Shown here: piece after piece, positions 1-64,000 of the stretch
Layout of the letters: each line of letters opens with the position of its first letter
Position numbering within the stretch: the first letter of the stretch is position 1
Source of the DNA: a virus
Length of the DNA: 64,000 bases
Virus record (IMG/VR): IMGVR_UViG_3300025133_000027
Location: 1 to 64,000 of that record
Strand: one strand, 5' to 3'
Position numbers and translations under genes: made by a program
Notes under the pieces: model-generated
What the model saw: only the letters and a program-made list of their open reading frames with translations
What the model was told of the DNA's origin: nothing
Databases searched by the model: none

Positions 1-224
1 CTGCTATTGAAAGTGCAAGCGGTTTTAAGCAATGGTTTTTAAACGGTAAATGCCACCGTGAAGACGGCCCTGCTATTGAATGGGCAGACGGTGATAAGGA
101 GTGGTTTAGAAACGGTAAAAAACTCACCGAAAAACAATTCAATAAGAAAATGAAAAAGCCTTGTAAAAACAAGGTTGTTGAAATCGACGGTGTTAAATAC
201 AAACTAACCGTATTGGAAGATTAA
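1..224 (+). CDS. HREDGPA-repeat protein, 3' end (starts before the window)
   Basis: Reads ...HREDGPAIEWADGDKEWFRNGKKLTEKQFNKKMKKPCKNKVVEIDGVKYKLTVLED then TAA at 222-224; same C-terminus as the next two genes. Confidence 0.85.
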   Translation, partial: AIESASGFKQWFLNGKCHREDGPAIEWADGDKEWFRNGKKLTEKQFNKKMKKPCKNKVVEIDGVKYKLTVLED

Positions 225-1019
225 ATGAAACATATTGAATATAAAGTAAAAGTATATGCAGACGGTTCTAAAGAATGGTTTCTAAACGATGAATACCACC
301 GTGAAGACGGCCCTGCTATTGAACTTGCAAACGGTGCTAAGTTCTGGTATCTAAGCGGTAAACGCCACCGTGAAGACGGCCCTGCTGCTGAATATGCAAA
401 CGGTGATAAGTTCTGGCTTCTAAACGGTAAACGCCACCGTGAAGATGGTCCTGCTATTGAATATGCGAACGGTTCTAAGTTCTGGTTTCTAAACGACAAA
501 CGCCACCGTGAAGACGGTCCTGCTATTGAATATGCAGACGGTTCTAAGTCCTGGTTTCTAAACGGTAAACGCCACCGTGAAGACGGTCCTGCTATTGAAT
601 ATGCGAACGGTTCTAAGTTCTGGTTTCTAAACGACAAACGCCACCGTGAAGACGGTCCTGCTATTGAATATGCAGACGGTCATAAGGAATGGTTTAGAAA
701 CGGCAATCTGCACCGTGAAGCCGGCCCTGCTATTGAATATGCGAACGGTTCTAAGTTCTGGTTTCTAAACGATGAATACCACCGTGAAGACGGCCCTGCT
801 GCTGAATATGCAAACGGTGATAAGGCATGGTTTCTAAATGGTAAGCCCCACCGTGAAGACGGTCCTGCTATTGAAAGTGCAAACGGTTCTAAGTTCTGGT
901 ATCTAAACAATAAAAAACTCACCGAAGCAGAATTCAATAAGAAAATGAAAAAGCCTTGTGAAAACAAGGTTGTTGAGATCGACGGCATCAAATATAAACT
1001 AACCGTATTGGAAGATTAA
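225..1019 (+). CDS. HREDGPA (MORN-like, 22-aa) repeat protein, 9 HRE(D/A)GPA repeats
   Basis: Tandem 66-nt repeats HREDGPAIEYANGSKFWFLNGKR. Confidence 0.9.
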   Translation: MKHIEYKVKVYADGSKEWFLNDEYHREDGPAIELANGAKFWYLSGKRHREDGPAAEYANGDKFWLLNGKRHREDGPAIEYANGSKFWFLNDKRHREDGPAIEYADGSKSWFLNGKRHREDGPAIEYANGSKFWFLNDKRHREDGPAIEYADGHKEWFRNGNLHREAGPAIEYANGSKFWFLNDEYHREDGPAAEYANGDKAWFLNGKPHREDGPAIESANGSKFWYLNNKKLTEAEFNKKMKKPCENKVVEIDGIKYKLTVLED

Positions 1020-1538
1020 ATGAAACATATTGAATATAAAGTAAAAGTATATGCAAACGGTGGCAAGGAATGGTATCTAAACGGCAAACGCCACCGTGAA
1101 GACGGTCCTGCTATTGAATATGCAGACGGTTCTAAGAGGTGGTTTCTAAATGGTAAGCTCCACCGTGAAGACGGTCCTGCTATTGAAAGTGCAAACGGTT
1201 CTAAGTTCTGGTATCTAAACAGCAAGCGTCACCGTGAAGACGGCCCTGCTATTGAATGGGCAGACGGTTGTAAATTATGGTATCTAAAGGGTAAACTCCA
1301 CCGTGAAGCCGGCCCTGCTATTGAAGGTGCAGACGGTACTAAGTACTGGTATCTAAACGGTGAACTCCACCGTGAAGACGGACCTGCTGTTGAATGGGTA
1401 GACGGTTCTAAGGTATGGTATCTAAACGGTGAACTCCTCACCGAAAAAAAATTCAATAAGAAAATGAAAAAGCCTTGTGAAAACAAGGTTGTTGAAATCG
1501 ACGGCATCAAATATAAACTAGCCGTATTGGAAGACTAA
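1020..1538 (+). CDS. HREDGPA repeat protein, 5 repeats, paralog of 225-1019
   Basis: Identical N-terminus MKHIEYKVKVYA and near-identical C-terminus. Confidence 0.9.
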   Translation: MKHIEYKVKVYANGGKEWYLNGKRHREDGPAIEYADGSKRWFLNGKLHREDGPAIESANGSKFWYLNSKRHREDGPAIEWADGCKLWYLKGKLHREAGPAIEGADGTKYWYLNGELHREDGPAVEWVDGSKVWYLNGELLTEKKFNKKMKKPCENKVVEIDGIKYKLAVLED

Positions 1539-1556
1539 ATGGCAGTTGCAAAGGGG

Positions 1557-1585
1557 TTGTGAGAAAATCACCCCTGAGCTATACT
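1557..1585 (+). promoter_or_regulatory. sigma70-type early promoter
   Basis: TTGTGA-17 nt-TATACT. Confidence 0.6.
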
Positions 1586-1602
1586 GATAGAACGAAAAAA
1601 GA

Positions 1603-1662
1603 GGGACCTGAATAAAGAGTGCTCGCTATGGAACCACTCTCTTTGTCTCGATAAACGGTTCA
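1603..1662 (+). ncRNA. pseudoknot RNA motif, copy 1
   Basis: P1 GGGAC/GTCTC; loop TGAAT pairs with GTTCA after AAAC; hairpin inserted in loop. Confidence 0.55.
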
Positions 1663-1670
1663 CATACAAC

Positions 1671-1728
1671 GCTCCTGAACGATGAGCCTGGACATCCCTG
1701 GATGTTTGTTATAATACTAAACTGTTCA
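1671..1728 (+). ncRNA. pseudoknot RNA motif, copy 2
   Basis: GCTC-CTGAACGAT-GAGC ... AAAC-TGTTCA. Confidence 0.65.
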
Positions 1729-1756
1729 CATACGATTTCGGCCCTTTATGAAGGGG

Positions 1757-1785
1757 TTGAACATAAGTCGAAATCCTGATATGAT
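1757..1785 (+). promoter_or_regulatory. sigma70-type early promoter with AAGTC in spacer
   Basis: TTGAAC-17 nt-TATGAT. Confidence 0.65.
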
Positions 1786-1801
1786 GGATGAAGAAAAAGG
1801 C

Positions 1802-1853
1802 AGCCTGAACAAAAAAGCGTTGATAAGCGCCCCTTTAAGCTTGATAACTGTTC
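1802..1853 (+). ncRNA. pseudoknot RNA motif, copy 3
   Basis: AGC-CTGAACA...GCT ... AAC-TGTTC. Confidence 0.5.
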
Positions 1854-1883
1854 CTAAACGAAACATCGACCCTGAGATAAGGG

Positions 1884-1912
1884 TTGACTTAAAAGTCCAT
1901 CTTCGATAGAAT
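1884..1912 (+). promoter_or_regulatory. sigma70-type promoter upstream of large ncRNA
   Basis: TTGACT-17 nt-TAGAAT with AAGTC in spacer. Confidence 0.7.
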
Positions 1913-1918
1913 GATGGA

Positions 1919-2800
1919 ACGAAAAGCGGGCGGTATGGCGTCCCACGAAAGAATAGACACTGGCAACAGCGTCAAAGAGAGCGTTCACAAACTCTCACCG
2001 ACCAAGCTTCTTGGTTGGCTCATCTATACAAGACACGGTTAGCCCGATCCATGGGCAGGTCACTCTCAAAGGTGGCTTTAACTGGTGTTGAAGAAGTTGG
2101 TCCCTGGTGAGGGAATAGAGAAACCTAAGCCGGTTTCCCTTGAAAGGGGGAAACACAAGGCAGGCTATCAAAGACAGGGCAGGGATGCCAATAAGCCAAT
2201 GAATCCATCTTCAATGCTAGTAAATACTAAGTGTTAGCTCGCTCCCAAGCAGTGCAAGGCCCGCAAGCCAAGCGCAACGAGCATATTGATGGTCCAAGTT
2301 TGGAATAACTGAAGACCAAAAAAGGTAGGGTAAAGTCTCGCAAGGACGAATGCCAGATTGCGTGTTGTATTCTGAAGCTCAAAAGGCTTCGGAGCGACTG
2401 ACAGAGCACGAAATCAGTGATGAATATAGCTCAAGGTAGAGCATCTGAATATTAATCAGAAGGTTGTTAGGTCGAACTAACTATTTTTTAAGAGAAAGGA
2501 AAGTCTCTGTCGATTGCAATTCAAAGAATCCTAAACCTACTCCTGCGAAGGAAAGTAGGCTGTCAAAACTCCCAAGGTGGAGACAGTTGGTGGAAAGTTG
2601 AAGACTCTGGGGCGGCCACCCTAGAACTGATACGGAAAGCCGAGTGAGATTGCAATCAAGAAGGTAATGCCTCCTTCTAAAAATGGCGGATTTTGACTCT
2701 TACAATCGAGAGGTTGTGGATAAGTTTTTAACGGCGCACGGGAGTGTAGCTGGTACGGAAACGAAAGAGGGTCTGTAACAACGGGTAGTCTCACCGTTAA
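1919..2800 (+). ncRNA. large structured ncRNA, probably GOLLD-like (ends approximate)
   Basis: ~880 nt with no credible ORF, right after a strong promoter; many short hairpins with GCAA/GCGA/GAAA-type loops; embedded tRNA-like domain; beside a phage tRNA cluster. Confidence 0.6.
2421..2487 (+). pseudogene. degenerate tRNA-like domain inside the large ncRNA (ATT at anticodon position)
   Basis: D arm GCTC-AAGGTA-GAGC; anticodon arm TCTGA-ATATTAA-TCAGA; T-like arm GTTAG-GTCGAA-CTAAC; weak acceptor stem, no CCA. Confidence 0.6.
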
Positions 2801-2860
2801 TAGTAAGTTTTAATAAAGGTGTTCCTGGGGATGAACGGTTCTAAACTCCCTCCAAACGAT

Positions 2861-2942
2861 CAAGAGTCCTGAGCATGAAAGGCGAAAGGTTCGATCCCTT
2901 TGCTAGTGTAAAAACTAGTCCACGGCTTGGCAAAAACTGCCC
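2861..2942 (+). ncRNA. pseudoknot RNA motif, copy 4 (degenerate; insert has a T-loop-like hairpin)
   Basis: GTC-CTGAGCA ... AAAAAC-TGCCC with one mismatch; insert AAAGG-TTCGATC-CCTTT. Confidence 0.45.
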
Positions 2943-2960
2943 CCAAACGAAAGGAATAAG

Positions 2961-3284
2961 ATGATTTATGTAGTAGTCTCCCAATATGAAATTGGAAGTG
3001 ATATTAATGTTGAGTGTTTAACAGAAGACCCACAAAAAGCATCTGACGTTCTTGGAAGGGTGTGGACTGATTATGATGGATTCTATGAGAATGGACGCAT
3101 TGGTTATCGGAAACACAATTCCGAGGAATTTTTAGACTCAGCTCCAAATGTCACTGACGGAACGTCTGACGGTATAGGTCCTGGTGGCGGTTATGCTTGG
3201 GTTAAATACGAGAAAGGAAGAATTATACAATTTGCTGTAGAAGAGGGTGTCCAAGCAGAGATCATCTGCGGAGAATTAACTTAA
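2961..3284 (+). CDS. hypothetical protein
   Basis: ORF with AAGGA SD. Confidence 0.7.
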   Translation: MIYVVVSQYEIGSDINVECLTEDPQKASDVLGRVWTDYDGFYENGRIGYRKHNSEEFLDSAPNVTDGTSDGIGPGGGYAWVKYEKGRIIQFAVEEGVQAEIICGELT

Positions 3285-3298
3285 CGAAACCGGATGTT

Positions 3299-3356
3299 TC
3301 CTCCTGAGCACGAGGATTCACCTCGCTTGCTACGCAAGCATTAAACAAAACTGCTT
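3299..3356 (+). ncRNA. pseudoknot RNA motif, copy 5
   Basis: TCCTC-CTGAGCAC-GAGGA ... AAAAC-TGCTT; ends 3 nt before tRNA-Glu. Confidence 0.7.
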
Positions 3357-3359
3357 TAC

Positions 3360-3435
3360 GCAGCTATAGCCAAATGGTTAAGGCCCCTGATTTTCATTCA
3401 GGAGATTGTCGGTTCGAATCCGTCTAGCTGTACCA
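3360..3435 (+). tRNA. tRNA-Glu(TTC)
   Basis: Acceptor GCAGCTA/TAGCTGT; CCTGA-TTTTCAT-TCAGG; TTCGAAT loop; CCA. Confidence 0.9.
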
Positions 3436-3520
3436 AGACTTAATAAGTCTTTCAACCGCATAATCCTGCATTGTCAATATGGCGATGATGTGGGACCTGT
3501 CTGCTAATATATTTGCAGCT

Positions 3521-3555
3521 ACACCTGAATATGTGTGGGGCCTATGAAACTGTTC
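3521..3555 (+). ncRNA. pseudoknot RNA motif, copy 6
   Basis: ACAC-CTGAATAT-GTGT ... GAAAC-TGTTC. Confidence 0.7.
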
Positions 3556-3563
3556 CCATACCA

Positions 3564-3667
3564 TACAGACACGATGGTTTGACGAGTGAGATTGATTATC
3601 TCATTATGCTCTAATCAAGTATACCAACCAACAAGTTGGCGTGGAGGTTCGATTCCTCCTGTTTGTA
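3564..3667 (+). ncRNA. tRNA-like RNA with extra arms
   Basis: Acceptor ACAGACA/TGTTTGT; T arm GGAGG-TTCGATT-CCTCC; three internal hairpins; no CCA. Confidence 0.5.
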
Positions 3668-3732
3668 ACTCCGCTGATTGTATTGCGCCTCTTTAGAGGT
3701 AGCGCGGATCATTGATGCCTTAAAAGTGGCAT

Positions 3733-3768
3733 AAGGCCTAAGCAAGCCTTGGTCAGAGAAACTGCTTA
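3733..3768 (+). ncRNA. pseudoknot RNA motif, copy 7
   Basis: AAGGC-CTAAGCAA-GCCTT ... GAAAC-TGCTTA (compensatory TAAGCA/TGCTTA). Confidence 0.7.
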
Positions 3769-3775
3769 AAACCAT

Positions 3776-3851
3776 TGCAGGAAGAACGTTGGATTTCAGC
3801 CAGTCTCATAAGCTGTGCGTAACGTCGGTTCAATTCCGGCTCCTGCTACCA
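3776..3851 (+). tRNA. tRNA-Met(CAT), 1:72 mismatch (initiator-like)
   Basis: T-GCAGGA/TCCTGC-T-A-CCA; CAGT-CTCATAA-GCTG; TTCAATT loop. Confidence 0.8.
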
Positions 3852-3859
3852 AAATAAAC

Positions 3860-3950
3860 GTCACCTGGGTATATGACTTGGTGTGGTCCGTTTTTAGTAG
3901 TGCTCTGTTGTAAACACGACATCACCTAATCCGCACACGCTAAACTACCC
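3860..3950 (+). ncRNA. pseudoknot RNA motif, copy 8
   Basis: GTCA-CCTGGGTATA-TGAC ... TAAAC-TACCC (compensatory GGGTA/TACCC). Confidence 0.65.
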
Positions 3951-3979
3951 GCCCTCAAGTCTAGAAAAACTGTTTATAC

Positions 3980-4060
3980 AGGGTTGTATCGCCTCGTCCT
4001 GATAAGACGTAGAAAGCGTAATCTGGTTACATGTGAGTTCAAATCTCACCTGCCCTACCA
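3980..4060 (+). tRNA. atypical tRNA-Ile(GAT): no D arm, long variable region
   Basis: AGGGTTG/CTGCCCT-A-CCA; CGTC-CTGATAA-GACG; GTGAG-TTCAAAT-CTCAC; only 8 nt where the D arm should be. Confidence 0.7.
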
Positions 4061-4117
4061 TAATGAAGCGTGTGACAGTAGTTCTTAGATATGGTTAAGT
4101 TCGTACATCACAAATGT

Positions 4118-4153
4118 CCTCCTGAGCATGAGGTTGCGCCCAATAAACTGTTC
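4118..4153 (+). ncRNA. pseudoknot RNA motif, copy 9
   Basis: CCTC-CTGAGCAT-GAGG ... AAAC-TGTTC. Confidence 0.7.
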
Positions 4154-4165
4154 CATAACATAGGA

Positions 4166-4231
4166 GGACCTGAATAATCTGCATGATCACGCGGCGCGTG
4201 GTGGTGTGGGCCTGTCCGTCAAAACTGTTCA
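4166..4231 (+). ncRNA. pseudoknot RNA motif, copy 10 (hairpin inserted in loop)
   Basis: GGAC-CTGAATA[insert]GTCC ... AAAAC-TGTTCA. Confidence 0.65.
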
Positions 4232-4270
4232 CCATACAGTGGCTTTCTTCTTATGAAGTTTGCTGACACA

Positions 4271-4303
4271 CCTCCTTAGCACGAGGGAGCCCAAAACTGC
4301 TAA
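4271..4303 (+). ncRNA. pseudoknot RNA motif, copy 11
   Basis: CCTC-CTTAGCAC-GAGG ... AAAAC-TGCTAA (compensatory TTAGCA/TGCTAA). Confidence 0.7.
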
Positions 4304-4356
4304 TTATAAATATCACTGGCAAAAACTATATAACGAAAAAAAATACGGAAAATAAT

Positions 4357-4647
4357 ATGACACACAAGAAAGTAAACAGCCTCTTCTACTTTGAGGCGAA
4401 AGATCCCGATCCAGTTTACATGCAGTTTGGTATTCAGATCACAATAGTGCCTAAACACTTTTACGATACAGAAGGGTATATGTATGATGAACATATCTCT
4501 ACTCTTCTTGAAGTTCTAGGTGGGAAAGCCCCTGACTACATGGGAGAAGAGTGCGAGGGAACGTTCTCAGCAGAGAGTAAGACTCTTGAAGAGGTAATCA
4601 AAGATCTCAAGGACCTTGGCTTCGAAGAGAAAGTCTTCTCTTTCTAG
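4357..4647 (+). CDS. hypothetical protein
   Basis: 96-aa ORF between RNA genes. Confidence 0.7.
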   Translation: MTHKKVNSLFYFEAKDPDPVYMQFGIQITIVPKHFYDTEGYMYDEHISTLLEVLGGKAPDYMGEECEGTFSAESKTLEEVIKDLKDLGFEEKVFSF

Positions 4648-4671
4648 AAAGATTAGCTGCTTATCTATCCA

Positions 4672-4700
4672 TTGAACAATAAGTCAAATCTAGATATAAT
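4672..4700 (+). promoter_or_regulatory. sigma70-type promoter for tRNA cluster
   Basis: TTGAAC-17 nt (with AAGTC)-TATAAT. Confidence 0.75.
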
Positions 4701-4720
4701 GAGAGGGTGAAAAGAATAGT

Positions 4721-4798
4721 GCCTCTGTGGCTCAACTGGATAGAGCATTTCGCTACGAACGAAAAGATTTGCAGGTTCAAATCCTGCCGGGGGCTCCA
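4721..4798 (+). tRNA. tRNA-Arg(ACG)
   Basis: Canonical cloverleaf; TTTCG-CTACGAA-CGAAA; CCA. Confidence 0.92.
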
Positions 4799-4830
4799 TG
4801 GAAAAACAGAGTAATACAGAATAGAACAAA

Positions 4831-4921
4831 GGAAAGTAATTTAGATAGGAGTCTAAGCTGGTTTGCTAAACCAAGCGCACTCTTCATGGGGTGTGGGGAT
4901 CAAGACCTCTACTTTCCGCCA
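4831..4921 (+). tRNA. tRNA-Ser(GCT)
   Basis: GGAAAGT/ACTTTCC-G-CCA; TTGCTAA loop; long variable arm; atypical T loop ATCAAGA. Confidence 0.8.
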
Positions 4922-4942
4922 ACGAGTTGTTTATAAGACAAT

Positions 4943-5020
4943 GGTGGCTATCGTCCAATCTGGTTAGGACACAGAACTGTGAATTCTGGAATGAGGGTTC
5001 AAATCCCTCTAGACACCCCA
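4943..5020 (+). tRNA. tRNA-His(GTG) with G-1
   Basis: CAGAA-CTGTGAA-TTCTG; G-1:C73; CCA. Confidence 0.92.
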
Positions 5021-5033
5021 CAAGGTTAATAAA

Positions 5034-5300
5034 ATGGAAACTAATCAACTAACACTTGCAAAAAAGATGTCATTTGCACAGATAAACAATTGTGTTTTCA
5101 TGGATAAAGATGAAGATTGGTTTGTTATCATTTTGTGGAATCGAAAACATAATCGTCTTGACGCAGCAGAATATGATCTGGAAGACGACCACTTACGTTA
5201 CTATGGAGCAATAAAACTTGAGACCTGGATCGAGAAGGAAGACAAGAACTTAGGAAAGATTCCAATTTATGGACTAGAAAACTTTCCAAATAAATTATAA
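5034..5300 (+). CDS. small protein, YPVF-tail family variant (GKIPIY)
   Basis: Similar to 5420-5698 (F-I--W------). Confidence 0.7.
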   Translation: METNQLTLAKKMSFAQINNCVFMDKDEDWFVIILWNRKHNRLDAAEYDLEDDHLRYYGAIKLETWIEKEDKNLGKIPIYGLENFPNKL

Positions 5301-5317
5301 AATAAATGGATAAACAA

Positions 5318-5389
5318 GTCTATATAATTCAGTGGTAGAATACCTGATTCATACTCAGGCAGTCGTTGGTTCGAATCCAGCTATAGGCA
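5318..5389 (+). tRNA. tRNA with CAT anticodon (Met or Ile2), CCA not encoded
   Basis: GTCTATA/TATAGGC; CCTGA-TTCATAC-TCAGG; TTCGAAT loop. Confidence 0.85.
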
Positions 5390-5419
5390 CTTTAAGCAGA
5401 TAAACTCATGGAGTTGTAA

Positions 5420-5698
5420 ATGCGGACAAACATGAGAGATCCTCGTTCTGAGGATGGAGTTTTTAATTCCCGAGATCTGCATGGGCAACTTGTTGACTGC
5501 ACTTATTATGAAAATGAAGTATATTTCATACTCTTTATCTGGGATAAAGAACGACACTACATGAGAAAGACTTCCTATTATGGAGATGAAGTCAGCAACC
5601 CTCCAGAAAGAAAAACGAATAAAGTCTTCGCAGTATGTTCTTTCTTACAGAAAGAAAGTTTTATCTTCTTAGGAAGATACCCAGTTTTTTCAGCCTGA
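5420..5698 (+). CDS. small protein, YPVF-tail family
   Basis: GGAG SD; ends GRYPVFSA. Confidence 0.75.
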   Translation: MRTNMRDPRSEDGVFNSRDLHGQLVDCTYYENEVYFILFIWDKERHYMRKTSYYGDEVSNPPERKTNKVFAVCSFLQKESFIFLGRYPVFSA

Positions 5699-5763
5699 TC
5701 ACGGGATGTGTTAAAGTGATTGCAAACCACTCTATCTGAGTTCGAATCTCAGCAGGTTGTCCA
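5691..5763 (+). tRNA. tRNA-Cys(GCA)
   Basis: CAGCCTG/CAGGTTG-T-CCA; TTGCAAA loop; CTGAG-TTCGAAT-CTCAG; short D arm. Confidence 0.8.
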
Positions 5764-6027
5764 ATGTGGTATGTTTATATTGTAGAATGTTTAGATGGTT
5801 CCTTATATACGGGGATAACAACTGATATTGAAAGAAGAATCCACGAACACAACAACACCAAGAAAGGTGCCAAATACACAAGGTCACGAAGACCCGTTAC
5901 TCTTTTATGGAGTAAAAGCCTCGCTACGCAAAGCGAGGCTTTGCTATTTGAAATACAAATAAAAAAACTAAAGAGAACCAAGAAATTAGAACTGATTAGT
6001 AAAAAGGATTCTGCAAAGGATCTTTAA
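5764..6027 (+). CDS. GIY-YIG nuclease (YhbQ/UPF0213 type)
   Basis: WYVYIVEC-DGSLYTGITTD--RR--EHN---GAKYT-SRRPV, E--IKKL. Confidence 0.9.
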   Translation: MWYVYIVECLDGSLYTGITTDIERRIHEHNNTKKGAKYTRSRRPVTLLWSKSLATQSEALLFEIQIKKLKRTKKLELISKKDSAKDL

Positions 6028-6332
6028 GAGCGTCATAAACAACTTCGTCAAAGTCATGGTCGAGCGCGGTGACAATGCACCGAGTGTTTATGATATGGAT
6101 GTCTTGGGAGCTATCGACTAAAATGGTTTGATTGTTGGCTACTTCGATGTAACCTTCTGCAAATCCATCGATAGCTCCCAAGGTTCGCATTAACGACATG
6201 TCCGCGTGCGAAGGGCACCAAACATAATAGTAGATATTCTCAGACACGCAGCCGAAAGGACTTGCTACAAAAGTCAGAAGAAGGTATACTAGTGTTCGAT
6301 GAAGAGAGTTCATACTATAAATAGGAGAAAAT

Positions 6333-6560
6333 ATGAATACGAGAGAATTACTTAATAAGGTATCAGTAGGGTGGGACTCTGTTGATAAGGTAGATGAGGG
6401 TAAGATGACTTTGCCAGGACTGGTTAAGGTTATGAGTTCAACTGTCCGAGATCTATTGGCAATTTGCGTTGCACAACAGGTTGAGCTTGAACGACTTGAG
6501 GCTCGTAGCAAGGCAGCAGAAGCAAAGAAAGCAATGGTGGATAATCGCCCTTCTCTCTAA
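6333..6560 (+). CDS. hypothetical protein
   Basis: AGGAG SD. Confidence 0.7.
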   Translation: MNTRELLNKVSVGWDSVDKVDEGKMTLPGLVKVMSSTVRDLLAICVAQQVELERLEARSKAAEAKKAMVDNRPSL

Positions 6561-6570
6561 GGAGTTTAAG

Positions 6571-6870
6571 ATGACAAAACGGGAATATACCACATTTAAG
6601 TGGCTTACTTATGTCGAGCATTTTCTATTTGCTTTTGGTGAGGAAGGTAGATTTGACAAACCTGCATATGCAATCCTGTTCGTATCGTGTTTTGCCGGTC
6701 TATTAGGCTCACTCGGCATGCCGGGAGTTCTGGTATCTACTGCAATTAGTGGTATCCTTGGTTCTGTTCTTCTGTGGTTTGGAGTTAAGGGCCTAGCTTT
6801 ACTAGGGCTATTGGCAATCAAGCCCGTCCATTCAAAACTACACCGTAAGTGGGTAAGAACAAATGTATGA
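6571..6870 (+). CDS. hypothetical membrane protein
   Basis: Start after AAGGAG; two hydrophobic segments. Confidence 0.65.
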   Translation: MTKREYTTFKWLTYVEHFLFAFGEEGRFDKPAYAILFVSCFAGLLGSLGMPGVLVSTAISGILGSVLLWFGVKGLALLGLLAIKPVHSKLHRKWVRTNV

Positions 6871-7285
6871 GATTCTAGAAGTTGTGTATGGCTATCCAAT
6901 CACGCAGGATCAAATTGAGAGAGTTAACAAAGAATTTGACCGTAAGTGGGCTCTTCTTAACGACGAGAACGCGATCTTTGATGATCTTGAGGAATTAAGT
7001 TATGACAAAGGCACAAACATCATCCATAGATGTGTTGGGAGCGGGGATAGCGATCCTATCGCGTTAGGTATCGAACTTGATCTATGTTATGACGTGTATT
7101 CGTATAATATGAAGACTCTTGACAGTCGATACCAAGAGGCATTAGCAGCAATTGCTCTGATTACAGACCAGCAGCTTCAAAAGCTTGAAGCTAATATGGT
7201 GAAATATATCCCAAAGGATATTCTCAAAGAGATTAAGGATAAACATCCTGAACCCGTTGCTCATTATCTTTGGTCAACAAGTTAA
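6863..7285 (+). CDS. hypothetical protein
   Basis: Overlap-coupled ORF. Confidence 0.7.
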   Translation: MYEILEVVYGYPITQDQIERVNKEFDRKWALLNDENAIFDDLEELSYDKGTNIIHRCVGSGDSDPIALGIELDLCYDVYSYNMKTLDSRYQEALAAIALITDQQLQKLEANMVKYIPKDILKEIKDKHPEPVAHYLWSTS

Positions 7286-7309
7286 GTTAAAATCTAAACC
7301 TAGAACTGG

Positions 7310-7352
7310 GGACTTCTTCCAGCTTGTGAAGAAGTCCCCTTTTTGGTATGAT
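7310..7352 (+). terminator. intrinsic terminator hairpin overlapping a sigma70 promoter
   Basis: GGGACTTCTTC/GAAGAAGTCCC then T-run; TTGTGA(7324)-17-TATGAT. Confidence 0.65.
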
Positions 7353-7371
7353 GTAAGAGCGAAAGGGAGAG

Positions 7372-8121
7372 GTGATGAAAATTCAATTCATGAGCGATCT
7401 CCACCTAGAGTGGATGGGAAAAAATAGAAGGATCTCATTTGTAGAGTCCCTGCCGGTAACGGGAGATGTTTTGGTCCTGGCAGGAGATATTACAGAATAC
7501 TCAGCCTTTGTAGAGACAATGACACAGTTCGCTAAGAAATGGCCGCATGTTGTTCATGTTCCCGGTAATCATGAATATTATCGTTCCAATAAGGGAACAA
7601 TTAATAACTGTGCATCTAAGATGATGCGAAGATTTCCCAACTATCACTTCTTGTGTGATAGCGTGGTTGAGGTTGATGGGGTTAAGTTTGTTGGCTCTAC
7701 TCTATGGTTTAGAGAGACTGTGGCTAACTTCATTGATAGACGCCTGATGACAGACTATACGATCATTCAAGGCTTTAAGCGCAACGTGTTTGATTGGAAC
7801 CGAGCTTGCATTAAATTTCTTAATAAAAATGTAACAGAAGGCTGTGTGGTAATTACCCACCATGCTCCTTCGGAGAAGAGTGTAAGTGTTAATTTCAAGT
7901 ATGCAAAACAGAATGCTTTGTATTATTGTAGTATGGAAAAATTGATGCTTGATAGAAGCCCAAAGCTCTGGATCCACGGTCACATGCACGATCCTGTTTT
8001 CTATGAAATTGATAAGACAACAGTAATCTCTAATCCTAGAGGTTATGAGGACATTCACGGAACAGGGGATCGCAAGATTGGGCTCGAAAGATTTGTTCCA
8101 GAACTAATTTTTGAGGTATAA
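7372..8121 (+). CDS. calcineurin-like metallophosphoesterase
   Basis: DLH, GD, GNHE, HH, GHMH motifs. Confidence 0.9.
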   Translation: MMKIQFMSDLHLEWMGKNRRISFVESLPVTGDVLVLAGDITEYSAFVETMTQFAKKWPHVVHVPGNHEYYRSNKGTINNCASKMMRRFPNYHFLCDSVVEVDGVKFVGSTLWFRETVANFIDRRLMTDYTIIQGFKRNVFDWNRACIKFLNKNVTEGCVVITHHAPSEKSVSVNFKYAKQNALYYCSMEKLMLDRSPKLWIHGHMHDPVFYEIDKTTVISNPRGYEDIHGTGDRKIGLERFVPELIFEV

Positions 8122-8487
8122 ATGAGCGAACTTAAAGAAGATTTCGAGGTTCCAAAGAAGGTAGAATACAAAAAGAGCTTCACACCTGAAGTGATTACAA
8201 AGATCCTTGACCATCCTAAGATACTAAAATCACGAATCGTAAGAATTGTGTCTACTGTGGCTGGGATGGATACCTTTATAGGATTAGGTGTTATCACTGA
8301 TGTTGATGTGAGGCCACTTACTTTTCTGATTTCGGTTGAACCTATTGTTGATAAGGGAATTGCACAACCTGAGAAGCCTGATGTATTTACAGGAATCCCT
8401 GTTCATGCTTTCATTGCAAAACACTCACTGCTTGAAGGGTTATTAGGAATTTACGAGTATAATAACTTCAAAATTTATCTAGGATAA
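8122..8487 (+). CDS. hypothetical protein
   Basis: Abuts upstream gene. Confidence 0.65.
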   Translation: MSELKEDFEVPKKVEYKKSFTPEVITKILDHPKILKSRIVRIVSTVAGMDTFIGLGVITDVDVRPLTFLISVEPIVDKGIAQPEKPDVFTGIPVHAFIAKHSLLEGLLGIYEYNNFKIYLG

Positions 8488-8491
8488 TATA

Positions 8492-8707
8492 ATGAAAGTA
8501 ACTAAGTTTGTTGGAAAAGAGTTTGCTTCCTCAAAAAGATTTAAAGTCAGAGGGTATAAAGAAATTGCATTATTTTATGATGTTCTCGTTGATTACTTTC
8601 TCGACGGCTATACCAACGCGATCTCTCCGAAGAAAGGGGATAAGTTCCGTGTGCTTAAACGAGGCAATGAGCGTATCATTATCGAACAAGAGACTAAGGA
8701 TTTATAA
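8492..8707 (+). CDS. hypothetical protein
   Basis: ORF in operon. Confidence 0.6.
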   Translation: MKVTKFVGKEFASSKRFKVRGYKEIALFYDVLVDYFLDGYTNAISPKKGDKFRVLKRGNERIIIEQETKDL

Positions 8708-8751
8708 TGAAAGCAGCACTTGATTATGCTCTTGAGCAGCAAGGGTAGGCT

Positions 8752-9033
8752 ATGACACTATTATATCTATATATTTGTGGACTTTTAGTTGCACTTATTT
8801 TAACTCCTCATTTGTTTATAAGCATAGGTTTTATAGATAGGTTTCATAATCCTAATGAACACAGTGATGAGGATATATCTGGAAGCTTGGCTCTAGCTTC
8901 GTTATTAGTATCAATTATTTGGCCACTAACAATTATATTCATACTTAGGAGCCTTCAAACTGATATTGAAAAAGGTTCTATACTGCTTGTCGCAATGTCA
9001 AGAGAAATAAAGGAAAGAAAGAAAGATGAATAA
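8752..9033 (+). CDS. hypothetical membrane protein
   Basis: Two TM segments, IIWPL motif. Confidence 0.65.
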   Translation: MTLLYLYICGLLVALILTPHLFISIGFIDRFHNPNEHSDEDISGSLALASLLVSIIWPLTIIFILRSLQTDIEKGSILLVAMSREIKERKKDE

Positions 9034-9415
9034 AGACACTGCAATTCTTATGTCAAGAGAAGTAAAAGAGGCACTCACTCTTATTGCTGAAAAGCATGGG
9101 GTAACACTTGAATATGGCAGGAATACTTGGGGGAACGATTCTTCAAAAGGTTCATGGGTATTCAAAGAGCAGACTGCAAGCGGGGAGCCCGTTGATTTCC
9201 AAGAAAAAGCTCTTCGAATTGGCATTGATCTTGGTGCATACGGCATGATCTTCGTTGGTAGTCATGACAACAAGGTTTATAAGATCAACGGCATCAACAC
9301 AAGAGCCCGAAAATATCCAGTCACCGCAGTGAACCTTGTCAATAAAAAGGTCTATAAATTCACTGCTGAATATATCAATAGACAACACTTGAAAGAACCA
9401 ACTTACTCGAAATAA
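9026..9415 (+). CDS. hypothetical phage protein
   Basis: GINTRARKYPV motif; coupled ORF. Confidence 0.75.
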   Translation: MNKDTAILMSREVKEALTLIAEKHGVTLEYGRNTWGNDSSKGSWVFKEQTASGEPVDFQEKALRIGIDLGAYGMIFVGSHDNKVYKINGINTRARKYPVTAVNLVNKKVYKFTAEYINRQHLKEPTYSK

Positions 9416-9425
9416 GAGGAGAATT

Positions 9426-9668
9426 ATGTCAAATAAAACATATTCAACAGAAGCAACCTATGCGGTAACAGTCGGAGAGTTGATCGAAAAACTCAATCAG
9501 CTAGATCCTAGTATCCACGTCCTTGTTAAAGGCTACGAAGGTGGGCTTGACGACGTTGGTCGCAACACTCCAGTTCAGCAGTATAATCGTGATACAAACA
9601 CAGATGCATGGTATTACGGCAAGCACGATATATCTGAAGACGGCAAGTTTGATTGCATCGTGCTATAG
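9426..9668 (+). CDS. hypothetical phage protein
   Basis: TVGELIEKL...V-GYEGG; AGGAG SD. Confidence 0.75.
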   Translation: MSNKTYSTEATYAVTVGELIEKLNQLDPSIHVLVKGYEGGLDDVGRNTPVQQYNRDTNTDAWYYGKHDISEDGKFDCIVL

Positions 9669-9691
9669 TCAAAACAGATAGTTTGAACGGC

Positions 9692-9720
9692 TTGTGGAAT
9701 AAGTCCGTTCTTGATAGAAT
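9692..9720 (+). promoter_or_regulatory. sigma70-type promoter with AAGTC in spacer
   Basis: TTGTGG-17-TAGAAT inside inverted repeat GAACGG/CCGTTC. Confidence 0.6.
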
Positions 9721-9780
9721 GAATACGTTGAGAGGGACGGAGAGACTGTCCCTAAGATTTAATATATAAGAGGTAAGATA

Positions 9781-10899
9781 ATGTCAGTTACGTTCAAGAC
9801 TTTTCGTAAAGTAGTAAAACGTGTTATTGAGGGAAGGCATCCCGTTCTTGTGCGTGGGCGTCACGGCATTGGTAAGTCAGAGGTTATTAAGCAGATTGCT
9901 AAAGACCATGAGCTTGCTCCGGTAGAGCGCAGAGCATCCCAGATGACCGAAGGCGATTTGATGGGTTTGCCACTGCTTGATGGAGATTCCACAAGCTGGA
10001 ATCCTCCTGATTGGTATAAGGATTGTTGCGAGAACGCACGACTCCTGTTTCTTGATGAGGTTGACCGTGGTTCACCAGAGGTTTGTCAAGGGCTTTTCGA
10101 GCTTTGTGACAGTCGCAAACTAAATGGTCATAAACTTCACCCGGATACCCTGATCTTTGCTGCAATTAACGGCGGTAAGCACGGTCAGCAGTATCAGGTT
10201 CGAACAATGGACCCTGCCGAGAACGATCGCTACACGATCTTCGACCTCGATCCATCTGTTGATGACTGGCTTGATTGGGCAAGCCTTCCGAAGCTCCCTG
10301 GATCTAGGGCGACTAACATCCACCCAATCATTTGGAACTTCATTAACCAGAATCACGGACACCTTGAGCACAAAGACAACTTTGAGCCTAACGAGGTATA
10401 CCCTTCTCGACGTTCTTGGAAGCGTTTTTCGGATACGTGTGTTCGTGGAGACTTGATTGAGGCTGGTAAAACCAATGATGAGGTTTATGTCTTGGCTTCC
10501 GCATATTTGGGGTTAGAAGCAGCGAGTGCTTTCCAGGCATATGTTGCATCTTACAAGTATCGCATTAGTGCAGACGATCTGCTAGCTGGTAAAATCAAGC
10601 CAGCACAGATTAAGAAGCTTAGTATCAATGAGCATAACTCTTTGATTGATGAACTGAGTGTTCACAAGGCTCTTAAGCGAAAAATGACTCAAGGAGAGCT
10701 TGATGCTCTTGGAGAGTATTTCGTTCGTATTCCTGCGGAAGTAGCTCGTAGAATTGTTGAAGTCTATGCAATTCCTGGAAACTACTTGGATAACTCTACT
10801 GAGTTCTGTAAGGTTAATACCTCTAAGGGCAAAGTAACCGACCGTCTGGTTAGCATTGTCACTGGTGCAGTGTTTAATGATGATGGCGATGAGCTTTAA
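9781..10899 (+). CDS. MoxR-like AAA+ ATPase
   Basis: Walker A GRHGIGKS, Walker B LLFLDE, AAIN, DPA--DR, PSRRSW. Confidence 0.9.
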   Translation: MSVTFKTFRKVVKRVIEGRHPVLVRGRHGIGKSEVIKQIAKDHELAPVERRASQMTEGDLMGLPLLDGDSTSWNPPDWYKDCCENARLLFLDEVDRGSPEVCQGLFELCDSRKLNGHKLHPDTLIFAAINGGKHGQQYQVRTMDPAENDRYTIFDLDPSVDDWLDWASLPKLPGSRATNIHPIIWNFINQNHGHLEHKDNFEPNEVYPSRRSWKRFSDTCVRGDLIEAGKTNDEVYVLASAYLGLEAASAFQAYVASYKYRISADDLLAGKIKPAQIKKLSINEHNSLIDELSVHKALKRKMTQGELDALGEYFVRIPAEVARRIVEVYAIPGNYLDNSTEFCKVNTSKGKVTDRLVSIVTGAVFNDDGDEL

Positions 10900-10937
10900 G
10901 AACGTCGCATAAAGAACAAACTAGATAGGGAGATAAA

Positions 10938-12146
10938 ATGAGTTCATTTGATATGAATAAAAAGTGCGATGTTGGTCCAGATGAATTTGATATAGATCTC
11001 TATATGATTCAACTGTTCAAAAAAGAGCCTTTCTTCGCTGAGTTAAGTCGGCGTATTGAGAAGGTTGAACTTCGTTCGATTCCAACAATCGGAGTAAGAC
11101 TCAACCCTCGCACCGTTCAGTATGAGTTGGCATATAATCCTGAGTTTATGTGTACCTTGACTTTCAAGGAGATTCAAGGTGTTCTAATCCATGAGTTTTA
11201 CCACATTGTATTTATGCACATCACTTCTCGAAGACCTTCTGAGGAGTGGCATAAGATCTGGAATATTGCTGCTGACTTAGCAATCAATTGTCTGATCGGA
11301 AAGGATCGTTTGCCAGATATGGCATGTTTCCCTGCTGAAGGGAGGTTTGCTGAATTACCTGCAATGATGGCAGCAGAAGCATATTTCTCAAAGATCGTTA
11401 CTGAACCTAAGAAGTATGGGATGGGCGATCAGGCAGATGGGGAAGGGCAATTCGACTCACATGATAATTGGGATGATGTTCCTGATGAGGTAAAAGAGCT
11501 TGCAAGGCAGCGTGCTAAGGAAGCAACCGAGGCCGCTTACAATAAAGCTGCTAAAAGCAATAGCTGGGGAACTGTTTCCGCAGCTTCACAAAAAACAATC
11601 TTGAAGAATTTGCGCACTGAGGTCAATTGGCGACAGGTGCTAAGATACTTCATCGGTCAGTCGCAGAAAGCTGAGTCATATTCAACTGTTCGGAGGATTA
11701 ACCGTCGTTTTCCTTACATTCACCCTGGTCGTAGGTATCATCGCACTGCAAACATTGCAATTAGCATAGATATGTCTGGTTCCGTTGACGATAACATGCT
11801 TTCAAAGTTCTTTTCTGAACTGAATAAGCTCTCGGAACTAGCGACATTCACTGTTGTTCCGTTTGATAATGCGGTGTTTGAAGAGAAGATCTTTGTATGG
11901 AAGAAAGGTTCGATTAAGCCAGCGGAACGTGTCCTCCATGGAGGAACTGATTTCAATGCACCAACAAATTATGTCAATGAGCATGGATTTGACGGTCATA
12001 TCATTCTTACTGACCTTTGTGCGCCTTTCCCTGGAACTTCAAAAGCCCAGCGAATGTGGATGACGACCAGGAGATGTTTGGATAATTATGGCTCCTCTTT
12101 CACAAAAGAGCGTGTAATCGCTTTGGAAGATCCAAAGAGAGGGTAG
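10938..12146 (+). CDS. DUF2201-type HExxH metallopeptidase plus VWA domain protein
   Basis: HEFYH, WNIAADLAIN, MIDAS DMSGS, GGTDF, LTD. Confidence 0.88.
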   Translation: MSSFDMNKKCDVGPDEFDIDLYMIQLFKKEPFFAELSRRIEKVELRSIPTIGVRLNPRTVQYELAYNPEFMCTLTFKEIQGVLIHEFYHIVFMHITSRRPSEEWHKIWNIAADLAINCLIGKDRLPDMACFPAEGRFAELPAMMAAEAYFSKIVTEPKKYGMGDQADGEGQFDSHDNWDDVPDEVKELARQRAKEATEAAYNKAAKSNSWGTVSAASQKTILKNLRTEVNWRQVLRYFIGQSQKAESYSTVRRINRRFPYIHPGRRYHRTANIAISIDMSGSVDDNMLSKFFSELNKLSELATFTVVPFDNAVFEEKIFVWKKGSIKPAERVLHGGTDFNAPTNYVNEHGFDGHIILTDLCAPFPGTSKAQRMWMTTRRCLDNYGSSFTKERVIALEDPKRG

Positions 12147-12177
12147 ACTCATTCGAAAATATAACACAATCCATGCT

Positions 12178-12426
12178 GTGGACTCTTTGTTGTCAATGTT
12201 GAATGAGTTGGTAGAGACTGAGACTGGGAGCTTCTTTGATGAGTTGAACAAGCTCAAAGAAGCTCCCAGTCAGGAAGTAACCTTTTCTTTCACAGAATGC
12301 CTCAAGAATTTCTCGTCATCAGAGAAGATTCTCCTTGAGGCATTCTGCAAGATTGTTAACAACGAGTATCAAGACAAGGAACTGAAATCAATCACGAAAC
12401 TTATTTTGGAGGCAATATATGCTTGA
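12178..12426 (+). CDS. hypothetical protein
   Basis: ORF in operon. Confidence 0.55.
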   Translation: MDSLLSMLNELVETETGSFFDELNKLKEAPSQEVTFSFTECLKNFSSSEKILLEAFCKIVNNEYQDKELKSITKLILEAIYA

Positions 12427-12673
12427 AAGCGCTGATATTGGAGAAAATTCAGGGCACTCCATTGGAGACTTAGTGTGTTTTATAGATTTAAATAAAGAAT
12501 TTGTATTCTGTCGTATCTACGAAGAATTTGAAGAACCAACCACAAAATTAAAAGAATTCACCTTCAAGATTCTTCACCCTTATAAAGTGGAGGATCCAAT
12601 ATCTGGTGAGTTAGTGTCACTTACAACTGGAAGACTACCTTCTTATGTGCTTAAGAAGGTCAACGAGGCTTAA
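12419..12673 (+). CDS. hypothetical protein
   Basis: GGAGG SD; overlap-coupled. Confidence 0.65.
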   Translation: MLESADIGENSGHSIGDLVCFIDLNKEFVFCRIYEEFEEPTTKLKEFTFKILHPYKVEDPISGELVSLTTGRLPSYVLKKVNEA

Positions 12674-12674
12674 T

Positions 12675-13412
12675 ATGAACACGAAGCAGACCCAAGGCCA
12701 AGTCCTTAATGATGAAATCAACAAACTAGATACCTTTCTTGAAGGACTTGACGACGAAGGGGTTTTAGCTCTTGCTTTCTATCTTGTTGAGGCTGGAACG
12801 AAGTGTGTAAATTCTGCTTGGATAGAAAATAGTATTTATCAATTCCTCATGAAAAAACCCCAATATCATTCTTTGCTGGTTGGTTTGGAATATAGAGAAA
12901 TAAAAACCCCTCTTTCTACTACCACAAAGTTTAATCATAACAAGATGGTGTCGTCAAGTGTTAAGCGACTGATTTCTTTTCCAAGGAAAAAAATCCTTGA
13001 GGATCGTAAAGCCGAGAATTTCGTTGTTGGCTCAACTGCTTATCTTCGAAAGAAGTATAAACATGAAAAGCGGATCCAACACAACCTACTTAACTCAACT
13101 GAGGCTTTTAAGGGGTTGCAGCGGGATAATCTAAAAAATCAAATATATGTAAGGTATACACATGAATTTGACCAGTTTTGGAAAGCTGATAGTCAACTAG
13201 AAGCAAGATATTTCGTAAAGACCGAGTCTATGCACCAATATTCTTACCATGCCAATATGTATAAAAAAACAGAGAACGCTCCGGTGATTATCCTTGGCGT
13301 GGCTAAGACAGAAGACACCCCGTATCGACATCATATTTATCGAGTGGCTCCTCTGGCGAACCTAACTAGTGAATTCTTCATTAGTCATAAGTTTCTGAAG
13401 AAGGTTCGCTAG
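12675..13412 (+). CDS. hypothetical protein
   Basis: Long ORF; ATG after GAGG. Confidence 0.7.
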   Translation: MNTKQTQGQVLNDEINKLDTFLEGLDDEGVLALAFYLVEAGTKCVNSAWIENSIYQFLMKKPQYHSLLVGLEYREIKTPLSTTTKFNHNKMVSSSVKRLISFPRKKILEDRKAENFVVGSTAYLRKKYKHEKRIQHNLLNSTEAFKGLQRDNLKNQIYVRYTHEFDQFWKADSQLEARYFVKTESMHQYSYHANMYKKTENAPVIILGVAKTEDTPYRHHIYRVAPLANLTSEFFISHKFLKKVR

Positions 13413-13438
13413 GAAGATAGCACGAAGTTACAAGCTTA

Positions 13439-13467
13439 TTGAGTTAAAGTCTCCTTCCCGATATAAT
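13439..13467 (+). promoter_or_regulatory. sigma70-type promoter with AAGTC in spacer
   Basis: TTGAGT-17-TATAAT. Confidence 0.7.
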
Positions 13468-13522
13468 GGAAGAGCGAAAAAGGAAATATCGGGAAGGAGC
13501 CGCAAGACTTGGAGGTAGGCTA

Positions 13523-13741
13523 ATGGATTATGTTTTGTGTCACTTTTGCGGTGGCGAATACAATAAGAAACGCAAAGACTTAGGCTATCGGTCTTGCCTT
13601 GATTGCGGACAAACCCATGCTCAAAAAGAGAAAGACTATAAGGCGAAATGCACAGCACCGGCATACAATAAAGGTGCATATCAATATGTTTCAACAAAAG
13701 CCCAAGTTATTGGAATCTTTAAGTGTGGCAGTGATAAATGA
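13523..13741 (+). CDS. C4 zinc-finger protein (DksA/TraR-finger-like)
   Basis: CHFC...R--LGY--CLDC; GGAGG SD. Confidence 0.7.
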   Translation: MDYVLCHFCGGEYNKKRKDLGYRSCLDCGQTHAQKEKDYKAKCTAPAYNKGAYQYVSTKAQVIGIFKCGSDK

Positions 13742-13950
13742 AAAGCGAAAAGGAAATATCGAGAAGGAGCCGTAAGGCTTGGAGGTAAATTTGAGTGATT
13801 GCAATTGCGGTTCATCAGGGATTAGCCTGTTCACATTCTGTCTAGCGTTGTTTGTCATTGGCTTGTGTGCTAATTGGTGGACCGTGGATACACAAACTGA
13901 TTGTAGCAATCCAGAGGGCTGCAAATACACAATTAACGTGGTGGTAATAG

Positions 13951-14460
13951 ATGAGTAAAACACTGACAGCTCAAGATTATGAGCGCATTTATATCAGAGG
14001 AGCAATGTCCTCTTTCACACGTAACCTTCCTAAATATGTTGACTTCGAGATTGATAAACGAGATGTTGAAATCTCGATCGCAGGGACCAAGATCTGCACG
14101 ATGAAACTGATTGTCGGCAAAGAGATTTATTGGGCCTGCGAAACTCGTAACCATTCGAGAATTAACCTAAAAGTTGCTGATGCGACAGTCTTACTAGATG
14201 ATATTCTAGGTCGTCTTAAAGTCAAGAGAGTTCCCAAGGTTGTCAAACCAGACAAGAAGCTACTGCAACTAATTGCTAACTCAGGCAAAGCAGCTCTGGA
14301 AAAGAAAAAGAAGCAGCGTCGTTGTGGGTTGTGTCGTGAGTTTGGACATAACCGCCGAACATGCCCACAGAACAAAGAACGATTCCTCGGCAAAGGTGGC
14401 AAGAGCAAAGTCCCAGCGCTAAAACGAAAGCGTCGCAAGCGCACTGTTAAGAGGAAGTAG
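13951..14460 (+). CDS. CCHC zinc-knuckle protein with basic tail
   Basis: CGLCREFGHNRRTC; tail KRKRRKRTVKRK. Confidence 0.8.
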   Translation: MSKTLTAQDYERIYIRGAMSSFTRNLPKYVDFEIDKRDVEISIAGTKICTMKLIVGKEIYWACETRNHSRINLKVADATVLLDDILGRLKVKRVPKVVKPDKKLLQLIANSGKAALEKKKKQRRCGLCREFGHNRRTCPQNKERFLGKGGKSKVPALKRKRRKRTVKRK

Positions 14461-14864
14461 AGCATTAGAGCACTAGGATACTACCTAGGTGGGAGGGGGT
14501 CGCATGCGTGCATACACTATGAAAGTGCCAGTAAACCAATATGATATGGATAAGGCCAGAACTGTTGCACACAGCAGAAATTTTCTTGTAGTTGAAAAAA
14601 ATCAAAGTTTAATTATTTTATATTGTTTAAATAATATAAGTATTGAATATACATTTCGATCCCTAGAAGGATTTCAAGCGTTTAAGCGTCGCTGTTCATT
14701 AATTTATAACAGGAAATCGGCGCTAATAACTTGTGGACAACGCAATATTAAGCTTGAGGCTGCGGCAGAGCCGCTCCCATTGCTGAGAAATTCAAGTAAC
14801 TTTAGACTAAGCCAAAACAATATTGAGCTTGGAGCTTTAAAATGGGTTATGTTTTGTAGTTTTG

Positions 14865-15154
14865 AATAAAATCAGGAACTTGCGAAAGCTCAATGATCTC
14901 AAAGGCTTAGAAAAAGCTATTGATCTCAAAGGCTTAGAAAAAGCTCAATGATTTTCATGTGTTAAGAAAACTGAATCATTTCATGAGGTTAGCAAAAACC
15001 TAATAAAGTCAAAAGGTTAAAGAAATCCAATGATTACCGTGAGTTACGATAACCGAATGGTTTCGGGGAGTTACCTTTATCTAATGATTTCGGGGAGTTA
15101 TGAGAGTCTAATAAATTCAGTAAGTTACCTTTGTCCAATGATTTCAGGTAGTTA
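14865..15154 (+). repeat. tandem array of 11 IHF-consensus-like sites, 27-28 bp period
   Basis: AAT(G/A)A..TC......TTA units starting at 14865, 14892, 14919, 14947, 14974, 15002, 15029, 15056, 15083, 15110, 15137. Confidence 0.85.
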
Positions 15155-16008
15155 CTGAATGAGGGACTGCAAAGCAGTTGCTACAACCCCATGGTTTTAT
15201 TGACTAAACTGAGTATCTCAGGACCCTAATTATTTGTCAAGATGAGGTAAGGTCGTGTAATCATTGAGGAAACACGATATATGGGCAATTCACAAGTCTT
15301 CACATTCTCAAAATGAGACACCAATGATATTGGGCACTTACGATGTGGAAATATGGAACACGCGCCCGATCTTGCTTGACTTGCAAGTCCTTGAAATCAT
15401 TGAGGTTCTCTGCGGTGGTGAAAAATCCCCCAACTATACAAACATCAACCGAATATTTGTCGAATGCCCACTAGACGAATGAGTGGATTTGAGGCCGTTT
15501 CAAAATGATCGCGTTTACAGCAACAATTACAGAGACTTCCAGCTCCACAAACGTCAAGTTGGGCATTTTGAGCCGGATCTGGCCGATCTGCCCTCCGCTA
15601 AGTGCCTGAAATCACACACCGGGCAACAGGGCTTGGCGAAAGGCTGGCTATTGAGGGCCGGTTCTGCCATAATCCGGGGGCGGCAAGGGAAACAACCTGA
15701 GCCGGCCCGAAAGGGAGCCTGCGCGGCTCTAACCGGGCGATTTTTAACCTATTCCTTGTCACACCACTGCGCGTGGTCAGACATTCAGGAAAAGGCTAGC
15801 AGAATCAATACCTTAGCAGGTGTGTTGGTAGTACGCTGGAAAAGCTCAATGAAAACTAGTGGTCAAACGTGGTCGGAAAGACTATAGCAGTAAGTACCTA
15901 ATGCCATTAGGGAAAAGCCTGCAAGCCTTGGGTTAGAACGAGGGCTAAGTAGTCAATTACGATGGTCGGCAGTAGAATCGGCGCACGGTAAGTATATAGA
16001 ATGATAAA

Positions 16009-16078
16009 GCAATCGCACGCTAGGTGCGGCAAGGGCTCAAACCCCTTGTTAGGGTTCGATTCCCTAACGATTGCGCCA
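16009..16078 (+). tRNA. non-canonical tRNA-like RNA, anticodon CAA
   Basis: GCAATCG/CGATTGC-G-CCA; 6-bp anticodon stem; no variable loop; 6-bp T stem with TTCGATT. Confidence 0.65.
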
Positions 16079-16198
16079 AGTTGCAAGGGGTGGACATAAA
16101 CATATCCCCTTGCAATTTCGGGGGGTTAGAAAGATAAAGGTCCGTCGAGGGTGCGCGGTTATGCGCCAAGGCCCTGAGCTAACTCCCCAATTTATAAC

Positions 16199-16248
16199 GA
16201 TATTTGCTGGTTGCCTTGCAAGGGTTCAAATCCCTTGAAATATCGCCA
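16199..16248 (+). ncRNA. tRNA minihelix (acceptor + T arm + CCA only)
   Basis: GATATTT/AAATATC-G-CCA; CAAGGG-TTCAAAT-CCCTTG; 13-nt linker. Confidence 0.7.
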
Positions 16249-16477
16249 AGTTAGAAAGCCATAGGCCGAAAAGTCGGGCTAGGCTATACTGAGAGGGTAG
16301 AAAGGAAGGACGCGAACGAAAATGAAGCGGCTTCACGATGCTGAATGATTTCAGCTAGTTTCGAAGGGCTTTGCAGCAAAGTCGAAATCGGTTATCCTAT
16401 CTATGCGAAATGGTTGAGGTTCTAGGTTGAACCTTACGGAATAATGAGAACGAACCCTCTAAGGGTTCAAAGGATAC

Positions 16478-17209
16478 GTGAAAATGAGTGTTATTGTTGA
16501 GGATTTTGATTCGTCGGTTGTTTTCTCCAAGGGTGAGGGCAACGACGTTGCTAAGGTCACGTTTTCAAAGGAGGATTTGCCGCTTGTAGCGGTTGTTATC
16601 CAAGCCCTTGATAAGAAACGGACTCCGAAGGGCGCTGCTCGCGTGGCTTCTTCGAAGCTCACTAAGATCGGCTATGCCGTGCGTGAGAAAACTCGTCGTG
16701 ATTCCGACGTGTTGCGAGTCGCTGAGTCGCTGGCAAACTACGGGATGTTGACGAAAAAAGTGAGTGAAAACAAGATGTTCACTTACTTTGAGCCAAACGC
16801 TGAGTTTGACTCGGAAGTTGGTGATTCTGTTAAGGAAAAGGCTGCCGGTGCCTTTCGTGAGAAAGTAAAGGCAGTTGCGAAGGATAAGGCTTCTAAGCCT
16901 GCTTCCAAGCGTTCCGGTCGCCCTCGCAAGACTGCATCACAGGAGGACTTCGAAGCCCTTGTGAAGCGTGTGGACGCCCTTGAGGCTGCGCTTGCTGGCA
17001 CTGAGTCGAATGAGGACGCGAAAGCGTCTGACAGCGATTCTGAAGCTTCCGAGGCTGATACCTCGGAAGTCGCTGAAGTGACTCAGGATTCTGAGGATGA
17101 GACGGAAGGTGAGGAAATTACTGACCTTTCCGAGTGCTCCCCTGAAACCCTTGCACTTCTCGCGGCTTGCGAGGACGAGGACGAGGACGATGAAGCCGTC
17201 AACGGCTAA
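16478..17209 (+). CDS. hypothetical protein with AT-hook-like GRPRK, short coiled coil and acidic tail
   Basis: 243-aa ORF with biased codon use. Confidence 0.8.
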   Translation: MKMSVIVEDFDSSVVFSKGEGNDVAKVTFSKEDLPLVAVVIQALDKKRTPKGAARVASSKLTKIGYAVREKTRRDSDVLRVAESLANYGMLTKKVSENKMFTYFEPNAEFDSEVGDSVKEKAAGAFREKVKAVAKDKASKPASKRSGRPRKTASQEDFEALVKRVDALEAALAGTESNEDAKASDSDSEASEADTSEVAEVTQDSEDETEGEEITDLSECSPETLALLAACEDEDEDDEAVNG

Positions 17210-17310
17210 GTCCTCGATTTCATAGGGAAAAGCGTTAGGGCGCTGCGATGGTTTGGACCCTGAGAATCCTACCATTGCCCCTGTGAACTGGGATCTGTAG
17301 TGATTCCGAC

Positions 17311-17363
17311 TAGTTAGCATGATGGATGCGATAGCGCGGGTTCAAATCCCGTCTAACTAGCCA
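17311..17363 (+). ncRNA. tRNA-like RNA without anticodon arm
   Basis: TAGTTAG/CTAACTA-G-CCA; GCGGG-TTCAAAT-CCCGT; mini D hairpin only. Confidence 0.7.
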
Positions 17364-17644
17364 AGATGATTGAATTAATTGGGCGAGCGACTTGCCGGAA
17401 GGTCGCAAGTGAGTGGAATGTGATGGTTTGCACCTAAGTTCGTGTTTTCCTTGGCATTAGGAAGGCACGTTAAATATCTTGAACGATTGCAGGCACTTTG
17501 AATCTCTAGCCTGTAGAATCCTGATAAACACAACGAAATCAAGAGGTTATAATGGTTCGAAGTCGTGATGGTCCCGCAAGGGTTTAATATTACTAGGAAA
17601 GATTAGTAAGTCCGCGTGTTGCGGCAGCTTTCCGCAACAAAAAC

Positions 17645-17713
17645 ACAAGGTTAGCAGCAAAGGGCTGCAATCGTGAATGATTTTAGCGGGTTCGACTCCC
17701 GCGCCTTGTGCCA
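17645..17713 (+). ncRNA. tRNA-like RNA with shortened anticodon loop
   Basis: ACAAGGT/GCCTTGT-G-CCA; GCAGC/GCTGC D arm; AATCG-TGAA-TGATT; GCGGG-TTCGACT-CCCGC. Confidence 0.65.
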
Positions 17714-17880
17714 GGAAAAGCGGAACAATATCGGGTAGTTACAGGTATTTAGGCAGAGTCACTGAAAAACTCCATAAAGTCAGTGACTTAATGCCGCCTG
17801 TGATCGGCTTGGACGTATAGACGGGGCGGGCGACGAAAAACCGTTGCCTATTGCATACTTAGAGGGCGTTCCGCTTTTCC
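17714..17880 (+). ncRNA. structured ncRNA closed by a 13-bp stem
   Basis: GGAAAAGCGGAAC/GTTCCGCTTTTCC encloses a long hairpin (AGTCACTGA/TCAGTGACT). Confidence 0.55.
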
Positions 17881-18212
17881 TTTAATACCACGAAAGTGTG
17901 AGTAATATTCGCTAGTTGCGATGGTCTAATAGAAATTGACTAATTGCCGTTGCCACTCGGCGCAATCCTTTGAAATTGTTGGGCTTTCCCACTCAAGCTG
18001 AAAAGCTGAACAATTGACATTGGTTGCGAGGCTGGTACAACTCTCCAATATTGCTCCACTTTCCCAATACAGGGTCCAGCCCTAACTGGCGGTTATCGTT
18101 GTCGAAATCAGCGAGGCAATAAACTTGAACAATATCAGGAGCATAGAGTGGTACTTCTTTTGTTTGATATATAAATCCAGTGAATTCAGGGAGTTGTGCA
18201 TGACTGCCCTGG

Positions 18213-18279
18213 ATCACTGATGTAAGACCTTGAAATTAAAGGGAAAAGCCTGGAAGTTTCAAGGTCTTACATCAGTGAT
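18213..18279. repeat. perfect 23-bp inverted repeat, each arm with an IHF-like site
   Basis: ATCACTGATGTAAGACCTTGAAA ... TTTCAAGGTCTTACATCAGTGAT, 21-nt loop. Confidence 0.9.
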
Positions 18280-18308
18280 GATTAAGCCAACGATTACAGG
18301 GAGTTACA

Positions 18309-18530
18309 ATGAACCTTCAAGCTTACATGGCGAACGTGCATAACGCATTGAATCGACATCGAAACTGGCGATACGGACAAGCGTTATTCAACGTGCTATT
18401 TGATATGTACCCTAACAGTGCAAACAAAGTGCGTGGAACCAATGCAGATCCTTTCTACGCTAAGAACACTAAGAGTCCGCAAGTCGGTGAATTCATGGAC
18501 TTTCTTTTTGAGGAAGCGAAACGCGGCTAA
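18309..18530 (+). CDS. hypothetical phage protein (WRYGQ-FN family)
   Basis: WRYGQALFNVL...RGT-ADPFY; GGAG SD. Confidence 0.8.
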   Translation: MNLQAYMANVHNALNRHRNWRYGQALFNVLFDMYPNSANKVRGTNADPFYAKNTKSPQVGEFMDFLFEEAKRG

Positions 18531-18816
18531 GTCCGCGAAAGAACAGAGCAATTCAGGTTGAATGGTTTAGATAGTCACGCATTACTCCTAACCATTCGTA
18601 ATTGCTGTAAGTTTTCCTGGCGTGGGGAAACACCTGAAAGTCTAGTTAATTAGGATACTAATTAGGTAGCCATTGTTGAATGGTTTCAATGGGTTAGACT
18701 CCCATTGGCTTCGAGAGTCGTCGGTACGGAATCGCTAAACAATGAATATCGTTGGGGATTGTTAGTAAGCAAGCCAACTAACCATGCTGGCAAGTCTTCA
18801 TTTCCTCAACGATTAT

Positions 18817-18890
18817 GCGCCTTTAGCTCAGTTGGATAGAGCATCGGTCTTCTAAACCGAGGGTCACAGGTTCGAATCCTGTAAGGCGCA
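18817..18890 (+). tRNA. tRNA-Arg(TCT)
   Basis: Canonical cloverleaf; TCGGT-CTTCTAA-ACCGA. Confidence 0.93.
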
Positions 18891-18930
18891 CCCAACGCAG
18901 TGAAATCATTGCGAAAATAGGAGGTTAAAC

Positions 18931-19164
18931 ATGAATGTGGTTGAAATTACTTTGCTTTCTAGGAGTGCCGGTCGTAGAAAATACGGCTATTATTTCAAGC
19001 AGGTGGATCACACTGTATTGATTAGGGAAGTATCGCAAGTTACGAACCCTGATTTTACCAGGGAACCCTTTGAGTTCGAAAAGGATTTCGTAAAAGTATC
19101 TATCAGGGATATTGACCGTGTTATTGAAGGGTTGCAGGCTATGAAGTTGCTCGTCAGCAAGTAG
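18931..19164 (+). CDS. hypothetical protein
   Basis: AGGAGG SD. Confidence 0.75.
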   Translation: MNVVEITLLSRSAGRRKYGYYFKQVDHTVLIREVSQVTNPDFTREPFEFEKDFVKVSIRDIDRVIEGLQAMKLLVSK

Positions 19165-19582
19165 CCGAAATCATGGAGAAAATCATGAAAGCACGTAAAT
19201 ATCGAGTGATTCTGGCACGTTGCGGGATGCCACGGGTTCGAATCATCACGATTGAAGGTCGTTCGGATGCGTATGATTTCCGAAAAGCCTATGTAAATCG
19301 CAACGTTGGGTTGAAGCTGAGTGATCTAAGGGTCGTGCAGGTGCGACGATGATTCGTAACCAACGGGATTCAAACGGAATTCTAAGGCTGGTGCATCGCA
19401 CTGATATTATTGAGCAAAATGAGGATGGCGAGGTTAGCACACTAACGATTGTCTTCCTAAGCCCCAAAAAGCGCAATAATGTTATGGTGTTACGCGACCC
19501 TATAAGGGTTCTAAAGATTAGAAACGAGGCTCTTAGAATTCAGGAATTCTAAATAATAATAACAAGTTAGGGAGTAATTAAG

Positions 19583-19723
19583 ATGGCTAAGGGAAAGAAC
19601 GCATTCGGCAAGTCGCAAGCTCGCGGAAAGACTACGAAAAAGAAGACTCGCCAGGGTCAAGGTAAGTTCTCGAAACGAAAGGGAGATCGCAAGATGTCCC
19701 GTGGCCAGGGCAAGGCTTGTTAA
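19583..19723 (+). CDS. small basic phage peptide (KKTRQG...RGQG type)
   Basis: MAKGKNAFGKSQARGKTTKKKTRQGQGKFSKRKGDRKMSRGQGKAC; GGAG SD; shorter than any ORF in the supplied track. Confidence 0.7.
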   Translation: MAKGKNAFGKSQARGKTTKKKTRQGQGKFSKRKGDRKMSRGQGKAC

Positions 19724-19932
19724 ATGAACGAAATAATTACGAAAATCAAGAGGTACTTTTGTCCGCATCCTATAAGTGCCCGAAAGCATGGGTATTTGCC
19801 GGAACAACCCTGGCGTTGGTCTGAGTGTTCGGAGTGTGGTAGAAAGTGGTATCATTACATAGACTTGGCGATCGTAGTCAAGTAACGTCGTGAAATTGCT
19901 AGGTTTTCTCCTAGTTATAAGGAGGTGAACCA

Positions 19933-20103
19933 ATGGCGAAAAAGCGAAAGAAGAAAAAGTTCAATGAAATCAAAGCCTTGTCACGCAAGCTTGCTATGCG
20001 TGATGGTGCATATGATGGAAGGTTCAAAGTGCGCGTAATTGCTAACAAAAAGCGCAAGACTAGCCGTGAGGCTTGTCGGAAAAGAGTTAGCGAGGAATCT
20101 TGA
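19933..20103 (+). CDS. small basic peptide, weakly ArfA-like
   Basis: AAGGAGGTG SD; GAYDGRFKVRVIANKKRK. Confidence 0.7.
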   Translation: MAKKRKKKKFNEIKALSRKLAMRDGAYDGRFKVRVIANKKRKTSREACRKRVSEES

Positions 20104-20160
20104 AAGATTTCAACTAGTTAGAGGTCCGTGGGATTTAATCAAGCGATAACAGGAGGTTAC

Positions 20161-20370
20161 ATGGCAAAGCTGAGAGTCGTTAAGCGTCGAACGGTTGGCG
20201 AAGCTGTATTTTGGACGGGATCGCTGAAACGTCGCGGAATTGTTGAGAGTGTGCAGGGAAACCGATGCACGGTGTCTTGGTATACGAAAGACGGTGATTT
20301 TATTCAGAAAGATGATGGATGGCGTCACTGTGAATTGATCGACCGTGTTGCAATCGTGAGGTATATCTAA
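20161..20370 (+). CDS. hypothetical protein
   Basis: AGGAGG SD. Confidence 0.65.
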   Translation: MAKLRVVKRRTVGEAVFWTGSLKRRGIVESVQGNRCTVSWYTKDGDFIQKDDGWRHCELIDRVAIVRYI

Positions 20371-20729
20371 TGAGTAAGGCCAAAAACACTAGCAAAGTTA
20401 AGGACTTATCTGGTGAATTTGGAGGGAACACAGTGAAAGCCTTGCTCAATTTCCCAAAGATTGCACGGACTTATATCATATCAGAAAAAGGCACGCAATT
20501 TCGTAAGATTGGAGTCAGTGTTGACGTGCGAAAGCGATTGTCAGACCTACAAACAGGAAATCCAAGAAAGCTGAATGTTATTCATGTGTTCCCAGGCAAC
20601 GTAGAAAGGTCCATTCACGCAATTCTTGAAGGATATTCAGGGGTTGCAAAAGGTGAATGGTTCGAATTGACTGATTCGGAAGTCAGTGTAATCGTTGACA
20701 CAATTCAAGAAATGTTTACAACGTGGTGA
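20370..20729 (+). CDS. T5orf172/MUG113 (GIY-YIG-like) domain protein
   Basis: KIG-S----KRL--LQTGNP--L, E--IH, GEWF. Confidence 0.85.
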   Translation: MSKAKNTSKVKDLSGEFGGNTVKALLNFPKIARTYIISEKGTQFRKIGVSVDVRKRLSDLQTGNPRKLNVIHVFPGNVERSIHAILEGYSGVAKGEWFELTDSEVSVIVDTIQEMFTTW

Positions 20730-21069
20730 CGGTTCCACGGTAAACATAAATAGTCTAAATAACTTAGGAGGTTATAAGACGCACAAGCAAGTCCTTGATA
20801 TGACTTGCGAAAAGTGAAACTATCAGCAACGCGGGAATGGTAATATATTCAAGGGGTTAAGAACTCCTCGTCAGGCAGGCTCATAACTTGCCCTCGCAGC
20901 CACAACCCAGCGAAATCGCTAAGGAAACTTGCCGGATGGCTTCACCATCAACTATGAGGCACGAAACTTCAATGATTTCGCTGGGTTGCACCATAACACA
21001 CCGTCAACGCTTGCAAGGCAACGCGCAGCGCATCTTGACGGTATTTACGAACAATATCAAGGAGTTATC

Positions 21070-24052
21070 ATGCAAGTGTATGTTATTCAGTATCTATACG
21101 CCTTCGAAATGGATAAGACCATTGAAGTGATTGAAATCAATGAGGATTTGCTGAAACGTAAGATATATAAAGTGTTCGAAGCAATGTTACTAGTCGAAAC
21201 AACCGGGGAAGGTAGTGAAATCTTTGATGAATCGCTGATGAAGCGAAACGGTAAGAAAATCAAAAAGTTTACCGAAGGTTGGTATACCTACGGTGATTTT
21301 GATAATGCAATTGATGTTATTATCAGAAAAGTCTATCAATAACAAGGAGTTACAACAATGACTAACAAAAACAATGGGTTTCGCGTAAGGTTCTTTATTG
21401 CAAGCCGGCCCAAGCCGATAATCACTAAAGATTTCAAGGAGTTCCCCGAGGCTGCGCGTTACGCTAAAACTATGCGAAATACTTGCGGATCTGGTTGGAA
21501 ACTTTCTTATGAAAATTTCCCAATACTTTCAGCAGGTTGGGAAGACAGTCACGGTGCTTTATGTGCCATTGACCCTAACGACTAAATCACCAACAATAAC
21601 AGGGAGTTACGGCAGTGAGTGGATTGGAGTTGGACAAAGTGCTACATGCACGCGAAATCCTTGCGGAAATGGATATTCCGATATTCCGCAAGGATCTTCG
21701 CAAGTTGAGCAACCTAAGTTGGTTAGCTCGTAACGTCTCGATTCGAAACGGGAATCACCCGAAGCTCAATGAATTGCTCTCGATTCTGCGAGAAATTAGA
21801 AAAGAGCAAAGATAACAGGAGGTTAACATTTCTTATGAAAACTAAGTTAAAGCTATATGCACAAGCACAAGGCCGCGTAATTACTAACGTTTCTTACGAT
21901 TGTGAAATTCCTGCATTACGCGACCTTAATTTGATTTTGCTAAACCCGCTAGATCCTTGGACTTTCCAGTTTAAGGCAACCCGCCGAAAAGATAGGTTTA
22001 TTTGGACTTCAAAAACAACCATTGTCACAATGGTCGTAACTGCGCCATATGATTAGTGTTTCGTGCCTGCTTGTCTTTCCTTTTGTTTTTCTGGTGTTGC
22101 CGGGGATTGAAACAGACTAATATCATTGCAGTTTTGGAATAATGAACAGCGTTCGATTCGCTGTGCTGCAACCAATTGAAATCATGGAGGAAACATGCAA
22201 TATGAGCTATGGAAGGCTGTCATTGTGTCTTTTGTCAGTTATATCGCAGTGTTTGCGGTTGCCCTGATAATTGTTACAATTACTTAACAAAAACAAGCAC
22301 TTAGGAGTTAACACATGGGAAGGCAATATTGTTACTTAGTTACAAAGAGCACAGGATACGAGATTGGAGATGGTCCGCAAGTCTTTGATTATAAACCCGA
22401 ATTGGTTGACGATTACCTTAATGTAGTTATCGGAACAATTACAAAGGGTAAGATGATCGTCACACTGAATCACTCTTTAGAACCTAACGGAATTGAAGGA
22501 TATATCACAGGGTTATACACAACTGATATTGTTGACGGTTGGATTCGAGTGCAAGCCATTGAGATCAATAGGAGATACGATGCCAAATAAGAAAAGCCTT
22601 AAAAAACAACTAGCTGAAGTCAAAGCGCATAACAAGGTTTTGCGTAAGGATAACAGCAAGTTGCAAGCCAATTTGAGAAAGTCTATTCAAGACGGTTGTG
22701 ATTTGAGTGAAGAACTCAATAAAATCGCGGACTTATTGCATCCCTTGATGCAGTACGCAGATCACCTATAAAAACAACAACTTGGAGAACACATGAAAAT
22801 CGTCAATTATCTAAGACCAAAAACTCTCAAGAGTTTCAACAACTTGAAGATCGGACAGTGTTGCTTCGCAACCTATGACAATTGTGAGCCTTTTGTTGCA
22901 ATGGTGATCGATGGTCATGAACTCGTTGTAAACATTACGGATTCTGAGTTATACGAGATCAACGACCCAGCCCTTGAATTCATTGAGGAAATTCCGATGG
23001 ATCAGGCTCGACTAATCATCGGGAAACCTGAATAAAAACAACAACTTGGAGAACACATGAAAATCATCAATGAAATCAATGGCAACGAGGCCGAGTTGAC
23101 TGAGGCTGAAATCCTCTTTCTTATTGAGGACTTGGCGAGGAGCATTATTGAGTGCCAAAAGGTCAATGATTCCAAGCGGTTGTGCTTGCAAGTATCAATC
23201 AACAACATGACGAGAATCTTCAAGAAATTCAAGGGGTTGCTGGCCGAGCCGGAACCCGTTGAAACCTTTGAGATCCGTGACTTGACGACTGAAGAATTCG
23301 ATGAATTACACGCAGTTACAGACTTTTGGCACGAGGAAGGTCAAACCCCTTATAATCAATCAGATTTTGACAATTCGGTAACTCTCCGAAAACTATCCGA
23401 AAAGGTAAGTGACTGTTATTACGAGGTTTGGGAGGATTACGATTCTCTCAGTACAATCAAGGGGTTCACTCTCAAAGAGATTGAATTGGCTCTAAGTATG
23501 CTAAAGCATGACGATTTCTTCGATACCCCGTATGTGAGTGACTCCACGATCGCAAAGGTCAATAAAGCAATAAATTCAACCACTTAGCAACAAAGGAAAA
23601 CACAGCATGGAAAAAGCATACGGACTTACAGGGTTAACCAAGCATCAAATTGATGAATTAAGTTACACACTTAGCGTTGAGGAGCATCTTGACGACGCAA
23701 CCGTTGAGCAAGTCAGTGAAATCATTGACAACATGAATGATGATGAATTCAATAAATTCATGAACAATATCAGCAACTTGCGAGGAAACTAATGAAAATG
23801 ATCAATAAAATCTATGTAGTAGAGCTTTCGTCGCATGATGGTCGAACTCAAGCTAGCTTTAAAACTCAGCAAGGTGCCAAAAGGCTTATAGCGAGACTAG
23901 AAAAGCAAAAAAAGTTTGTTGAAGAAAACAGCAATGATCTCCGCGAACACGAACTCAGGTACAACGACAAGGAAACAGGGCAACAATTCCGATTCTCACA
24001 TATTACCTTACCCACACGTATACATTTCTATACAATGCCCCTTCATCAGTAA
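21070..24052 (+). other. cluster of ~10 small hypothetical early genes (21070-21342, 21358-21585, 21615-21815, 21835-22056, 22315-22590, 22580-22771, 22793-23035, 23057-23587, 23607-23792, 23792-24052)
   Basis: Co-oriented short ORFs with GGAG SDs, several SDs embedded in IHF-like sites. Confidence 0.65.
22126..22174 (+). ncRNA. tRNA minihelix (acceptor + T arm + CCA only)
   Basis: TTGCAGT/GCTGCAA-CCA; ACAGCG-TTCGATT-CGCTGT; 13-nt linker. Confidence 0.7.
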
Positions 24053-24333
24053 CCAACCGAGATCACCTCGGAACAAGCTGAAATGATTAAGGATTCTCTA
24101 GCTTACTTTGAGAATGTCATAAGCGACAAGGAATTCAATAAATTCATGAACAATATCAGCAACTTGCGAGATAAACTAGAAGCAGCAGGACTATAACATG
24201 CAAAAGACATATAATATCACAGGGTTGACGCCCAGTGAATTAGCTCAGTTAGAATTTGTACTTAGAGAGTACGCGAAAAACGCCAGTCTTTACGCTGCGT
24301 TGTGGGCTAAGATCGTAACTGTAAGGAAGTAAC

Positions 24334-24498
24334 ATGGAAAAGACATATAATCTCATAGGGTTGACCAAGCGTCAAATTGATGAGTTAAGTTACGCACTTA
24401 ATGTAGAGGAGTGTCTTGACGACGCAACCGTTGAACAACTCAATGAAATCATTGACAATATTCAGCCAACCAAGATCATTGAGGAAACTAATGGATAA
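24334..24498 (+). CDS. small protein, paralog of 23607-23792
   Basis: MEKTYNLIGLTKRQIDELSYALNVEECLDDATVEQ versus MEKAYGLTGLTKHQIDELSYTLSVEEHLDDATVEQ. Confidence 0.75.
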   Translation: MEKTYNLIGLTKRQIDELSYALNVEECLDDATVEQLNEIIDNIQPTKIIEETNG

Positions 24499-24835
24499 TA
24501 ATTCCAACAAAATCCACAAGGTAGAGCTATCCTCCCAAGAGCTTAGAATCATTGAGAGATCAATTGAATTCGCCAGAAGATGGGGACACTTCGATGGCTA
24601 TAAAAACCCCAATGCAATCAAGGGCTTGCAACTCAAAGCAATGGACACCCTCTCAGGAGCCATAACCCCTGATGATCACTCAGGTTCTCAGATAACAGGG
24701 CTATCCCTGCAAGACCTTGATTCCATTACGGATTGCATTGAAATAGCAGAAGGAACAGGCTATACGGAACGCTTTGATCACAATGACATTCTGGAGAGGC
24801 TGGAGGCAGCCAAGGCAACAGCCTGTAATCATTGA
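24491..24835 (+). CDS. hypothetical protein
   Basis: GAGG SD; two L(S/T)xxE/D modules. Confidence 0.65.
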   Translation: MDNNSNKIHKVELSSQELRIIERSIEFARRWGHFDGYKNPNAIKGLQLKAMDTLSGAITPDDHSGSQITGLSLQDLDSITDCIEIAEGTGYTERFDHNDILERLEAAKATACNH

Positions 24836-24949
24836 GCTTTTAATGAGGACTCAGGAGAGGAGCCCATAACCTCTCATTATGATTATACATTAGGGGAATG
24901 GATTGATTATCCTTTGGAACCTAGCGAAATGATTGAGAGACTTGAGTTG

Positions 24950-25670
24950 AGTGATTAACAGTCACTTCCAGTAGTCTATAACATATAGGTTAAATACATA
25001 ATGATTACACATACTTAGAGTAGGTGGTATCTGTTTAGTTAATGATTATAGGTAGTTGGTAGAGGCGGGTAGGGGTGTAGCTCCCATATACCACTAGGCC
25101 CTCTAATATATAGTCCTAAGTATAGGTTTTTATTGAGTTTTTCTTGTCAATAGGCAAAATAAATTAAATAAAGTTGGGCTACCCAATCAAATCAGCTACT
25201 TACACCTGTTGACAACGACTTTAACACATGATCCACGCACCTAAATAAATAAAGTTTAACGATCATGCAGGGTTACGGGACGCGGGCACCACCCCCAAAT
25301 AAAAACAGTAGTGATTCCGCAGGGTTACAGCAATGTCAAGGGGCACCGCAAAGAAATATTTCTCAGCGATAGTGCTTGACATACCTAAGCCCATAGAATC
25401 ATTGAGCTTTCCATTACAAATTAAACCCCAATGATTACAGGCACTTAGCTTTCCCAATATCATTAGGGAATAAACCTCAATGATTACAGGGAGTTAGCAG
25501 TGTCAAGTCACTGTTTAGCTTTATTCCTTAATGATTTCAATGACTTACAAAACATAATCATTAAGGAAAAAAACGTAATGATTTCAAAAGGTTGCACAGG
25601 GGGGAGGGGAACCCCCCGGTATCATAGGGGAAATCCCGGAATGTAAGTCCTTAATATCATTGGGTTTTTG
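24950..25670. repeat. second dense cluster of IHF-like sites in both orientations, with G and C runs
   Basis: AATGATT(A/T)..-type sites at 25000, 25041, 25430, 25479, 25530, 25577; inverted copies near 25385, 25446, 25545, 25643. Confidence 0.75.
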
Positions 25671-25939
25671 CTATATAATCGACTAAGTCCGTCTCCGAGA
25701 GCTGATCAATTTTTCACAGAATCGGTTTTTGAGGTTGTCGGGGTGAACTGCACGCTCCCGAGTCCGTCCATATGACAATATTATTTTTTTTAAAAATAGC
25801 AATTCCATTTTTACAGGGGGAAACAACACCAATCTCCAATAGTTGCATATAACTTAACAAATATAGGCTGGCAGCTCTAATATAGGCTTATATTCCCTAT
25901 TTTTGGAAAGACAGTTGGTGTCGTTTTCCCTAGGGAGAG

Positions 25940-26185
25940 ATGGAATGGAGCATGATGAGCAAGCGACAGATGACAGAACAAGAGTATATTGATTTTGGAA
26001 ATGAGCTATATCGGCAAGGCTATGAGCTGCCTGATAAGATTCAAGAGATTCTCAGACGGAATAACCATTATGCTCCTGTTACACTGACATATGACCCGCT
26101 GGAGGATGACATTGATATGTATCCGATGCCCAGCACCATTAAACAGTTGGTTCAGTTGTATCTGGCTTTTGAGTCAGGCTTGTAG
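25940..26185 (+). CDS. hypothetical protein
   Basis: ORF with SD. Confidence 0.6.
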   Translation: MEWSMMSKRQMTEQEYIDFGNELYRQGYELPDKIQEILRRNNHYAPVTLTYDPLEDDIDMYPMPSTIKQLVQLYLAFESGL

Positions 26186-26193
26186 GAGAAGAT

Positions 26194-26448
26194 ATGTATC
26201 ATTGTAATTATTGTCAAGAAGTTCATGAAGGTTATCCCAGCGCCGATGGTAAATGCCATATAGAACATAGAGATGATTGGGATAAGGCAACACTTAAACA
26301 TCGCGGAGAGGCTTATAGAGCCCTTATAAATGCTCATATAAATGCTCATAGAAAGGTTGTCTTTTGTCCTAAGTGCTTTATTCCAAACTATGAAGGCACC
26401 AAGTGCAATCACAAGACTTCTAATGTTCACTTGGCACAGGACATATAA
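26194..26448 (+). CDS. Cys/His-rich small protein
   Basis: CNYC and CPKC; AGGAG SD. Confidence 0.65.
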   Translation: MYHCNYCQEVHEGYPSADGKCHIEHRDDWDKATLKHRGEAYRALINAHINAHRKVVFCPKCFIPNYEGTKCNHKTSNVHLAQDI

Positions 26449-26672
26449 CTGAACACTGGATATCGTTTAATGTTAATGAGCGAGGACGTATAATTCTTCA
26501 ACTCCTCTTCACCCCAGTAAGTGGCGTATATATATTCATCTGTATCTATATTATTTATATATATAATATAGTAAATGTTATTACTATAATAACCCTTGAT
26601 TCTGGGGCCACACAGATATTCTGCTCTTGTTGAATTTTTTGAACTTCCAAATGTGGTTCCTGTGAATTTCAT
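26427..26672 (-). CDS. YPVF-tail family protein
   Basis: Start MKFTG coupled by ATGA overlap; KRYPVF near C-terminus. Confidence 0.7.
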   Translation of the reverse strand: MKFTGTTFGSSKNSTRAEYLCGPRIKGYYSNNIYYIIYINNIDTDEYIYATYWGEEELKNYTSSLINIKRYPVFSYMSCAK

Positions 26673-26929
26673 TGGTTGCTCCTGAACGCTGGATATCTGC
26701 CGATGATTGTCCACTCCCCTGATTGTAGTTTTGATTTGATTTGTTTCGTGCTCCAACTTATGCCGCGATGACATCTTCCTTCTGGGTGTCCATTTTGGAG
26801 ATAGATAAAATGCACAGGATCGCCATTAAAAGCTAAATAACAAATATCTCCAATTATACATTTAAAGGTTTCATCCCCGGATTGTAAGACAATTCCTATA
26901 TAATTCAAAACATTGGCTTGGTACTTCAT
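26669..26929 (-). CDS. YPVF-tail family protein
   Basis: Ends GRYPAFRSNQ. Confidence 0.75.
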   Translation of the reverse strand: MKYQANVLNYIGIVLQSGDETFKCIIGDICYLAFNGDPVHFIYLQNGHPEGRCHRGISWSTKQIKSKLQSGEWTIIGRYPAFRSNQ

Positions 26930-26960
26930 TGCTGTATATCTCCAATTATTTTAAAAAATT

Positions 26961-27218
26961 TTATCGACATTCTTCGGGGGTCATATGTAACTGAACACAA
27001 CTAACTCCTTCTTTTCGTCCCATTGTGTAACATGCGATTAATGTCTCACAGTCATAACGTTTATAGAGCTTGGCTCGACTTGTTTTTACTACCACGGCGA
27101 TTTGTTTTGATTTTTGATGCTCTGCTTGAATACTTTTCTTCCTTACGAATAAGTAAGGTGTTACAGCCAGCATTATTACTAGTATTGCTATTATAATTGG
27201 TTGGATATTTTTATTCAT
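26961..27218 (-). CDS. membrane-anchored small protein
   Basis: N-terminal TM helix; Cys-rich tail. Confidence 0.65.
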   Translation of the reverse strand: MNKNIQPIIIAILVIMLAVTPYLFVRKKSIQAEHQKSKQIAVVVKTSRAKLYKRYDCETLIACYTMGRKEGVSCVQLHMTPEECR

Positions 27219-27340
27219 CTTGTATTTCCTTGTGTGCTTTGTTTCGCTCTTTAATTATATCAGGACATTACTTTTCCCACAATAGAATGAAACTCTTTGA
27301 GCTGCGTGTGGTATCTTGTTACCACCCTAAAGGAGAAAAC

Positions 27341-27934
27341 ATGAGAAACGCACACGAAGTATACGACGAGACAATTGAGTTGGAACGAGAACGAATCTAT
27401 GAAAAATGGTTAAAGACTGGCCTGTTGCAAGGATTGGAAGAGGATAGGGAGTTAGCAGACAAGATTGCTCGGCTTCTTGAGAATCAAGCAACTTATATGC
27501 TTGCCAATTCCATTAACCTTGGAACTGACCAAGAAGCTCAAGATTTTTGTAACATAGTTTTCCCAGTCATCCGAAGAGTATTTGGAAAGTCACGCTATGA
27601 CCATGAAACTGGTGAACTTTATGAGTTGAATATTGATTGGCATGTGATGTCACTTCCCGCTCATTATGATGAAGAAACTGACAGAGCTATCAGGACAGCA
27701 ACATATAAACTTGAAACAGAATTCCCAAATATTCAAGAAATGGCCAAGCATACTTATTATAATCTTGATGCCGAGATTGAAGCTACAAGCATGTTTTCAG
27801 AAGCAGTTGCAAAAGAACTTGAAAAACGTTGGAAAAACCAAAAAATTCACGTTTATGTTCCTTTCTGTTATGACAAGGATGGTTCCCTCTGCATGAGATG
27901 GTCTTCTCAGGAAAAAGACTGTCCTGAAGACTAA
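27341..27934 (+). CDS. short paralog of T4 gp23-like major capsid protein
   Basis: KW--TGLL-GL...ARLLENQA...FPVIRRVF and NLDAE-E-T--SE-V--EL; AAGGAG SD. Confidence 0.65.
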   Translation: MRNAHEVYDETIELERERIYEKWLKTGLLQGLEEDRELADKIARLLENQATYMLANSINLGTDQEAQDFCNIVFPVIRRVFGKSRYDHETGELYELNIDWHVMSLPAHYDEETDRAIRTATYKLETEFPNIQEMAKHTYYNLDAEIEATSMFSEAVAKELEKRWKNQKIHVYVPFCYDKDGSLCMRWSSQEKDCPED

Positions 27935-27937
27935 TTA
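27930..27937 (+). promoter_or_regulatory. putative late promoter ACTA(A/T/C)TTA
   Basis: Starts 12 nt before ATG 27942; same motif at 30820, 33998, 43092. Confidence 0.5.
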
Positions 27938-27941
27938 ATGT

Positions 27942-29315
27942 ATGGCAATCAAACTTATTATAGAATCAAAACAACTCCTAACCGAACTTAAGTGGAACGA
28001 AGTCCTTAAGCGCTTTAAGTCCAAAAAGTTTTTGAGGTTTGCGAAAAAACTCTCTCAAGACGGTGCTCTTGGTGGTGAAGCTTATTGGAAGGATCACTAT
28101 TCAACGCAACCGGGCCAACCTGCTTTCGAAAGATATCTCGAAGTCCTTGAGGACTACCTAGCTGGAAGTGAGGAAAATCCCTCGGACTTCATCCCAGAAG
28201 ATATTGAAGATAAAGAAAAAGCTGAAGCTCTTAACTGGCTTATTAGTGTTGCTATGAAAGCTCAGGCTCTTCCAAAACTAGAAGATGAAATCTATATGAG
28301 CCTTGAACTTTTTTATCAAATAAAAAACGAAGCCCCTCATTTGCTCAAAAAGAATAAATCTCTTATGACGTTTGAGGGATGGCGTCATCTTGAAGTTGTT
28401 GTTGTGAAGGCTCGTTATGAATTCATGGCTCACAGAGCCAAGAAAGAAGAAGAAGAATTTGCCCGGAAAGGTGGAGGAGAAGGCGTCAATCTTATTTATG
28501 AAGATCAGAAATGGTCAGTATATATCCCCGAAACACAGATGGCAGCACGATTCCTTGGAAGAGGAACAACTTGGTGCACAGCAACCAATCCCAAAACTTC
28601 AAGAAACCATTATCATGTCTATCACACAAAAGAAAGTCCTTTATATATCTTTATCAGCAAAGCTGACCCCACTGTTAAATACCAGTTTTCATATATGAAA
28701 ACAGACTTCGCAACCAGAGAAAATAAGCAAGCCCCAGAGCTTAAGTTTCTTGAATTAAATGAAATAATTAAAAAAATTGGCGCTCCTGTGATTGCTCCGT
28801 TCAACCTTAAAATGGCCAACAACTCTTTGATCGAGCATTTTGAAGGTGGTTATAGGACAAAAATAAGATCCGATGAGAAATACTTCAACAATGAAGGGAA
28901 GCTGCATCGAGTTGACGGCCCTGCTATGACGAACTATGATTTGAGTGGGCGACCCTCTAAGGAAACTTGGTTTGAGGATGGTATAAGACACCGCGAAGGT
29001 GGCCCTGCTGTTACATTTTTCTTTGGAGATTCCGATGAAGGGGATTCTTTCGTTTGGTTCTATAAGGGATATAAACACCGAGAAGGTGGCCCTGCTGAAC
29101 ATAGTACTGATTCAATCAGCGAGACATGGTATGACCACGGCTCTATTCACCGCGAAGATGGACCTGCCATAACATCTCTAGACTGGCTAACAAAAAAACC
29201 TATTTACAATTATTATCTCTATGGAGAAAAATTTACCAAAGAAGAGTTTGAGACTAGAACAAGTGCAGCACTTAATGAATCTCTTGAGCGTGTTCTCATG
29301 CTTGCGCGTGGCTAA
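27942..29315 (+). CDS. carrier protein: N-terminal leader + WCTA (PcfJ-like) domain + HREDGPA repeats, no cargo
   Basis: IPETQMAARFLGRGTTWCTA; four HR-(D/G)GPA repeats; ends LNESLERVLMLARG. Confidence 0.85.
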   Translation: MAIKLIIESKQLLTELKWNEVLKRFKSKKFLRFAKKLSQDGALGGEAYWKDHYSTQPGQPAFERYLEVLEDYLAGSEENPSDFIPEDIEDKEKAEALNWLISVAMKAQALPKLEDEIYMSLELFYQIKNEAPHLLKKNKSLMTFEGWRHLEVVVVKARYEFMAHRAKKEEEEFARKGGGEGVNLIYEDQKWSVYIPETQMAARFLGRGTTWCTATNPKTSRNHYHVYHTKESPLYIFISKADPTVKYQFSYMKTDFATRENKQAPELKFLELNEIIKKIGAPVIAPFNLKMANNSLIEHFEGGYRTKIRSDEKYFNNEGKLHRVDGPAMTNYDLSGRPSKETWFEDGIRHREGGPAVTFFFGDSDEGDSFVWFYKGYKHREGGPAEHSTDSISETWYDHGSIHREDGPAITSLDWLTKKPIYNYYLYGEKFTKEEFETRTSAALNESLERVLMLARG

Positions 29316-29545
29316 GATTCAATATGTTCTCTTCCAAAGACTGGGTATTTCACGTAGGCATAATTTATGAAAGCTTTTTCGATTCTGTGCTTTAGATATC
29401 TAAAGCCTCCTTCTTCTTCTAAATAGCTCTTGCCTGCATATTGGTAATATGCTCGTCTTGGCCCTAGAGTATCACCTCTATTTACCGGGACATACACCCA
29501 ATATGTGCCACAATCTAATTGATATACCATTGCATTATCACTCAT
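29312..29545 (-). CDS. YPVF-tail family protein
   Basis: KYPVFGREHIES. Confidence 0.75.
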   Translation of the reverse strand: MSDNAMVYQLDCGTYWVYVPVNRGDTLGPRRAYYQYAGKSYLEEEGGFRYLKHRIEKAFINYAYVKYPVFGREHIES

Positions 29546-29754
29546 AGGTTGCCTCCTCTAAAAACCGGATATCTCTTATATTTTAAACCATCAGTTATAT
29601 TCTTCCAGACACAATAATCCCAACCCATGATGCCGTCATGGTAAGACTTTCTGATTGGAAGATAGAATCTCCAATAGAAACCCATTGAGTTTGACCGGAC
29701 ATATAGCATTGTTGTCCCATCTTCTAAGTTAAAAGTATAACCATCATATTTCAT
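29542..29754 (-). CDS. YPVF-tail family protein
   Basis: KRYPVFRGGNL. Confidence 0.75.
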   Translation of the reverse strand: MKYDGYTFNLEDGTTMLYVRSNSMGFYWRFYLPIRKSYHDGIMGWDYCVWKNITDGLKYKRYPVFRGGNL

Positions 29755-30011
29755 TATTCACTCATAAATACTGGGTATTTGCGTATACTATGTGTGCATG
29801 TGTCGGCAACATACTGATTAATAGATCTAATGACTGTCTGTTCTGACAACAACGTCGGTGTTGTAAACCGCTCTTTTCTTGTTTTAACATATTCAGCGTA
29901 ATCATATTGCGACCCCTTCCGTCCCGTGAATATGGTAAGGGAATAGTCAATATAAAGAAAAGAATAATATTGATCGCTTAGAACAATTCCATGATATTTT
30001 TTTTGTTTCAT
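29754..30011 (-). CDS. YPVF-tail family protein
   Basis: RKYPVFMSE. Confidence 0.75.
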   Translation of the reverse strand: MKQKKYHGIVLSDQYYSFLYIDYSLTIFTGRKGSQYDYAEYVKTRKERFTTPTLLSEQTVIRSINQYVADTCTHSIRKYPVFMSE

Positions 30012-30670
30012 AATTGTGGCCTATAGTTGGGATCATTGTCAGAACACCATTTTAGCTTAAATACACTCTGCGGCACTCGCTCCTTTAAATAGACCCCTTT
30101 GATAGTAGCTTGAATATCTCTTTCGGTCATCCCATAGAGATTACCTTGAGCTGTCTTATAGGCATGGTATTCATCCATAGCGAGGTATATGGATCTCATT
30201 CTCGGAGAAAGTGAAAGCATAAATTGTGTATTAGCATCAGTAGTTGGTTCATACCCACCAGAGGTATGAACTCTGTTTATTAGATGGTTTACTTCATGAA
30301 CTAGACAGTTTATCAATTTTAAATCTTCAGTTCTTTCAACTAGACATTCATCTTGTTCTATGGTGCGTAATCTATCTGGGTTCTCTAAGAGAAGATCTCC
30401 ATAGAATCTCGCTTTTGAGAGATAGATCCTAGTAGCGTCTGCTGCTGCATCAAATTTGTCTATTTTGTCAACTGTTAATATATAAGTTCTCTTAACGGAA
30501 TCAAAATTTTCGTAAAATGGTCTATCCTTAGATATGTCCTCACCTATAACATGTATTGGAACATTTCTAGATCTTATATATTCTGCGGTATTCCTGACTA
30601 CTTGGCTGTCATGAACCTTCATTTTCTTTAAAATGTTTAAAATTTGTGGATCTTTATTTCTGTTTATCAT
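30008..30670 (-). CDS. HExxH zinc-metallopeptidase-like protein
   Basis: LVHEVNH ... DEYHAY. Confidence 0.7.
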   Translation of the reverse strand: MINRNKDPQILNILKKMKVHDSQVVRNTAEYIRSRNVPIHVIGEDISKDRPFYENFDSVKRTYILTVDKIDKFDAAADATRIYLSKARFYGDLLLENPDRLRTIEQDECLVERTEDLKLINCLVHEVNHLINRVHTSGGYEPTTDANTQFMLSLSPRMRSIYLAMDEYHAYKTAQGNLYGMTERDIQATIKGVYLKERVPQSVFKLKWCSDNDPNYRPQL

Positions 30671-30849
30671 CTTGATTCAAGTCTCCTGGTTAGTTCTTCA
30701 ATAAGTTTAGCAGCTCTTATAATTCTTTCTTGCATTTCTCTCTTATACATACCAACCTCCTTTCTTGTTTCTATTATAATATAATTATATTTTCTCGGCA
30801 ATAGTTTCAAACTTAGCAAACTATTTATTATACGAACGAGGAATTTTAA

Positions 30850-33141
30850 GTGATTAAAATCAAACTACAAACAAAAAATCTTACTCTAAGTGCAGAGGAA
30901 CAATCAGTAAGAAAAGTTCTGGCCGAATGGCAAGAAATAATGAATACTGCTGTCATCACGGAAGGTGTTCTTTATAAGCAGGGCATGAAAGATAACCAAC
31001 CTAATGGCCCAATTGCACAGTTGCAGATGAAATTAATTAAGCTAAAATTTATGAAAAAAGCCTCGCTGGGTGTTGATCAGAAATATCTTGGAACTTACGG
31101 GCTTTTAACCAAACGAGCTGTTAGAAATTTTCAAAAGAAAGCATTCCCGAATAAAAGAGACGAGTGGGACGGACAAGCTGGTAAAAGAACTCTTGATGCA
31201 CTAGGTGGTAAAGTACCGCCTGCAACAGGTTCTAGAACTAGAGCCCCTTCTACTAGACAGAGTTCAAGACTTGCAAAGCGAAAAGCAGGGACTAAAAAAT
31301 CTAAATATTTTAAAGGCAAAAAAAGACCTAATATATCATTTATCAAAAAAGCTCCATCTAGTTCAAAAATGACAACTCTTAAGCAGATTGCTATGGGGAA
31401 GCTTGGCGTAAGTGGGCAACTCAAAGCAGGTGGTAAAGGCCGTGAAGTAGAAGCTCTTAAAAGGTGGTTAGTCAGCGCTAAACTCTTTGAGGGTAACGAT
31501 CTAAGCGCGGTATATGGTTCGGGTAACGGAGCTATGACGTTGAACCTATATGATGAACATACGATAAATGCAGTTAAGAGGTATCAAGAACGGTTAAGTC
31601 TTGAAGTAACAGGAAAAATAAGCCAAGAAACTGCAATTGCGCTCATGCTTGGTATTCAACAGGTAAGACTTCCAAAAAAATCAAAAACACCACTTCGTTT
31701 TAGTGAAGAACCTAAACAAGCCAAACAAACCAAAAATATTATTTACACAAAAATATTTGGTGTACCAAACCCATCAAAGTTTGCAGTGGCAAGCATTCTA
31801 AAAAATAAAACTGATATGGTTGATCGAAGCTATCAACTAGCGTTAAGAAATGCTGTCACTAACAAAGACGAGCTTTATAGTTATATGTCTAAAGGATTCG
31901 CAACGGCTGTAAAAAATCAAGGCGGAAAAGGGGGAGCGGAATTTTATGGGTACTTTGCTGGTTTAGCCAGAAAAACGATTAAAGAAAAAGGATGGACTGT
32001 ATGGGATACTAAATTTAAAGAATTTGCATTGAACCCAATCATGTTGCGCGTTATGTCTGGCAACAATATTGACTCGGAAAAAGTGCGTTACCTCGTATCA
32101 AGTATTTTTGATATAGATACTTTAAATGCTCAAATGTTTGCTTCAAAAATGAAGAGTAATAAAACTGAATTCACAAAAAAGGAACAAAAAGTTATTAGAT
32201 ACCTTGGTGGGGAGAATAGCTATTTAGCATTCAACTTAAGAAAGACAGAACTATCTTGGGTGCTTGCATGTGGAAGAAAGAATTCTGGTTCTGGTAAGTG
32301 CAAAGCACTCAAAGAGAGAAACATAAATAACCTATCTGAAATGATTCACCCAAGCGACTTGGTTTTGAAGAAATGGAGAGCTACATCTGGCCACCTAGAT
32401 GTTTATAAAAACATAAAAGGAAAAATTAATAAAGATATAGAAAAATTGATAAATCAAAGGGAGCTTTATAAATTAAAAAACCAATCTAACTGGACTCAAA
32501 TCAATAGAATACTCCAAGTTTTCAAAGAGATTGGAAAAGGACAAAATAAAGATATACGACAGGCTAGAGACATGGGGCCTTTGCCTATTGGTGTCTATAG
32601 AGTCTCTGATTATCAAGAGAAAAGTCATAAGAGCTTCGAGGGGCATTTCAGCAGAAACATGTCAACAAAAGTTAGTGAACAGTGGAAAATAATTAAAAGT
32701 CAAAAAGAAAGAAACTTATTGATAAAACTAATGAAAAAATTTAACTTTGTGCCATCTAGGGCACGAGACTCCAAGTCAACTGTCGGAGCTGATGGTAAGA
32801 GATACAGAGGTAGACGACCCACTACTTGGAATGTAAGCTCTTTAACTTCAGCAGCTTATGCGTGGGGTCGTCAGAGGATGTGGTTGACCAAACTAAACGT
32901 TCCCGATCCGAAAGCTAGAAAAAGAAGCGGATTTTCAATTCACGGCGGCGCTGCTTTCGGCTCTTCTGGGTGTATCGACTTAGGCCCAGCTATGGGTAAT
33001 TTTTCTAGCTTTTATAAAAAAGCGGTAGGTAAGTCTGACATATTACTAATTTCAACCGCTGGAAACCTTCCTAACAGGGTTTCTAAGAAGTATTACTTAG
33101 GCAAAGAAGTTGGTAGCAACGTAGAAGGGGCATCTGTTTAG
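30850..33141 (+). CDS. peptidoglycan-binding protein with C-terminal Tlde1/DUF2778-like (L,D-transpeptidase fold) domain
   Basis: Two PG_binding_1-like repeats (T--AV--FQ...DG-AG--T); GPLP-G-Y; RSGFSIHGG...SSGCI. Confidence 0.75.
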   Translation: MIKIKLQTKNLTLSAEEQSVRKVLAEWQEIMNTAVITEGVLYKQGMKDNQPNGPIAQLQMKLIKLKFMKKASLGVDQKYLGTYGLLTKRAVRNFQKKAFPNKRDEWDGQAGKRTLDALGGKVPPATGSRTRAPSTRQSSRLAKRKAGTKKSKYFKGKKRPNISFIKKAPSSSKMTTLKQIAMGKLGVSGQLKAGGKGREVEALKRWLVSAKLFEGNDLSAVYGSGNGAMTLNLYDEHTINAVKRYQERLSLEVTGKISQETAIALMLGIQQVRLPKKSKTPLRFSEEPKQAKQTKNIIYTKIFGVPNPSKFAVASILKNKTDMVDRSYQLALRNAVTNKDELYSYMSKGFATAVKNQGGKGGAEFYGYFAGLARKTIKEKGWTVWDTKFKEFALNPIMLRVMSGNNIDSEKVRYLVSSIFDIDTLNAQMFASKMKSNKTEFTKKEQKVIRYLGGENSYLAFNLRKTELSWVLACGRKNSGSGKCKALKERNINNLSEMIHPSDLVLKKWRATSGHLDVYKNIKGKINKDIEKLINQRELYKLKNQSNWTQINRILQVFKEIGKGQNKDIRQARDMGPLPIGVYRVSDYQEKSHKSFEGHFSRNMSTKVSEQWKIIKSQKERNLLIKLMKKFNFVPSRARDSKSTVGADGKRYRGRRPTTWNVSSLTSAAYAWGRQRMWLTKLNVPDPKARKRSGFSIHGGAAFGSSGCIDLGPAMGNFSSFYKKAVGKSDILLISTAGNLPNRVSKKYYLGKEVGSNVEGASV

Positions 33142-33815
33142 GATTTATGCACATAAACTAGAATCCCGTTCTTGATTCTATCGAACATTTCTTCTGCAAG
33201 ACTATCGGGTAACATAAAACAACCTGCGCTATGAGTCATACCGTTTGCAGGATGAAAAACGATTCCCCTTTTCAGCGCATTATTATTAATACCACTTTCC
33301 AAACCTTTTAATCTTAAGCTGTAACCATACTTTCCATCATAAGTATTCAAGGTTACAAAACTACCTTTCGAGGACAAATAACTATTTGGAGTATTTGAAA
33401 ACCTACTAGCATATCTCCCTCCAGTCCTAGAAGCATGAGAGACTTTAGATCTAAAAACTGTTTTGTTTTCTTTAGTGTCATAAAGCCAGAATCTTTTAGA
33501 TGTGTATGGTAGATCAAAATTGATTATTGCGATGTATCTTTTATTCTTAACGTATCGCCTAAACTTTCTCTGTTCTTTCTTTGCGATATTAAATATGTTT
33601 TTATCAGTATTGTGTTTTACGTTTGTGCTGTTGTTCGAATTGCTATTTATTTTTATTGTTGCTGAATTCTTTCTAGCCAGTGGCTCATAATAACTGTTTG
33701 CAGTGTTTTTATTGCAATCAGATTCAAGTAACCAATTACATACATGAGAATCATCGTTACCACAAGCAACGAACATTAATAAGGACATTAGTACTAGTTT
33801 TTTCATTTCTATCAC
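33138..33815 (-). CDS. murein L,D-transpeptidase catalytic-domain (YkuD_2-type) lipoprotein
   Basis: Lipobox-like FVAC; FSNTPNS--SS-G; L-GLE-G-N-NA--RGIVFH; SAGC. Confidence 0.85.
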   Translation of the reverse strand: MIEMKKLVLMSLLMFVACGNDDSHVCNWLLESDCNKNTANSYYEPLARKNSATIKINSNSNNSTNVKHNTDKNIFNIAKKEQRKFRRYVKNKRYIAIINFDLPYTSKRFWLYDTKENKTVFRSKVSHASRTGGRYASRFSNTPNSYLSSKGSFVTLNTYDGKYGYSLRLKGLESGINNNALKRGIVFHPANGMTHSAGCFMLPDSLAEEMFDRIKNGILVYVHKS

Positions 33816-34009
33816 CTCTTAAATGACTATTTTATTTTAACCACTAGAAACTCTCTAGTGCCTCGCCTTTCTTTCTTGTTTCTATTATACTAAATATTTC
33901 GTGGCGAATCAACTAGAAAAAACTTGGGCTTGGTAAAAGCAAAAGTCACTAAATTCAGCGGAAATAAATCTGCTGAACTAATCACAAGAAAAACAGAACT
34001 ATTTACTAT

Positions 34010-34759
34010 ATGAAGAAACTTAAACGAATTTTAAAACTAGCAGAAATCAATTATGTCAATGCCAGAAACCCACATAGACATATTCCAAATAGAAATATTA
34101 TCCGTGCCAATACTATGTTTATGCTGTCCATTCTAAAAGCTAATATCCAAATAAGAGACATATTCGGTTTACATATAGGAAGAGATGAGTGGCTTAAGTC
34201 AACATTTGATATTGTAAAACAAGTTTCATTATTATCAAAATCTAAAATAAAAAAATTCTTAGGGAATGGTGCTTTCGGTGCAGCTTTTGAACTTGACAAC
34301 GGCAGGGTTTTGAAAATCGGGCGTATCCTGGATCAGGAAACCTCAAGAAAAAGTTATACTGGTATCCTATATGGTAAGTATGATGAACCAGAATTTAAAG
34401 ATATTTCAGTCAAAAATACGCTCCCGGTATTTGATAGTGGCGTCATTAAGAGACCTAGCAATTGGATTAACCGTAATCTTCAATGGTCTGAAATACCTCT
34501 CCTGAAGATGCTAGATTGGGAACAAAAGGAAGCCTGGGACGAGTTATCTGATCTACTTCATTTTATTGATGACCCTCAAGAAATTGCGAGTGTAATCGAT
34601 ATCATGGACACCAATATATTAGATAAAATCGGTGATAAAGAATCTATCATCAAAGCATTAGAAGCAACCTGCACTCTTGAGGGCGATCTTGGTGATGTTC
34701 ATGCAGATAATGTAGGACAGTTTATTCAGTCGGGAGAATTTGTCGTATTCGACAACTAA
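34010..34759 (+). CDS. minimal protein-kinase-like protein
   Basis: LGNGAFG, VLKI, WSEIP, DVHADNVG, ends VFDN. Confidence 0.8.
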   Translation: MKKLKRILKLAEINYVNARNPHRHIPNRNIIRANTMFMLSILKANIQIRDIFGLHIGRDEWLKSTFDIVKQVSLLSKSKIKKFLGNGAFGAAFELDNGRVLKIGRILDQETSRKSYTGILYGKYDEPEFKDISVKNTLPVFDSGVIKRPSNWINRNLQWSEIPLLKMLDWEQKEAWDELSDLLHFIDDPQEIASVIDIMDTNILDKIGDKESIIKALEATCTLEGDLGDVHADNVGQFIQSGEFVVFDN

Positions 34760-34770
34760 ACTATTATACT

Positions 34771-35637
34771 ATGAATGATCTAAAAAGAATATTATTGTTA
34801 GCAGAAATTAACTATATTGATGACAGAAATCCTCAAAGACAGGTTCTAAACAGGAACAACATTCGCTCAAACACATTGTATCTCTATAAAAAGCTTTTAC
34901 ATAATTTTCATCTTAGAAAAGTTTTTAGAATCAATAGTCCAAGAAATGTAAATCTAGATGTTGACGAGTACAAGAAAGAAATTCTTAAAGTTATATTTAA
35001 TATTGTAATTCAAGTCCCTCTACTTTCTCAATATAGAATCGTAAGCGTCCTTGGATCTGGTGAACTTGGGTTGGTTCTTGAAATAAAGAATGGACGAGCA
35101 TTAAAGATTGGATACGAGACAGCCTGGGAAACTCCCAAAGAGAAAAGTGTTGCTATCACATATAATATGAATGGCGAAGATCCTGATATCCTTACTTTAA
35201 ATAAAAACCTGTTACCTATTTTTGGAAATGGAACAATCAAAGTAGATAAGAAGTCTACTCTATACTTCAAAGATCGCTATGCTTTTGGGAAGGAAGGCTC
35301 TAATATGTATTGGACAGAGATTCCTCTCTTGCAAATGCTTTCTATTGATGAAAAGCACATCTGGGATAGCGTTCATTATAATACAAAGACATATCTAATG
35401 AATCTTGGAAAGGAACATTTGTTTAAAAATCCTCAAGAATTAGAATCTGAAATTATTGAAGATCTTATTAAATGGTCTACAACTAGGACACTTAGCACAG
35501 ACGATCGACAGGTTCTCTCAAGAATGATGAAAGCTGTTCTTGCTCAGGTTAAAGTTGATGGCCATTTTAAAGATGCCCACGGTGACAACGTAGGTAAGTT
35601 TATTCAGTCCGGTGATTATGTAGTCTTTGACAATTAG
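34771..35637 (+). CDS. minimal protein-kinase-like protein (paralog)
   Basis: LGSGELG, ALKI, DAHGDNVG, ends VFDN. Confidence 0.8.
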   Translation: MNDLKRILLLAEINYIDDRNPQRQVLNRNNIRSNTLYLYKKLLHNFHLRKVFRINSPRNVNLDVDEYKKEILKVIFNIVIQVPLLSQYRIVSVLGSGELGLVLEIKNGRALKIGYETAWETPKEKSVAITYNMNGEDPDILTLNKNLLPIFGNGTIKVDKKSTLYFKDRYAFGKEGSNMYWTEIPLLQMLSIDEKHIWDSVHYNTKTYLMNLGKEHLFKNPQELESEIIEDLIKWSTTRTLSTDDRQVLSRMMKAVLAQVKVDGHFKDAHGDNVGKFIQSGDYVVFDN

Positions 35638-35644
35638 GAGAAGT

Positions 35645-36508
35645 ATGGATAACTTAGAAAGAATATTGCGTTTAGCCGAGATCAACTATGTTTCTGGAAG
35701 AAACCCTCAGAGGTATGTTCCGAATAGGAATATCCTTAGGTATAACTTCAACAGAATTATTGAAATATCAAAAGACCATCAGGCAAATACTTTTGCAAAG
35801 AATCTAGGAATAGCTGCAATAGAAAAAAGGGATCCATATGGCTGGATGGGTCTTTCTTATGAAGCAACTCCCAAGAAGGTGTTCACATTACTAACAAAAA
35901 TTCCATTGCTATCACAATACAAGATCGAAAAGATGCTCGGAATGGGATATTTTGGAGTTGTTTTTAAACTATCTAATGGTAGAGCACTTAAAATTTCTAG
36001 AGAAATCACGCAAGATTATTCAGAGAATGGTAAGTATGTTGGGATAACTTATGGAGATGATAAAGTCCATCAGATGTCAGTCTCAACTTTTGCTGTTTTT
36101 GATCATGGAGAATTTGATGAGGAAGGACTAAAAGGATCATGGTCCGAAATTCCGCTTATAGAACCTCTTAAGAGAAATGATAAGGAGCTCTGGAGACAAA
36201 CTGGTTTTGGTTTCGGCTATCTAGCACGGAAACAAAAAATTGCATTTCATAACGCCATGGATAGTGATGACGAAGATAAGATGATGCATGAAATATTCAA
36301 CCTAGGAATTCCGAAGTATCAAACTGTTTGGGTTGGTGGTCCAGAATATAAAGACTATGCAGAAACATATGGTATAAGAAAAACTCGAAATATGATCAGA
36401 GCTTATATGACAAGATATAAAATTGATGGACACGTAAATGATGCTCATGATGGCAATGTTGGAACACTAATCCAAGATCCAGACGTTTACGTTATTTTTG
36501 ATAACTAG
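35645..36508 (+). CDS. minimal protein-kinase-like protein (paralog)
   Basis: Start MDNLERILRLAEINY after AGGAG; LGMGYFG, DAHDGNVG, ends IFDN. Confidence 0.8.
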   Translation: MDNLERILRLAEINYVSGRNPQRYVPNRNILRYNFNRIIEISKDHQANTFAKNLGIAAIEKRDPYGWMGLSYEATPKKVFTLLTKIPLLSQYKIEKMLGMGYFGVVFKLSNGRALKISREITQDYSENGKYVGITYGDDKVHQMSVSTFAVFDHGEFDEEGLKGSWSEIPLIEPLKRNDKELWRQTGFGFGYLARKQKIAFHNAMDSDDEDKMMHEIFNLGIPKYQTVWVGGPEYKDYAETYGIRKTRNMIRAYMTRYKIDGHVNDAHDGNVGTLIQDPDVYVIFDN

Positions 36509-36516
36509 GGATAATT

Positions 36517-46473: not shown

Positions 46474-47457
46474 ATGAAAAACACAGAAACTATCGATCAA
46501 TTTTTAAAACCATTTAGGCTACTATCAGAAGCCTTTGGTTCTGGCATAATTCAGACAATGAGAGTTTTTGACTTTGATGACACACTTGCTGAAACCGAAG
46601 CCAACGTTATTATTATGCGCCCTCCAAACTATGAAGAAGAAGAGATGAGCCCTGCTGATTTTGCAGTATATGAGCCACGTTCTGAACCTCATCCCGAAAA
46701 AGAGCGTATGGGCATTAATTCACTTGGTGAAGAATTTGATTTCCGAGAATTTGATCAAATTCTAAATCCAGTCAAAATTAAACACGTCACAGCCATCTTT
46801 AAAAGGCTGATTGCTGCTGGTGAGGAAGGTCGGTATGTCTCAATTCTTACAGCAAGAGGACCAGCCGTACAAGAGCATATCCGAGGGTATCTGATGGCTA
46901 TCTGTGAGGATGTTGGGCTCGATCCCTCTCCAATTGAGAAAATGGATATTGTCTGTCTTGGAAGCTCAGATCCGATGAAGAAGGCTGTTTGGATTGTGAA
47001 ACAAGCCAGGAATCATCCCGAGGTTAAACTTATAGAATTCTTTGATGACTCTCCTAAGAACCGTGACAAAGCTATGGAAGTAATTCCAAAAGCTCTTCCC
47101 GGTGTTGAAGTAAAAGTGTTTGACCCTGTTGATCTTGAAGGAAAGGTCCCTTCTTTTGTTCACAATGACATATATAGCGAAGCTAAGGAGCGACTTGATA
47201 AGGAAAAAATGAAGTGTAACACACCTAAAAGAACCCCAAGTCATCCAACTAAATCACATGTTGTAAAAGCTTGCGAAAATGGTAAGGAAAAAATAATTCG
47301 ATTTGGAGAGCAAGGTGCTTCTACCGCTGGCAAACCTAAAAAAGGTGAATCTGCTAAAATGAAGGCAAAGCGTGCGAGCTTTAAGTCTAGACATGGTAAG
47401 AATATAGCAAAAGGTAAAATGAGCGCTGCTTACTGGGCAGATAAGGTCAAGTGGTAA
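46474..47457 (+). CDS. HAD-family phosphatase-like domain fused to a basic C-terminal phage domain
   Basis: VFDFDDTL, LTARG, K, FFDDS; C-terminal IIRFG...RASFKSRH...SAAYW. Confidence 0.8.
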   Translation: MKNTETIDQFLKPFRLLSEAFGSGIIQTMRVFDFDDTLAETEANVIIMRPPNYEEEEMSPADFAVYEPRSEPHPEKERMGINSLGEEFDFREFDQILNPVKIKHVTAIFKRLIAAGEEGRYVSILTARGPAVQEHIRGYLMAICEDVGLDPSPIEKMDIVCLGSSDPMKKAVWIVKQARNHPEVKLIEFFDDSPKNRDKAMEVIPKALPGVEVKVFDPVDLEGKVPSFVHNDIYSEAKERLDKEKMKCNTPKRTPSHPTKSHVVKACENGKEKIIRFGEQGASTAGKPKKGESAKMKAKRASFKSRHGKNIAKGKMSAAYWADKVKW

Positions 47458-47458
47458 T

Positions 47459-47911
47459 ATGTTAATGTTTATAAATGTTATTATCAGCATCGTTGCACTA
47501 CCAATCCTTCTAATCTTTGGGAAACCAAAAAAGGTAAGATTCGCAAAGCATTACTTATCTCCAAGATTAAATAAGAGATTTAGAATCTGCAAGTGGACTC
47601 CAGTATTAGAACTGGAATCAAGAGACTGGTTCGCAAGAATCCAAGGAAACTCTCACATTGCAGCAAACGCTGTCTTATGCTTTATGATTTACCGTAAAGA
47701 GTTCAAAGATAATTCAAAGACACTTATGCACGAGACAATTCACATTATTCAACAGTCATACTTCACACCAATCTTAGTTGGTCTAGTTTATGCGATTGAT
47801 GTGTTTATCTTCCTTCCTTTCCAACAGTGGTATCCTGAAAATTATATCATGAAAATCTCAGTTATTGAGAGACTAGCTTACGATCTAGCTGAGGAAAAAG
47901 ACAATGGATAA
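47459..47911 (+). CDS. membrane-associated HExxH protein
   Basis: LMHETIH--QQ ... ER-AY. Confidence 0.7.
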   Translation: MLMFINVIISIVALPILLIFGKPKKVRFAKHYLSPRLNKRFRICKWTPVLELESRDWFARIQGNSHIAANAVLCFMIYRKEFKDNSKTLMHETIHIIQQSYFTPILVGLVYAIDVFIFLPFQQWYPENYIMKISVIERLAYDLAEEKDNG

Positions 47912-49529
47912 GAAAGATTTCACAAGATTTATTGACAAACCAGAAGCTGCAAAGGTTGATGGTGTTCGCTTAACAGAGAACTTTTTTAAGATCCTTAGAG
48001 AAGGAAAAAGCAATCGTATGATGATTGCTGGCGATAGTCAAGTATATCATACAGGCGGAAGTTTAAAGAGAAAACTAGATGCAAAGGGTTATAACGCTTT
48101 TTTGAATTTTAAAAGTGGAGAATCTACTGGAATGACTATCGTTCGACTTTCAAAGGGAAAGAGTATTAGCCTATCGTTAGTGGTTATTTTAACTGGTGGC
48201 AATAATCCAAGTGCAGCTTATACAGCTAAGAGATTACCAAGGTTAGTTAAAGTAATAAATGATAAATTTGATAACCCAGAGATTATCTTTGGTTTAACAC
48301 CTCCTCTTACTGGAAGGATGGTTCCATATCATGAAGATATGCAGAACAAGAGACAGGAGATTGCTTCAACGATAGCAAACTTTTGTAAAGAAAATAGTAT
48401 TAACTTCTTTGACCCACGTTCATTTATGAAGGATCCCGCATCTATTACTGGCGGTGACGGCCTCCATGTTCAAGGTGCCAATGCAGATAGGTTCGCAAGT
48501 GGAATTCTCAGCGCTGCATCTTTTGGTGATGCTACGAGAGGAGAAAGTGTTGAAGATGATACTTCGAAAAGTACAGAAGACCGAGGACTTGAGCGGTTAA
48601 GGTTAAATGATAGACAACTTATGGGTCTTAATTTTGGTGATAAATTGAGATACGCAAAAGCTAGAGCTAGGAAGTGTGATGCCGCAGGTTATCTTGGTTT
48701 TGGTTCTAATGGGCCAGAGATTCTAAGATTAAAAAAATCGCTCTCAAAATTAGGCTATAATCTCGACACCAGTAACGATTCTTTCGACACTGATTTCCTT
48801 GCGAACGTAGTTGCCTTCCAGAAACACAATGGTTTAAGGCAGGACGGCTGTGTTGGACCAAGCACGGCTGATTGGATCTTGGAGAAAGCTAAAAAAGCTT
48901 CTGAAAAGAAAGATCCAAATGCTTCACCAGATTCAAAACCAAAACATAGTAGCTTACGTAAGAATGAAATTACTGATATGATTTATAGAAAATATGCTAA
49001 AGCTGGCCTAAACAAAAATATTGCAGCGGCTGCAATCATAAACAGTCTCGCAGAATCAGGTTTAAAATATTATTTAGTTGGTGATGGTGGCAATAGTGTT
49101 GGGTTATTTCAACTCCACAGGGGGAGTAAGAGTAGACCCTTTTGGAAAAGTGCAGGTTTAGATCCAGACATTGCATACGATACCCGTAAACAGTTTAGAG
49201 AATTATGTAAAAGTCAAAATCTACCACCGGGAGGGTATAAATGCTCGGTTAGGGCTTCGGGAATGAAAGAGTTCGCCCGCAAAAGAGAACGTGCTGGTGA
49301 TTGGAGATTCAACCCGGAAAGAAACACAGAAGCAATTATTAATATTGAAGTCAAAAGAGGGGCTGGTAGAAAACTGAGATCTGCTGACAGAGCTGGTGCA
49401 TCAATTCCTGAGCTTGCTGCTATATTTTGTAGGGATATTGAACGACCTGCAAATAAGAGTAAGGGAATGCGGAAGCGACGAAAAATAGCAACAAAAAAAT
49501 TTGGAAACAGAAGATTACCTGACAGTTAA
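47904..49529 (+). CDS. SGNH esterase + PG-binding + phage tail lysozyme-like fusion
   Basis: GDS, G--T, GGNN, DGLH; AFQ--NGL-QDG-VGP-T; N---ESG...GDGG-SVGLFQ...ERPA. Confidence 0.8.
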   Translation: MDKKDFTRFIDKPEAAKVDGVRLTENFFKILREGKSNRMMIAGDSQVYHTGGSLKRKLDAKGYNAFLNFKSGESTGMTIVRLSKGKSISLSLVVILTGGNNPSAAYTAKRLPRLVKVINDKFDNPEIIFGLTPPLTGRMVPYHEDMQNKRQEIASTIANFCKENSINFFDPRSFMKDPASITGGDGLHVQGANADRFASGILSAASFGDATRGESVEDDTSKSTEDRGLERLRLNDRQLMGLNFGDKLRYAKARARKCDAAGYLGFGSNGPEILRLKKSLSKLGYNLDTSNDSFDTDFLANVVAFQKHNGLRQDGCVGPSTADWILEKAKKASEKKDPNASPDSKPKHSSLRKNEITDMIYRKYAKAGLNKNIAAAAIINSLAESGLKYYLVGDGGNSVGLFQLHRGSKSRPFWKSAGLDPDIAYDTRKQFRELCKSQNLPPGGYKCSVRASGMKEFARKRERAGDWRFNPERNTEAIINIEVKRGAGRKLRSADRAGASIPELAAIFCRDIERPANKSKGMRKRRKIATKKFGNRRLPDS

Positions 49530-49561
49530 TTAAAAAGTTTTAATATAAGGATTTAAATAAA

Positions 49562-50212
49562 ATGAATGCAAATGAATATAACAGAAAAAGGCTTAGAAGC
49601 GGAGATATTCCAGATAGTGTAATAACTAAGATGGTAGAGCTTTGGCAAGAAGAGCACGGTCTTGATGTCGATGGTAAGCTTGGCCCGATAACTTTAAAAT
49701 CAATTGGAGCCGAGACAACTTTCGAACCTGATTGGACTACTGATTCTAAGAGAAAGTGGGCAGAAGAACTTTACGGAGCATTCCGCTTTAAGAGCCAACC
49801 TAACGGTAGAATCGTAATTTCATCAACATGGGTCAGAGAAAACATTGTAAGAGTAGAATTACATAACGGAAAGAAGGTTCGCATCAATAAGAAGATTGCA
49901 GAACACTTCAAGACTACTTTTAAAGAAGCATGTGAGAAATCTGGCTATACACCAAATTCTGTTCAAACATTTGTCCCGAGACACACCCTCTGGAATACTA
50001 GCAAATCAGTAAGTGCTCATAGTTGGGGTTGTGCTGTGGACTTTGATCCTCCAAAAAACCCAATGGGCGGAAAAATCAAGAAAACAGGCAGGCCTTCTCT
50101 TCTCAGAACACATCCAGAATTTGTCAAGGTTTTCAAGGATGCTGGCTGGACTTGGGGCGGTGATTGGCGCATGAAAGACGATATGCATTTCGAACTCAGG
50201 AAGGAGCTTTAA
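49562..50212 (+). CDS. endolysin: PG-binding + M15 family peptidase
   Basis: GL-VDG-LGP-T; SAHSWGCAVD; WGGDW--D-MHFE. Confidence 0.88.
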   Translation: MNANEYNRKRLRSGDIPDSVITKMVELWQEEHGLDVDGKLGPITLKSIGAETTFEPDWTTDSKRKWAEELYGAFRFKSQPNGRIVISSTWVRENIVRVELHNGKKVRINKKIAEHFKTTFKEACEKSGYTPNSVQTFVPRHTLWNTSKSVSAHSWGCAVDFDPPKNPMGGKIKKTGRPSLLRTHPEFVKVFKDAGWTWGGDWRMKDDMHFELRKEL

Positions 50213-50217
50213 GATCC

Positions 50218-52074
50218 ATGCTGACGACCATCAACGATAACAGTCAAGAGAAATATGCTGAAATTCACAAGGAGGAACTTGATAGCTTCTTACCTTATTG
50301 TCAAGAAGAATTAGGTTTTAAGAAACCTGTCAGTATTAACTTTGAATCAGACGAAAACAACTCTAAAGAATTATTTGGCAAAACTGCTTTTTATAATCCA
50401 AAAGAGATGTCAATTACTATTTATACTAGTAAAAGGCATCCTAAAGATGTTTTTAGATCAATGGCTCATGAGTTAGTTCACCACTGCCAGAATTGTGATG
50501 GACGGTTCGACAACATGACAATGGAAGATGGATACGCACAAGATAATAAACACTTGCGCGACATGGAGAAGGACGCCTATCTAAGAGGCAATCTATTACT
50601 AAGGGATTTCGAGGACCAACAAAAAATGAAAAATAACAAAGACTTAAAAATTGAACAAAAGATCAACAGCTCTCTCGCTGTATTACTTGCCGAAGCTGTT
50701 ACTCAGAGTATGGGTAATGACGATATGTATAAAGATCAAGCACCTGCTCCAGAGCTTGGAAGTGTTGCACCTAAATGGCGCAAGTGCTCTGGAACTTTAA
50801 GAACTGGTTGCAGAGGTCGTAATGTTGAAGATCTTCAGATAAGATTACAAAAACTTGATTATCTAACAAAAGAAGATATCGATGGTCACTTTGGCCGTGA
50901 TACAACAATCGGAGTTAAAGGTCTACAGATTGATAACGATGTTCCTCAAGATCAAGTTGATGGAGTTTTTGGAAAAAATACCCTAGCACTTCTAAAGAAA
51001 CTAGAAGGAATTCGTGGGGTAGATGCTAACGACAGAATTGCTCGTGCTGATATCGGTGGAGCCGAAGCCTCTGCAATGAATTCTATGTCTAAGCTTGGCA
51101 GGAATGCAAAAGCTCCCAGCAGTGTTCCAGCTAGTCCAAATCCTAGTTCCAGAGTTGACCTTAGCAGGACCGCCAGTGGCGGTAGACCAATGGATGTTCA
51201 ACTAGATGACAATCCAAATCTTCGTGAGTCAAAAGAAAGAGTTCGTGGCTTGATTCAAAAGAAGCCAATGGATGCATTAAGGATTTTAAATTCATTTGCT
51301 AAAAAAGGTGGTATCGAGAGGGATGAGTTAAATTATGCTCAAAAATTAATAGAAAAGCACGGGAAGCAGGTCTTGAGGCAATTCCCGAACCTACGAACTG
51401 CTTTAAAGAATAAAATTGGTAAGCCAGAAAACTATACGAAATTTAAACCATCAGATAAGATTCCAAAAGATGGCACTAGAGGACCAACCTCTGGCAAGTC
51501 TAGCATTGATACAGATGGCACTAGAGGACCAACCTCTGGCAAGTCTAGTGAGCTACCAGCCAGCCGTCCTCCTAAGGCTTCTCCTGATAGAAAGAAATCT
51601 AAGTGGCGCAAGTGTTCTAAAAATTATAAAAGAGGATGCAGCGGAGATATGGTTAAAACCATTCAGAGCCACCTTGGTTTTAAAGAAGAAGACATTGACG
51701 GTAAATTTGGCGGGGTTACTAAGAGAGCTGTTGTTAAGTTTCAAGAAAAACATGGTCTTAAAACTGATGGTATTGTAGGTGAAAAGACCTATAAAAAATT
51801 GAGTCAAATAGCTTTAGCAGGTAAACCAAAGGCGAGTCCAAAGGATAAACCAAAATCCTTACCGAAAAAGCCTGCTCCAAAGAAGAGACCAAATTCCTCA
51901 CCAGAAGCCCCTCCAAGATCTGGGCCGGGAGGGGGTATTCGCCGTAATGGAGTGCCACTACCACCGGCGAATGAGGAAAAACACCCAGTTGGAAACGGAC
52001 CTAGACCAGTAAATGAAAACCAGAATTTCTTAAAGAGTAGGTTTACTCGCCTATTGAAAACAGAAAGATCATAA
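50218..52074 (+). CDS. HExxH domain + two PG-binding domains, probable virion protein
   Basis: AHELVHH-Q...E--AY; two DG-FG--T repeats; AAGGAG SD; internal 35-bp direct repeat. Confidence 0.8.
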   Translation: MLTTINDNSQEKYAEIHKEELDSFLPYCQEELGFKKPVSINFESDENNSKELFGKTAFYNPKEMSITIYTSKRHPKDVFRSMAHELVHHCQNCDGRFDNMTMEDGYAQDNKHLRDMEKDAYLRGNLLLRDFEDQQKMKNNKDLKIEQKINSSLAVLLAEAVTQSMGNDDMYKDQAPAPELGSVAPKWRKCSGTLRTGCRGRNVEDLQIRLQKLDYLTKEDIDGHFGRDTTIGVKGLQIDNDVPQDQVDGVFGKNTLALLKKLEGIRGVDANDRIARADIGGAEASAMNSMSKLGRNAKAPSSVPASPNPSSRVDLSRTASGGRPMDVQLDDNPNLRESKERVRGLIQKKPMDALRILNSFAKKGGIERDELNYAQKLIEKHGKQVLRQFPNLRTALKNKIGKPENYTKFKPSDKIPKDGTRGPTSGKSSIDTDGTRGPTSGKSSELPASRPPKASPDRKKSKWRKCSKNYKRGCSGDMVKTIQSHLGFKEEDIDGKFGGVTKRAVVKFQEKHGLKTDGIVGEKTYKKLSQIALAGKPKASPKDKPKSLPKKPAPKKRPNSSPEAPPRSGPGGGIRRNGVPLPPANEEKHPVGNGPRPVNENQNFLKSRFTRLLKTERS

Positions 52075-52084
52075 GGGACTATTA

Positions 52085-54235
52085 ATGAAAGTTATTATAC
52101 ACGAAAGAAAAGTGAAACCTGATGACGAGCTTCTTTTAGAGTGGGAGTGGTCTGACGTTTATGATTTTGCATCAACAGCAGGTCATTTTGCTCTTGATAT
52201 TGGAGGCTTGGCTCCTGGGGCTGGGATGTTTATTGATGGAGCAAACGCAGCTTGGTATGCCGCAGAAGGAGATTGGCTAATGGCGGGCATGTCTATCGCT
52301 GCTGCCCTCCCAGTTTTTGGCTGGGGAGCTGCTGCGATTAAACTTACCGGCAAGGGTGTTGCTGTACCTTTTAAGATTGTGCGTCAATTTGCAAAAGATG
52401 CTAAGATTTTTAATAAAGCTGTTGATAAATTTGCCAAAACAGCCGGTCTTGGTAAGGATGTCGCTAAAAAAATAAAAGACGCAGTTGCTGCTAAAATGTC
52501 AGGGAAAGCTATCAAGCCCGCTGGTAAGCTTGTCCCTTCTTCTGTTGGAAAGGAAGCAGCAAGTGTTGCAAAGAAAGAAATCAAAGAGATTAAGAAACTT
52601 TTTGATGGTGTTGTCGAGAAAATCCCTCTCCCTGACAGCTTAAAAAAAGAGTATATAAAAAGAGTTCTTGAACTAAAAAAACTAAACCTTAAATTAGATG
52701 GTCTTAAAGGCACGAAAAATTCTGCCGCAATTAGTAAGTTAACAAAAAAGATTAAAGACAAAGAAAAGGTTTTAGTTGGTTCAATGAAAAAAAATCAACT
52801 AAAAGCTGCGGATATAAAGAAAATCCTAAATTATTCTAAGGCCGGTATCAAGGCCGGCGCAAAGACGGCTGGTGACGCATCTATAAAGACTGCTGCGAAG
52901 ACTGCTGCAAAATCTGCTAAAGATGCTGCAAAGGCCGGTGCAAAGACTGCTGCTAAGGCGGCTGAAGATGCTGCGATAAAAATCAAGGATGGGCTTATTA
53001 AGTATAAAGGCAAATTACCAACAATAGATGCTGCGATAAAGAAACGTATTTTTACTTTCGTAAGAAAAACAGCTGTAAAGTCTATAAGTTTTCAAATTGA
53101 TTACCAAAGGCTCAAAGATGAGCTTGATAAAACAGGTATTACAAAATTACTAGAAGAATTAGAGATTATCGGAGGGTTGGAAGAGATCTATAATGATATC
53201 AAGGAATGGGCTTGCTCTAATTATTCGGGTTTCTTCTTTTGCGATGATTCACAAAAGGATGTTCCACCGTCTGTTGATGATGACCCCGAGAAAAAAGACC
53301 CTACTCCAGGCCCGAAAAAGTCCCCTAGGTGCGATAATAACTATTTAGAAAAAGGTTGCCGAGGTAATAGAGTTAAAACCCTCCAGCGTGTTCTTATCCA
53401 TCTTGAAGGGCCACTAACTGTCGGTCGTCGTCGCGCAGATGGAATATTTGGTGTACAAACCAAGAACGGAGTTGAAAACTTTCAAAGAAAACACGATCTA
53501 AAGGTCGATGGTATTGCAGGTCCGCGCACTTTTAAAAAGATAATTGAGTTAATTGAAACAAAACGTAATAATGATGGTAAAACCACAAAGATTAAAAATC
53601 CCGAAGCAGAGTTCGAAAAAGGAGTTGCTGGATTATCTGATAAAGAAGTAGCATCTGCTGTAGGTTCCGATGGCGATATTGAACAAGAAACTAGTAAGGG
53701 CTCAAAAAGTCCCTATTGGATGTCAAATGAATGGACTAGATTGAAGCGTTTTGACCAAAAAGGTCCCCAAGGACAGCGATTAAAGAAGAAATTGATTGCA
53801 CAAGGCTGGGCATCTACGGTAAACGAAAATGTATCTAACGACCTTAATATGGCAATCAAAAGCATTAAAAGCGCTTCGGAAAAGCTTCGTAAGAAAGACC
53901 AATCGGCCCAATCTTCTGTTGATGAGAAAATAAGTAGTTTAAAACTTGGTTCCCGTGATCCGAAAGTGAAAGAATTTCAAAAGCTTCTTGGTATTACCCC
54001 ATCTGGTGTTTTTGACTCAAAGACAAAGGCTGCTGTTGAGAAATTTCAGCAAAAACACGGCCTTGAAGTTGATGGGGAAGTCGGAAGTCTAACATTTGAT
54101 AAAATTCAAAAGGCAAGTGACCTAAGATCCTCGATTCAAGAGAATAAGGTTCATAAGAACTTTCACTATAATATTATTCAAGAAAAAATGCTAAGATTGA
54201 ACAGAGAATTAATGAAAGAATACAAAAAGGGATAA
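52085..54235 (+). CDS. pre-toxin TG-like domain + Ala/Lys-rich linker + two PG-binding domains
   Basis: HFALDIGGLAPGAG-FID-ANA-WY--EGD. Confidence 0.75.
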   Translation: MKVIIHERKVKPDDELLLEWEWSDVYDFASTAGHFALDIGGLAPGAGMFIDGANAAWYAAEGDWLMAGMSIAAALPVFGWGAAAIKLTGKGVAVPFKIVRQFAKDAKIFNKAVDKFAKTAGLGKDVAKKIKDAVAAKMSGKAIKPAGKLVPSSVGKEAASVAKKEIKEIKKLFDGVVEKIPLPDSLKKEYIKRVLELKKLNLKLDGLKGTKNSAAISKLTKKIKDKEKVLVGSMKKNQLKAADIKKILNYSKAGIKAGAKTAGDASIKTAAKTAAKSAKDAAKAGAKTAAKAAEDAAIKIKDGLIKYKGKLPTIDAAIKKRIFTFVRKTAVKSISFQIDYQRLKDELDKTGITKLLEELEIIGGLEEIYNDIKEWACSNYSGFFFCDDSQKDVPPSVDDDPEKKDPTPGPKKSPRCDNNYLEKGCRGNRVKTLQRVLIHLEGPLTVGRRRADGIFGVQTKNGVENFQRKHDLKVDGIAGPRTFKKIIELIETKRNNDGKTTKIKNPEAEFEKGVAGLSDKEVASAVGSDGDIEQETSKGSKSPYWMSNEWTRLKRFDQKGPQGQRLKKKLIAQGWASTVNENVSNDLNMAIKSIKSASEKLRKKDQSAQSSVDEKISSLKLGSRDPKVKEFQKLLGITPSGVFDSKTKAAVEKFQQKHGLEVDGEVGSLTFDKIQKASDLRSSIQENKVHKNFHYNIIQEKMLRLNRELMKEYKKG

Positions 54236-54236
54236 T

Positions 54237-54590
54237 ATGAGATCTAAATTAAGAAAATTTGTTAAAATACTTGCAGAACAAGCTAATGATAAACTTACAG
54301 ACGATAACGTCGAGTATTACATTGAGCAGTATAATAAATCCGGTAAGATCAAAACTACTCATGGTAGTAAATCACCAAAAAAAGCTAAAACTGTGCAAAA
54401 AAAGATTATTAAGCCCAAACCACCAGTAGAAGTGGTAAAAGAAGTCGAAACAAGGCCATTAATTGATGAAATGACCTATGTTGAACTTAGAAAACTAGCC
54501 AAGGAGCTAGGTATGAAGAGAATTGGTCGAACTGGCAAAATGAAACTGATTGGTCTTATCAAAAAGGAGTATGACAGTAGATCTGTCTAA
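54237..54590 (+). CDS. Rho-N/HeH-like domain protein
   Basis: MTYVELRKLAKELGM...K--LI--I. Confidence 0.65.
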   Translation: MRSKLRKFVKILAEQANDKLTDDNVEYYIEQYNKSGKIKTTHGSKSPKKAKTVQKKIIKPKPPVEVVKEVETRPLIDEMTYVELRKLAKELGMKRIGRTGKMKLIGLIKKEYDSRSV

Positions 54591-54592
54591 TC

Positions 54593-56650
54593 ATGGATAA
54601 ACATATACTACATATATACGAAAACCCCTTCTTAACCATGTTCGAGTTAAAGAAGATGCTTTCAGATTTATGTTATGGAAGGATCCTTTTTACTGAGAAG
54701 TTCGATGGACAGAACTTATTGCTATCTTATTCCACGAGAGACTCCTCAGTCCGTATTGCACGCAGTAATACCCACTTAAAAGCTTCAGGAATCGATCCAG
54801 AAGCTTTTAAAGCCCTATATGTGTCAAAACCACACGATTATCAGCGTATTGTTGACTCATTTGTCGATTCTGCACTAGAATTCGAGAAATTCGCTAAAAG
54901 CCTACCTATTAGAGAGCAAATTGAGCTATTTGGACAAGATAACGTCGGAAACCCTACTATCTTCTGGAATTTTGAGGTAATTAACCCTTCTGTCATCAAT
55001 CTGTTGCCATATGATGGTAGTAAGTATCTAATTCTGCATAAAACAGGCCATAAACAGACCACAGACGGCAATAAACTCGTTAAATTCTTTGTAAATGACC
55101 GTTATTACCAAAAAATGCTTAAAAAAGTGGGTATTTTCATCAAAAATAGCGAAAATACACCTTTAAAAGTTAATGAAATGCTTGATTTTAGTGAAAATAA
55201 CACTAAAAGTGCCCTAGATATGTTCCTAAATAGGCTAAAAGTGCTCCAAAATAAGCTCAAATTGGCCGAAAAAAGCACTATTTTGGAGTATTTAATAGCT
55301 ATTTTAACCCCTAAAATACAAGATGAATTCCAAATAACGCCCGAAAAGCACAAACTTATTATCAAAAGAATCATCGCAGACGCCAATCATGGCCAATATA
55401 TAACGAAACCAAAGCTTTCAGAGATCGTTTTAAACGTATCTTTGGAAGATAAGAACGATATTAAGAAGTTTTTGAGGAGTGAGAAGCCTAGAGAGTACTT
55501 TAATGACGCAATTAGGCCTCTTGAGCTCTTAATTCATGAATTTAGTGTATCTTTGCTTCAAACACTAGAAAGTCAAGTAGCAACTAATAGTCCTGAATTT
55601 AACTCTGATTTACAGCAGAAAATGAAGGAATTTGTTAAAAAACCACCTGTTGACCTTCCAAATTCATATAATAGACATATTGAGAAGATTGGTAACTTAA
55701 AAGACATCAATATCAAGCTTGAGGGCGTAGTATTCGAGTTTGATGGTCATGTATACAAATTAACAGGTAATTTTGCTCCTATTAACCAATTATTGGGTTA
55801 TCAGAAGTATAGAAAGACCTTTCAAGCTCCTACTAAAGAAGAGCTTGACTTTGAAGTTAAGAATCTTCAAGGAAAACTAGCTATTATCCCTGGTGGCTTT
55901 AAACCACCTCATAAGGGACATGTAGCCATGATTAAGCACTATCTCTCCAAAGGAGGAGCTGAGAAGGTCTTAATGTTCATGGGTAAGAAACCTAGGCCAG
56001 TAAAACACCCTGATACCCACGAAGTAGTCGATCAGATTGATTTTATGAAGGCTAAAAAGATATGGGACATATATTTAAGCAATGAAAACCTATCTCATAG
56101 GGTTAAAATCGTAGAATCAAGCGATAAAGGGCCTTTATATGATGCTTATAAATATATTGAGACAGAATCACAGTCTGGTGACTATATAATACTAGGACTC
56201 TCTGAGAAAGATCCTGAGAGATTTAAAGGTGTCAATAAGATCAAACCAAAGGGTGTTACCATACAAACAGATAATTTTAGCCCATTTAAGACATTTGCAG
56301 GCTCGAAAGTAGGAATCTCAGCTATTGATTTCAGAGATGCTATTGCGGTACAAGATAAGAAAGAAATTTTAAACTTTATACCAATTAGCTCTCATAAAGA
56401 CATGAATAAGATCTTTAAGGTTTTATTTACTAAATCTAAGGTTGAAGTTAAAAAAAAACCCAAACAAGAAAGTCTTTTGGAGTCTATTTTGGTTAGAATC
56501 ATGAAAGATATAGCCCTAGACGAGATGTCAAGCATGAGTGGGGGAGCTGTCGAAGGTTCTCCTGCTGGTGCTTGGGATAAACCTAAAGAGCCCATTAAGT
56601 TAGATGGGTATACAAAAATAATTGAGAGTATGATAAAAGATCTATTATAG
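54593..56650 (+). CDS. ligase-like nucleotidyltransferase domain fused to HxGH cytidylyltransferase-like domain
   Basis: TEKFDG, EGVV, KLTG-FAPINQ; PGGFKPPHKGH; SA-DFR. Confidence 0.75.
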   Translation: MDKHILHIYENPFLTMFELKKMLSDLCYGRILFTEKFDGQNLLLSYSTRDSSVRIARSNTHLKASGIDPEAFKALYVSKPHDYQRIVDSFVDSALEFEKFAKSLPIREQIELFGQDNVGNPTIFWNFEVINPSVINLLPYDGSKYLILHKTGHKQTTDGNKLVKFFVNDRYYQKMLKKVGIFIKNSENTPLKVNEMLDFSENNTKSALDMFLNRLKVLQNKLKLAEKSTILEYLIAILTPKIQDEFQITPEKHKLIIKRIIADANHGQYITKPKLSEIVLNVSLEDKNDIKKFLRSEKPREYFNDAIRPLELLIHEFSVSLLQTLESQVATNSPEFNSDLQQKMKEFVKKPPVDLPNSYNRHIEKIGNLKDINIKLEGVVFEFDGHVYKLTGNFAPINQLLGYQKYRKTFQAPTKEELDFEVKNLQGKLAIIPGGFKPPHKGHVAMIKHYLSKGGAEKVLMFMGKKPRPVKHPDTHEVVDQIDFMKAKKIWDIYLSNENLSHRVKIVESSDKGPLYDAYKYIETESQSGDYIILGLSEKDPERFKGVNKIKPKGVTIQTDNFSPFKTFAGSKVGISAIDFRDAIAVQDKKEILNFIPISSHKDMNKIFKVLFTKSKVEVKKKPKQESLLESILVRIMKDIALDEMSSMSGGAVEGSPAGAWDKPKEPIKLDGYTKIIESMIKDLL

Positions 56651-56692
56651 ATTCTATATAGAAGAGTATATAGTATATAGGAAAGAATAAAT

Positions 56693-57628
56693 ATGAATAA
56701 TATAGAAGAAAGAGTACTTAGAACATATCTTAGAAAGAAGATTCTAAAAGAACTAAATAATAAGACATTTAGTGAAATAGAAGCTAGAAATAAAGAGAAT
56801 TTCATAAGAGATCATATAAAGGTCTTATTAGAAGAAGTAGGAACGGTACAAGGTAGATCTACTGGTATCAATGTGCTTGCTAACGTTCTAAAACAAATTA
56901 TTCCTATTGTAAAACAAGCTTATGAGCTTCTTACTACTTCTGATGAACAAAGAAAAAGTTTTAGAGCTCACATTATTCAGAACTCTATTAATACTCTAAT
57001 GAAAGTTGATGTATTATCGCCAAATACTGATGGTGGAGACCTTACCGAGCCTGTTAACCCTGAATTAGATCAGGAACCAGAGCTTCCTGAAGAAATGCCT
57101 CAAGAGACAACCCCTGAGCAAGATTTTGAAGTAGATAGTGATGAAGTAGATATTGTGGGAGGTATTGAAGATGAAGAACAGTCACTTCAGGAAGCTGCTA
57201 GCGTAGTTGTAGACCCTGATAACAATGTTCCCAATGTTGATGAGTCTGATGAAAGATTCATTGATATTGATAACTCTCAGAAAAAAATCGATGATAAGGG
57301 AAAACCAAAGGCTGATAAAATTGAGTTTGTTGATATTCAAGGAATGGATCAAACTGGTAAAGAACTTTCTCAGAAGACTATGGCTAAAATTCAAAAACAA
57401 ATTGCTGAAGCTTATGGTATGCTTTCACATATTGAAGATAGAAACCAATTTGCTGAGTATCTTGTTGCTAACCTAAAGCTTTATTTTGACCAATTTGACC
57501 AAGAAAACAATCCTGCTATTCCAGAACCACAATCTGATCAATATGACCAGATTAAATCAAGAACACAAGAACTCTCAGGCATGAATGAAAACATCGTGTT
57601 TGCAAAACTTATGAAGGCAATTGTTTGA
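56693..57628 (+). CDS. acidic hypothetical protein, probably structural or scaffold-like
   Basis: 311 aa; acidic linker; LxE motifs. Confidence 0.75.
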   Translation: MNNIEERVLRTYLRKKILKELNNKTFSEIEARNKENFIRDHIKVLLEEVGTVQGRSTGINVLANVLKQIIPIVKQAYELLTTSDEQRKSFRAHIIQNSINTLMKVDVLSPNTDGGDLTEPVNPELDQEPELPEEMPQETTPEQDFEVDSDEVDIVGGIEDEEQSLQEAASVVVDPDNNVPNVDESDERFIDIDNSQKKIDDKGKPKADKIEFVDIQGMDQTGKELSQKTMAKIQKQIAEAYGMLSHIEDRNQFAEYLVANLKLYFDQFDQENNPAIPEPQSDQYDQIKSRTQELSGMNENIVFAKLMKAIV

Positions 57629-58014
57629 ATAGTTTAATCGAAGAATTAAAGAATAAGGGACGTGTTGACAGTAATACTGTAGATATGATTTCATCTCTTA
57701 GCTTCGAGGAATTAATTGGAATAAAGATAGAGACAGTAGCTGCATTAGCTTGTGGAAAAGTATATGGGTTTAGATTAGCTCAGATACTTCCAAAAGTAAC
57801 TAAAGATGCAGTAATGAATTATATTGTTAGACAAAACATTACAAACAGAGCAGGCGGAATGCTCAGTGGATATAATGAGAATTATATCTCAAAGTATAAG
57901 AGCTTAATAAGAAAGCTTGAAAAGAACCCACATGAATCTCTATATGATTTAAACTGGGATCTAAATCCCTCAGTTGTAAAAGATGATCACCCGGTAGAGT
58001 CTGATGAAGCTTAA
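57625..58014 (+). CDS. hypothetical protein
   Basis: Coupled ORF. Confidence 0.65.
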   Translation: MNSLIEELKNKGRVDSNTVDMISSLSFEELIGIKIETVAALACGKVYGFRLAQILPKVTKDAVMNYIVRQNITNRAGGMLSGYNENYISKYKSLIRKLEKNPHESLYDLNWDLNPSVVKDDHPVESDEA

Positions 58015-58264
58015 GATTGGTAAATTCTATTTAATAAATGGGTTTAGAGTGTTTGAAACGAGGTGTAATTCATTTACAGATTCAATTTATTTAATACCAG
58101 AAAATCAGAATATATCAGAAAAAGCAATCTTTTATCTAGGAAAGACAGTAAGAGGCGACTCTAAGGAATATCATGAGTTTTACTATAAAAGTAAAATTAT
58201 GTTATTATCTGCTAGTTATGAAGGCAGGATAAGGAGCTTTGATGATTCCAATAGGACTAAATAG
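58004..58264 (+). CDS. hypothetical protein
   Basis: Coupled ORF. Confidence 0.6.
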   Translation: MKLKIGKFYLINGFRVFETRCNSFTDSIYLIPENQNISEKAIFYLGKTVRGDSKEYHEFYYKSKIMLLSASYEGRIRSFDDSNRTK

Positions 58265-58559
58265 ATTCATAGTTGAAGTTAATGAAATCTTGACACCCAA
58301 TAAGATTGAACTTCGCGGTCGAGAGTTTTACTTGAATAATAAGCCTACTAAGATATTTAATTATCCTGTTCATATACAAACTTTAGAATCTTCTTATAAA
58401 ATAGACCTATCAAAAAACGTTGTTTTGAACTTTCATGGTTTAAGTTACATTTTGTTTATGCAACTTTGCAGAAAGGTATATTTATTAGAGAACGAAGATG
58501 ATTACAAACTTCTTAGATTTAATAAATGGTTAAGAAGAATTTTATCTATGGAGAAATAA
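58239..58559 (+). CDS. hypothetical protein
   Basis: AAGGAG SD. Confidence 0.6.
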   Translation: MMIPIGLNRFIVEVNEILTPNKIELRGREFYLNNKPTKIFNYPVHIQTLESSYKIDLSKNVVLNFHGLSYILFMQLCRKVYLLENEDDYKLLRFNKWLRRILSMEK

Positions 58560-58560
58560 A

Positions 58561-59622
58561 ATGGCATTATGGGATATCGCAGATGCGGATACATCAAATT
58601 TACAAGTTTGGCTAGACAGTTCTGATGCTTCTACTATTACACAAGAAGTAACAACTGAAGATGATGATGATTACGGAACAAATAACATAGTTTCAGCTTG
58701 GGTTGATAAATCTAATAATGCTCATGAATTTGGATGGATTCCTCTTGGAGCCTATAAAACAACATACACAGAGATCAACGTAGGCCCTCTTGCTGGAACA
58801 TCTGCCATTAAGTTTGGTGGAGTTGACGGAGGCCAAAGAAAAGAATCATTTTTAACATCTTCGGTTACGCCTGCTTCTGGAGCCGGTGCTCGTACTGTTT
58901 TTACGGTTGTTGACAGATTAGAGACACATAGACCTGCCGATAGCCATAATTGGCGCACTATGTGGGGCTGGGGTTCTACTTCCGGCGACCAAGACGGAAA
59001 GTCATCATATGCACTGATGAGTGATAATGCGGCGGTTCCCGCAGCTTATGATAGCTATTTTATCGGCTATCATTATAATGAGTTTTACCCAAATGCAGGG
59101 CATAGAGAAATCAATACAGAACCACAAATGACTATATGTGAGTACGATGGTACAATAGATAGATTTTATTACAGATGTGAATCTTCACCCAGCACAAATA
59201 CAAAAACTCTTGATACTGGAACTTCAAATAAGCTAATATTGGGAGGTAGCAGCTTCTTAGATGGAGGCACTGACTATTTTTTATTAGAAATGATTATCTA
59301 CGATTCGGTCTTATCTGAAGAAGATCGTGTTAAGGTTGAGGGATACTTAGCTCATAAATGGGGATTCCAAAGTGATTTACCCGGTGATCATACTTGGAAA
59401 AACTCTGCTCCTACAAGTGGAGATGATGCCTTCCCTAATGCGGAAGAAGTAGTAACAACACCCAGGTATAATGAAACCTTTGTTGATTTAAAATTGTCTC
59501 AATTACCAAAACAATATGTTCGCGGAGCTGGACAAGAACATACAGTTCCTGTTAAGATGGGCATCAACGGACCAGGAAATCTTAGGGGCCGAACAACAGC
59601 GTATAAAGTTACGTCAAGCTAA
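58561..59622 (+). CDS. LamG/ConA-like virion protein
   Basis: LQVWLDSSD, W-DKS-N, E-IIYD--LS, VEGYLAHKWG. Confidence 0.75.
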   Translation: MALWDIADADTSNLQVWLDSSDASTITQEVTTEDDDDYGTNNIVSAWVDKSNNAHEFGWIPLGAYKTTYTEINVGPLAGTSAIKFGGVDGGQRKESFLTSSVTPASGAGARTVFTVVDRLETHRPADSHNWRTMWGWGSTSGDQDGKSSYALMSDNAAVPAAYDSYFIGYHYNEFYPNAGHREINTEPQMTICEYDGTIDRFYYRCESSPSTNTKTLDTGTSNKLILGGSSFLDGGTDYFLLEMIIYDSVLSEEDRVKVEGYLAHKWGFQSDLPGDHTWKNSAPTSGDDAFPNAEEVVTTPRYNETFVDLKLSQLPKQYVRGAGQEHTVPVKMGINGPGNLRGRTTAYKVTSS

Positions 59623-59653
59623 AAACCATAAGCCAAAGAAATAGGAGGATACT

Positions 59654-59836
59654 ATGGAGGCAGCAAGTAAAATAAAGAAGGGGCGGGCATGGAAGATTCA
59701 TGCACGCTTTTCTTCTTTTGAAGAAGCAGATAAGGTTCGCAAGAATCTAAAGGAGGATAAGACTTTAGAAGTTAAAGTCCACAAACAAGTAAAAGGTTTC
59801 GCAGTTAAGAAGCGTCTCCAAGAGGAGGCTGCATGA
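59654..59836 (+). CDS. small basic protein
   Basis: AGGAGG SD. Confidence 0.65.
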   Translation: MEAASKIKKGRAWKIHARFSSFEEADKVRKNLKEDKTLEVKVHKQVKGFAVKKRLQEEAA

Positions 59837-60864
59837 GATCTGATGTAATTATTGGTCTTCAATATGGAGACGAAGCTAAGGGTAAAGTAACTAGTGAAGT
59901 CTTAAATATGGTTCATTATGACTATGTTCTACGATTCAATGGCGGGTGCAACGCTGGTCACACAATTTATTATGAAGGTCAGAAATATATCACACATCAC
60001 ATACCCGCAGGTGTATTTCACGGTGTAAAATCGGTGATTGGCCCAGGGTGTGTTATAAATCTTGAGAAGCTTCTTGAAGAAATTAAGATGTTTCAAGATA
60101 ATGGCTTCGATTTGAGTAACTTGCTTTTTATTGATAAAAGAGCTCACATGATTCAAGCTGAACATTTGCGAGTAGACGGCGAAGATACGTGTATTGGTAC
60201 TACTAAATCAGGTAACGGGCCTGCCTATGCGGCTAAGGCAAATAGGACAGGGATACGCTTTGGAGATATTAAATACCTCAGTTCTGAGGTGGTGACTAGT
60301 CTTTTCGAGTTTAATCCTGAAATCGAAGTAGATGTATATGATCTACTCTATAGAGGCGACGTTCAAGTTCTTTGTGAGGGTGCTCAAGGCTTTTTCCTAG
60401 ACACTGATTGGGGTGATTATCCTTATGTGACTTCAAGCCACTGTGGGGTCGCTGGTGCCGTTCAGAACGGCATTCGTCATGATAGTATCGATACAGTTGT
60501 CGGCGTTGCTAAAGTGTATGAGACTTATGTTGGAGCAAAACAGTTTCAACCATCTGATGAAGTCTTTAACGAGCTACAACGAGTTGGAAATGAGATTGGT
60601 GCTACAACTGGTAGAACAAGACAGTGTAATTGGTTAAATCTAGACAACTTAAAGAAAGCAATCAGAATAAACGGAGTAAATAAGGTCATTCTTAACAAGA
60701 TTGACGTGTTACAAGAGCTTGACGTTTGGTCTCTGATAGAGGATGATGTAGTTGTCGATATGGGAAGCGAGAAAATCTTTAGGATGTATATCATTCACAA
60801 ACTTGTGAACTTAGGCATTAAAAAAGAAGCAATCTTCTTCTCGGGGAGTCCAGATAGAATATGA
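59833..60864 (+). CDS. purA: adenylosuccinate synthetase (short form)
   Basis: GLQYGDEAKGK, GG-NAGHT, GTT-SG-GPAY, EGAQG, YPYVTSS, GATTGR-R. Confidence 0.95.
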   Translation: MRSDVIIGLQYGDEAKGKVTSEVLNMVHYDYVLRFNGGCNAGHTIYYEGQKYITHHIPAGVFHGVKSVIGPGCVINLEKLLEEIKMFQDNGFDLSNLLFIDKRAHMIQAEHLRVDGEDTCIGTTKSGNGPAYAAKANRTGIRFGDIKYLSSEVVTSLFEFNPEIEVDVYDLLYRGDVQVLCEGAQGFFLDTDWGDYPYVTSSHCGVAGAVQNGIRHDSIDTVVGVAKVYETYVGAKQFQPSDEVFNELQRVGNEIGATTGRTRQCNWLNLDNLKKAIRINGVNKVILNKIDVLQELDVWSLIEDDVVVDMGSEKIFRMYIIHKLVNLGIKKEAIFFSGSPDRI

Positions 60865-61082
60865 GAGAATATAAAATACACGCTAGATGCAATAAGACTT
60901 CTAGTATAGTAGATAGAAATATAGAATTAAGGAACTTTGATTGTGCATACTTAGCAGGTATTAATATGATTAAGCAACTTAATACCAATGAGGATTCTGA
61001 ATATGAATTACTTGGAGTATATGAAATTTTATATAACGTTGAAAAGTACAAAAGCATTACAAAAAGGAGCAAAAATGCGTAA
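60861..61082 (+). CDS. hypothetical protein
   Basis: ATGA-coupled. Confidence 0.55.
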   Translation: MREYKIHARCNKTSSIVDRNIELRNFDCAYLAGINMIKQLNTNEDSEYELLGVYEILYNVEKYKSITKRSKNA

Positions 61083-61740
61083 AAGATATTGGGGTTCGAA
61101 GTCAGGAGCAGAAGAAAAGAGTTCAGCAGCACCAGAGGAAGCAATGGACCTTGGTGGAATGCCAATTTTAATGATGGGTGGTCCAGGTAGAGAAGAAATG
61201 CCTAAGCGACACTTAGAGGTTATCGATAATAAGATTTTTTATTATGGACCCATCACCCAAGAAGATATGCTACAGCTTAATAAAGCTATAGCTATGATGG
61301 ATAAGGATTTGCAGGTCTTTGAAATTAAGTATGATACTAAATCCCCACCAATTCAGTTGCACATAAACTCTGAGGGTGGCTCTATTCATGCTGCAATGTC
61401 AACAGTAGATGCCATTAGAGGGTGCAAGACCCCGGTTCATTCATATATTGATGGCTCTGCGGCCTCAGCCGGTACACTGATTTCTTGTGTTGCTGATAAA
61501 AGGTTTATGACAAAACACGCAATGATGCTTATCCATCAACTTTCTAGCGGTGTATGGGGAAAATATGATGATATTAAGGAAGAAGTAGAAAATCTTGATC
61601 TTACAATGAAAAACATCATGAATGTTTACAAGACCCATACATCTCTTTCAAAAAGAGAACTTAAAGCTCTGTTGTCAAAAGACATATGGTTAACGTCTGA
61701 AACTTGTCTAGAATATGGACTCGTTGACGAGATTATATAG
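61075..61740 (+). CDS. clpP: ClpP-like protease subunit
   Basis: LHINSEGGS, AASAG, MLIHQ, YGLVDEI; AAGGAG SD. Confidence 0.88.
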   Translation: MRKRYWGSKSGAEEKSSAAPEEAMDLGGMPILMMGGPGREEMPKRHLEVIDNKIFYYGPITQEDMLQLNKAIAMMDKDLQVFEIKYDTKSPPIQLHINSEGGSIHAAMSTVDAIRGCKTPVHSYIDGSAASAGTLISCVADKRFMTKHAMMLIHQLSSGVWGKYDDIKEEVENLDLTMKNIMNVYKTHTSLSKRELKALLSKDIWLTSETCLEYGLVDEII

Positions 61741-62041
61741 GAGGCACTTATGGACACATACGAAATATCTCTACCTGATGGAGTATGCCTTTCAGATGAT
61801 TGGTACGAGAAGCACACTCCATCACTATTAGGCGACTATGAAGCTGAGTATTATGAGGATGAATCCGAGGAGGACAGACTATATGAAGAAGATTAAAGAA
61901 ATTATCGAAGATATACAAATCAAAGAAGATTTAACTTTATCAGAAGTATTTAGAAAGTACCCTCATTTAGAAAAACTTCAAAAAGACGAGCTCTTTGAGA
62001 AGCAGAAGCTGAATGAGAAAAAACTTTTAAAAGGATAAAAA

Positions 62042-63367
62042 ATGAGTAAAACAATTTATGTGCTAGATACGAATGTTCTTATGACTGATTCGGAGGTCTT
62101 TACTAAGTTTGGAAGGAGTTCTTTAATAATTCCGTTCAAAGTTCTGGAAGAGCTTGATAAACATAAGAATAGGCAGGATAGCACTGGTGCCATGACCAGA
62201 AGGTCAACAAGGTTTCTTGATGAGCTGAGAAAGAAAGGTTCTCTTTATGATGGAGTCAGGATAGCTAAAGGAAAGGGTATCTTAAAAGTTGTTAACTCAG
62301 ACCCTTCGCTTCTAAATTCAGATCTAGACCCAACAAATCCAGATAATAGAATTTTATCAACTGTGCTTTCTGTGATGAAAGCAGAGCCGGGAGCGAAGGT
62401 TGTCCTAGTGTCCCTAGACATCAACCTGAGAGTTAAGTGTGATTCTCTGAAAATTAAAGTTCAGGACTATGAAGCAAATAAAGCAGTTAAAAGGACAAAC
62501 GAACTTTACTCTGGATCTTCGGAACGTCTTGTGGACGATCAGTTAATTGATCAGTTTTATTCTGGTGAAGAAATCTATCTCCAAAAAGAGGAAAAAGAAC
62601 TTTATCCAAATGAGTTCGTGATGTTGAGATCTTCATCAGATCCGAAAAAGACTGCTCTCTCTAGGTTTATTAATTATAACAAGCCACTGAGAAGAATCCC
62701 GTCAAAAGCGGAAGCCTATGAGATTAGACCTCGTAATAAAGAACAAGGCTATGCAATGGATTTACTACTTGACCCTAAAATCAAGTTAGTAACCATTATG
62801 GGCTCCGCAGGTAGTGGAAAAACTTTAGTTGCATTAGCTGCCGGAATGCATCAATCAATAGATTGTATGGAAAACGCAGGAAAAAAACTCCCTTATCGTA
62901 AATTAATTGTTTCAAGGCCTGTGCAGCCAATGGGTAAAGACATCGGTTATCTCCCAGGGACACTTGAAGAAAAGATGCTTCCTTGGTTAGCTCCGATTCA
63001 TGACAATCTTGAGTTTATTGTGGGGGATGCCCAGTATCTTGATACTTGGATCTCTAATGGATCAATTCAGATTGAAGCTTTGACTTATATTCGTGGACGT
63101 TCGATTGGTGAATCTTATATTATTATTGATGAGGCTCAAAACTTGTCAAAGCATGAAGTTAAAACAATTATTACTCGCATTGGCGAAGGAACAAAGATCG
63201 TTCTAACTGGAGACGTTGAGCAGATTGATGCAATGTATCTAGATGCTACAACTAACGGGCTTGCACATGCGATCGAATCTCTTAAAGAGTATGAAATCAC
63301 TGGACATATTACTCTACAAAAGGGTGAGCGTTCTGAAATTGCAACGATTGCGGCTAAGGTTCTATAA
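62042..63367 (+). CDS. phoH: PIN-PhoH (PhoH2-type) ATPase
   Basis: VLDTNV, D-NLR; GSAGSGKT, GYLPG--EEK, RGRS, DEAQN, GD--QID. Confidence 0.93.
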   Translation: MSKTIYVLDTNVLMTDSEVFTKFGRSSLIIPFKVLEELDKHKNRQDSTGAMTRRSTRFLDELRKKGSLYDGVRIAKGKGILKVVNSDPSLLNSDLDPTNPDNRILSTVLSVMKAEPGAKVVLVSLDINLRVKCDSLKIKVQDYEANKAVKRTNELYSGSSERLVDDQLIDQFYSGEEIYLQKEEKELYPNEFVMLRSSSDPKKTALSRFINYNKPLRRIPSKAEAYEIRPRNKEQGYAMDLLLDPKIKLVTIMGSAGSGKTLVALAAGMHQSIDCMENAGKKLPYRKLIVSRPVQPMGKDIGYLPGTLEEKMLPWLAPIHDNLEFIVGDAQYLDTWISNGSIQIEALTYIRGRSIGESYIIIDEAQNLSKHEVKTIITRIGEGTKIVLTGDVEQIDAMYLDATTNGLAHAIESLKEYEITGHITLQKGERSEIATIAAKVL

Positions 63368-64000
63368 TGAAAAAATATGTGCAGCAAACACAACTTGAGT
63401 CTTATAGAAAATTCGGATTAAGAATCCATAGTTGTGTTGCTGTGCTTATTAGCGACAATGTTATAGACGACTCAATTGCACATAGTATAGTTATGAGGAT
63501 CAAAAATAAGATCCCTAAAGAACTGCTATGTGCAATTGAGCGTATAAATTTCGGCTTATATAAGTTTGGTAGACGTGGGATAGCATCTAAATACATAGAT
63601 GGCACAATCTTCGTCCACATAGGTCCAGAAACTACAATTGAAAAGACATTGCAGGCAATAACTCATGAGTTATCACACGCTTTAGAGTTCTCGTTTCGTC
63701 AACATCTTAGTGATTTCAAGCTTAAACAGGAATTTGTATCTAAACGTAGAAGACTATTTGATTTATTAGAGAATGAATATAAAGATATAAAGAAGTTCAA
63801 TAACCGAAATTTAGATTACGATGGAGAATTAGATACATACTTGGCCAATAATATTGGCTTAGATAAGTTAGAGAGGTATACTCTTAAAATGTTTGTATCA
63901 CCCTATTCAGCGACTTGTTATAGTGAATATATCGCAGAAGGGTTCGAGAATTACTTACTGGGCGACCATAAGACACTTAGGTCTCTGTCACCAGTTTTAT
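63367..64000 (+). CDS. HExxH metallopeptidase-like protein (runs off the window)
   Basis: Open from ATG 63367 to the end; THELSH ... EYIAEGF. Confidence 0.75.
   Translation, partial: MKKYVQQTQLESYRKFGLRIHSCVAVLISDNVIDDSIAHSIVMRIKNKIPKELLCAIERINFGLYKFGRRGIASKYIDGTIFVHIGPETTIEKTLQAITHELSHALEFSFRQHLSDFKLKQEFVSKRRRLFDLLENEYKDIKKFNNRNLDYDGELDTYLANNIGLDKLERYTLKMFVSPYSATCYSEYIAEGFENYLLGDHKTLRSLSPVL

Follow-up and report, generated by a model that had tools for sequence, protein, structure and literature searches.

The window, a 64-kb stretch of a 176-kb phage genome, contains a GOLLD RNA, tRNA genes and copies of one H-type pseudoknot. The genome carries 17 such copies, all on the plus strand; 13 lie within the window (12 at 1603–4303 and one at 20787–20826), and the remaining four lie at the other contig end (174958–175476) among genes for tRNA-Leu, Leu, Gly and Pro. 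The original prediction had described about 11 copies of an H-type pseudoknot pattern in the first of these regions, and both word counts and a script parse agreed with the pattern at those places. The word CCTNRRYA occurs 11 times on the plus strand within 1607–4281 (68 matches on both strands of the window), and AACTRYYY 12 times within 1720–4230 (57 matches in total). Parsing of copies A, B, C, E, F, G, I, J and K gave a P1 of 4–7 bp and a P2 with 5–6 of 6 pairs. The predicted sites thus held, one of them (2861) being degenerate and another (3860) having an ambiguous P1, but two further copies in the window (X and Z) and the four at the contig end had been missed. A model built only from this genome's copies (R1) matched the copy cluster and nothing else in the 176-kb genome, the next best match scoring 11 bits.

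The GOLLD RNA, which had been overlooked, occupies about 1920–2797 on the plus strand (RF02032, 175.7 bits, E 1e-47). The match lies over the conserved 3′ domain at 2355–2797, exceeds the family cut-off of 150 bits and covers the full model length (1–416); the 5′ domain probably begins near 1920, as judged from the position of a sigma-70-like promoter at 1884–1912 (+, TTGACT-17-TAGAAT). A tRNA (50.1 bits) is embedded in the GOLLD linker at 2420–2489. Two more sigma-70-like sites were found on the plus strand, one at 1557–1585 (TTGTGA-17-TATACT) about 18 nt upstream of copy A and one at 1757–1785 (TTGAAC-17-TATGAT, with extended TG) upstream of copy C. Own promoters had been proposed for the first three copies; the first and third have such sites, but the second has none. 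Since 1920–2797 is a GOLLD RNA, these three copies are most likely part of its leader and not stand-alone genes.

Copy A (1603–1662) has the P1 GGGAC/GTCTC, a 30-nt hairpin insert in L2 and 5 of 6 pairs in P2 (33.8 bits with R1), and copy B (1671–1728) the P1 GCTC/GAGC, a 32-nt L3 insert and 6 of 6 P2 pairs (38.4 bits); an alternative register of copy B begins at 1681. Copy C (1801–1854; 25 bits) combines a short P1 and a long insert with the tail AAC-TGTTC. Copies C and X flank GOLLD, copy X (2820–2852; P1 TGTTC/GAACG, P2 GGGGA/TCCCT) beginning 23 nt past its 3′ end. Copy D (2861–2943) is degenerate or uncertain, with 4 of 6 P2 pairs (16.4 bits, E 0.39 with R1); its insert contains a T-arm-like hairpin. 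Copy E (3299–3357) lies 14 nt past the stop of ORF 2961–3284 and 2–3 nt 5′ of tRNA-Glu (3360–3435), copy F (3519–3556) is compact with an L3 of 9 nt, and copy G (3732–3768; P2 TAAGCA/TGCTTA) lies 8 nt 5′ of a tRNA-Met-like gene (3776–3851). Copy H (3860–3951) has a clear P2 (GGGTA/TACCC), a long insert and the ambiguous P1; a weak tRNA (3980–4057) follows after about 29 nt. Copies I (4118–4154), J (4166–4231, with a 37-nt hairpin insert in L2) and K (4271–4303; P2 TTAGCA/TGCTAA) form a tandem, the last of them 53 nt upstream of ORF 4357–4647. The distant copy Z (20787–20826) has a P1 of 7 bp and the P2 TTGATA/TATCAG; it begins 57 nt past the stop of a T5orf172/GIY-YIG-like ORF and is followed by a 245-nt ORF-free stretch. 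Each copy of this genome has its own P1, P2 and inserts, a CAYAC tail recurs among them, and tRNAs lie 2–8 nt downstream of copies E and G and of two copies at the other contig end (e2 and e4).

A related-locus search starting from ORF 2961–3281 or from a 662-aa exonuclease-domain protein found no relatives of this phage, and blastn and tblastn searches of cultured phages yielded nothing beyond short, distant matches.

Fold and distribution of the motif

In its compact form the phage motif measures about 28 nt and consists of a P1 of 3–4 bp with an invariant C-G top pair, an L1 of a single C, a 6-bp P2, an L2 of 1 nt and an L3 of two A/U bases followed by AAAC. The 8-nt loop reads C-UGARYA-N, the last base being U or A in 230 of the 252 copies among the matches listed, and its UGARYA pairs with a downstream URYUCA to form P2. 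AAAC is preceded by two bases, mostly U/A, and followed by U; in the compact set AAAC and the next U were imposed by the collecting search itself. Among the copies of this genome AAC never varies, and at least 90% of them continue with a T. The CT and AAC linkers, predicted to be fixed, are so, but the fixed letters extend further, to CCT and to a P1 top pair that is C-G in all 17 copies of the genome.

Each copy is an RNA that folds on itself into a compact H-type pseudoknot, as covariation of both helices demonstrates. In the alignment of this genome's copies (A1), 94% of the P2 cells pair, versus 30–41% after sliding of the partner strand; changes on both sides are seen in four of the six pairs, and none of 500 shuffles reached the observed score. 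P1 was assessed in an alignment of 145 sequences (A2), in whose selection it had played no part. The pair of columns 5–18 is GC in 61, AU in 29, CG in 27 and UA in 25 sequences and unpaired in none, the pair of columns 6–17 is UA in 70 and AU in 63, and the top pair (columns 7–16) is CG in 142 of 143. Conversely, in a set picked on P1 alone, P2 was fully paired in 32 of 39 sequences versus 15.7 in shuffles, with 14 distinct P2 sequence pairs. The covariation claimed originally for both helices is therefore borne out. G-U pairs occur in the motif copies, and only 5 of 252 copies among the matches listed lie inside a same-strand ORF versus 50% of random positions; the motif is thus an RNA on the strand given here.

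The 17 copies of this genome are long-loop variants of the compact motif, with hairpins in L2 or at the 5′ side of L3, that is, 5′ of AAAC, and the inserts had rightly been described as optional hairpins. A model of the compact motif (R2) gave only half-matches in this genome, because all its copies have a longer L2 or L3. R1 in turn picked up compact copies of other phages at 20–30 bits, and since it was made from this genome alone, long-loop and compact copies belong to the same family. Among the scanned matches listed, 226 of 293 have a gap of 7 nt between loop and AAAC, so the form common elsewhere lacks an insert. The first IMG/VR pattern allowed gaps of 8–38 nt, outside which this canonical gap falls, and returned mostly chance matches. 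The multicopy small-RNA system with variable cargo envisaged at the outset does not agree with a common form that has no insert and sits between operon genes.

The compact motif is widespread, many matches being listed in each of three IMG/VR scans and in one scan of bacterial genomes. Phages whose bins belong to very different phyla have it, as does a giant-virus MAG, and bacterial assemblies assigned to many phyla also carry it. A search of Rfam 15 with the window and 12 other loci, run with gathering as well as E-value cut-offs, assigned the motif to no family, in agreement with the initial reading, in which the family was not recognised, and a literature search found no paper describing it in phages. 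A 28-nt fold with clear covariation is thus abundant in phages, yet neither Rfam 15 nor the papers searched contain it. This distribution bears on the idea that the motif serves as an address tag, which would bring neighbouring RNAs into the GOLLD nanocage or assist cage assembly. Five copies flank GOLLD here, and GOLLD is an empty 14-mer cage whose cargo is not known (bioRxiv 10.1101/2024.12.08.627333), both of which count for such a tag, but the 12 copy-bearing loci from other genomes have no GOLLD match and GOLLD is much less widespread than the motif, which makes this role highly improbable.

Placement of the copies and candidate functions

Compact copies are almost never found inside genes and sit between the genes of ordinary operons. 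Among the matches listed, 92 of 252 copies have the stop codon of an upstream ORF 5–9 nt ahead of P1; the distance is 4 nt in three of the 252 and never shorter, except in four copies overlapped by the stop codon itself. A tRNA 5′ end follows P2 after 3–9 nt in 19 of 252 copies among the matches listed, and 16 of 23 tRNA-adjacent copies also have an ORF stop within 12 nt upstream. A Shine-Dalgarno sequence with start codon begins 6–17 nt past P2 in 70 of 364 copies, and a T-run directly follows P2 in 36 of 376 versus 4 in the control, again among the matches listed. In one locus (L365) hammerhead cleavage sites lie about 5 nt past two copies, one of the hammerheads scoring above the Rfam threshold. 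The 6 nt 3′ of P2 are G-poor, and in another locus (L014) copies stand between a terminator and the next promoter. A location at the 5′ terminus of primary transcripts, as a cap, was rejected as the general context, since a promoter directly upstream is only weakly enriched in the wider set. The distances of 5–9 nt to stop codons and of 3–9 nt to tRNA 5′ ends are directly testable.

The spacing to stop codons could reflect an intercistronic translation insulator, which would stop ribosome sliding or re-initiation or free the next start site from upstream pairing. The knot is as near the stop codon as a terminating ribosome allows, with a spacing floor of 4–5 nt and a peak at 5–9 nt, ribosome-binding sites with their start codons peak 6–17 nt after P2, and coremin, a plant-virus element compared below, blocks scanning ribosomes and stimulates frameshifting. 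Most copies in the window, however, are far from ORFs, in tandem arrays, tRNA spacers and the GOLLD leader, and copies elsewhere precede tRNAs and ribozymes, so that we consider an insulator quite unlikely. The same long untranslated stretches, in which copies cluster here, would suit an element acting on RNA polymerase or Rho, either in termination with the U-run or in anti-Rho action or antitermination over tRNA and GOLLD. T-runs directly after P2 are enriched 9-fold and promoter-proximal copies exist, but a U-run is found in only about 10% of copies and the motif is unlike boxA/boxB or put RNAs; a transcription element is accordingly improbable.

The reading that we prefer, at about even odds, is that the knot would be a protein-independent nuclease roadblock punctuating transcripts. 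The observations are the fold, the strand, a location between genes and constant distances to stops, tRNA 5′ ends, a ribozyme site and ribosome-binding sites; from these, and by analogy with known elements, we infer both the function and its direction. The single C of L1 would cross the deep groove, and the L3 adenines, most likely placed in the minor groove of the short P1, would lock it. Processive RNA-degrading enzymes arriving along the RNA would be stopped at such a putative mechanical roadblock, which would divide long phage transcripts into separately stable pieces and in this phage might shield the GOLLD RNA, tRNA precursors and two small mRNAs. Protection could act in the 5′-to-3′ direction as in coremin, in the 3′-to-5′ direction for the upstream RNA, or in both. 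Of the functions listed originally, an exonuclease block and a processing signal fit the evidence best.

Several observations speak against a roadblock. The Xrn1 resistance of coremin needs a second hairpin right after the spacer, and a hairpin 0–4 nt after P2 is not enriched in the phage copies (134 of 376 among the matches listed versus 119–144 in three controls). For the copies between terminator and promoter in L014, neither direction of protection is obviously useful. RNase J was found above the cut-off in only one of five bacterial genomes carrying a copy, so a 5′-exonuclease block cannot be the whole story, unless these contigs are mis-binned phage DNA. Finally, a universal partner could just as well make contact with the unvarying C of L1, with AAAC and with the G-poor stretch of 6 nt that follows P2.

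Such contacts would be expected of a handle or processing signal that marks cut or bound sites instead of being a passive obstacle to enzymes, and that is recognised by a conserved partner (an endonuclease of the kind of RNase E, Y or P, the ribosome, an Hfq- or S1-like protein, or a phage protein). Letters are invariant beyond the needs of folding (the top C-G, the L1 C, AAAC and the A-U pair closing P2), the 6 nt after P2 are joined in this genome by the recurrent CAYAC tail, and the spacings to tRNA 5′ ends and to the hammerhead site are fixed. On the other hand, the presence of the motif in phages from bins of very different phyla and in the giant-virus MAG makes a phage-specific protein partner unlikely, no conserved gene was seen among the neighbours of the copies, and coremin acts in vitro without protein. 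We therefore regard a handle as unlikely.

Comparison with known RNA elements

As a minimal H-type pseudoknot with an A-rich 3′ tail the motif resembles preQ1-I (RF00522), and a small-molecule aptamer of that kind would agree in size class and topology with the preQ1-I consensus as generally described, in the tail ending AAAC-U and in the few invariant unpaired letters. The loop lengths and context differ, no expression platform accompanies the copies, which stand before tRNAs, after stops and in tandem arrays, and the Rfam PreQ1 model matched no copy at E up to 10; an aptamer is very improbable. With ToxI-type antitoxins the motif shares a pseudoknot and multiple copies, on which the proposal of a decoy against host defence, such as a mimic of type III antitoxins, had been founded. 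ToxI consists of identical tandem 36-nt units beside a toxin gene, but the phage copies form no array of identical units, nothing like ToxN or AbiQ is encoded by the ORFs nearby, and elsewhere most copies are single and between ordinary genes. There is hardly any probability left for a decoy.

Luteovirus frameshifting pseudoknots such as that of BWYV are likewise very compact, with a short stem 1 and a loop 1 of 1–2 nt containing C. They have in common with the phage motif an A-rich loop 3 that ends in AAA before the stem-2 strand, with minor-groove triples, which in the phage motif are predicted. The phage motif differs in being non-coding, without a slippery site, and in following stop codons or preceding tRNAs. 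Known frameshifter knots did not stall Xrn1, according to PMC10321173.

The closest known element is the plant-virus coremin motif (xrRNA_C), which with its Watson-Crick variant xrRNA_WCC occurs in beny-, cucumo- and other RNA viruses (Dilweg et al. 2019, 2023). As described in PMC6546385, PMC10520033 and PMC10321173, coremin has an hp1 of 3–5 bp with a C-G (or U-A) closing pair, a loop beginning with Y and the spacer UUAAACUAC. Of this spacer AAA, C and U are indispensable, and only its 5′ end admits insertions, a UU placed there having lowered stalling slightly. Coremin stalls Xrn1, one nucleotide before hp1, and scanning ribosomes. The phage motif has a short hp1-type stem with a C-G closing pair, C as the first loop base and the same WWAAAC-U spacer, with its inserts placed 5′ of AAAC, where coremin tolerates insertion in vitro; tandem copies occur in both. 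The loop YGAD (or the YGNNAD hexaloops) of coremin is not found, since the phage 8-nt loop fits only at its first C. A pseudoknot between loop and spacer is established in the WCC type and has been suggested for coremin; WCC has three Watson-Crick pairs there and coremin non-canonical contacts, against six Watson-Crick pairs in the phage P2. The last loop base of WCC pairs with the C of AAAC, whereas in the phage motif the facing base is G in only 4 of 252 copies among the matches listed. Coremin belongs to RNA viruses and the phage motif to DNA phages.

Flaviviral xrRNAs (classes 1–2) and the plant-virus class 3 have the same role as that proposed here by analogy, a folded RNA serving as an enzyme-independent brace, but their three-way-junction or ring folds are much larger and have no likeness to the phage motif in sequence or secondary structure; PMC11702639, on class 3 xrRNA, has no bearing on coremin. 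Flaviviral xrRNA also blocks bacterial RNase J1 (PMC5760640), so such blocks are not enzyme-specific. Tentatively, and with less confidence than an even chance, the phage motif may represent the first exoribonuclease-resistant, roadblock-type RNA class in bacterial viruses, akin to coremin, shared with giant viruses and used as a general punctuation mark that would give each tRNA, GOLLD or cistron its own nuclease-proof end, possibly in both directions. If nucleases are indeed blocked, the motif would explain how tRNA arrays, giant RNAs and single cistrons are kept stable in phages, would provide synthetic biology with a very small RNA stabiliser or insulator, and would carry programmed exonuclease resistance beyond the RNA viruses of eukaryotes into the viruses of prokaryotes.

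Pseudoknot copies and their neighbours in the phage genome

The source record is an IMG/VR phage of 176,254 bp (97% complete, 38% G+C), of which the window covers the initial 64 kb, and its genome carries 17 copies of the pseudoknot, every one on the plus strand. Ten of the eleven copies in the original prediction (A to K, at 1603–4303) were sound, including that at 3860 (H), whose first stem (P1) is ambiguous, whereas the copy at 2861 is degenerate, with four of six pairs in the second stem (P2) and 16 bits against R1, a covariance model trained on 14 of the 17 copies. Copy X (2820–2852, plus strand) lies inside the same interval and had been missed, copy Z (20787–20826, plus strand) lies outside it, and four more copies (174958–175476, plus strand) are found at the other contig end among two tRNA-Leu genes, tRNA-Gly and tRNA-Pro. 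Elsewhere in the 176-kb genome R1 gave no match, its best score there being 11 bits.

Parsing of the copies by script showed a P1 of 4–7 bp whose last pair is invariably C–G, a single unpaired C as loop L1, and a P2 in which six bases (U plus five) pair with six downstream bases. The L2 junction is 1 nt long except in copies A, C, D, H and J, where it has 7–37 nt, and L3, between the P1 3′ strand and the P2 partner strand, measures 4–55 nt with (A)AAC at its end. The words CCTNRRYA and AACTRYYY occur 11 and 12 times, respectively, on the plus strand at 1603–4303, and 68 and 57 times over the entire window when both strands are counted. Copies E and G end shortly upstream (in the range of 2–8 nt) of the tRNA-Glu 5′ end and of a tRNA-Met-like gene; at the other contig end, e2 and e4 stand likewise before tRNA-Gly and tRNA-Pro.

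A large non-coding RNA absent from the original prediction, GOLLD (RF02032), was matched at 2355–2797 on the plus strand over the full model length (175.7 bits), and the Rfam search placed a tRNA embedded in it at 2420–2489 (plus strand). Since a good match to a sigma-70-like promoter is located at 1884–1912, GOLLD likely starts near 1920. Two further promoter-like sites (1557–1585 and 1757–1785) lie upstream of GOLLD. Copies A, B and C, located downstream of these sites and upstream of GOLLD, thus most plausibly belong to tandem-promoter leaders running into GOLLD, rather than being three stand-alone small-RNA genes. Copy X starts 23 nt downstream of the GOLLD 3′ end.

Of 19 copies of AACGAAA counted over both strands of the window, eight are on the plus strand within 1591–4764 (among them 1591, 1857, 1918, 2946, 3283 and 4332). 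Two are placed 6 nt past the −10 boxes belonging to the 1557–1585 and 1884–1912 promoters, so the word may mark start sites or processing. Copy Z is followed by an ORF-free stretch of 245 nt (20826–21070) with complementary long-range segments, such as 20908–20921 with 20974–20986, which matched no Rfam family and may be a structured RNA. T-arm-like hairpins (GGTTCGATYCC loops) with no callable tRNA occur at 3560–3670 between copies F and G and at 2885–2905 within the copy D insert; they could be remnants of tRNAs or else tRNA-like modules. Three neighbouring ORFs of HREDGPA-type repeats of about 20 residues, with weak matches to DUF6745, occupy 3–1538, and larger proteins at 27942–40915 are said to contain the repeat as well.

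Support for the fold and its compact form

In this genome, P2 was paired in 94% of cells versus 30–41% with the partner strand slid, both sides change in four of the six pairs, and the observed score was reached by none of 500 shuffles. Sequences from outside the genome are the stronger support for the fold. These were obtained from IMG/VR by three pattern scans, and the figures derived from them refer to the matches listed and are hence lower bounds. For two P2 variants, the gap from CCTxxxxA to AAAC measured precisely 7 nt in 123 of 173 and 103 of 120 matches listed, respectively; because this gap predominates, the common form is a compact knot some 28 nt long, with the consensus NNWC - C - UGAGCA - N - GWNN - WW AAAC - UGCUCA.

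Among the matches listed, 252 unique compact copies were picked by P2 complementarity alone, leaving P1 unconstrained. In a 145-sequence alignment drawn from them P1 covaries cleanly: pair 5–18 was GC in 61, AU in 29, CG in 27 and UA in 25, and unpaired in none; pair 6–17 was UA in 70 and AU in 63; and the top pair was C–G in 142 of 143. In the reverse set, candidates chosen by P1 alone with loops outside the search words (n = 39), P2 was fully paired in 32 versus 15.7 in shuffles, with 14 distinct P2 sequence pairs.

R1, made from this genome only, recovers the compact copies of other phages at 20–30 bits, and R2, the model of the compact form, matches those of this genome by halves only; the knots of this phage are therefore long-loop variants within a single family. 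In H-type pseudoknots a single base is enough to bridge the deep groove when stem 2 has 6 bp, and the minor groove of a 3–4 bp stem 1 can be crossed with five or six. The geometry of the phage motif fits these classical rules.

Genomic placement and distribution of the family

Context statistics were based on simple ORF and tRNA calls, and the sampled P2 variants are biased because the loci were fetched by exact patterns. Only 5 of the 252 listed compact copies fall within an ORF of at least 80 codons on the same strand, versus 50% of random positions. An upstream stop codon stands 5–9 nt before P1 in 92 of the 252 (the peak) and at 4 nt in three; none is nearer, save four in which the stop overlaps. 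This lower bound of 4–5 nt may approximate the mRNA length covered downstream of the A site by a terminating ribosome, and a spacing of 5–9 nt is familiar from frameshift and read-through pseudoknots. Action as a ribosome insulator is rather unlikely.

Nineteen of the 252 listed copies end 3–9 nt upstream of a tRNA 5′ end and one lies within 10 nt downstream of a tRNA; among the matches listed, 16 of 23 tRNA-adjacent copies also have an ORF stop within 12 nt upstream. A Shine-Dalgarno sequence and start codon follow from 6–17 nt past P2 in 70 of 364 matches listed. Directly after P2, a T-run was found in 36 of 376 matches listed versus 4 in the control, and the 6 nt downstream of P2 are G-poor among the matches listed. 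That the motif is a transcription element is improbable. On L365, a Polynucleobacter MAG contig, two copies (minus strand, about 7317–7624) each directly precede a type III hammerhead ribozyme, with the cleavage site about 5 nt past P2 for both; one of the two hammerheads passed the Rfam threshold.

Seven contigs from unrelated bacterial MAGs (L371, L372, L379, L381, L386, L390 and L394) have a common ORF whose end carries an H-C-x-x-G-C-like motif. In L371 the TGA stop of this ORF is, in frame, the TGA within the CCUGAGCA loop of the knot, so that gene end and RNA motif overlap there; the other contigs of the set were judged by similar upstream sequence alone. A 227-kb IMG/VR phage (L022, 7180–8280) contains repeating units of about 300 nt, each with one or two compact pseudoknots and the same GGCGGCAAATCGCC hairpin about 100 nt later.

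A scan of bacterial genomes with one exact variant gave at least 119 stretches versus about 4 estimated by chance; those listed were labelled in their records as Saccharibacteria (many), Chloroflexota, Actinomycetes, Firmicutes, Bacteroidota, Proteobacteria, Cyanobacteria and others. One giant-virus MAG was among the IMG/VR matches listed. Just one or two copies were present in each of five whole bacterial genomes checked, which suggests that the bacterial copies belong to prophages or mobile DNA and not to a host housekeeping element. This wider distribution fits poorly with an aptamer, which is very improbable, and equally poorly with a cargo tag for GOLLD or a decoy against defence, to each of which we give hardly any weight. 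An unlikely further reading is that a universal partner uses the motif as a handle or a processing signal.

A candidate roadblock and its resemblance to coremin

To about even probability, and by analogy, the motif may be a protein-independent mechanical roadblock segmenting transcripts into separately stable units: the knot would divide the transcript, and each resulting unit would be stable on its own. Both Xrn1 and bacterial RNase J1 are stopped by a flaviviral xrRNA (PMC5760640), so that roadblocks of this kind need no enzyme-specific contacts. RNase J was above the cut-off in only one of the five copy-bearing bacterial genomes, and this count, which is subject to MAG binning, speaks against a role directed at RNase J alone. 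A knot just upstream of ribosome-binding sites, tRNAs or GOLLD would protect the downstream RNA from 5′ attack, and such placement, together with that just past promoters in this window, fits this shielding. In the alternative direction, the upstream RNA would end in the knot, followed by a tail that is too small a hold for a 3′ exonuclease; we infer this arrangement because knots stand right after stop codons and 3–9 nt before sites where new 3′ ends would be made, by RNase P cleavage, hammerhead cleavage or U-runs.

Rfam 15 contained no family for any copy from this genome or from 12 other loci, and a literature search found no paper on the motif in phages. The closest comparison is with coremin (xrRNA_C), a plant-virus motif that stalls Xrn1 and scanning ribosomes; it has a 3–5 bp hairpin with a C–G closing pair (G–C is not tolerated), a YGAD loop and a required second hairpin, and its Watson-Crick variant has a stem 2 of 3 bp (PMC6546385, PMC10520033, PMC10321173). 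Stem, closing pair, leading loop C and WWAAAC-U spacer are common to both, and the L3 inserts of this genome occupy the exact place where coremin tolerated insertion. Unlike coremin, the phage motif has a loop of 8 nt and a Watson-Crick P2 of 6 bp, and a hairpin after P2 is not enriched (134 of 376 among the matches listed versus 119–144 in controls). Given these shared and differing elements, the phage motif is best called coremin-like in its probable working, and is at most a candidate member of the coremin family.

Follow-up and report, generated by a model that had tools for sequence, protein, structure and literature searches.

A dense island of IHF-like sites in the genome of an uncultured marine phage

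IHF sites are familiar as architectural switches that act singly. RIP/RIB (BIME-1) elements of E. coli place such a site between inverted REP palindromes; they are dispersed over the chromosome at low density and are not known to occur in genes. The Bacillus phage SPO1 encodes its own DNABII protein, TF1, which prefers hydroxymethyluracil DNA and has about a dozen sites, and the terminal modules of SPO1 and T5 carry small, co-oriented, early-type genes. The USS/DUS sequences of Pasteurellaceae and Neisseria are spread genome-wide in these bacteria. The hyperplastic regions of T4-type phages reportedly carry PeSL mobile regulatory cassettes, as Arbiol, Comeau and Krisch are said to have described in 2010.

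Here, we describe an island of an uncultured marine phage in which ~105 copies of an asymmetric, 26- to 27-bp motif are distributed over both strands. The window analysed is a stretch of 64,000 nucleotides (positions 1 to 64,000 of IMG/VR record IMGVR_UViG_3300025133_000027), and the island occupies positions 14,861–25,665, with ~1 site per 100 bp.

Distribution of the motif and layout of the island

The motif consists of an A/T tract followed by YCAATGA, WWTCAR, N4 and TTR. With an iterated matrix (cut-off at least 13 bits), on which the count of 105 is based, only 9 further sites were found outside the island, in agreement with the earlier note's observation that a motif recurs within 14.7–25.7 kb and is inconspicuous elsewhere. 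The copies are divided between 60 on the plus and 45 on the minus strand, and these near-equal counts argue for recognition of duplex DNA. Neighboring sites are separated by a median of 72 bp and a minimum of 27 bp, with clustering at 43–55 bp, and no helical phasing of island sites was seen except in the arrays of 27-bp period. The exact pattern AATGATTWCRNNNNSTTR is matched 14 times (0.03 expected), every time within 15,083–25,594. The earlier note had proposed comparing matrix density with dinucleotide-shuffled sequence, and here the enrichment is strong: a matrix trained on the 12 copies of the two flanking arrays alone (cut-off at least 12 bits) yields 34 matches in the island interior versus 0.2 in the shuffles, and a single match in the remaining 165 kb. 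Similarly, for a matrix trained solely on 242 sites of other phages (cut-off at least 10 bits), all 60 matches in the 176-kb genome fall inside the island and are thus confined to 6% of it. Enrichment of these external-matrix matches is ~260-fold at the loosest cut-off, and stricter cut-offs leave no match outside. Tandem Repeats Finder and a repeat finder independently recovered the arrays and motif families.

In correction of the earlier note's account, the strict core WATCAA is enriched only ~5-fold (0.83 versus 0.15 per kb). WATCAANNNNTTR occurs 14 times in the window (6.6 expected), 9 of them in 15.8–24.7 kb, and the six positions named in that note are all present among these matches. 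The true signal is the longer motif and not strict WATCAA. Comparison by eye with a sigma-54 promoter and with the T4 MotA box revealed mismatches in spacing and key bases, and both identities were rejected; a hairpin formed by pairing of the 5′ flank with N4, likewise inspected by eye, is not a general feature. Searching the literature for the motif string yielded nothing but primers.

The island is a lineage-specific, early-type module of tRNA-like RNAs and ~25 tiny plus-strand genes, with motif copies in spacers, ribosome-binding sites, tRNA-like RNAs and gene interiors. At its left border (14861..15158), 10–11 head-to-tail copies, all on the plus strand, form an array of 27-bp period detected by both Tandem Repeats Finder and the matrix. 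The top-scoring single copy (30.7 bits) follows on the minus strand at 15380..15405. A structured-RNA part on the plus strand (15900..18900) holds tRNA-like elements with CCA ends, a standard tRNA-Arg(tct) at 18816-18894 and an acidic ORF of 241 aa at 16484-17209; motif copies overlap the 3′ ends of the tRNA-like units, for example at 16062. Tightly packed over 18309..24835 are the ~25 small plus-strand genes (23–176 aa), of which only a T5orf172/MUG113 gene (20370-20729, plus strand) is not an ORFan. In total, 38 copies lie wholly within genes, 35 of them in 18309..24835 and three in the acidic ORF. Among the in-gene copies, the plus-strand one at 24607..24632 comes nearest to lambda H′ across the four elements, with an A5 tract, an AA step, AATCAA and TTG; a minus-strand copy at 23705..23730, read E-I-I-D, sits at the D3|D11 joint, the junction of two duplicated segments of paralogous small genes. 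Shine-Dalgarno sequences built into the motif, as the earlier note had remarked, were seen at 18285, 20146, 21331, 21588 and 21812. In the plus-strand copy at 18285..18310, the variable N4 holds the Shine-Dalgarno sequence (ACAGGGAGTTAC), followed by ATG; further plus-strand copies with this arrangement occur at 21046, 21331, 21588, 22282, 22763 and 23027.

At the right border (25382..25665), four plus-strand copies spaced 47–51 bp apart are clustered with three minus-strand copies, the last of which overlaps the −35 hexamer of a candidate sigma-70-like promoter (TTAATA, 17 nt, TATAAT; 25651..25679, plus strand). This candidate, a consensus match only, would direct transcription outward from the island. 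A/T-rich stretches accompany the arrays at both borders, and two island ORFs, of 46 and 56 aa, encode very basic proteins. We found no promoter element at a fixed distance from the island sites and no initiator or terminase gene beside the arrays or the island.

No match to the island was obtained by megablast against cultured phages, and no relatives of its proteins were found in IMG/VR. Distant relatives identified through the flanking VWA gene (L001–L016) share only two genes nearby, and the motif is absent from them.

Selection on the motif and its likeness to IHF sites

Shuffling of synonymous codons removes ~93% of the in-gene copies, with 38 observed versus 2.5 ± 1.5 after shuffling. 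With the external matrix, 15 in-gene copies are observed versus 0.7 after shuffling. A relative of the phage, L330, with 81–97% (~90%) nucleotide identity, carries a similar carpet of 72 sites, all located in its island part, and 58 of the 63 alignable sites are kept between the two genomes. Changes between them affect 3.7% of high-information positions and 8.1% of low-information positions (Fisher p = 7e-4), so that information-rich positions of the motif are changed 2.2-fold less than variable ones; the island background changes by 7.9%. Segments found in only one of the two, whether L330 or the window, are also carpeted, at 6–8 sites per kb. The losses upon codon shuffling, together with the conservation in L330, indicate that selection acts on the DNA. 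Thus, the motif is maintained by codon choice and purifying selection.

The four consensus elements of canonical IHF sites are listed in PMC1874591, and a register alignment places counterparts of all four in the motif, co-registered with lambda H′. The TTR element, located four bp 3′ of the core, is found in 81 of the 105 island copies, with T frequencies of 0.96 and 0.99. An AA step at index 4-5 is present in 78 of 105; the second step, exactly 9 bp further on at index 13-14, is AA in 33 of 105 and AG in most others, and the two step positions match the TT/AA of lambda H′. Upstream, positions −3 to −1 of the A-tract are 85–92% A/T, but only 19 of 105 copies have four or more consecutive A; the tract shows plainly in the arrays, as it does in the cross-phage consensus (A 0.56–0.66 at positions −4 to −1). 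The core of the island copies is mostly TTTCAR or TTACAG, with C at index 12 at a frequency of 0.84 and A at index 13 at 0.74. WWWCAR is found in 45 of 105 copies and strict WATCAR in 11. Among 321 sites from other contigs, the second core position is A (0.53) or T (0.47), and about half are strict WATCAR. These comparisons support the IHF likeness put forward in the earlier note, with TTR and the AA steps well represented and the A-tract and strict core less uniformly so.

Across 115 viral contigs, the consensus reads AAAA-n-YCAATGA-WW-TCAA-N3-S-TTA. Lambda H′, H1 and H2 lack the CAATGA half and for this reason each stay under 3 bits on the full matrix; the binder of the motif could therefore differ in specificity. 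Judged by its letters, the motif is IHF-like in its four-element architecture.

The element in other phages and its candidate binders

Scans of IMG/VR for three copies and of bacterial genomes for two copies returned mostly unrelated A/T-rich repeats, and only matches confirmed by the full matrix were used; Yersinia T7-like phages retrieved by BLAST did not score on the matrix. Confirmed carriers include T7-like, N4-like, T4-like and siphovirus-like phages and Mx1, and the cultured ones infect Myxococcus, Rhizobium, Ruegeria, Sphingomonas, Stenotrophomonas, Pseudomonas, Klebsiella and Erwinia. In Rhizobium phage RHph_N65, the element adjoins ATCTCCGCC iterons as well as a helicase/primase gene, and in Sphingomonas phage Kharn it adjoins TATACAAC iterons. 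In Stenotrophomonas phage DLP6, tandem pairs precede TATACT by exactly 32 nt, T4-like fragments carry the element upstream of sigma-70-like promoters, and in phages uligo and Ea9-2 it is close to genome ends or terminase genes. An unrelated contig (L233) contains an array of 11 exact-consensus sites of 27 bp that resembles the left array of the island, and in contig L019 two sites flank a hairpin. In an alphaproteobacterial MAG, the element lies ~40 bp in from the end of a multicopy, transposon-type element (17 exact copies, versus 0 for a control pattern). Copies were also found in MAGs labelled Patescibacteria and Methylomirabilota, groups in which classical IHF is not established. These observations show that the element is used by many unrelated phages and mobile elements. 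Promoters, origin iterons, genome ends and a transposon end are surroundings typical of classical IHF sites, and finding the element there supports its IHF-like nature.

On balance, we consider it probable that the island is a protein-coated, sharply bent DNA domain, putatively bound by host IHF or a similar protein. After entry, host IHF or a similar DNABII protein would occupy many of the sites, each occupied site would bend the DNA sharply, and the bends would fold the 11 kb into a compact, protein-coated domain, whose border arrays would be the counterparts of the short arrays found in other phages upstream of early promoters or beside origins. No HU/IHF (DNABII) gene was found in 176 kb of the genome, which points to a host protein, although the ~19.7 kb by which the same phage's 195,956-bp ENA contig exceeds the searched part could encode the phage's own binder. 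We infer that IHF is the binder and that folding or coating is the purpose. As to what the folding achieves, we favor architectural control of early expression, or insulation of the module; titration of IHF is possible, as a side effect or as an aim. A stronger version, which we regard as distinctly unlikely, is that the island serves as an IHF trap or condensation body that strips the host of IHF while folding the takeover genes into a protected, highly expressed domain. With ~100 sites per genome copy, phage replication would supply on the order of 10^4 sites per cell, and host processes that depend on IHF could suffer, among them origin firing, activity of sigma-54 promoters, capture of CRISPR spacers and prophage or satellite excision. 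That number is comparable with the cellular IHF pool of E. coli.

Several features count against IHF, namely the arrays of 26- to 27-bp period, which a protein with a ~34-bp footprint could not fully occupy, the rarity of strict WATCAR, the CAATGA half foreign to lambda sites, and the copies in Patescibacteria- and Methylomirabilota-labelled MAGs. A different sequence-specific protein, either phage-encoded or another host nucleoid protein, would fit the tandem period with a smaller footprint and would account for the CAATGA half and TTTCAR core, the likeness to IHF sites then being partial convergence; it could be encoded in the ~19.7 kb beyond the searched part or be one of the two very basic mini-proteins of the island. 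We regard this as possible but rather unlikely, since all four IHF elements are in register, and the spread of the element from T7-like phages to Mx1 and a bacterial transposon end makes a shared mobile-element protein improbable; a phage-encoded DNABII binder would in addition require a gene that was not found in the 176 kb. A role in RNA, with the motif serving early transcripts as a site of processing, translational control or RNase action, might be expected from the seven plus-strand copies that carry or end just before a Shine-Dalgarno sequence at most 8 nt from a start codon, from the 17 of 25 real gene starts with a site on either strand within 45 nt upstream, and from the copies adjoining CCA ends of tRNA-like units. 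However, 45 of the 105 copies are antisense to the sole coding strand and show an equal conservation pattern, and the positions that the element takes in other phages, upstream of promoters or in origins, are in DNA not transcribed in that sense, making an RNA role highly improbable.

For the function of the island, the earlier note had suggested first-entering or terminal DNA, perhaps shielded from nucleases, or an origin or packaging domain, an interpretation compatible with IHF as the binder. A physically special stretch of this kind, whether it enters first, forms a terminal repeat, starts packaging or serves as an origin zone, with iteron- or pac-like border arrays, would explain the arrays and A/T-rich stretches at both borders, the small, co-oriented, early-type genes, and the proximity of the element to genome ends, terminase genes and origin iterons elsewhere. 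We consider it unlikely, given that the IMG/VR entry lists no end repeats, that about nine-tenths of the copies are dispersed in genes and RNAs and not at a border, and that initiator or terminase genes are not adjacent. Alternatively, the copies may mainly be PeSL-like recombination linkers that shuffle gene cassettes, spread by duplication and not individually functional. The duplicated segments D3, D6, D7 and D11, the one mosaic joint at a site, and the cassette-like gains and losses that distinguish the window from L330 are consistent with this. Yet only 6 of 16 breakpoints between the two genomes lie within 10 nt of a site (6.1 expected), so that the comparison leans towards cassette boundaries away from sites; promoter-like (28 versus 24.1) and terminator-like (12 versus 11.4) sites are near the numbers expected from shuffled sequence; and the information-rich positions are under purifying selection. 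The copies are also degenerate and would thus be poor substrates for homologous recombination. A linker role is therefore very unlikely.

Comparison with known systems

The protein-coated domain that we favor would, if real, be a kilobase-scale domain of ~100 sites, imposed through codon choice and kept by selection, and would represent a new viral use of a host nucleoid protein, with the early module perhaps organised, protected or boosted by it, or the protein soaked up. The analysis also defines an extended optimal site of ~27 bp, common to many phages of Proteobacteria, which could predict IHF dependence, help to find the promoters and origins of uncultured phages and possibly point to host groups.

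Like lambda attP H′ and in the same register, the motif has TTR and two AA/TT steps with a 9-bp separation, and it resembles that site in its A/T-rich tract and WATCAA-like core, but it departs from canonical IHF sites in its additional upstream CAATGA and its usual TTTCAR in place of WATCAR. Known replicons also use one to a few sites, whereas the island has ~105 in 10.8 kb, including in genes. RIP/RIB elements similarly combine a repeated intergenic IHF site with a GC-rich hairpin, of which contig L019 presents the mirror form, although the island copies are mostly without hairpins.

Other repeated elements resemble the island in part. Its left array, with 10–11 direct repeats at a fixed 27-bp period, is iteron-like; however, iterons are initiator-specific, whereas this motif is common to unrelated phages and stands beside true iterons in RHph_N65 and Kharn, and most island copies, about nine in ten, are scattered over both strands and not in tandem. 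Identity with replication-origin iterons was rejected because the sequence recurs in unrelated phages and no initiator gene lies beside the arrays. PeSLs are likewise short repeated elements at the boundaries of small early genes in T4-like genomes, but in the island promoter- and terminator-like sites remain at shuffled level, breakpoints are untied to sites and many copies are in genes. A PeSL-type cassette was therefore rejected as the identity of the motif, there being no promoter or terminator enrichment, no fixed-distance element and no enrichment of sites at L330 breakpoints. As in USS/DUS, an asymmetric motif on both strands is tolerated within genes in preferred reading frames; the confinement of all 60 external-matrix matches to 6% of the phage genome led us to reject an uptake signal sequence, and in other phages the motif is a local regulatory or origin element.

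The host-takeover module of SPO1 is similar in combining many tiny early genes with preferred sites for a DNABII bending protein. It differs in that TF1 is phage-encoded, whereas here no DNABII gene was found in 176 kb and the site consensus is sharp. Relative to the other phages that carry the element, with 1 to 11 copies each, the novelty of this island lies in its site density of ~100 copies in 11 kb.

Motif density and source genome

The earlier note had described an island of about 11 kb dense with IHF-consensus-like sites, and all of its exact WATCAANNNNTTR positions were found. Nine of the 14 WATCAANNNNTTR matches in the window cluster in 15.8–24.7 kb (6.6 expected in the whole window), an enrichment of only ~5-fold; the true signal is a longer, asymmetric motif of 26–27 bp (A/T tract, YCAATGA, WWTCAR, N4, TTR). 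A seed matrix made from 12 copies in the two border arrays only (≥12 bits) gave 34 matches in the island interior, against 0.2 in dinucleotide shuffles and one in the other 165 kb. After iteration (≥13 bits), 105 sites were found in 14,861–25,665 (60 on the plus and 45 on the minus strand) and nine elsewhere in the genome. An external matrix of 242 sites, taken solely from other phages and applied at ≥10 bits, gave 60 matches in the genome, all 60 within the island. Tandem Repeats Finder reported the 27-bp arrays, and a repeat finder recovered the motif as several families without prior information. Neighbouring island copies are always at least 27 bp apart, with spacings clustered at 43–55 bp; no helical phasing was seen outside the arrays.

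The window covers positions 1–64,000 of one IMG/VR record of 176,254 bp, which is rated 97% complete and has no end repeats recorded. Four further assemblies contain the same DNA (≥99.97% identity). One of them, a contig of 195,956 bp, implies that the 176-kb record lacks ~19.7 kb of the genome. That contig (L209; ENA ERZ27249009 contig k141_555273) is the same phage and extends past the two ends of the record by ~1.3 kb and ~18.4 kb. At 254–1437, inside a coding region, tandem repeats with a 69-bp (23-aa) unit form two runs, MORN-like by period, and both independent assemblies terminate within 1.3 kb of them. No close cultured phage was found; the best match for a flanking MoxR-type ATPase is cyanophage S-TIM5, at ~30% identity.

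Island anatomy and selection on the motif

The island opens with a plus-strand array at 14,861–15,158 of 10–11 head-to-tail copies with a period of 27 bp. Just upstream are two small zinc-finger or zinc-knuckle proteins, at 13466–13741 (weak Lar-like match) and 13951–14460 (CCHC knuckle, very basic tail). A G+C-richer stretch of structured, tRNA-like RNA follows the array at ~15.9–18.9 kb and includes a single standard tRNA-Arg and an acidic ORF of 241 aa. It also holds, at 15900–18900, a cluster of non-standard tRNA-like RNAs, among them 16009–16078, with an anticodon-like CAA followed by CCA, and T-arm/acceptor/CCA units that end near 16250, 17352 and 17712; these are uncalled by ARAGORN, have only weak tRNA-Sec/tmRNA-end matches in Rfam, and are overlapped at their 3' ends by motif copies.

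Approximately 25 tightly packed plus-strand genes of 23–176 aa occupy 18.3–24.8 kb; apart from a T5orf172/MUG113 protein and a PHROG of unknown function, none is recognisable. Genes 23607, 24083, 24198 and 24334 (23606–24500) form a small paralogous family assembled from shuffled segments (D3, D7, D11), while genes 22793 and 23057 have an identical 38-bp translation-initiation region (D6) in common. At 18213–18279, just upstream of gene 18309, two motif halves form a perfect inverted repeat (23-bp arms, 21-nt spacer). The right border, 0.9 kb and ORF-free, carries four plus-strand copies ~49 bp apart with minus-strand copies interleaved, and finishes at an outwardly directed, consensus-like match to a sigma-70 promoter.

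Thirty-eight copies lie wholly within genes. A copy ends within 45 nt upstream of 17 of the 25 real gene starts, and at several of the 17 the variable N4 of the motif serves as the Shine-Dalgarno sequence; that some Shine-Dalgarno sites are built into the motif had been observed in the note. In-gene copies are read as AAT-GAT-TTC in 12 of 17 plus-strand cases and GAA-ATC-ATT in 18 of 21 minus-strand cases, two readings that divide the duplex into triplets in the same way, the only way that keeps both strands clear of stop codons. When synonymous codons were reshuffled with proteins fixed (100 trials), the 38 in-gene copies fell to 2.5 ± 1.5 (maximum 7), and matches to the external matrix fell from 15 to 0.7. 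Thus, the proteins do not account for the motif; codon choice makes it.

Metagenome contig L330, a relative of the island with 81–97% nucleotide identity and cassette-like differences, has 72 sites, which are confined to its island part; the next 8 kb has none. Between the two, 58 of 63 alignable sites are kept, and differences at sites affect 3.7% of high-information positions versus 8.1% of low-information positions (Fisher p = 7e-4); for island DNA outside the sites the figure is 7.9%. DNA found in just one of the two is carpeted at equal density (6–8 sites per kb). Complete but distant relatives of the phage, whose flanking-gene proteins are ~49% identical, lack any motif enrichment, so the island is specific to the window phage's lineage. 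Selection acts on the motif DNA of the island, and the feature is real and strong.

The element in other phages and genomes

Pattern scans of IMG/VR returned 114 stretches in which two copies adjoin, against fewer than one expected by our estimate, and 115 contigs (20–63% G+C) give the consensus AAAA-n-YCAATGA-WW-TCAA-N3-S-TTA. The settings elsewhere are the classical ones for IHF. Two copies lie among ATCTCCGCC iterons adjoining a helicase/primase gene in Rhizobium phage RHph_N65, and in Sphingomonas phage Kharn one copy adjoins TATACAAC iterons and a primase/helicase gene; both are origin settings. Marine T4-like fragments carry 3–4 copies just upstream of sigma-70-like promoters, adjoining uvsX/gp41 and gp45/44/62 genes. 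Pseudomonas phage uligo and Erwinia phage Ea9-2 have single copies near the right end or terminase gene, Klebsiella phage Soft and Ruegeria phage V10 have theirs in divergent intergenic regions, and Myxococcus phage Mx1 carries two copies.

In Stenotrophomonas phage DLP6 (L321, KU682439, 142.3–144.9 kb), which is a T4-type phage judged by a small-ORF block adjoining a baseplate wedge gene, three early-region promoters each carry two tandem sites that match the IHF consensus exactly (AAATCAACSACTTA). Each pair stops exactly 32 nt short of a TATACT hexamer and a clear -35 hexamer is lacking; these look like an undescribed class of IHF-type-dependent promoter in DLP6. An alphaproteobacterial MAG (G013; 68% G+C) has 17 exact copies, nine of them identical, versus none for the reversed control pattern. 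The four examined are each set in by ~40 bp from the terminus of a multicopy element (L326–L329; at least nine copies), which has a second AATGAAATCAA copy ~70 bp further in. This terminus is probably that of an IS or transposon, with sites for host factors.

None of the other contigs examined has more than 11 copies. That number is reached by the unrelated contig L233, whose 27-bp array of exact-consensus sites resembles the left border array of the island. In a group of viral contigs, L019 (1500–1580, 2520–2590, 3284–3350), L298, L294, L284 and L289, two convergent copies ~41 bp apart flank a G+C-rich hairpin in each intergenic region, the mirror image of the E. coli RIP/BIME-1 arrangement.

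Candidate binding protein and possible role of the island

The note's interpretation is partly supported, the supported part being the IHF-like nature of the motif. Aligned with the lambda H' site, the motif has counterparts of all four IHF consensus elements (A tract, AA/TT steps 9 bp apart, WATCAR core, TTR) in register, and the copy at 24607, inside a gene, closely resembles H'. Of the 105 island copies, 81 have TTR and 78 the upstream AA step. A run of at least four A occurs in only 19 of them and a strict WATCAR core in only 11, the core being mostly TTTCAR or TTACAG. Lambda H', H1 and H2 lack the motif's conserved CAATGA half and so score poorly on the full matrix. Judged by sequence, the element is of a known kind, an IHF-type site, given here a sharper, extended consensus. 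We infer that it is an optimal, host-adapted version, and the identity of its binder is likewise our inference.

The CAATGA half, the 26–27-bp packing of copies and the ~19.7 kb of genome outside the 176-kb record leave room for a different protein. The 176-kb record has no HU/IHF-family gene, and the occurrence of the element in unrelated types of virus speaks for a host factor and against a phage-carried protein. A signal acting as RNA is unlikely because the 45 antisense copies show equal conservation. We also considered recombination linkers, since one mosaic joint falls at a site, but breakpoints between the window and L330 are not enriched there (6 of 16 within 10 nt versus 6.1 expected). 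A further rival considered, which the note had suggested, is that the island is terminal DNA or the first DNA to enter, or that it serves packaging or contains an origin.

On the reading that we consider most likely, host IHF or a similar DNABII protein would bind many of the ~105 sites, each bound site would bend the DNA sharply, and the bent, bound module would form a compact nucleoprotein domain. Island sites show no constant spacing to any promoter-like element, and the island's matches to promoter-like and terminator-like patterns are at shuffle level. For the interior carpet we favour a role in controlling early expression architecturally or in insulating it, with titration of IHF a possibility. 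To our knowledge, a carpet of ~100 sites in 11 kb, written into genes, is undescribed; the border arrays of the island resemble the promoter-proximal and origin-proximal arrays of the element in other phages.

Follow-up and report, generated by a model that had tools for sequence, protein, structure and literature searches.

Truncated tRNA-like elements between the genes of a marine phage as candidate RNA processing marks

RESULTS

Acceptor/T-arm elements cluster on one strand of the phage genome

The 64-kb window analyzed here (the whole stretch of 64,000 nucleotides) carries, between its ORFs, a set of small elements that keep the acceptor/T-arm half of a tRNA. Their architecture is far beyond chance and is strand- and place-specific. 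They appear to be cut-down descendants of a tRNA array, and we see about an even chance that they serve as t-element-like marks for RNase P and 3'-end processing in a terminator-poor, RNA-rich early region.

The window belongs to a 176-kb virus record from marine metagenomes; the record is that of a phage, and its host is uncultured. We scanned for a T loop of the form T[TG]C[AG]ANN on a T stem of 4-5 bp or more, directly stacked on a 7-bp acceptor stem in which G-U pairs were permitted, with a CCA at most 4 nt away. The window gave seven CCA-ended hits, one of which is a genuine tRNA-Arg(ACG), versus 0.03 expected per 64 kb on both strands based on 30 Markov shuffles. In the 176-kb genome, T-loop-bearing hits were confined to the tRNA cluster and the 16- to 22-kb stretch, and all were on the + strand. 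All truncated elements lie between ORFs on the gene strand, and each has kept a GG in its linker or D-like loop. MFE folds recovered the proposed architectures. A previous sequence-only reading had proposed that conservation lies in the acceptor/T-arm top half as a unit while the stem sequences are unrelated, and this was borne out; the scan also added two elements (16009-16078 and 5691-5763) to the four already listed. Features described below are on the + strand.

Two elements are acceptor/T-arm minihelices of 46-49 nt. The element at 16199-16248 consists of a 7-bp acceptor stem (GATATTT/AAATATC), a 13-nt GG-containing linker (GCTGGTTGCCTTG), a 6-bp T arm (CAAGGG-TTCAAAT-CCCTTG), G73, and CCA; the second arm found in the 16009 element (GCAAGGG.TCAAA.CCCTTG) is nearly the same as its T-arm stem. 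It was found in the window-type strains L008-L014, while the close relative L018 is without it. The element at 22126-22174 has an acceptor stem (TTGCAGT/GCTGCAA), a 13-nt GG-containing linker (TTTGGAATAATGA), a 6-bp T arm (ACAGCG-TTCGATT-CGCTGT), and CCA. The independent scan returned the architecture originally described for both (7-bp acceptor, 13-nt linker, 6-bp T stem, and CCA), with the caveat that a 7-bp acceptor leaves no discriminator in the 22126 element; alternatively, 6 bp are followed by A73 and CCA, in which case U-1 could pair with A73. The 22126 element ends 22 nt upstream of the ATG of a 30-codon ORF and is 100% identical in L018, where its flanks are 92-96% identical.

The element at 17311-17363 has a 7-bp acceptor stem, a 5-bp T arm (GCGGG-TTCAAAT-CCCGT), G73, and CCA, and its 18-nt interior contains one small hairpin with a GG loop, so that its description as a top half with one mini hairpin was found again. 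The L018 homolog is 12 nt longer (a mini D arm and a short third arm) and has an identical acceptor, the tail GCCG, and a T stem (TAGGG/CCCTG) that differs by two two-sided compensatory changes. At 17645-17713, we identified a reduced cloverleaf (fold z -3.5) with an acceptor stem (ACAAGGT/GCCTTGT), a D-like arm, a third arm with a 4-6-nt loop, a T arm (GCGGG-TTCGACT-CCCGC), G73, and CCA. What had been called a 4-nt anticodon loop here is the loop of this reduced third arm, which is not an anticodon loop. The four substitutions relative to L018 are all in loops or pair-preserving (G:C to G:U, G:U to A:U), and the CCA is retained.

The 70-nt element at 16009-16078 (fold z -3.8) is also reduced, with an acceptor stem (16009-15/16068-74), a 3-bp mini D hairpin with a GG loop, a second arm (CAAGGG-CTCAAAC-CCCTTG), a 6-bp T arm (TTAGGG-TTCGATT-CCCTAA), G73, and CCA. 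Its L018 homolog has kept the stems with an A-to-G change in a loop, one broken outer T-stem pair, and a tail changed from GCCA to ACTA. The 73-nt element at 5691-5763, in the main tRNA cluster, is atypical, with a 3-bp mini D arm, the loop UUGCAAA (GCA), U73, and CCA; it was not called by ARAGORN or Rfam and may be a genuine but odd tRNA-Cys. A GIY-YIG ORF starts at the base directly after it. Two adjacent hairpins at 18670-18707, the second of which is T-arm-like (CAATGGG-TTAGACT-CCCATTG), lie without a CCA upstream of a tRNA-Arg gene and are a degenerate tRNA-like remnant. This spacer is the most divergent relative to L018 (81.6% identity), and its changes comprise two two-sided compensatory changes (18670/18683, 18690/18704) and two wobble-compatible ones. 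The tRNA-Arg(UCU) at 18816-18894 (called by ARAGORN; Rfam 76 bits; 98.7% identical in L018) is intact and the sole full tRNA remaining within this stretch.

The stems change in a constrained manner between strains

L018 is the only close relative (~93% identical, i.e., about 7-8% divergence). With this one informative relative and few substitutions, none of 56 nt in the acceptor stems was changed compared to 8.35% in flanking non-coding DNA (P=0.0076). Overall, the elements are 77-100% identical to their L018 counterparts, which is not above the flanks, and their interiors gain or lose arms between strains and tolerate indels (12 nt in 17311). The stem changes are nearly all pair-preserving and include four two-sided swaps. 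Because the acceptors are unchanged (0/56 versus a background of 8.4%) and the T stems change by compensatory swaps, these comparisons support that the stems are held by selection and are not freely decaying; the earlier remark that the intact stems are unlike those of decaying pseudogenes agrees with this pattern. Four of the truncated forms are older than the split from L018.

The elements appear to derive from a tRNA array

In the distant relative L020, an ortholog of a 243-aa ORF (49% identity, E 2e-45) lies downstream of the same ATPase/VWA pair and is followed by at least 13 full tRNA genes, mostly CCA-encoding, with small ORFs interspersed. L018 has an extra full tRNA-Thr in a different slot. 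Because L020 has a full tRNA array at the syntenic place, the elements are, as judged from gene order, reduction products of tRNA genes from such an array. The idea that they are purpose-built mimics did not survive this comparison, nor the finding that the L018 homolog of 17311 is still three-armed. The strain pair shows the reduction under way: comparable slots hold anything from a full tRNA through a three-armed homolog and a form with one hairpin to a bare minihelix.

CCA is encoded by all six truncated elements versus 4 of 10 full tRNAs (Fisher P=0.034) and has been lost in two L018 homologs (16009 and 17311). Possible pairing of an upstream C with the discriminator G had been noted for three of the elements; it is no special trait, since N-1/N73 pairing also occurs in 5 of 11 full-length tRNA-like genes examined from this genome (10 called by ARAGORN and one inside GOLLD, which the phage also carries).

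Window-only RNA cassettes start at CCA ends

The spacer at 16079-16198 is structured (long hairpin and three-way domain; fold z -4.4) and together with the 16199 minihelix forms a 170-nt cassette with GCCAAGTT repeats at both borders. This cassette is missing in L018 and in the relative's DNA and RNA contigs (joint 16077 to 16248). In the cassette at 17714-17890 (fold z -6.2), a 13-bp stem closes a 167-nt RNA that is followed by the tail TTTAATACCA; the cassette starts at the base right after the CCA of the 17645 element. In L018, which is without it, the CCA runs straight into the sequence found after ACCA in the window. Both window-only cassettes, therefore, start exactly after CCA and end in NCCA; the borders of the second have ~35-nt imperfect repeats. 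Further cassette swaps were seen between slots of the same island.

DISCUSSION

The processing reading

Among the functions suggested for the elements by the sequence-only reading, an RNase P/Z processing signal fits best: they are intergenic and co-oriented with the genes, the region has no terminator excess, and their slots hold real tRNAs in relatives. The decoy, uncharged-tRNA sensor, and amino-acid carrier roles were unsupported. With working tRNAs located elsewhere in the phage, decoding would have become dispensable in this early-gene region, and internal deletions and swaps would have removed the D and anticodon arms. What remains would be the half that the processing enzymes read, i.e., the stacked acceptor/T-arm helix and the 3' N(CCA) tail, in which a GG-containing stand-in for the D loop could preserve the T-loop elbow. 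By analogy with plant-mitochondrial t-elements, which act in this way, we infer long + strand transcripts of the region and cleavage of these precursors: host RNase P would cut at the 5' edge of every top half, while the 3' edge would be completed by RNase Z or exonucleases, and by the CCA-adding enzyme where CCA is unencoded. Such cuts would split apart the small-ORF mRNAs and structured non-coding RNAs found between the marks and would also free 46-70-nt tRNA-like by-products.

Between 14.5 and 23 kb, we found no excess of promoter- or terminator-like sites. Four + strand terminator-like sites map to this interval, none of them in the 15.9- to 18.9-kb non-coding block; with so few terminators, long transcripts requiring processing are therefore plausible. 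The relative's region was found in contigs of a DNase-treated metatranscriptome (L007). Among these metatranscriptome contigs, RNA contigs span the 16009 homolog and extend 19 nt inside the 17311 homolog; only one contig end is close to a predicted cut (22123 versus 22125/6, 2 nt before the 22126 element), and others run into or through elements. Besides these contigs, several observations speak against processing: the strain statistics come from one informative relative with few substitutions, the elements as a whole are no more identical than their flanks, the 16199 element is dispensable in that L018 lacks it, CCA, an aid to bacterial RNase P, is mutated in two L018 homologs, and the T-arm swap at 17311 could be a patch replacement and not selection on point changes.

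If the processing reading is true, phages would share a mitochondrial trick, in which an enzyme-readable tRNA half punctuates long transcripts, and non-coding RNAs would be released with defined ends. It would also make sense of the way in which tRNA-like debris and large structured RNAs, such as GOLLD in this phage, gather around phage tRNA genes, and annotators would gain an element class missed by tRNA finders and Rfam. In the literature searched, we found no description of tRNA punctuation in phages.

Alternative explanations

The elements could be neutral wreckage, i.e., recent deletion or fusion scars of a decaying, plastic tRNA island whose clean stems reflect youth only. The full array in L020 is compatible with this, as are the variable presence of the 16199 element, the tRNA-Thr, and several cassettes between strains, the two homologs without CCA, the broken 16009 T-stem pair, and an element identity that does not exceed the identity of the flanks. 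Nuclease genes of the GIY-YIG and T5orf172 types in or beside the arrays could drive cut-and-repair deletions. Yet it is the same half, both acceptor strands included, that survives in all six remnants, and no remnant consists of an anticodon or D arm alone. Moreover, four truncated forms predate the L018 split with their acceptors unchanged, and the stem changes are nearly all pair-preserving with four two-sided swaps. We therefore regard neutral wreckage as unlikely, albeit with some weight.

Excised 46-70-nt CCA-ended RNAs could instead act in trans by titrating defense toxins that modify or cleave acceptor ends, the CCA-adding enzyme, EF-Tu, or a synthetase, or could carry an amino acid. 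The CCA bias (6/6 versus 4/10), the invariance of the acceptor-stem sequence itself beyond pairing, and the stable tRNA-like RNAs of unknown role in T4, of which rnaC has a consensus T arm beside a 7-bp acceptor-like helix, would suit such mimics, which we nevertheless consider improbable: the elements are without a known acceptor identity set (no G3:U70, no G-1/C73), CCA is not conserved in L018, and one copy (16199) is dispensable because L018 is without it. We found no partner enzyme in the phage genome (no CCA-adding enzyme, Ro60, or RtcB) and no tRNA-related gene in the elements' neighborhood; for a charging or decoy role, this analysis gave no evidence. Finally, the NCCA ends and similar leaders could mainly provide microhomology at the DNA level for gain, loss, and exchange of cassettes between related phages. 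The two repeat-bounded cassettes that begin exactly after CCA and the swaps between slots are in agreement with this, but 4-8-nt repeats would arise in any tandem arrangement of units, there were just two such events, and the invariant 5' acceptor strands and compensatory T-stem changes would be left unexplained, making it a very slim possibility. Only slightly less slim is a composite in which a modular phage RNA operon uses NCCA-ended top halves as its standard connector; these would border each structured RNA or small-ORF cassette and act both as RNA cut site and as DNA joint for cassette swaps between phages, with excised minihelices also accumulating as trans-acting decoys for host factors or defense toxins.

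Comparison with known systems

Canonical tRNA (RF00005, at least 29 bits; cloverleaf with D arm, 5-bp anticodon stem, and 7-nt loop) was rejected as a class, with 17311 at 20.9 bits falling below the cut-off. 16009 and 17645 scored no more than 21-26 bits against tRNA-Sec, which for 16009 was the best Rfam match at 25.8 bits, below threshold; 16199 and 22126 had no hit at E≤10, and ARAGORN called no truncated element. The tRNA-like domain of tmRNA, marked by G3:U70 together with a tag reading frame and pseudoknots lying between its acceptor strands, was likewise rejected (no G3:U70; interiors of 13-34 nt; no ARAGORN tmRNA; Rfam tmRNA hits to the T arm only, at 12-17 bits). So was bacterial Y RNA, which combines a tRNA-like domain with a stem that binds Ro60 and occurs with a Ro60 (TROVE) gene: YrlA gave no match at E≤10 anywhere in the window, and the genome has no TROVE domain.

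In T4, rnaC (species 1) and rnaD (species 2; NC_000866 70908-71171) are also non-decoding RNAs within a phage tRNA cluster, which includes the GIY-YIG nuclease gene segB. Like the elements, rnaC stacks a consensus T arm (CCGGG-TTCGAAT-CCCGG) onto an acceptor-like helix of 7 bp, and rnaD ends in ACCA. Unlike them, rnaC does not encode CCA and, at 139 nt, has a large structured interior; the window elements are far smaller and are spread among ORFs. A blastn search of 15900-22300 against 50,697 phage records matched the tRNA-Arg only, with no homology to rnaC/rnaD.

Acceptor/T-arm minihelices serve as model substrates for RNase P, RNase Z, and the CCA-adding enzyme. A dependence on RCCA is noted in PMC12710915. 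The 16199 and 22126 elements resemble the models in their coaxial helix of 12-13 bp, their 7-nt T loop, and the NCCA at their 3' end; the models are laboratory constructs with no 13-nt linker, whereas the elements are natural, genome-encoded, and have this linker. Fragments of tRNA genes in prokaryotes are typically the 3' parts that remain at integration sites. As reported in PMC9897764, prokaryote genomes contain truncated tRNA genes and partial tRNA-derived sequences that are missed or misclassified by tRNA finders. The elements are similarly partial, tRNA-derived, and overlooked by such tools but differ in that both acceptor strands are kept and paired, with stems that show conservation or covariation from strain to strain.

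The t-elements of plant mitochondria, found via the motif GGTTCRANYCC, guide in vivo cleavage by RNase P/Z, which forms mRNA ends and releases a stable small RNA (Forner et al. 2007, PMC1920247). In every truncated element described here, a T arm of the type (G)GTTCRAWTCC stacks on an acceptor stem of 7 bp, in agreement with the t-element motif, and the elements share with t-elements a non-canonical tRNA-like fold, a position between genes on the transcribed strand, and derivation from tRNA genes. They differ in that they lie in a phage genome and not in an organelle, several copies encode CCA, two are bare 46-49-nt minihelices, and their cleavage is a prediction. The carrier being a marine virus, the relation to plant mitochondrial t-elements is one of analogy and not of membership.

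tRNA top halves in the small-ORF region

Using a scan rule in which a T loop of the form T[TG]C[AG]ANN is closed by a stem that stacks directly on a 7-bp helix followed by CCA, with the 5' strand of the 7-bp helix allowed to lie up to 100 nt upstream, we independently recovered all four elements proposed in the sequence-only reading, i.e., 16199-16248, 17311-17363, 17645-17713, and 22126-22174 (named here by their start positions). Besides true tRNAs, the scan added 16009-16078 and 5691-5763. Seven CCA-ended matches were observed compared with 0.03 in Markov shuffles of the window, and T-loop-bearing matches genome-wide were confined to the tRNA cluster and the 16-22 kb region, always on the + strand. 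CCA was not globally enriched in the non-coding block (1.1% vs 1.0%).

Thermodynamic folds reproduced the architectures obtained by the scan. In 16199 and 22126, which are bare minihelices of 7 + 6 bp, the linker is 13 nt and the T loop 7 nt long; 17311 is a minihelix with one small hairpin, and 17645 and 16009 are reduced cloverleaves in which the anticodon loop is unusable, absent, or not conserved. None of the elements was called by ARAGORN or reached the Rfam tRNA threshold. GG is present in every linker or D-like loop and is the counterpart of G18G19 of tRNA, which together with the T loop forms the elbow. Pairing between N-1 and the discriminator (N73), previously put forward as a special feature, turned out to be equally common in full tRNAs, and a 7-bp acceptor in 22126 leaves no discriminator. 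Within 5691-6027, the 73-nt element 5691-5763 is atypical and tRNA-like; its anticodon-like loop contains GCA (Cys), and it carries U73 and CCA. A GIY-YIG protein (87 aa; Pfam 1.3e-20) has its ATG beginning on the very next base, which recalls segB of the T4 tRNA cluster.

The parent record is a 176-kb virus (about 97% complete) from marine metagenomes; its first 64 kb make up the window. The tRNA cluster wraps around the record ends, and the main cluster is headed by a GOLLD RNA (2355-2797; 175.7 bits), inside which lies a tRNA-like gene (2420-2489). Between 9 and 26 kb, every gene is on the + strand, and most are small ORFs of no assigned function that follow a MoxR-type ATPase gene and a VWA/metallopeptidase pair. 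Searches of 20 neighbouring ORFs against Pfam and PHROGs gave no tRNA-related match. ORF243 (16478-17209), which lies between elements, is conserved over its N-terminal 170 aa, contains an AT-hook-like SGRPRK, ends in a long acidic tail, and has no family match. Three copies of the motif TAGGGAAAAGC lie in the RNA-rich block (15908, 17223, and 18239, the last inside the loop of a long hairpin at 18209-18286), and the rest of the 176-kb genome has one more. A cloverleaf-shaped RNA with a 14-bp closing stem (20903-20988; z -5.6) has no Rfam match; in the close relative L018, the closing stem of its homolog differs by three two-sided compensatory changes, and one arm carries an insertion of 13 nt.

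Constraint relative to a close relative

We aligned the window with L018 over 15.7-23.5 kb and counted divergence by class. Flanking non-coding DNA had changed at 8.35% and coding DNA at 6.7% of positions. In this single comparison, which involves few substitutions, none of the 56 acceptor-stem positions in the four shared elements had changed (P=0.0076), while 3 of 14 positions had changed in the 3' tails and 11 of 98, plus indels, in the interiors, that of 17311 possibly having been replaced as a patch. The tail changes from the window to L018 are GCCA to ACTA in 16009 and GCCA to GCCG in 17311. In the T stem of 17311 (GCGGG/CCCGT to TAGGG/CCCTG), two pairs are altered on both sides with pairing kept, and 17645 has two stem substitutions (G:C to G:U and G:U to A:U). 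In the spacer with the highest divergence in the region, a degenerate T-arm-like hairpin pair at 18670-18707 has two two-sided swaps and two wobble changes. The only change that breaks a pair is in 16009, at the outermost T-stem pair (the sixth). Overall, helices and elbow are kept, the interior is free, and CCA is optional. Substrates of enzymes that process tRNA ends would be expected to show such a pattern, and ordinary tRNA genes show it too.

Distribution and modular gain or loss

The elements occur in two lineages only: the window strain, which recurs without change in contigs (L008-L017) of several samples, and a lineage about 93% identical to it, comprising L018, L019, and the RNA contig L007. 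This conclusion is based on searches that gave nothing further: an exhaustive HMMER search with ORF243 returned only the 95% cluster, ORF 23057-23587 matched only L018, and a metagenome scan yielded nothing beyond copies of L018 and the distant relative L020. Similarly, no match came from IMG/VR scans with ORF243, with an alignment of it, or with 16199 and 22126 as exact sequences. An IMG/VR scan with the ATPase, which is <35% identical to cultured-phage proteins, identified L001-L006, none of which has truncated elements (L001 ends too early). No close relatives were found in public phage records, where blastn matched tRNA-Arg only. Neither the remoter clade members (L022-L025) nor cyanophage S-TIM5 has minihelices; their tRNAs are full or absent.

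Two window-only stretches, each ending in NCCA, start immediately behind a CCA, which supports that NCCA-ended units are gained or lost whole. The cassette at 16079-16248 consists of a structured 120 nt and the 16199 minihelix, bounded by GCCAAGTT. The cassette at 17714-17890, which directly follows the CCA of 17645 and is entirely absent from the 93% relative, consists of a 167-nt RNA (17714-17880; 13-bp closing stem, z -6.2) and TTTAATACCA, with imperfect repeats of about 35 nt at its borders. Both the second arm of 16009 and the hairpin following it have almost the same sequence as the T-arm stem of 16199, which points to local duplication. Compared with L018, the island is highly mosaic. 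At 19720-20149, two small ORFs are replaced by 32 nt in L018, and at 22295-22570, a 91-aa ORF is replaced by an unrelated 91-aa ORF and a tRNA-Thr.

Origin from a tRNA array

L020 encodes a VWA protein 55% identical to that of the window and, in the same place, an ORF243 ortholog (49% identity, E 2e-45). Directly behind this ortholog are at least 13 full tRNA genes, most of them CCA-encoding, with small ORFs interspersed. Given this array, and since a slot left empty in the window holds a full tRNA-Thr in L018, the elements occupy what is a tRNA array in relatives. In L018, the homolog of 17311 has 12 additional nt, folds into an acceptor stem, a mini D arm, a short third arm, and a T arm, and is an intermediate between a tRNA and the one-hairpin form in the window. 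In view of the syntenic array and this three-armed homolog, the elements are reduction products of tRNA genes, and the earlier suggestion that they are purpose-built is not supported.

L020 also has tRNA-shell elements with degenerate interiors at 1386-1466 and 13368-13443, one of which shares its acceptor stem with a tRNA-Ser-like gene of that phage; a T-arm/ACCA fragment upstream of ORF251 had no detectable 5' acceptor partner. As for a reading as attP or integration sites, both acceptor strands are present in the elements, and the scanned ORFs, in a search not directed at integrases, did not point to a temperate phage.

Expression

In a DNase-treated metatranscriptome, contigs that include L007 span much of the relative's version of the region. 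They come from one run, and RNA ends cannot be read from them; one contig terminates 2 nt short of 22126, and others run into or through elements. Coverage gaps at elements were not counted as evidence. Promoter-like and terminator-like sites were not in excess in 14.5-23 kb, and the non-coding block at 15.9-18.9 kb has no + strand terminator-like site.

Possible functions and known systems

The comparisons support that the element set is real, tRNA-derived, and, as judged from the alignments, selectively maintained as tRNA top halves; its function we infer. In the best supported reading, to which we give about even chances, the elements are left over from a tRNA array and have been retained as processing marks in the manner of t-elements. 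The 5' edge of each element would be cut by RNase P and the 3' edge by RNase Z or exonucleases, which would separate small-ORF mRNAs and structured RNAs. That the elements are neutral wreckage of a tRNA array would account for the plasticity of the region and fits poorly with invariant acceptor stems and pair-preserving changes; we regard it as possible and clearly less probable than processing marks.

A trans-acting mimic or decoy seems unlikely, as CCA is not conserved and there is no support from identity elements, from partner enzymes, or from nearby genes; phage genes for a CCA-adding enzyme, Ro60, and RtcB are absent. Still less probable is a DNA-level role as recombination joints, for which the basis is two events.

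The elements lack the defining features of tmRNA and of YrlA. No paper on tRNA punctuation in phages turned up in the literature searched. The nearest phage precedent is the T4 stable RNA rnaC, located in the tRNA cluster next to a GIY-YIG nuclease gene; when rnaC was folded here, a 7-bp acceptor-like helix carrying a consensus T arm enclosed an interior of 60 nt, and by blastn, rnaC has no sequence in common with the window elements. Plant-mitochondrial t-elements were found via the same T-arm motif and shown to direct RNase P and RNase Z cuts (PMC1920247). The window elements are a variant of these known kinds, i.e., t-elements and phage tRNA-like stable RNAs.
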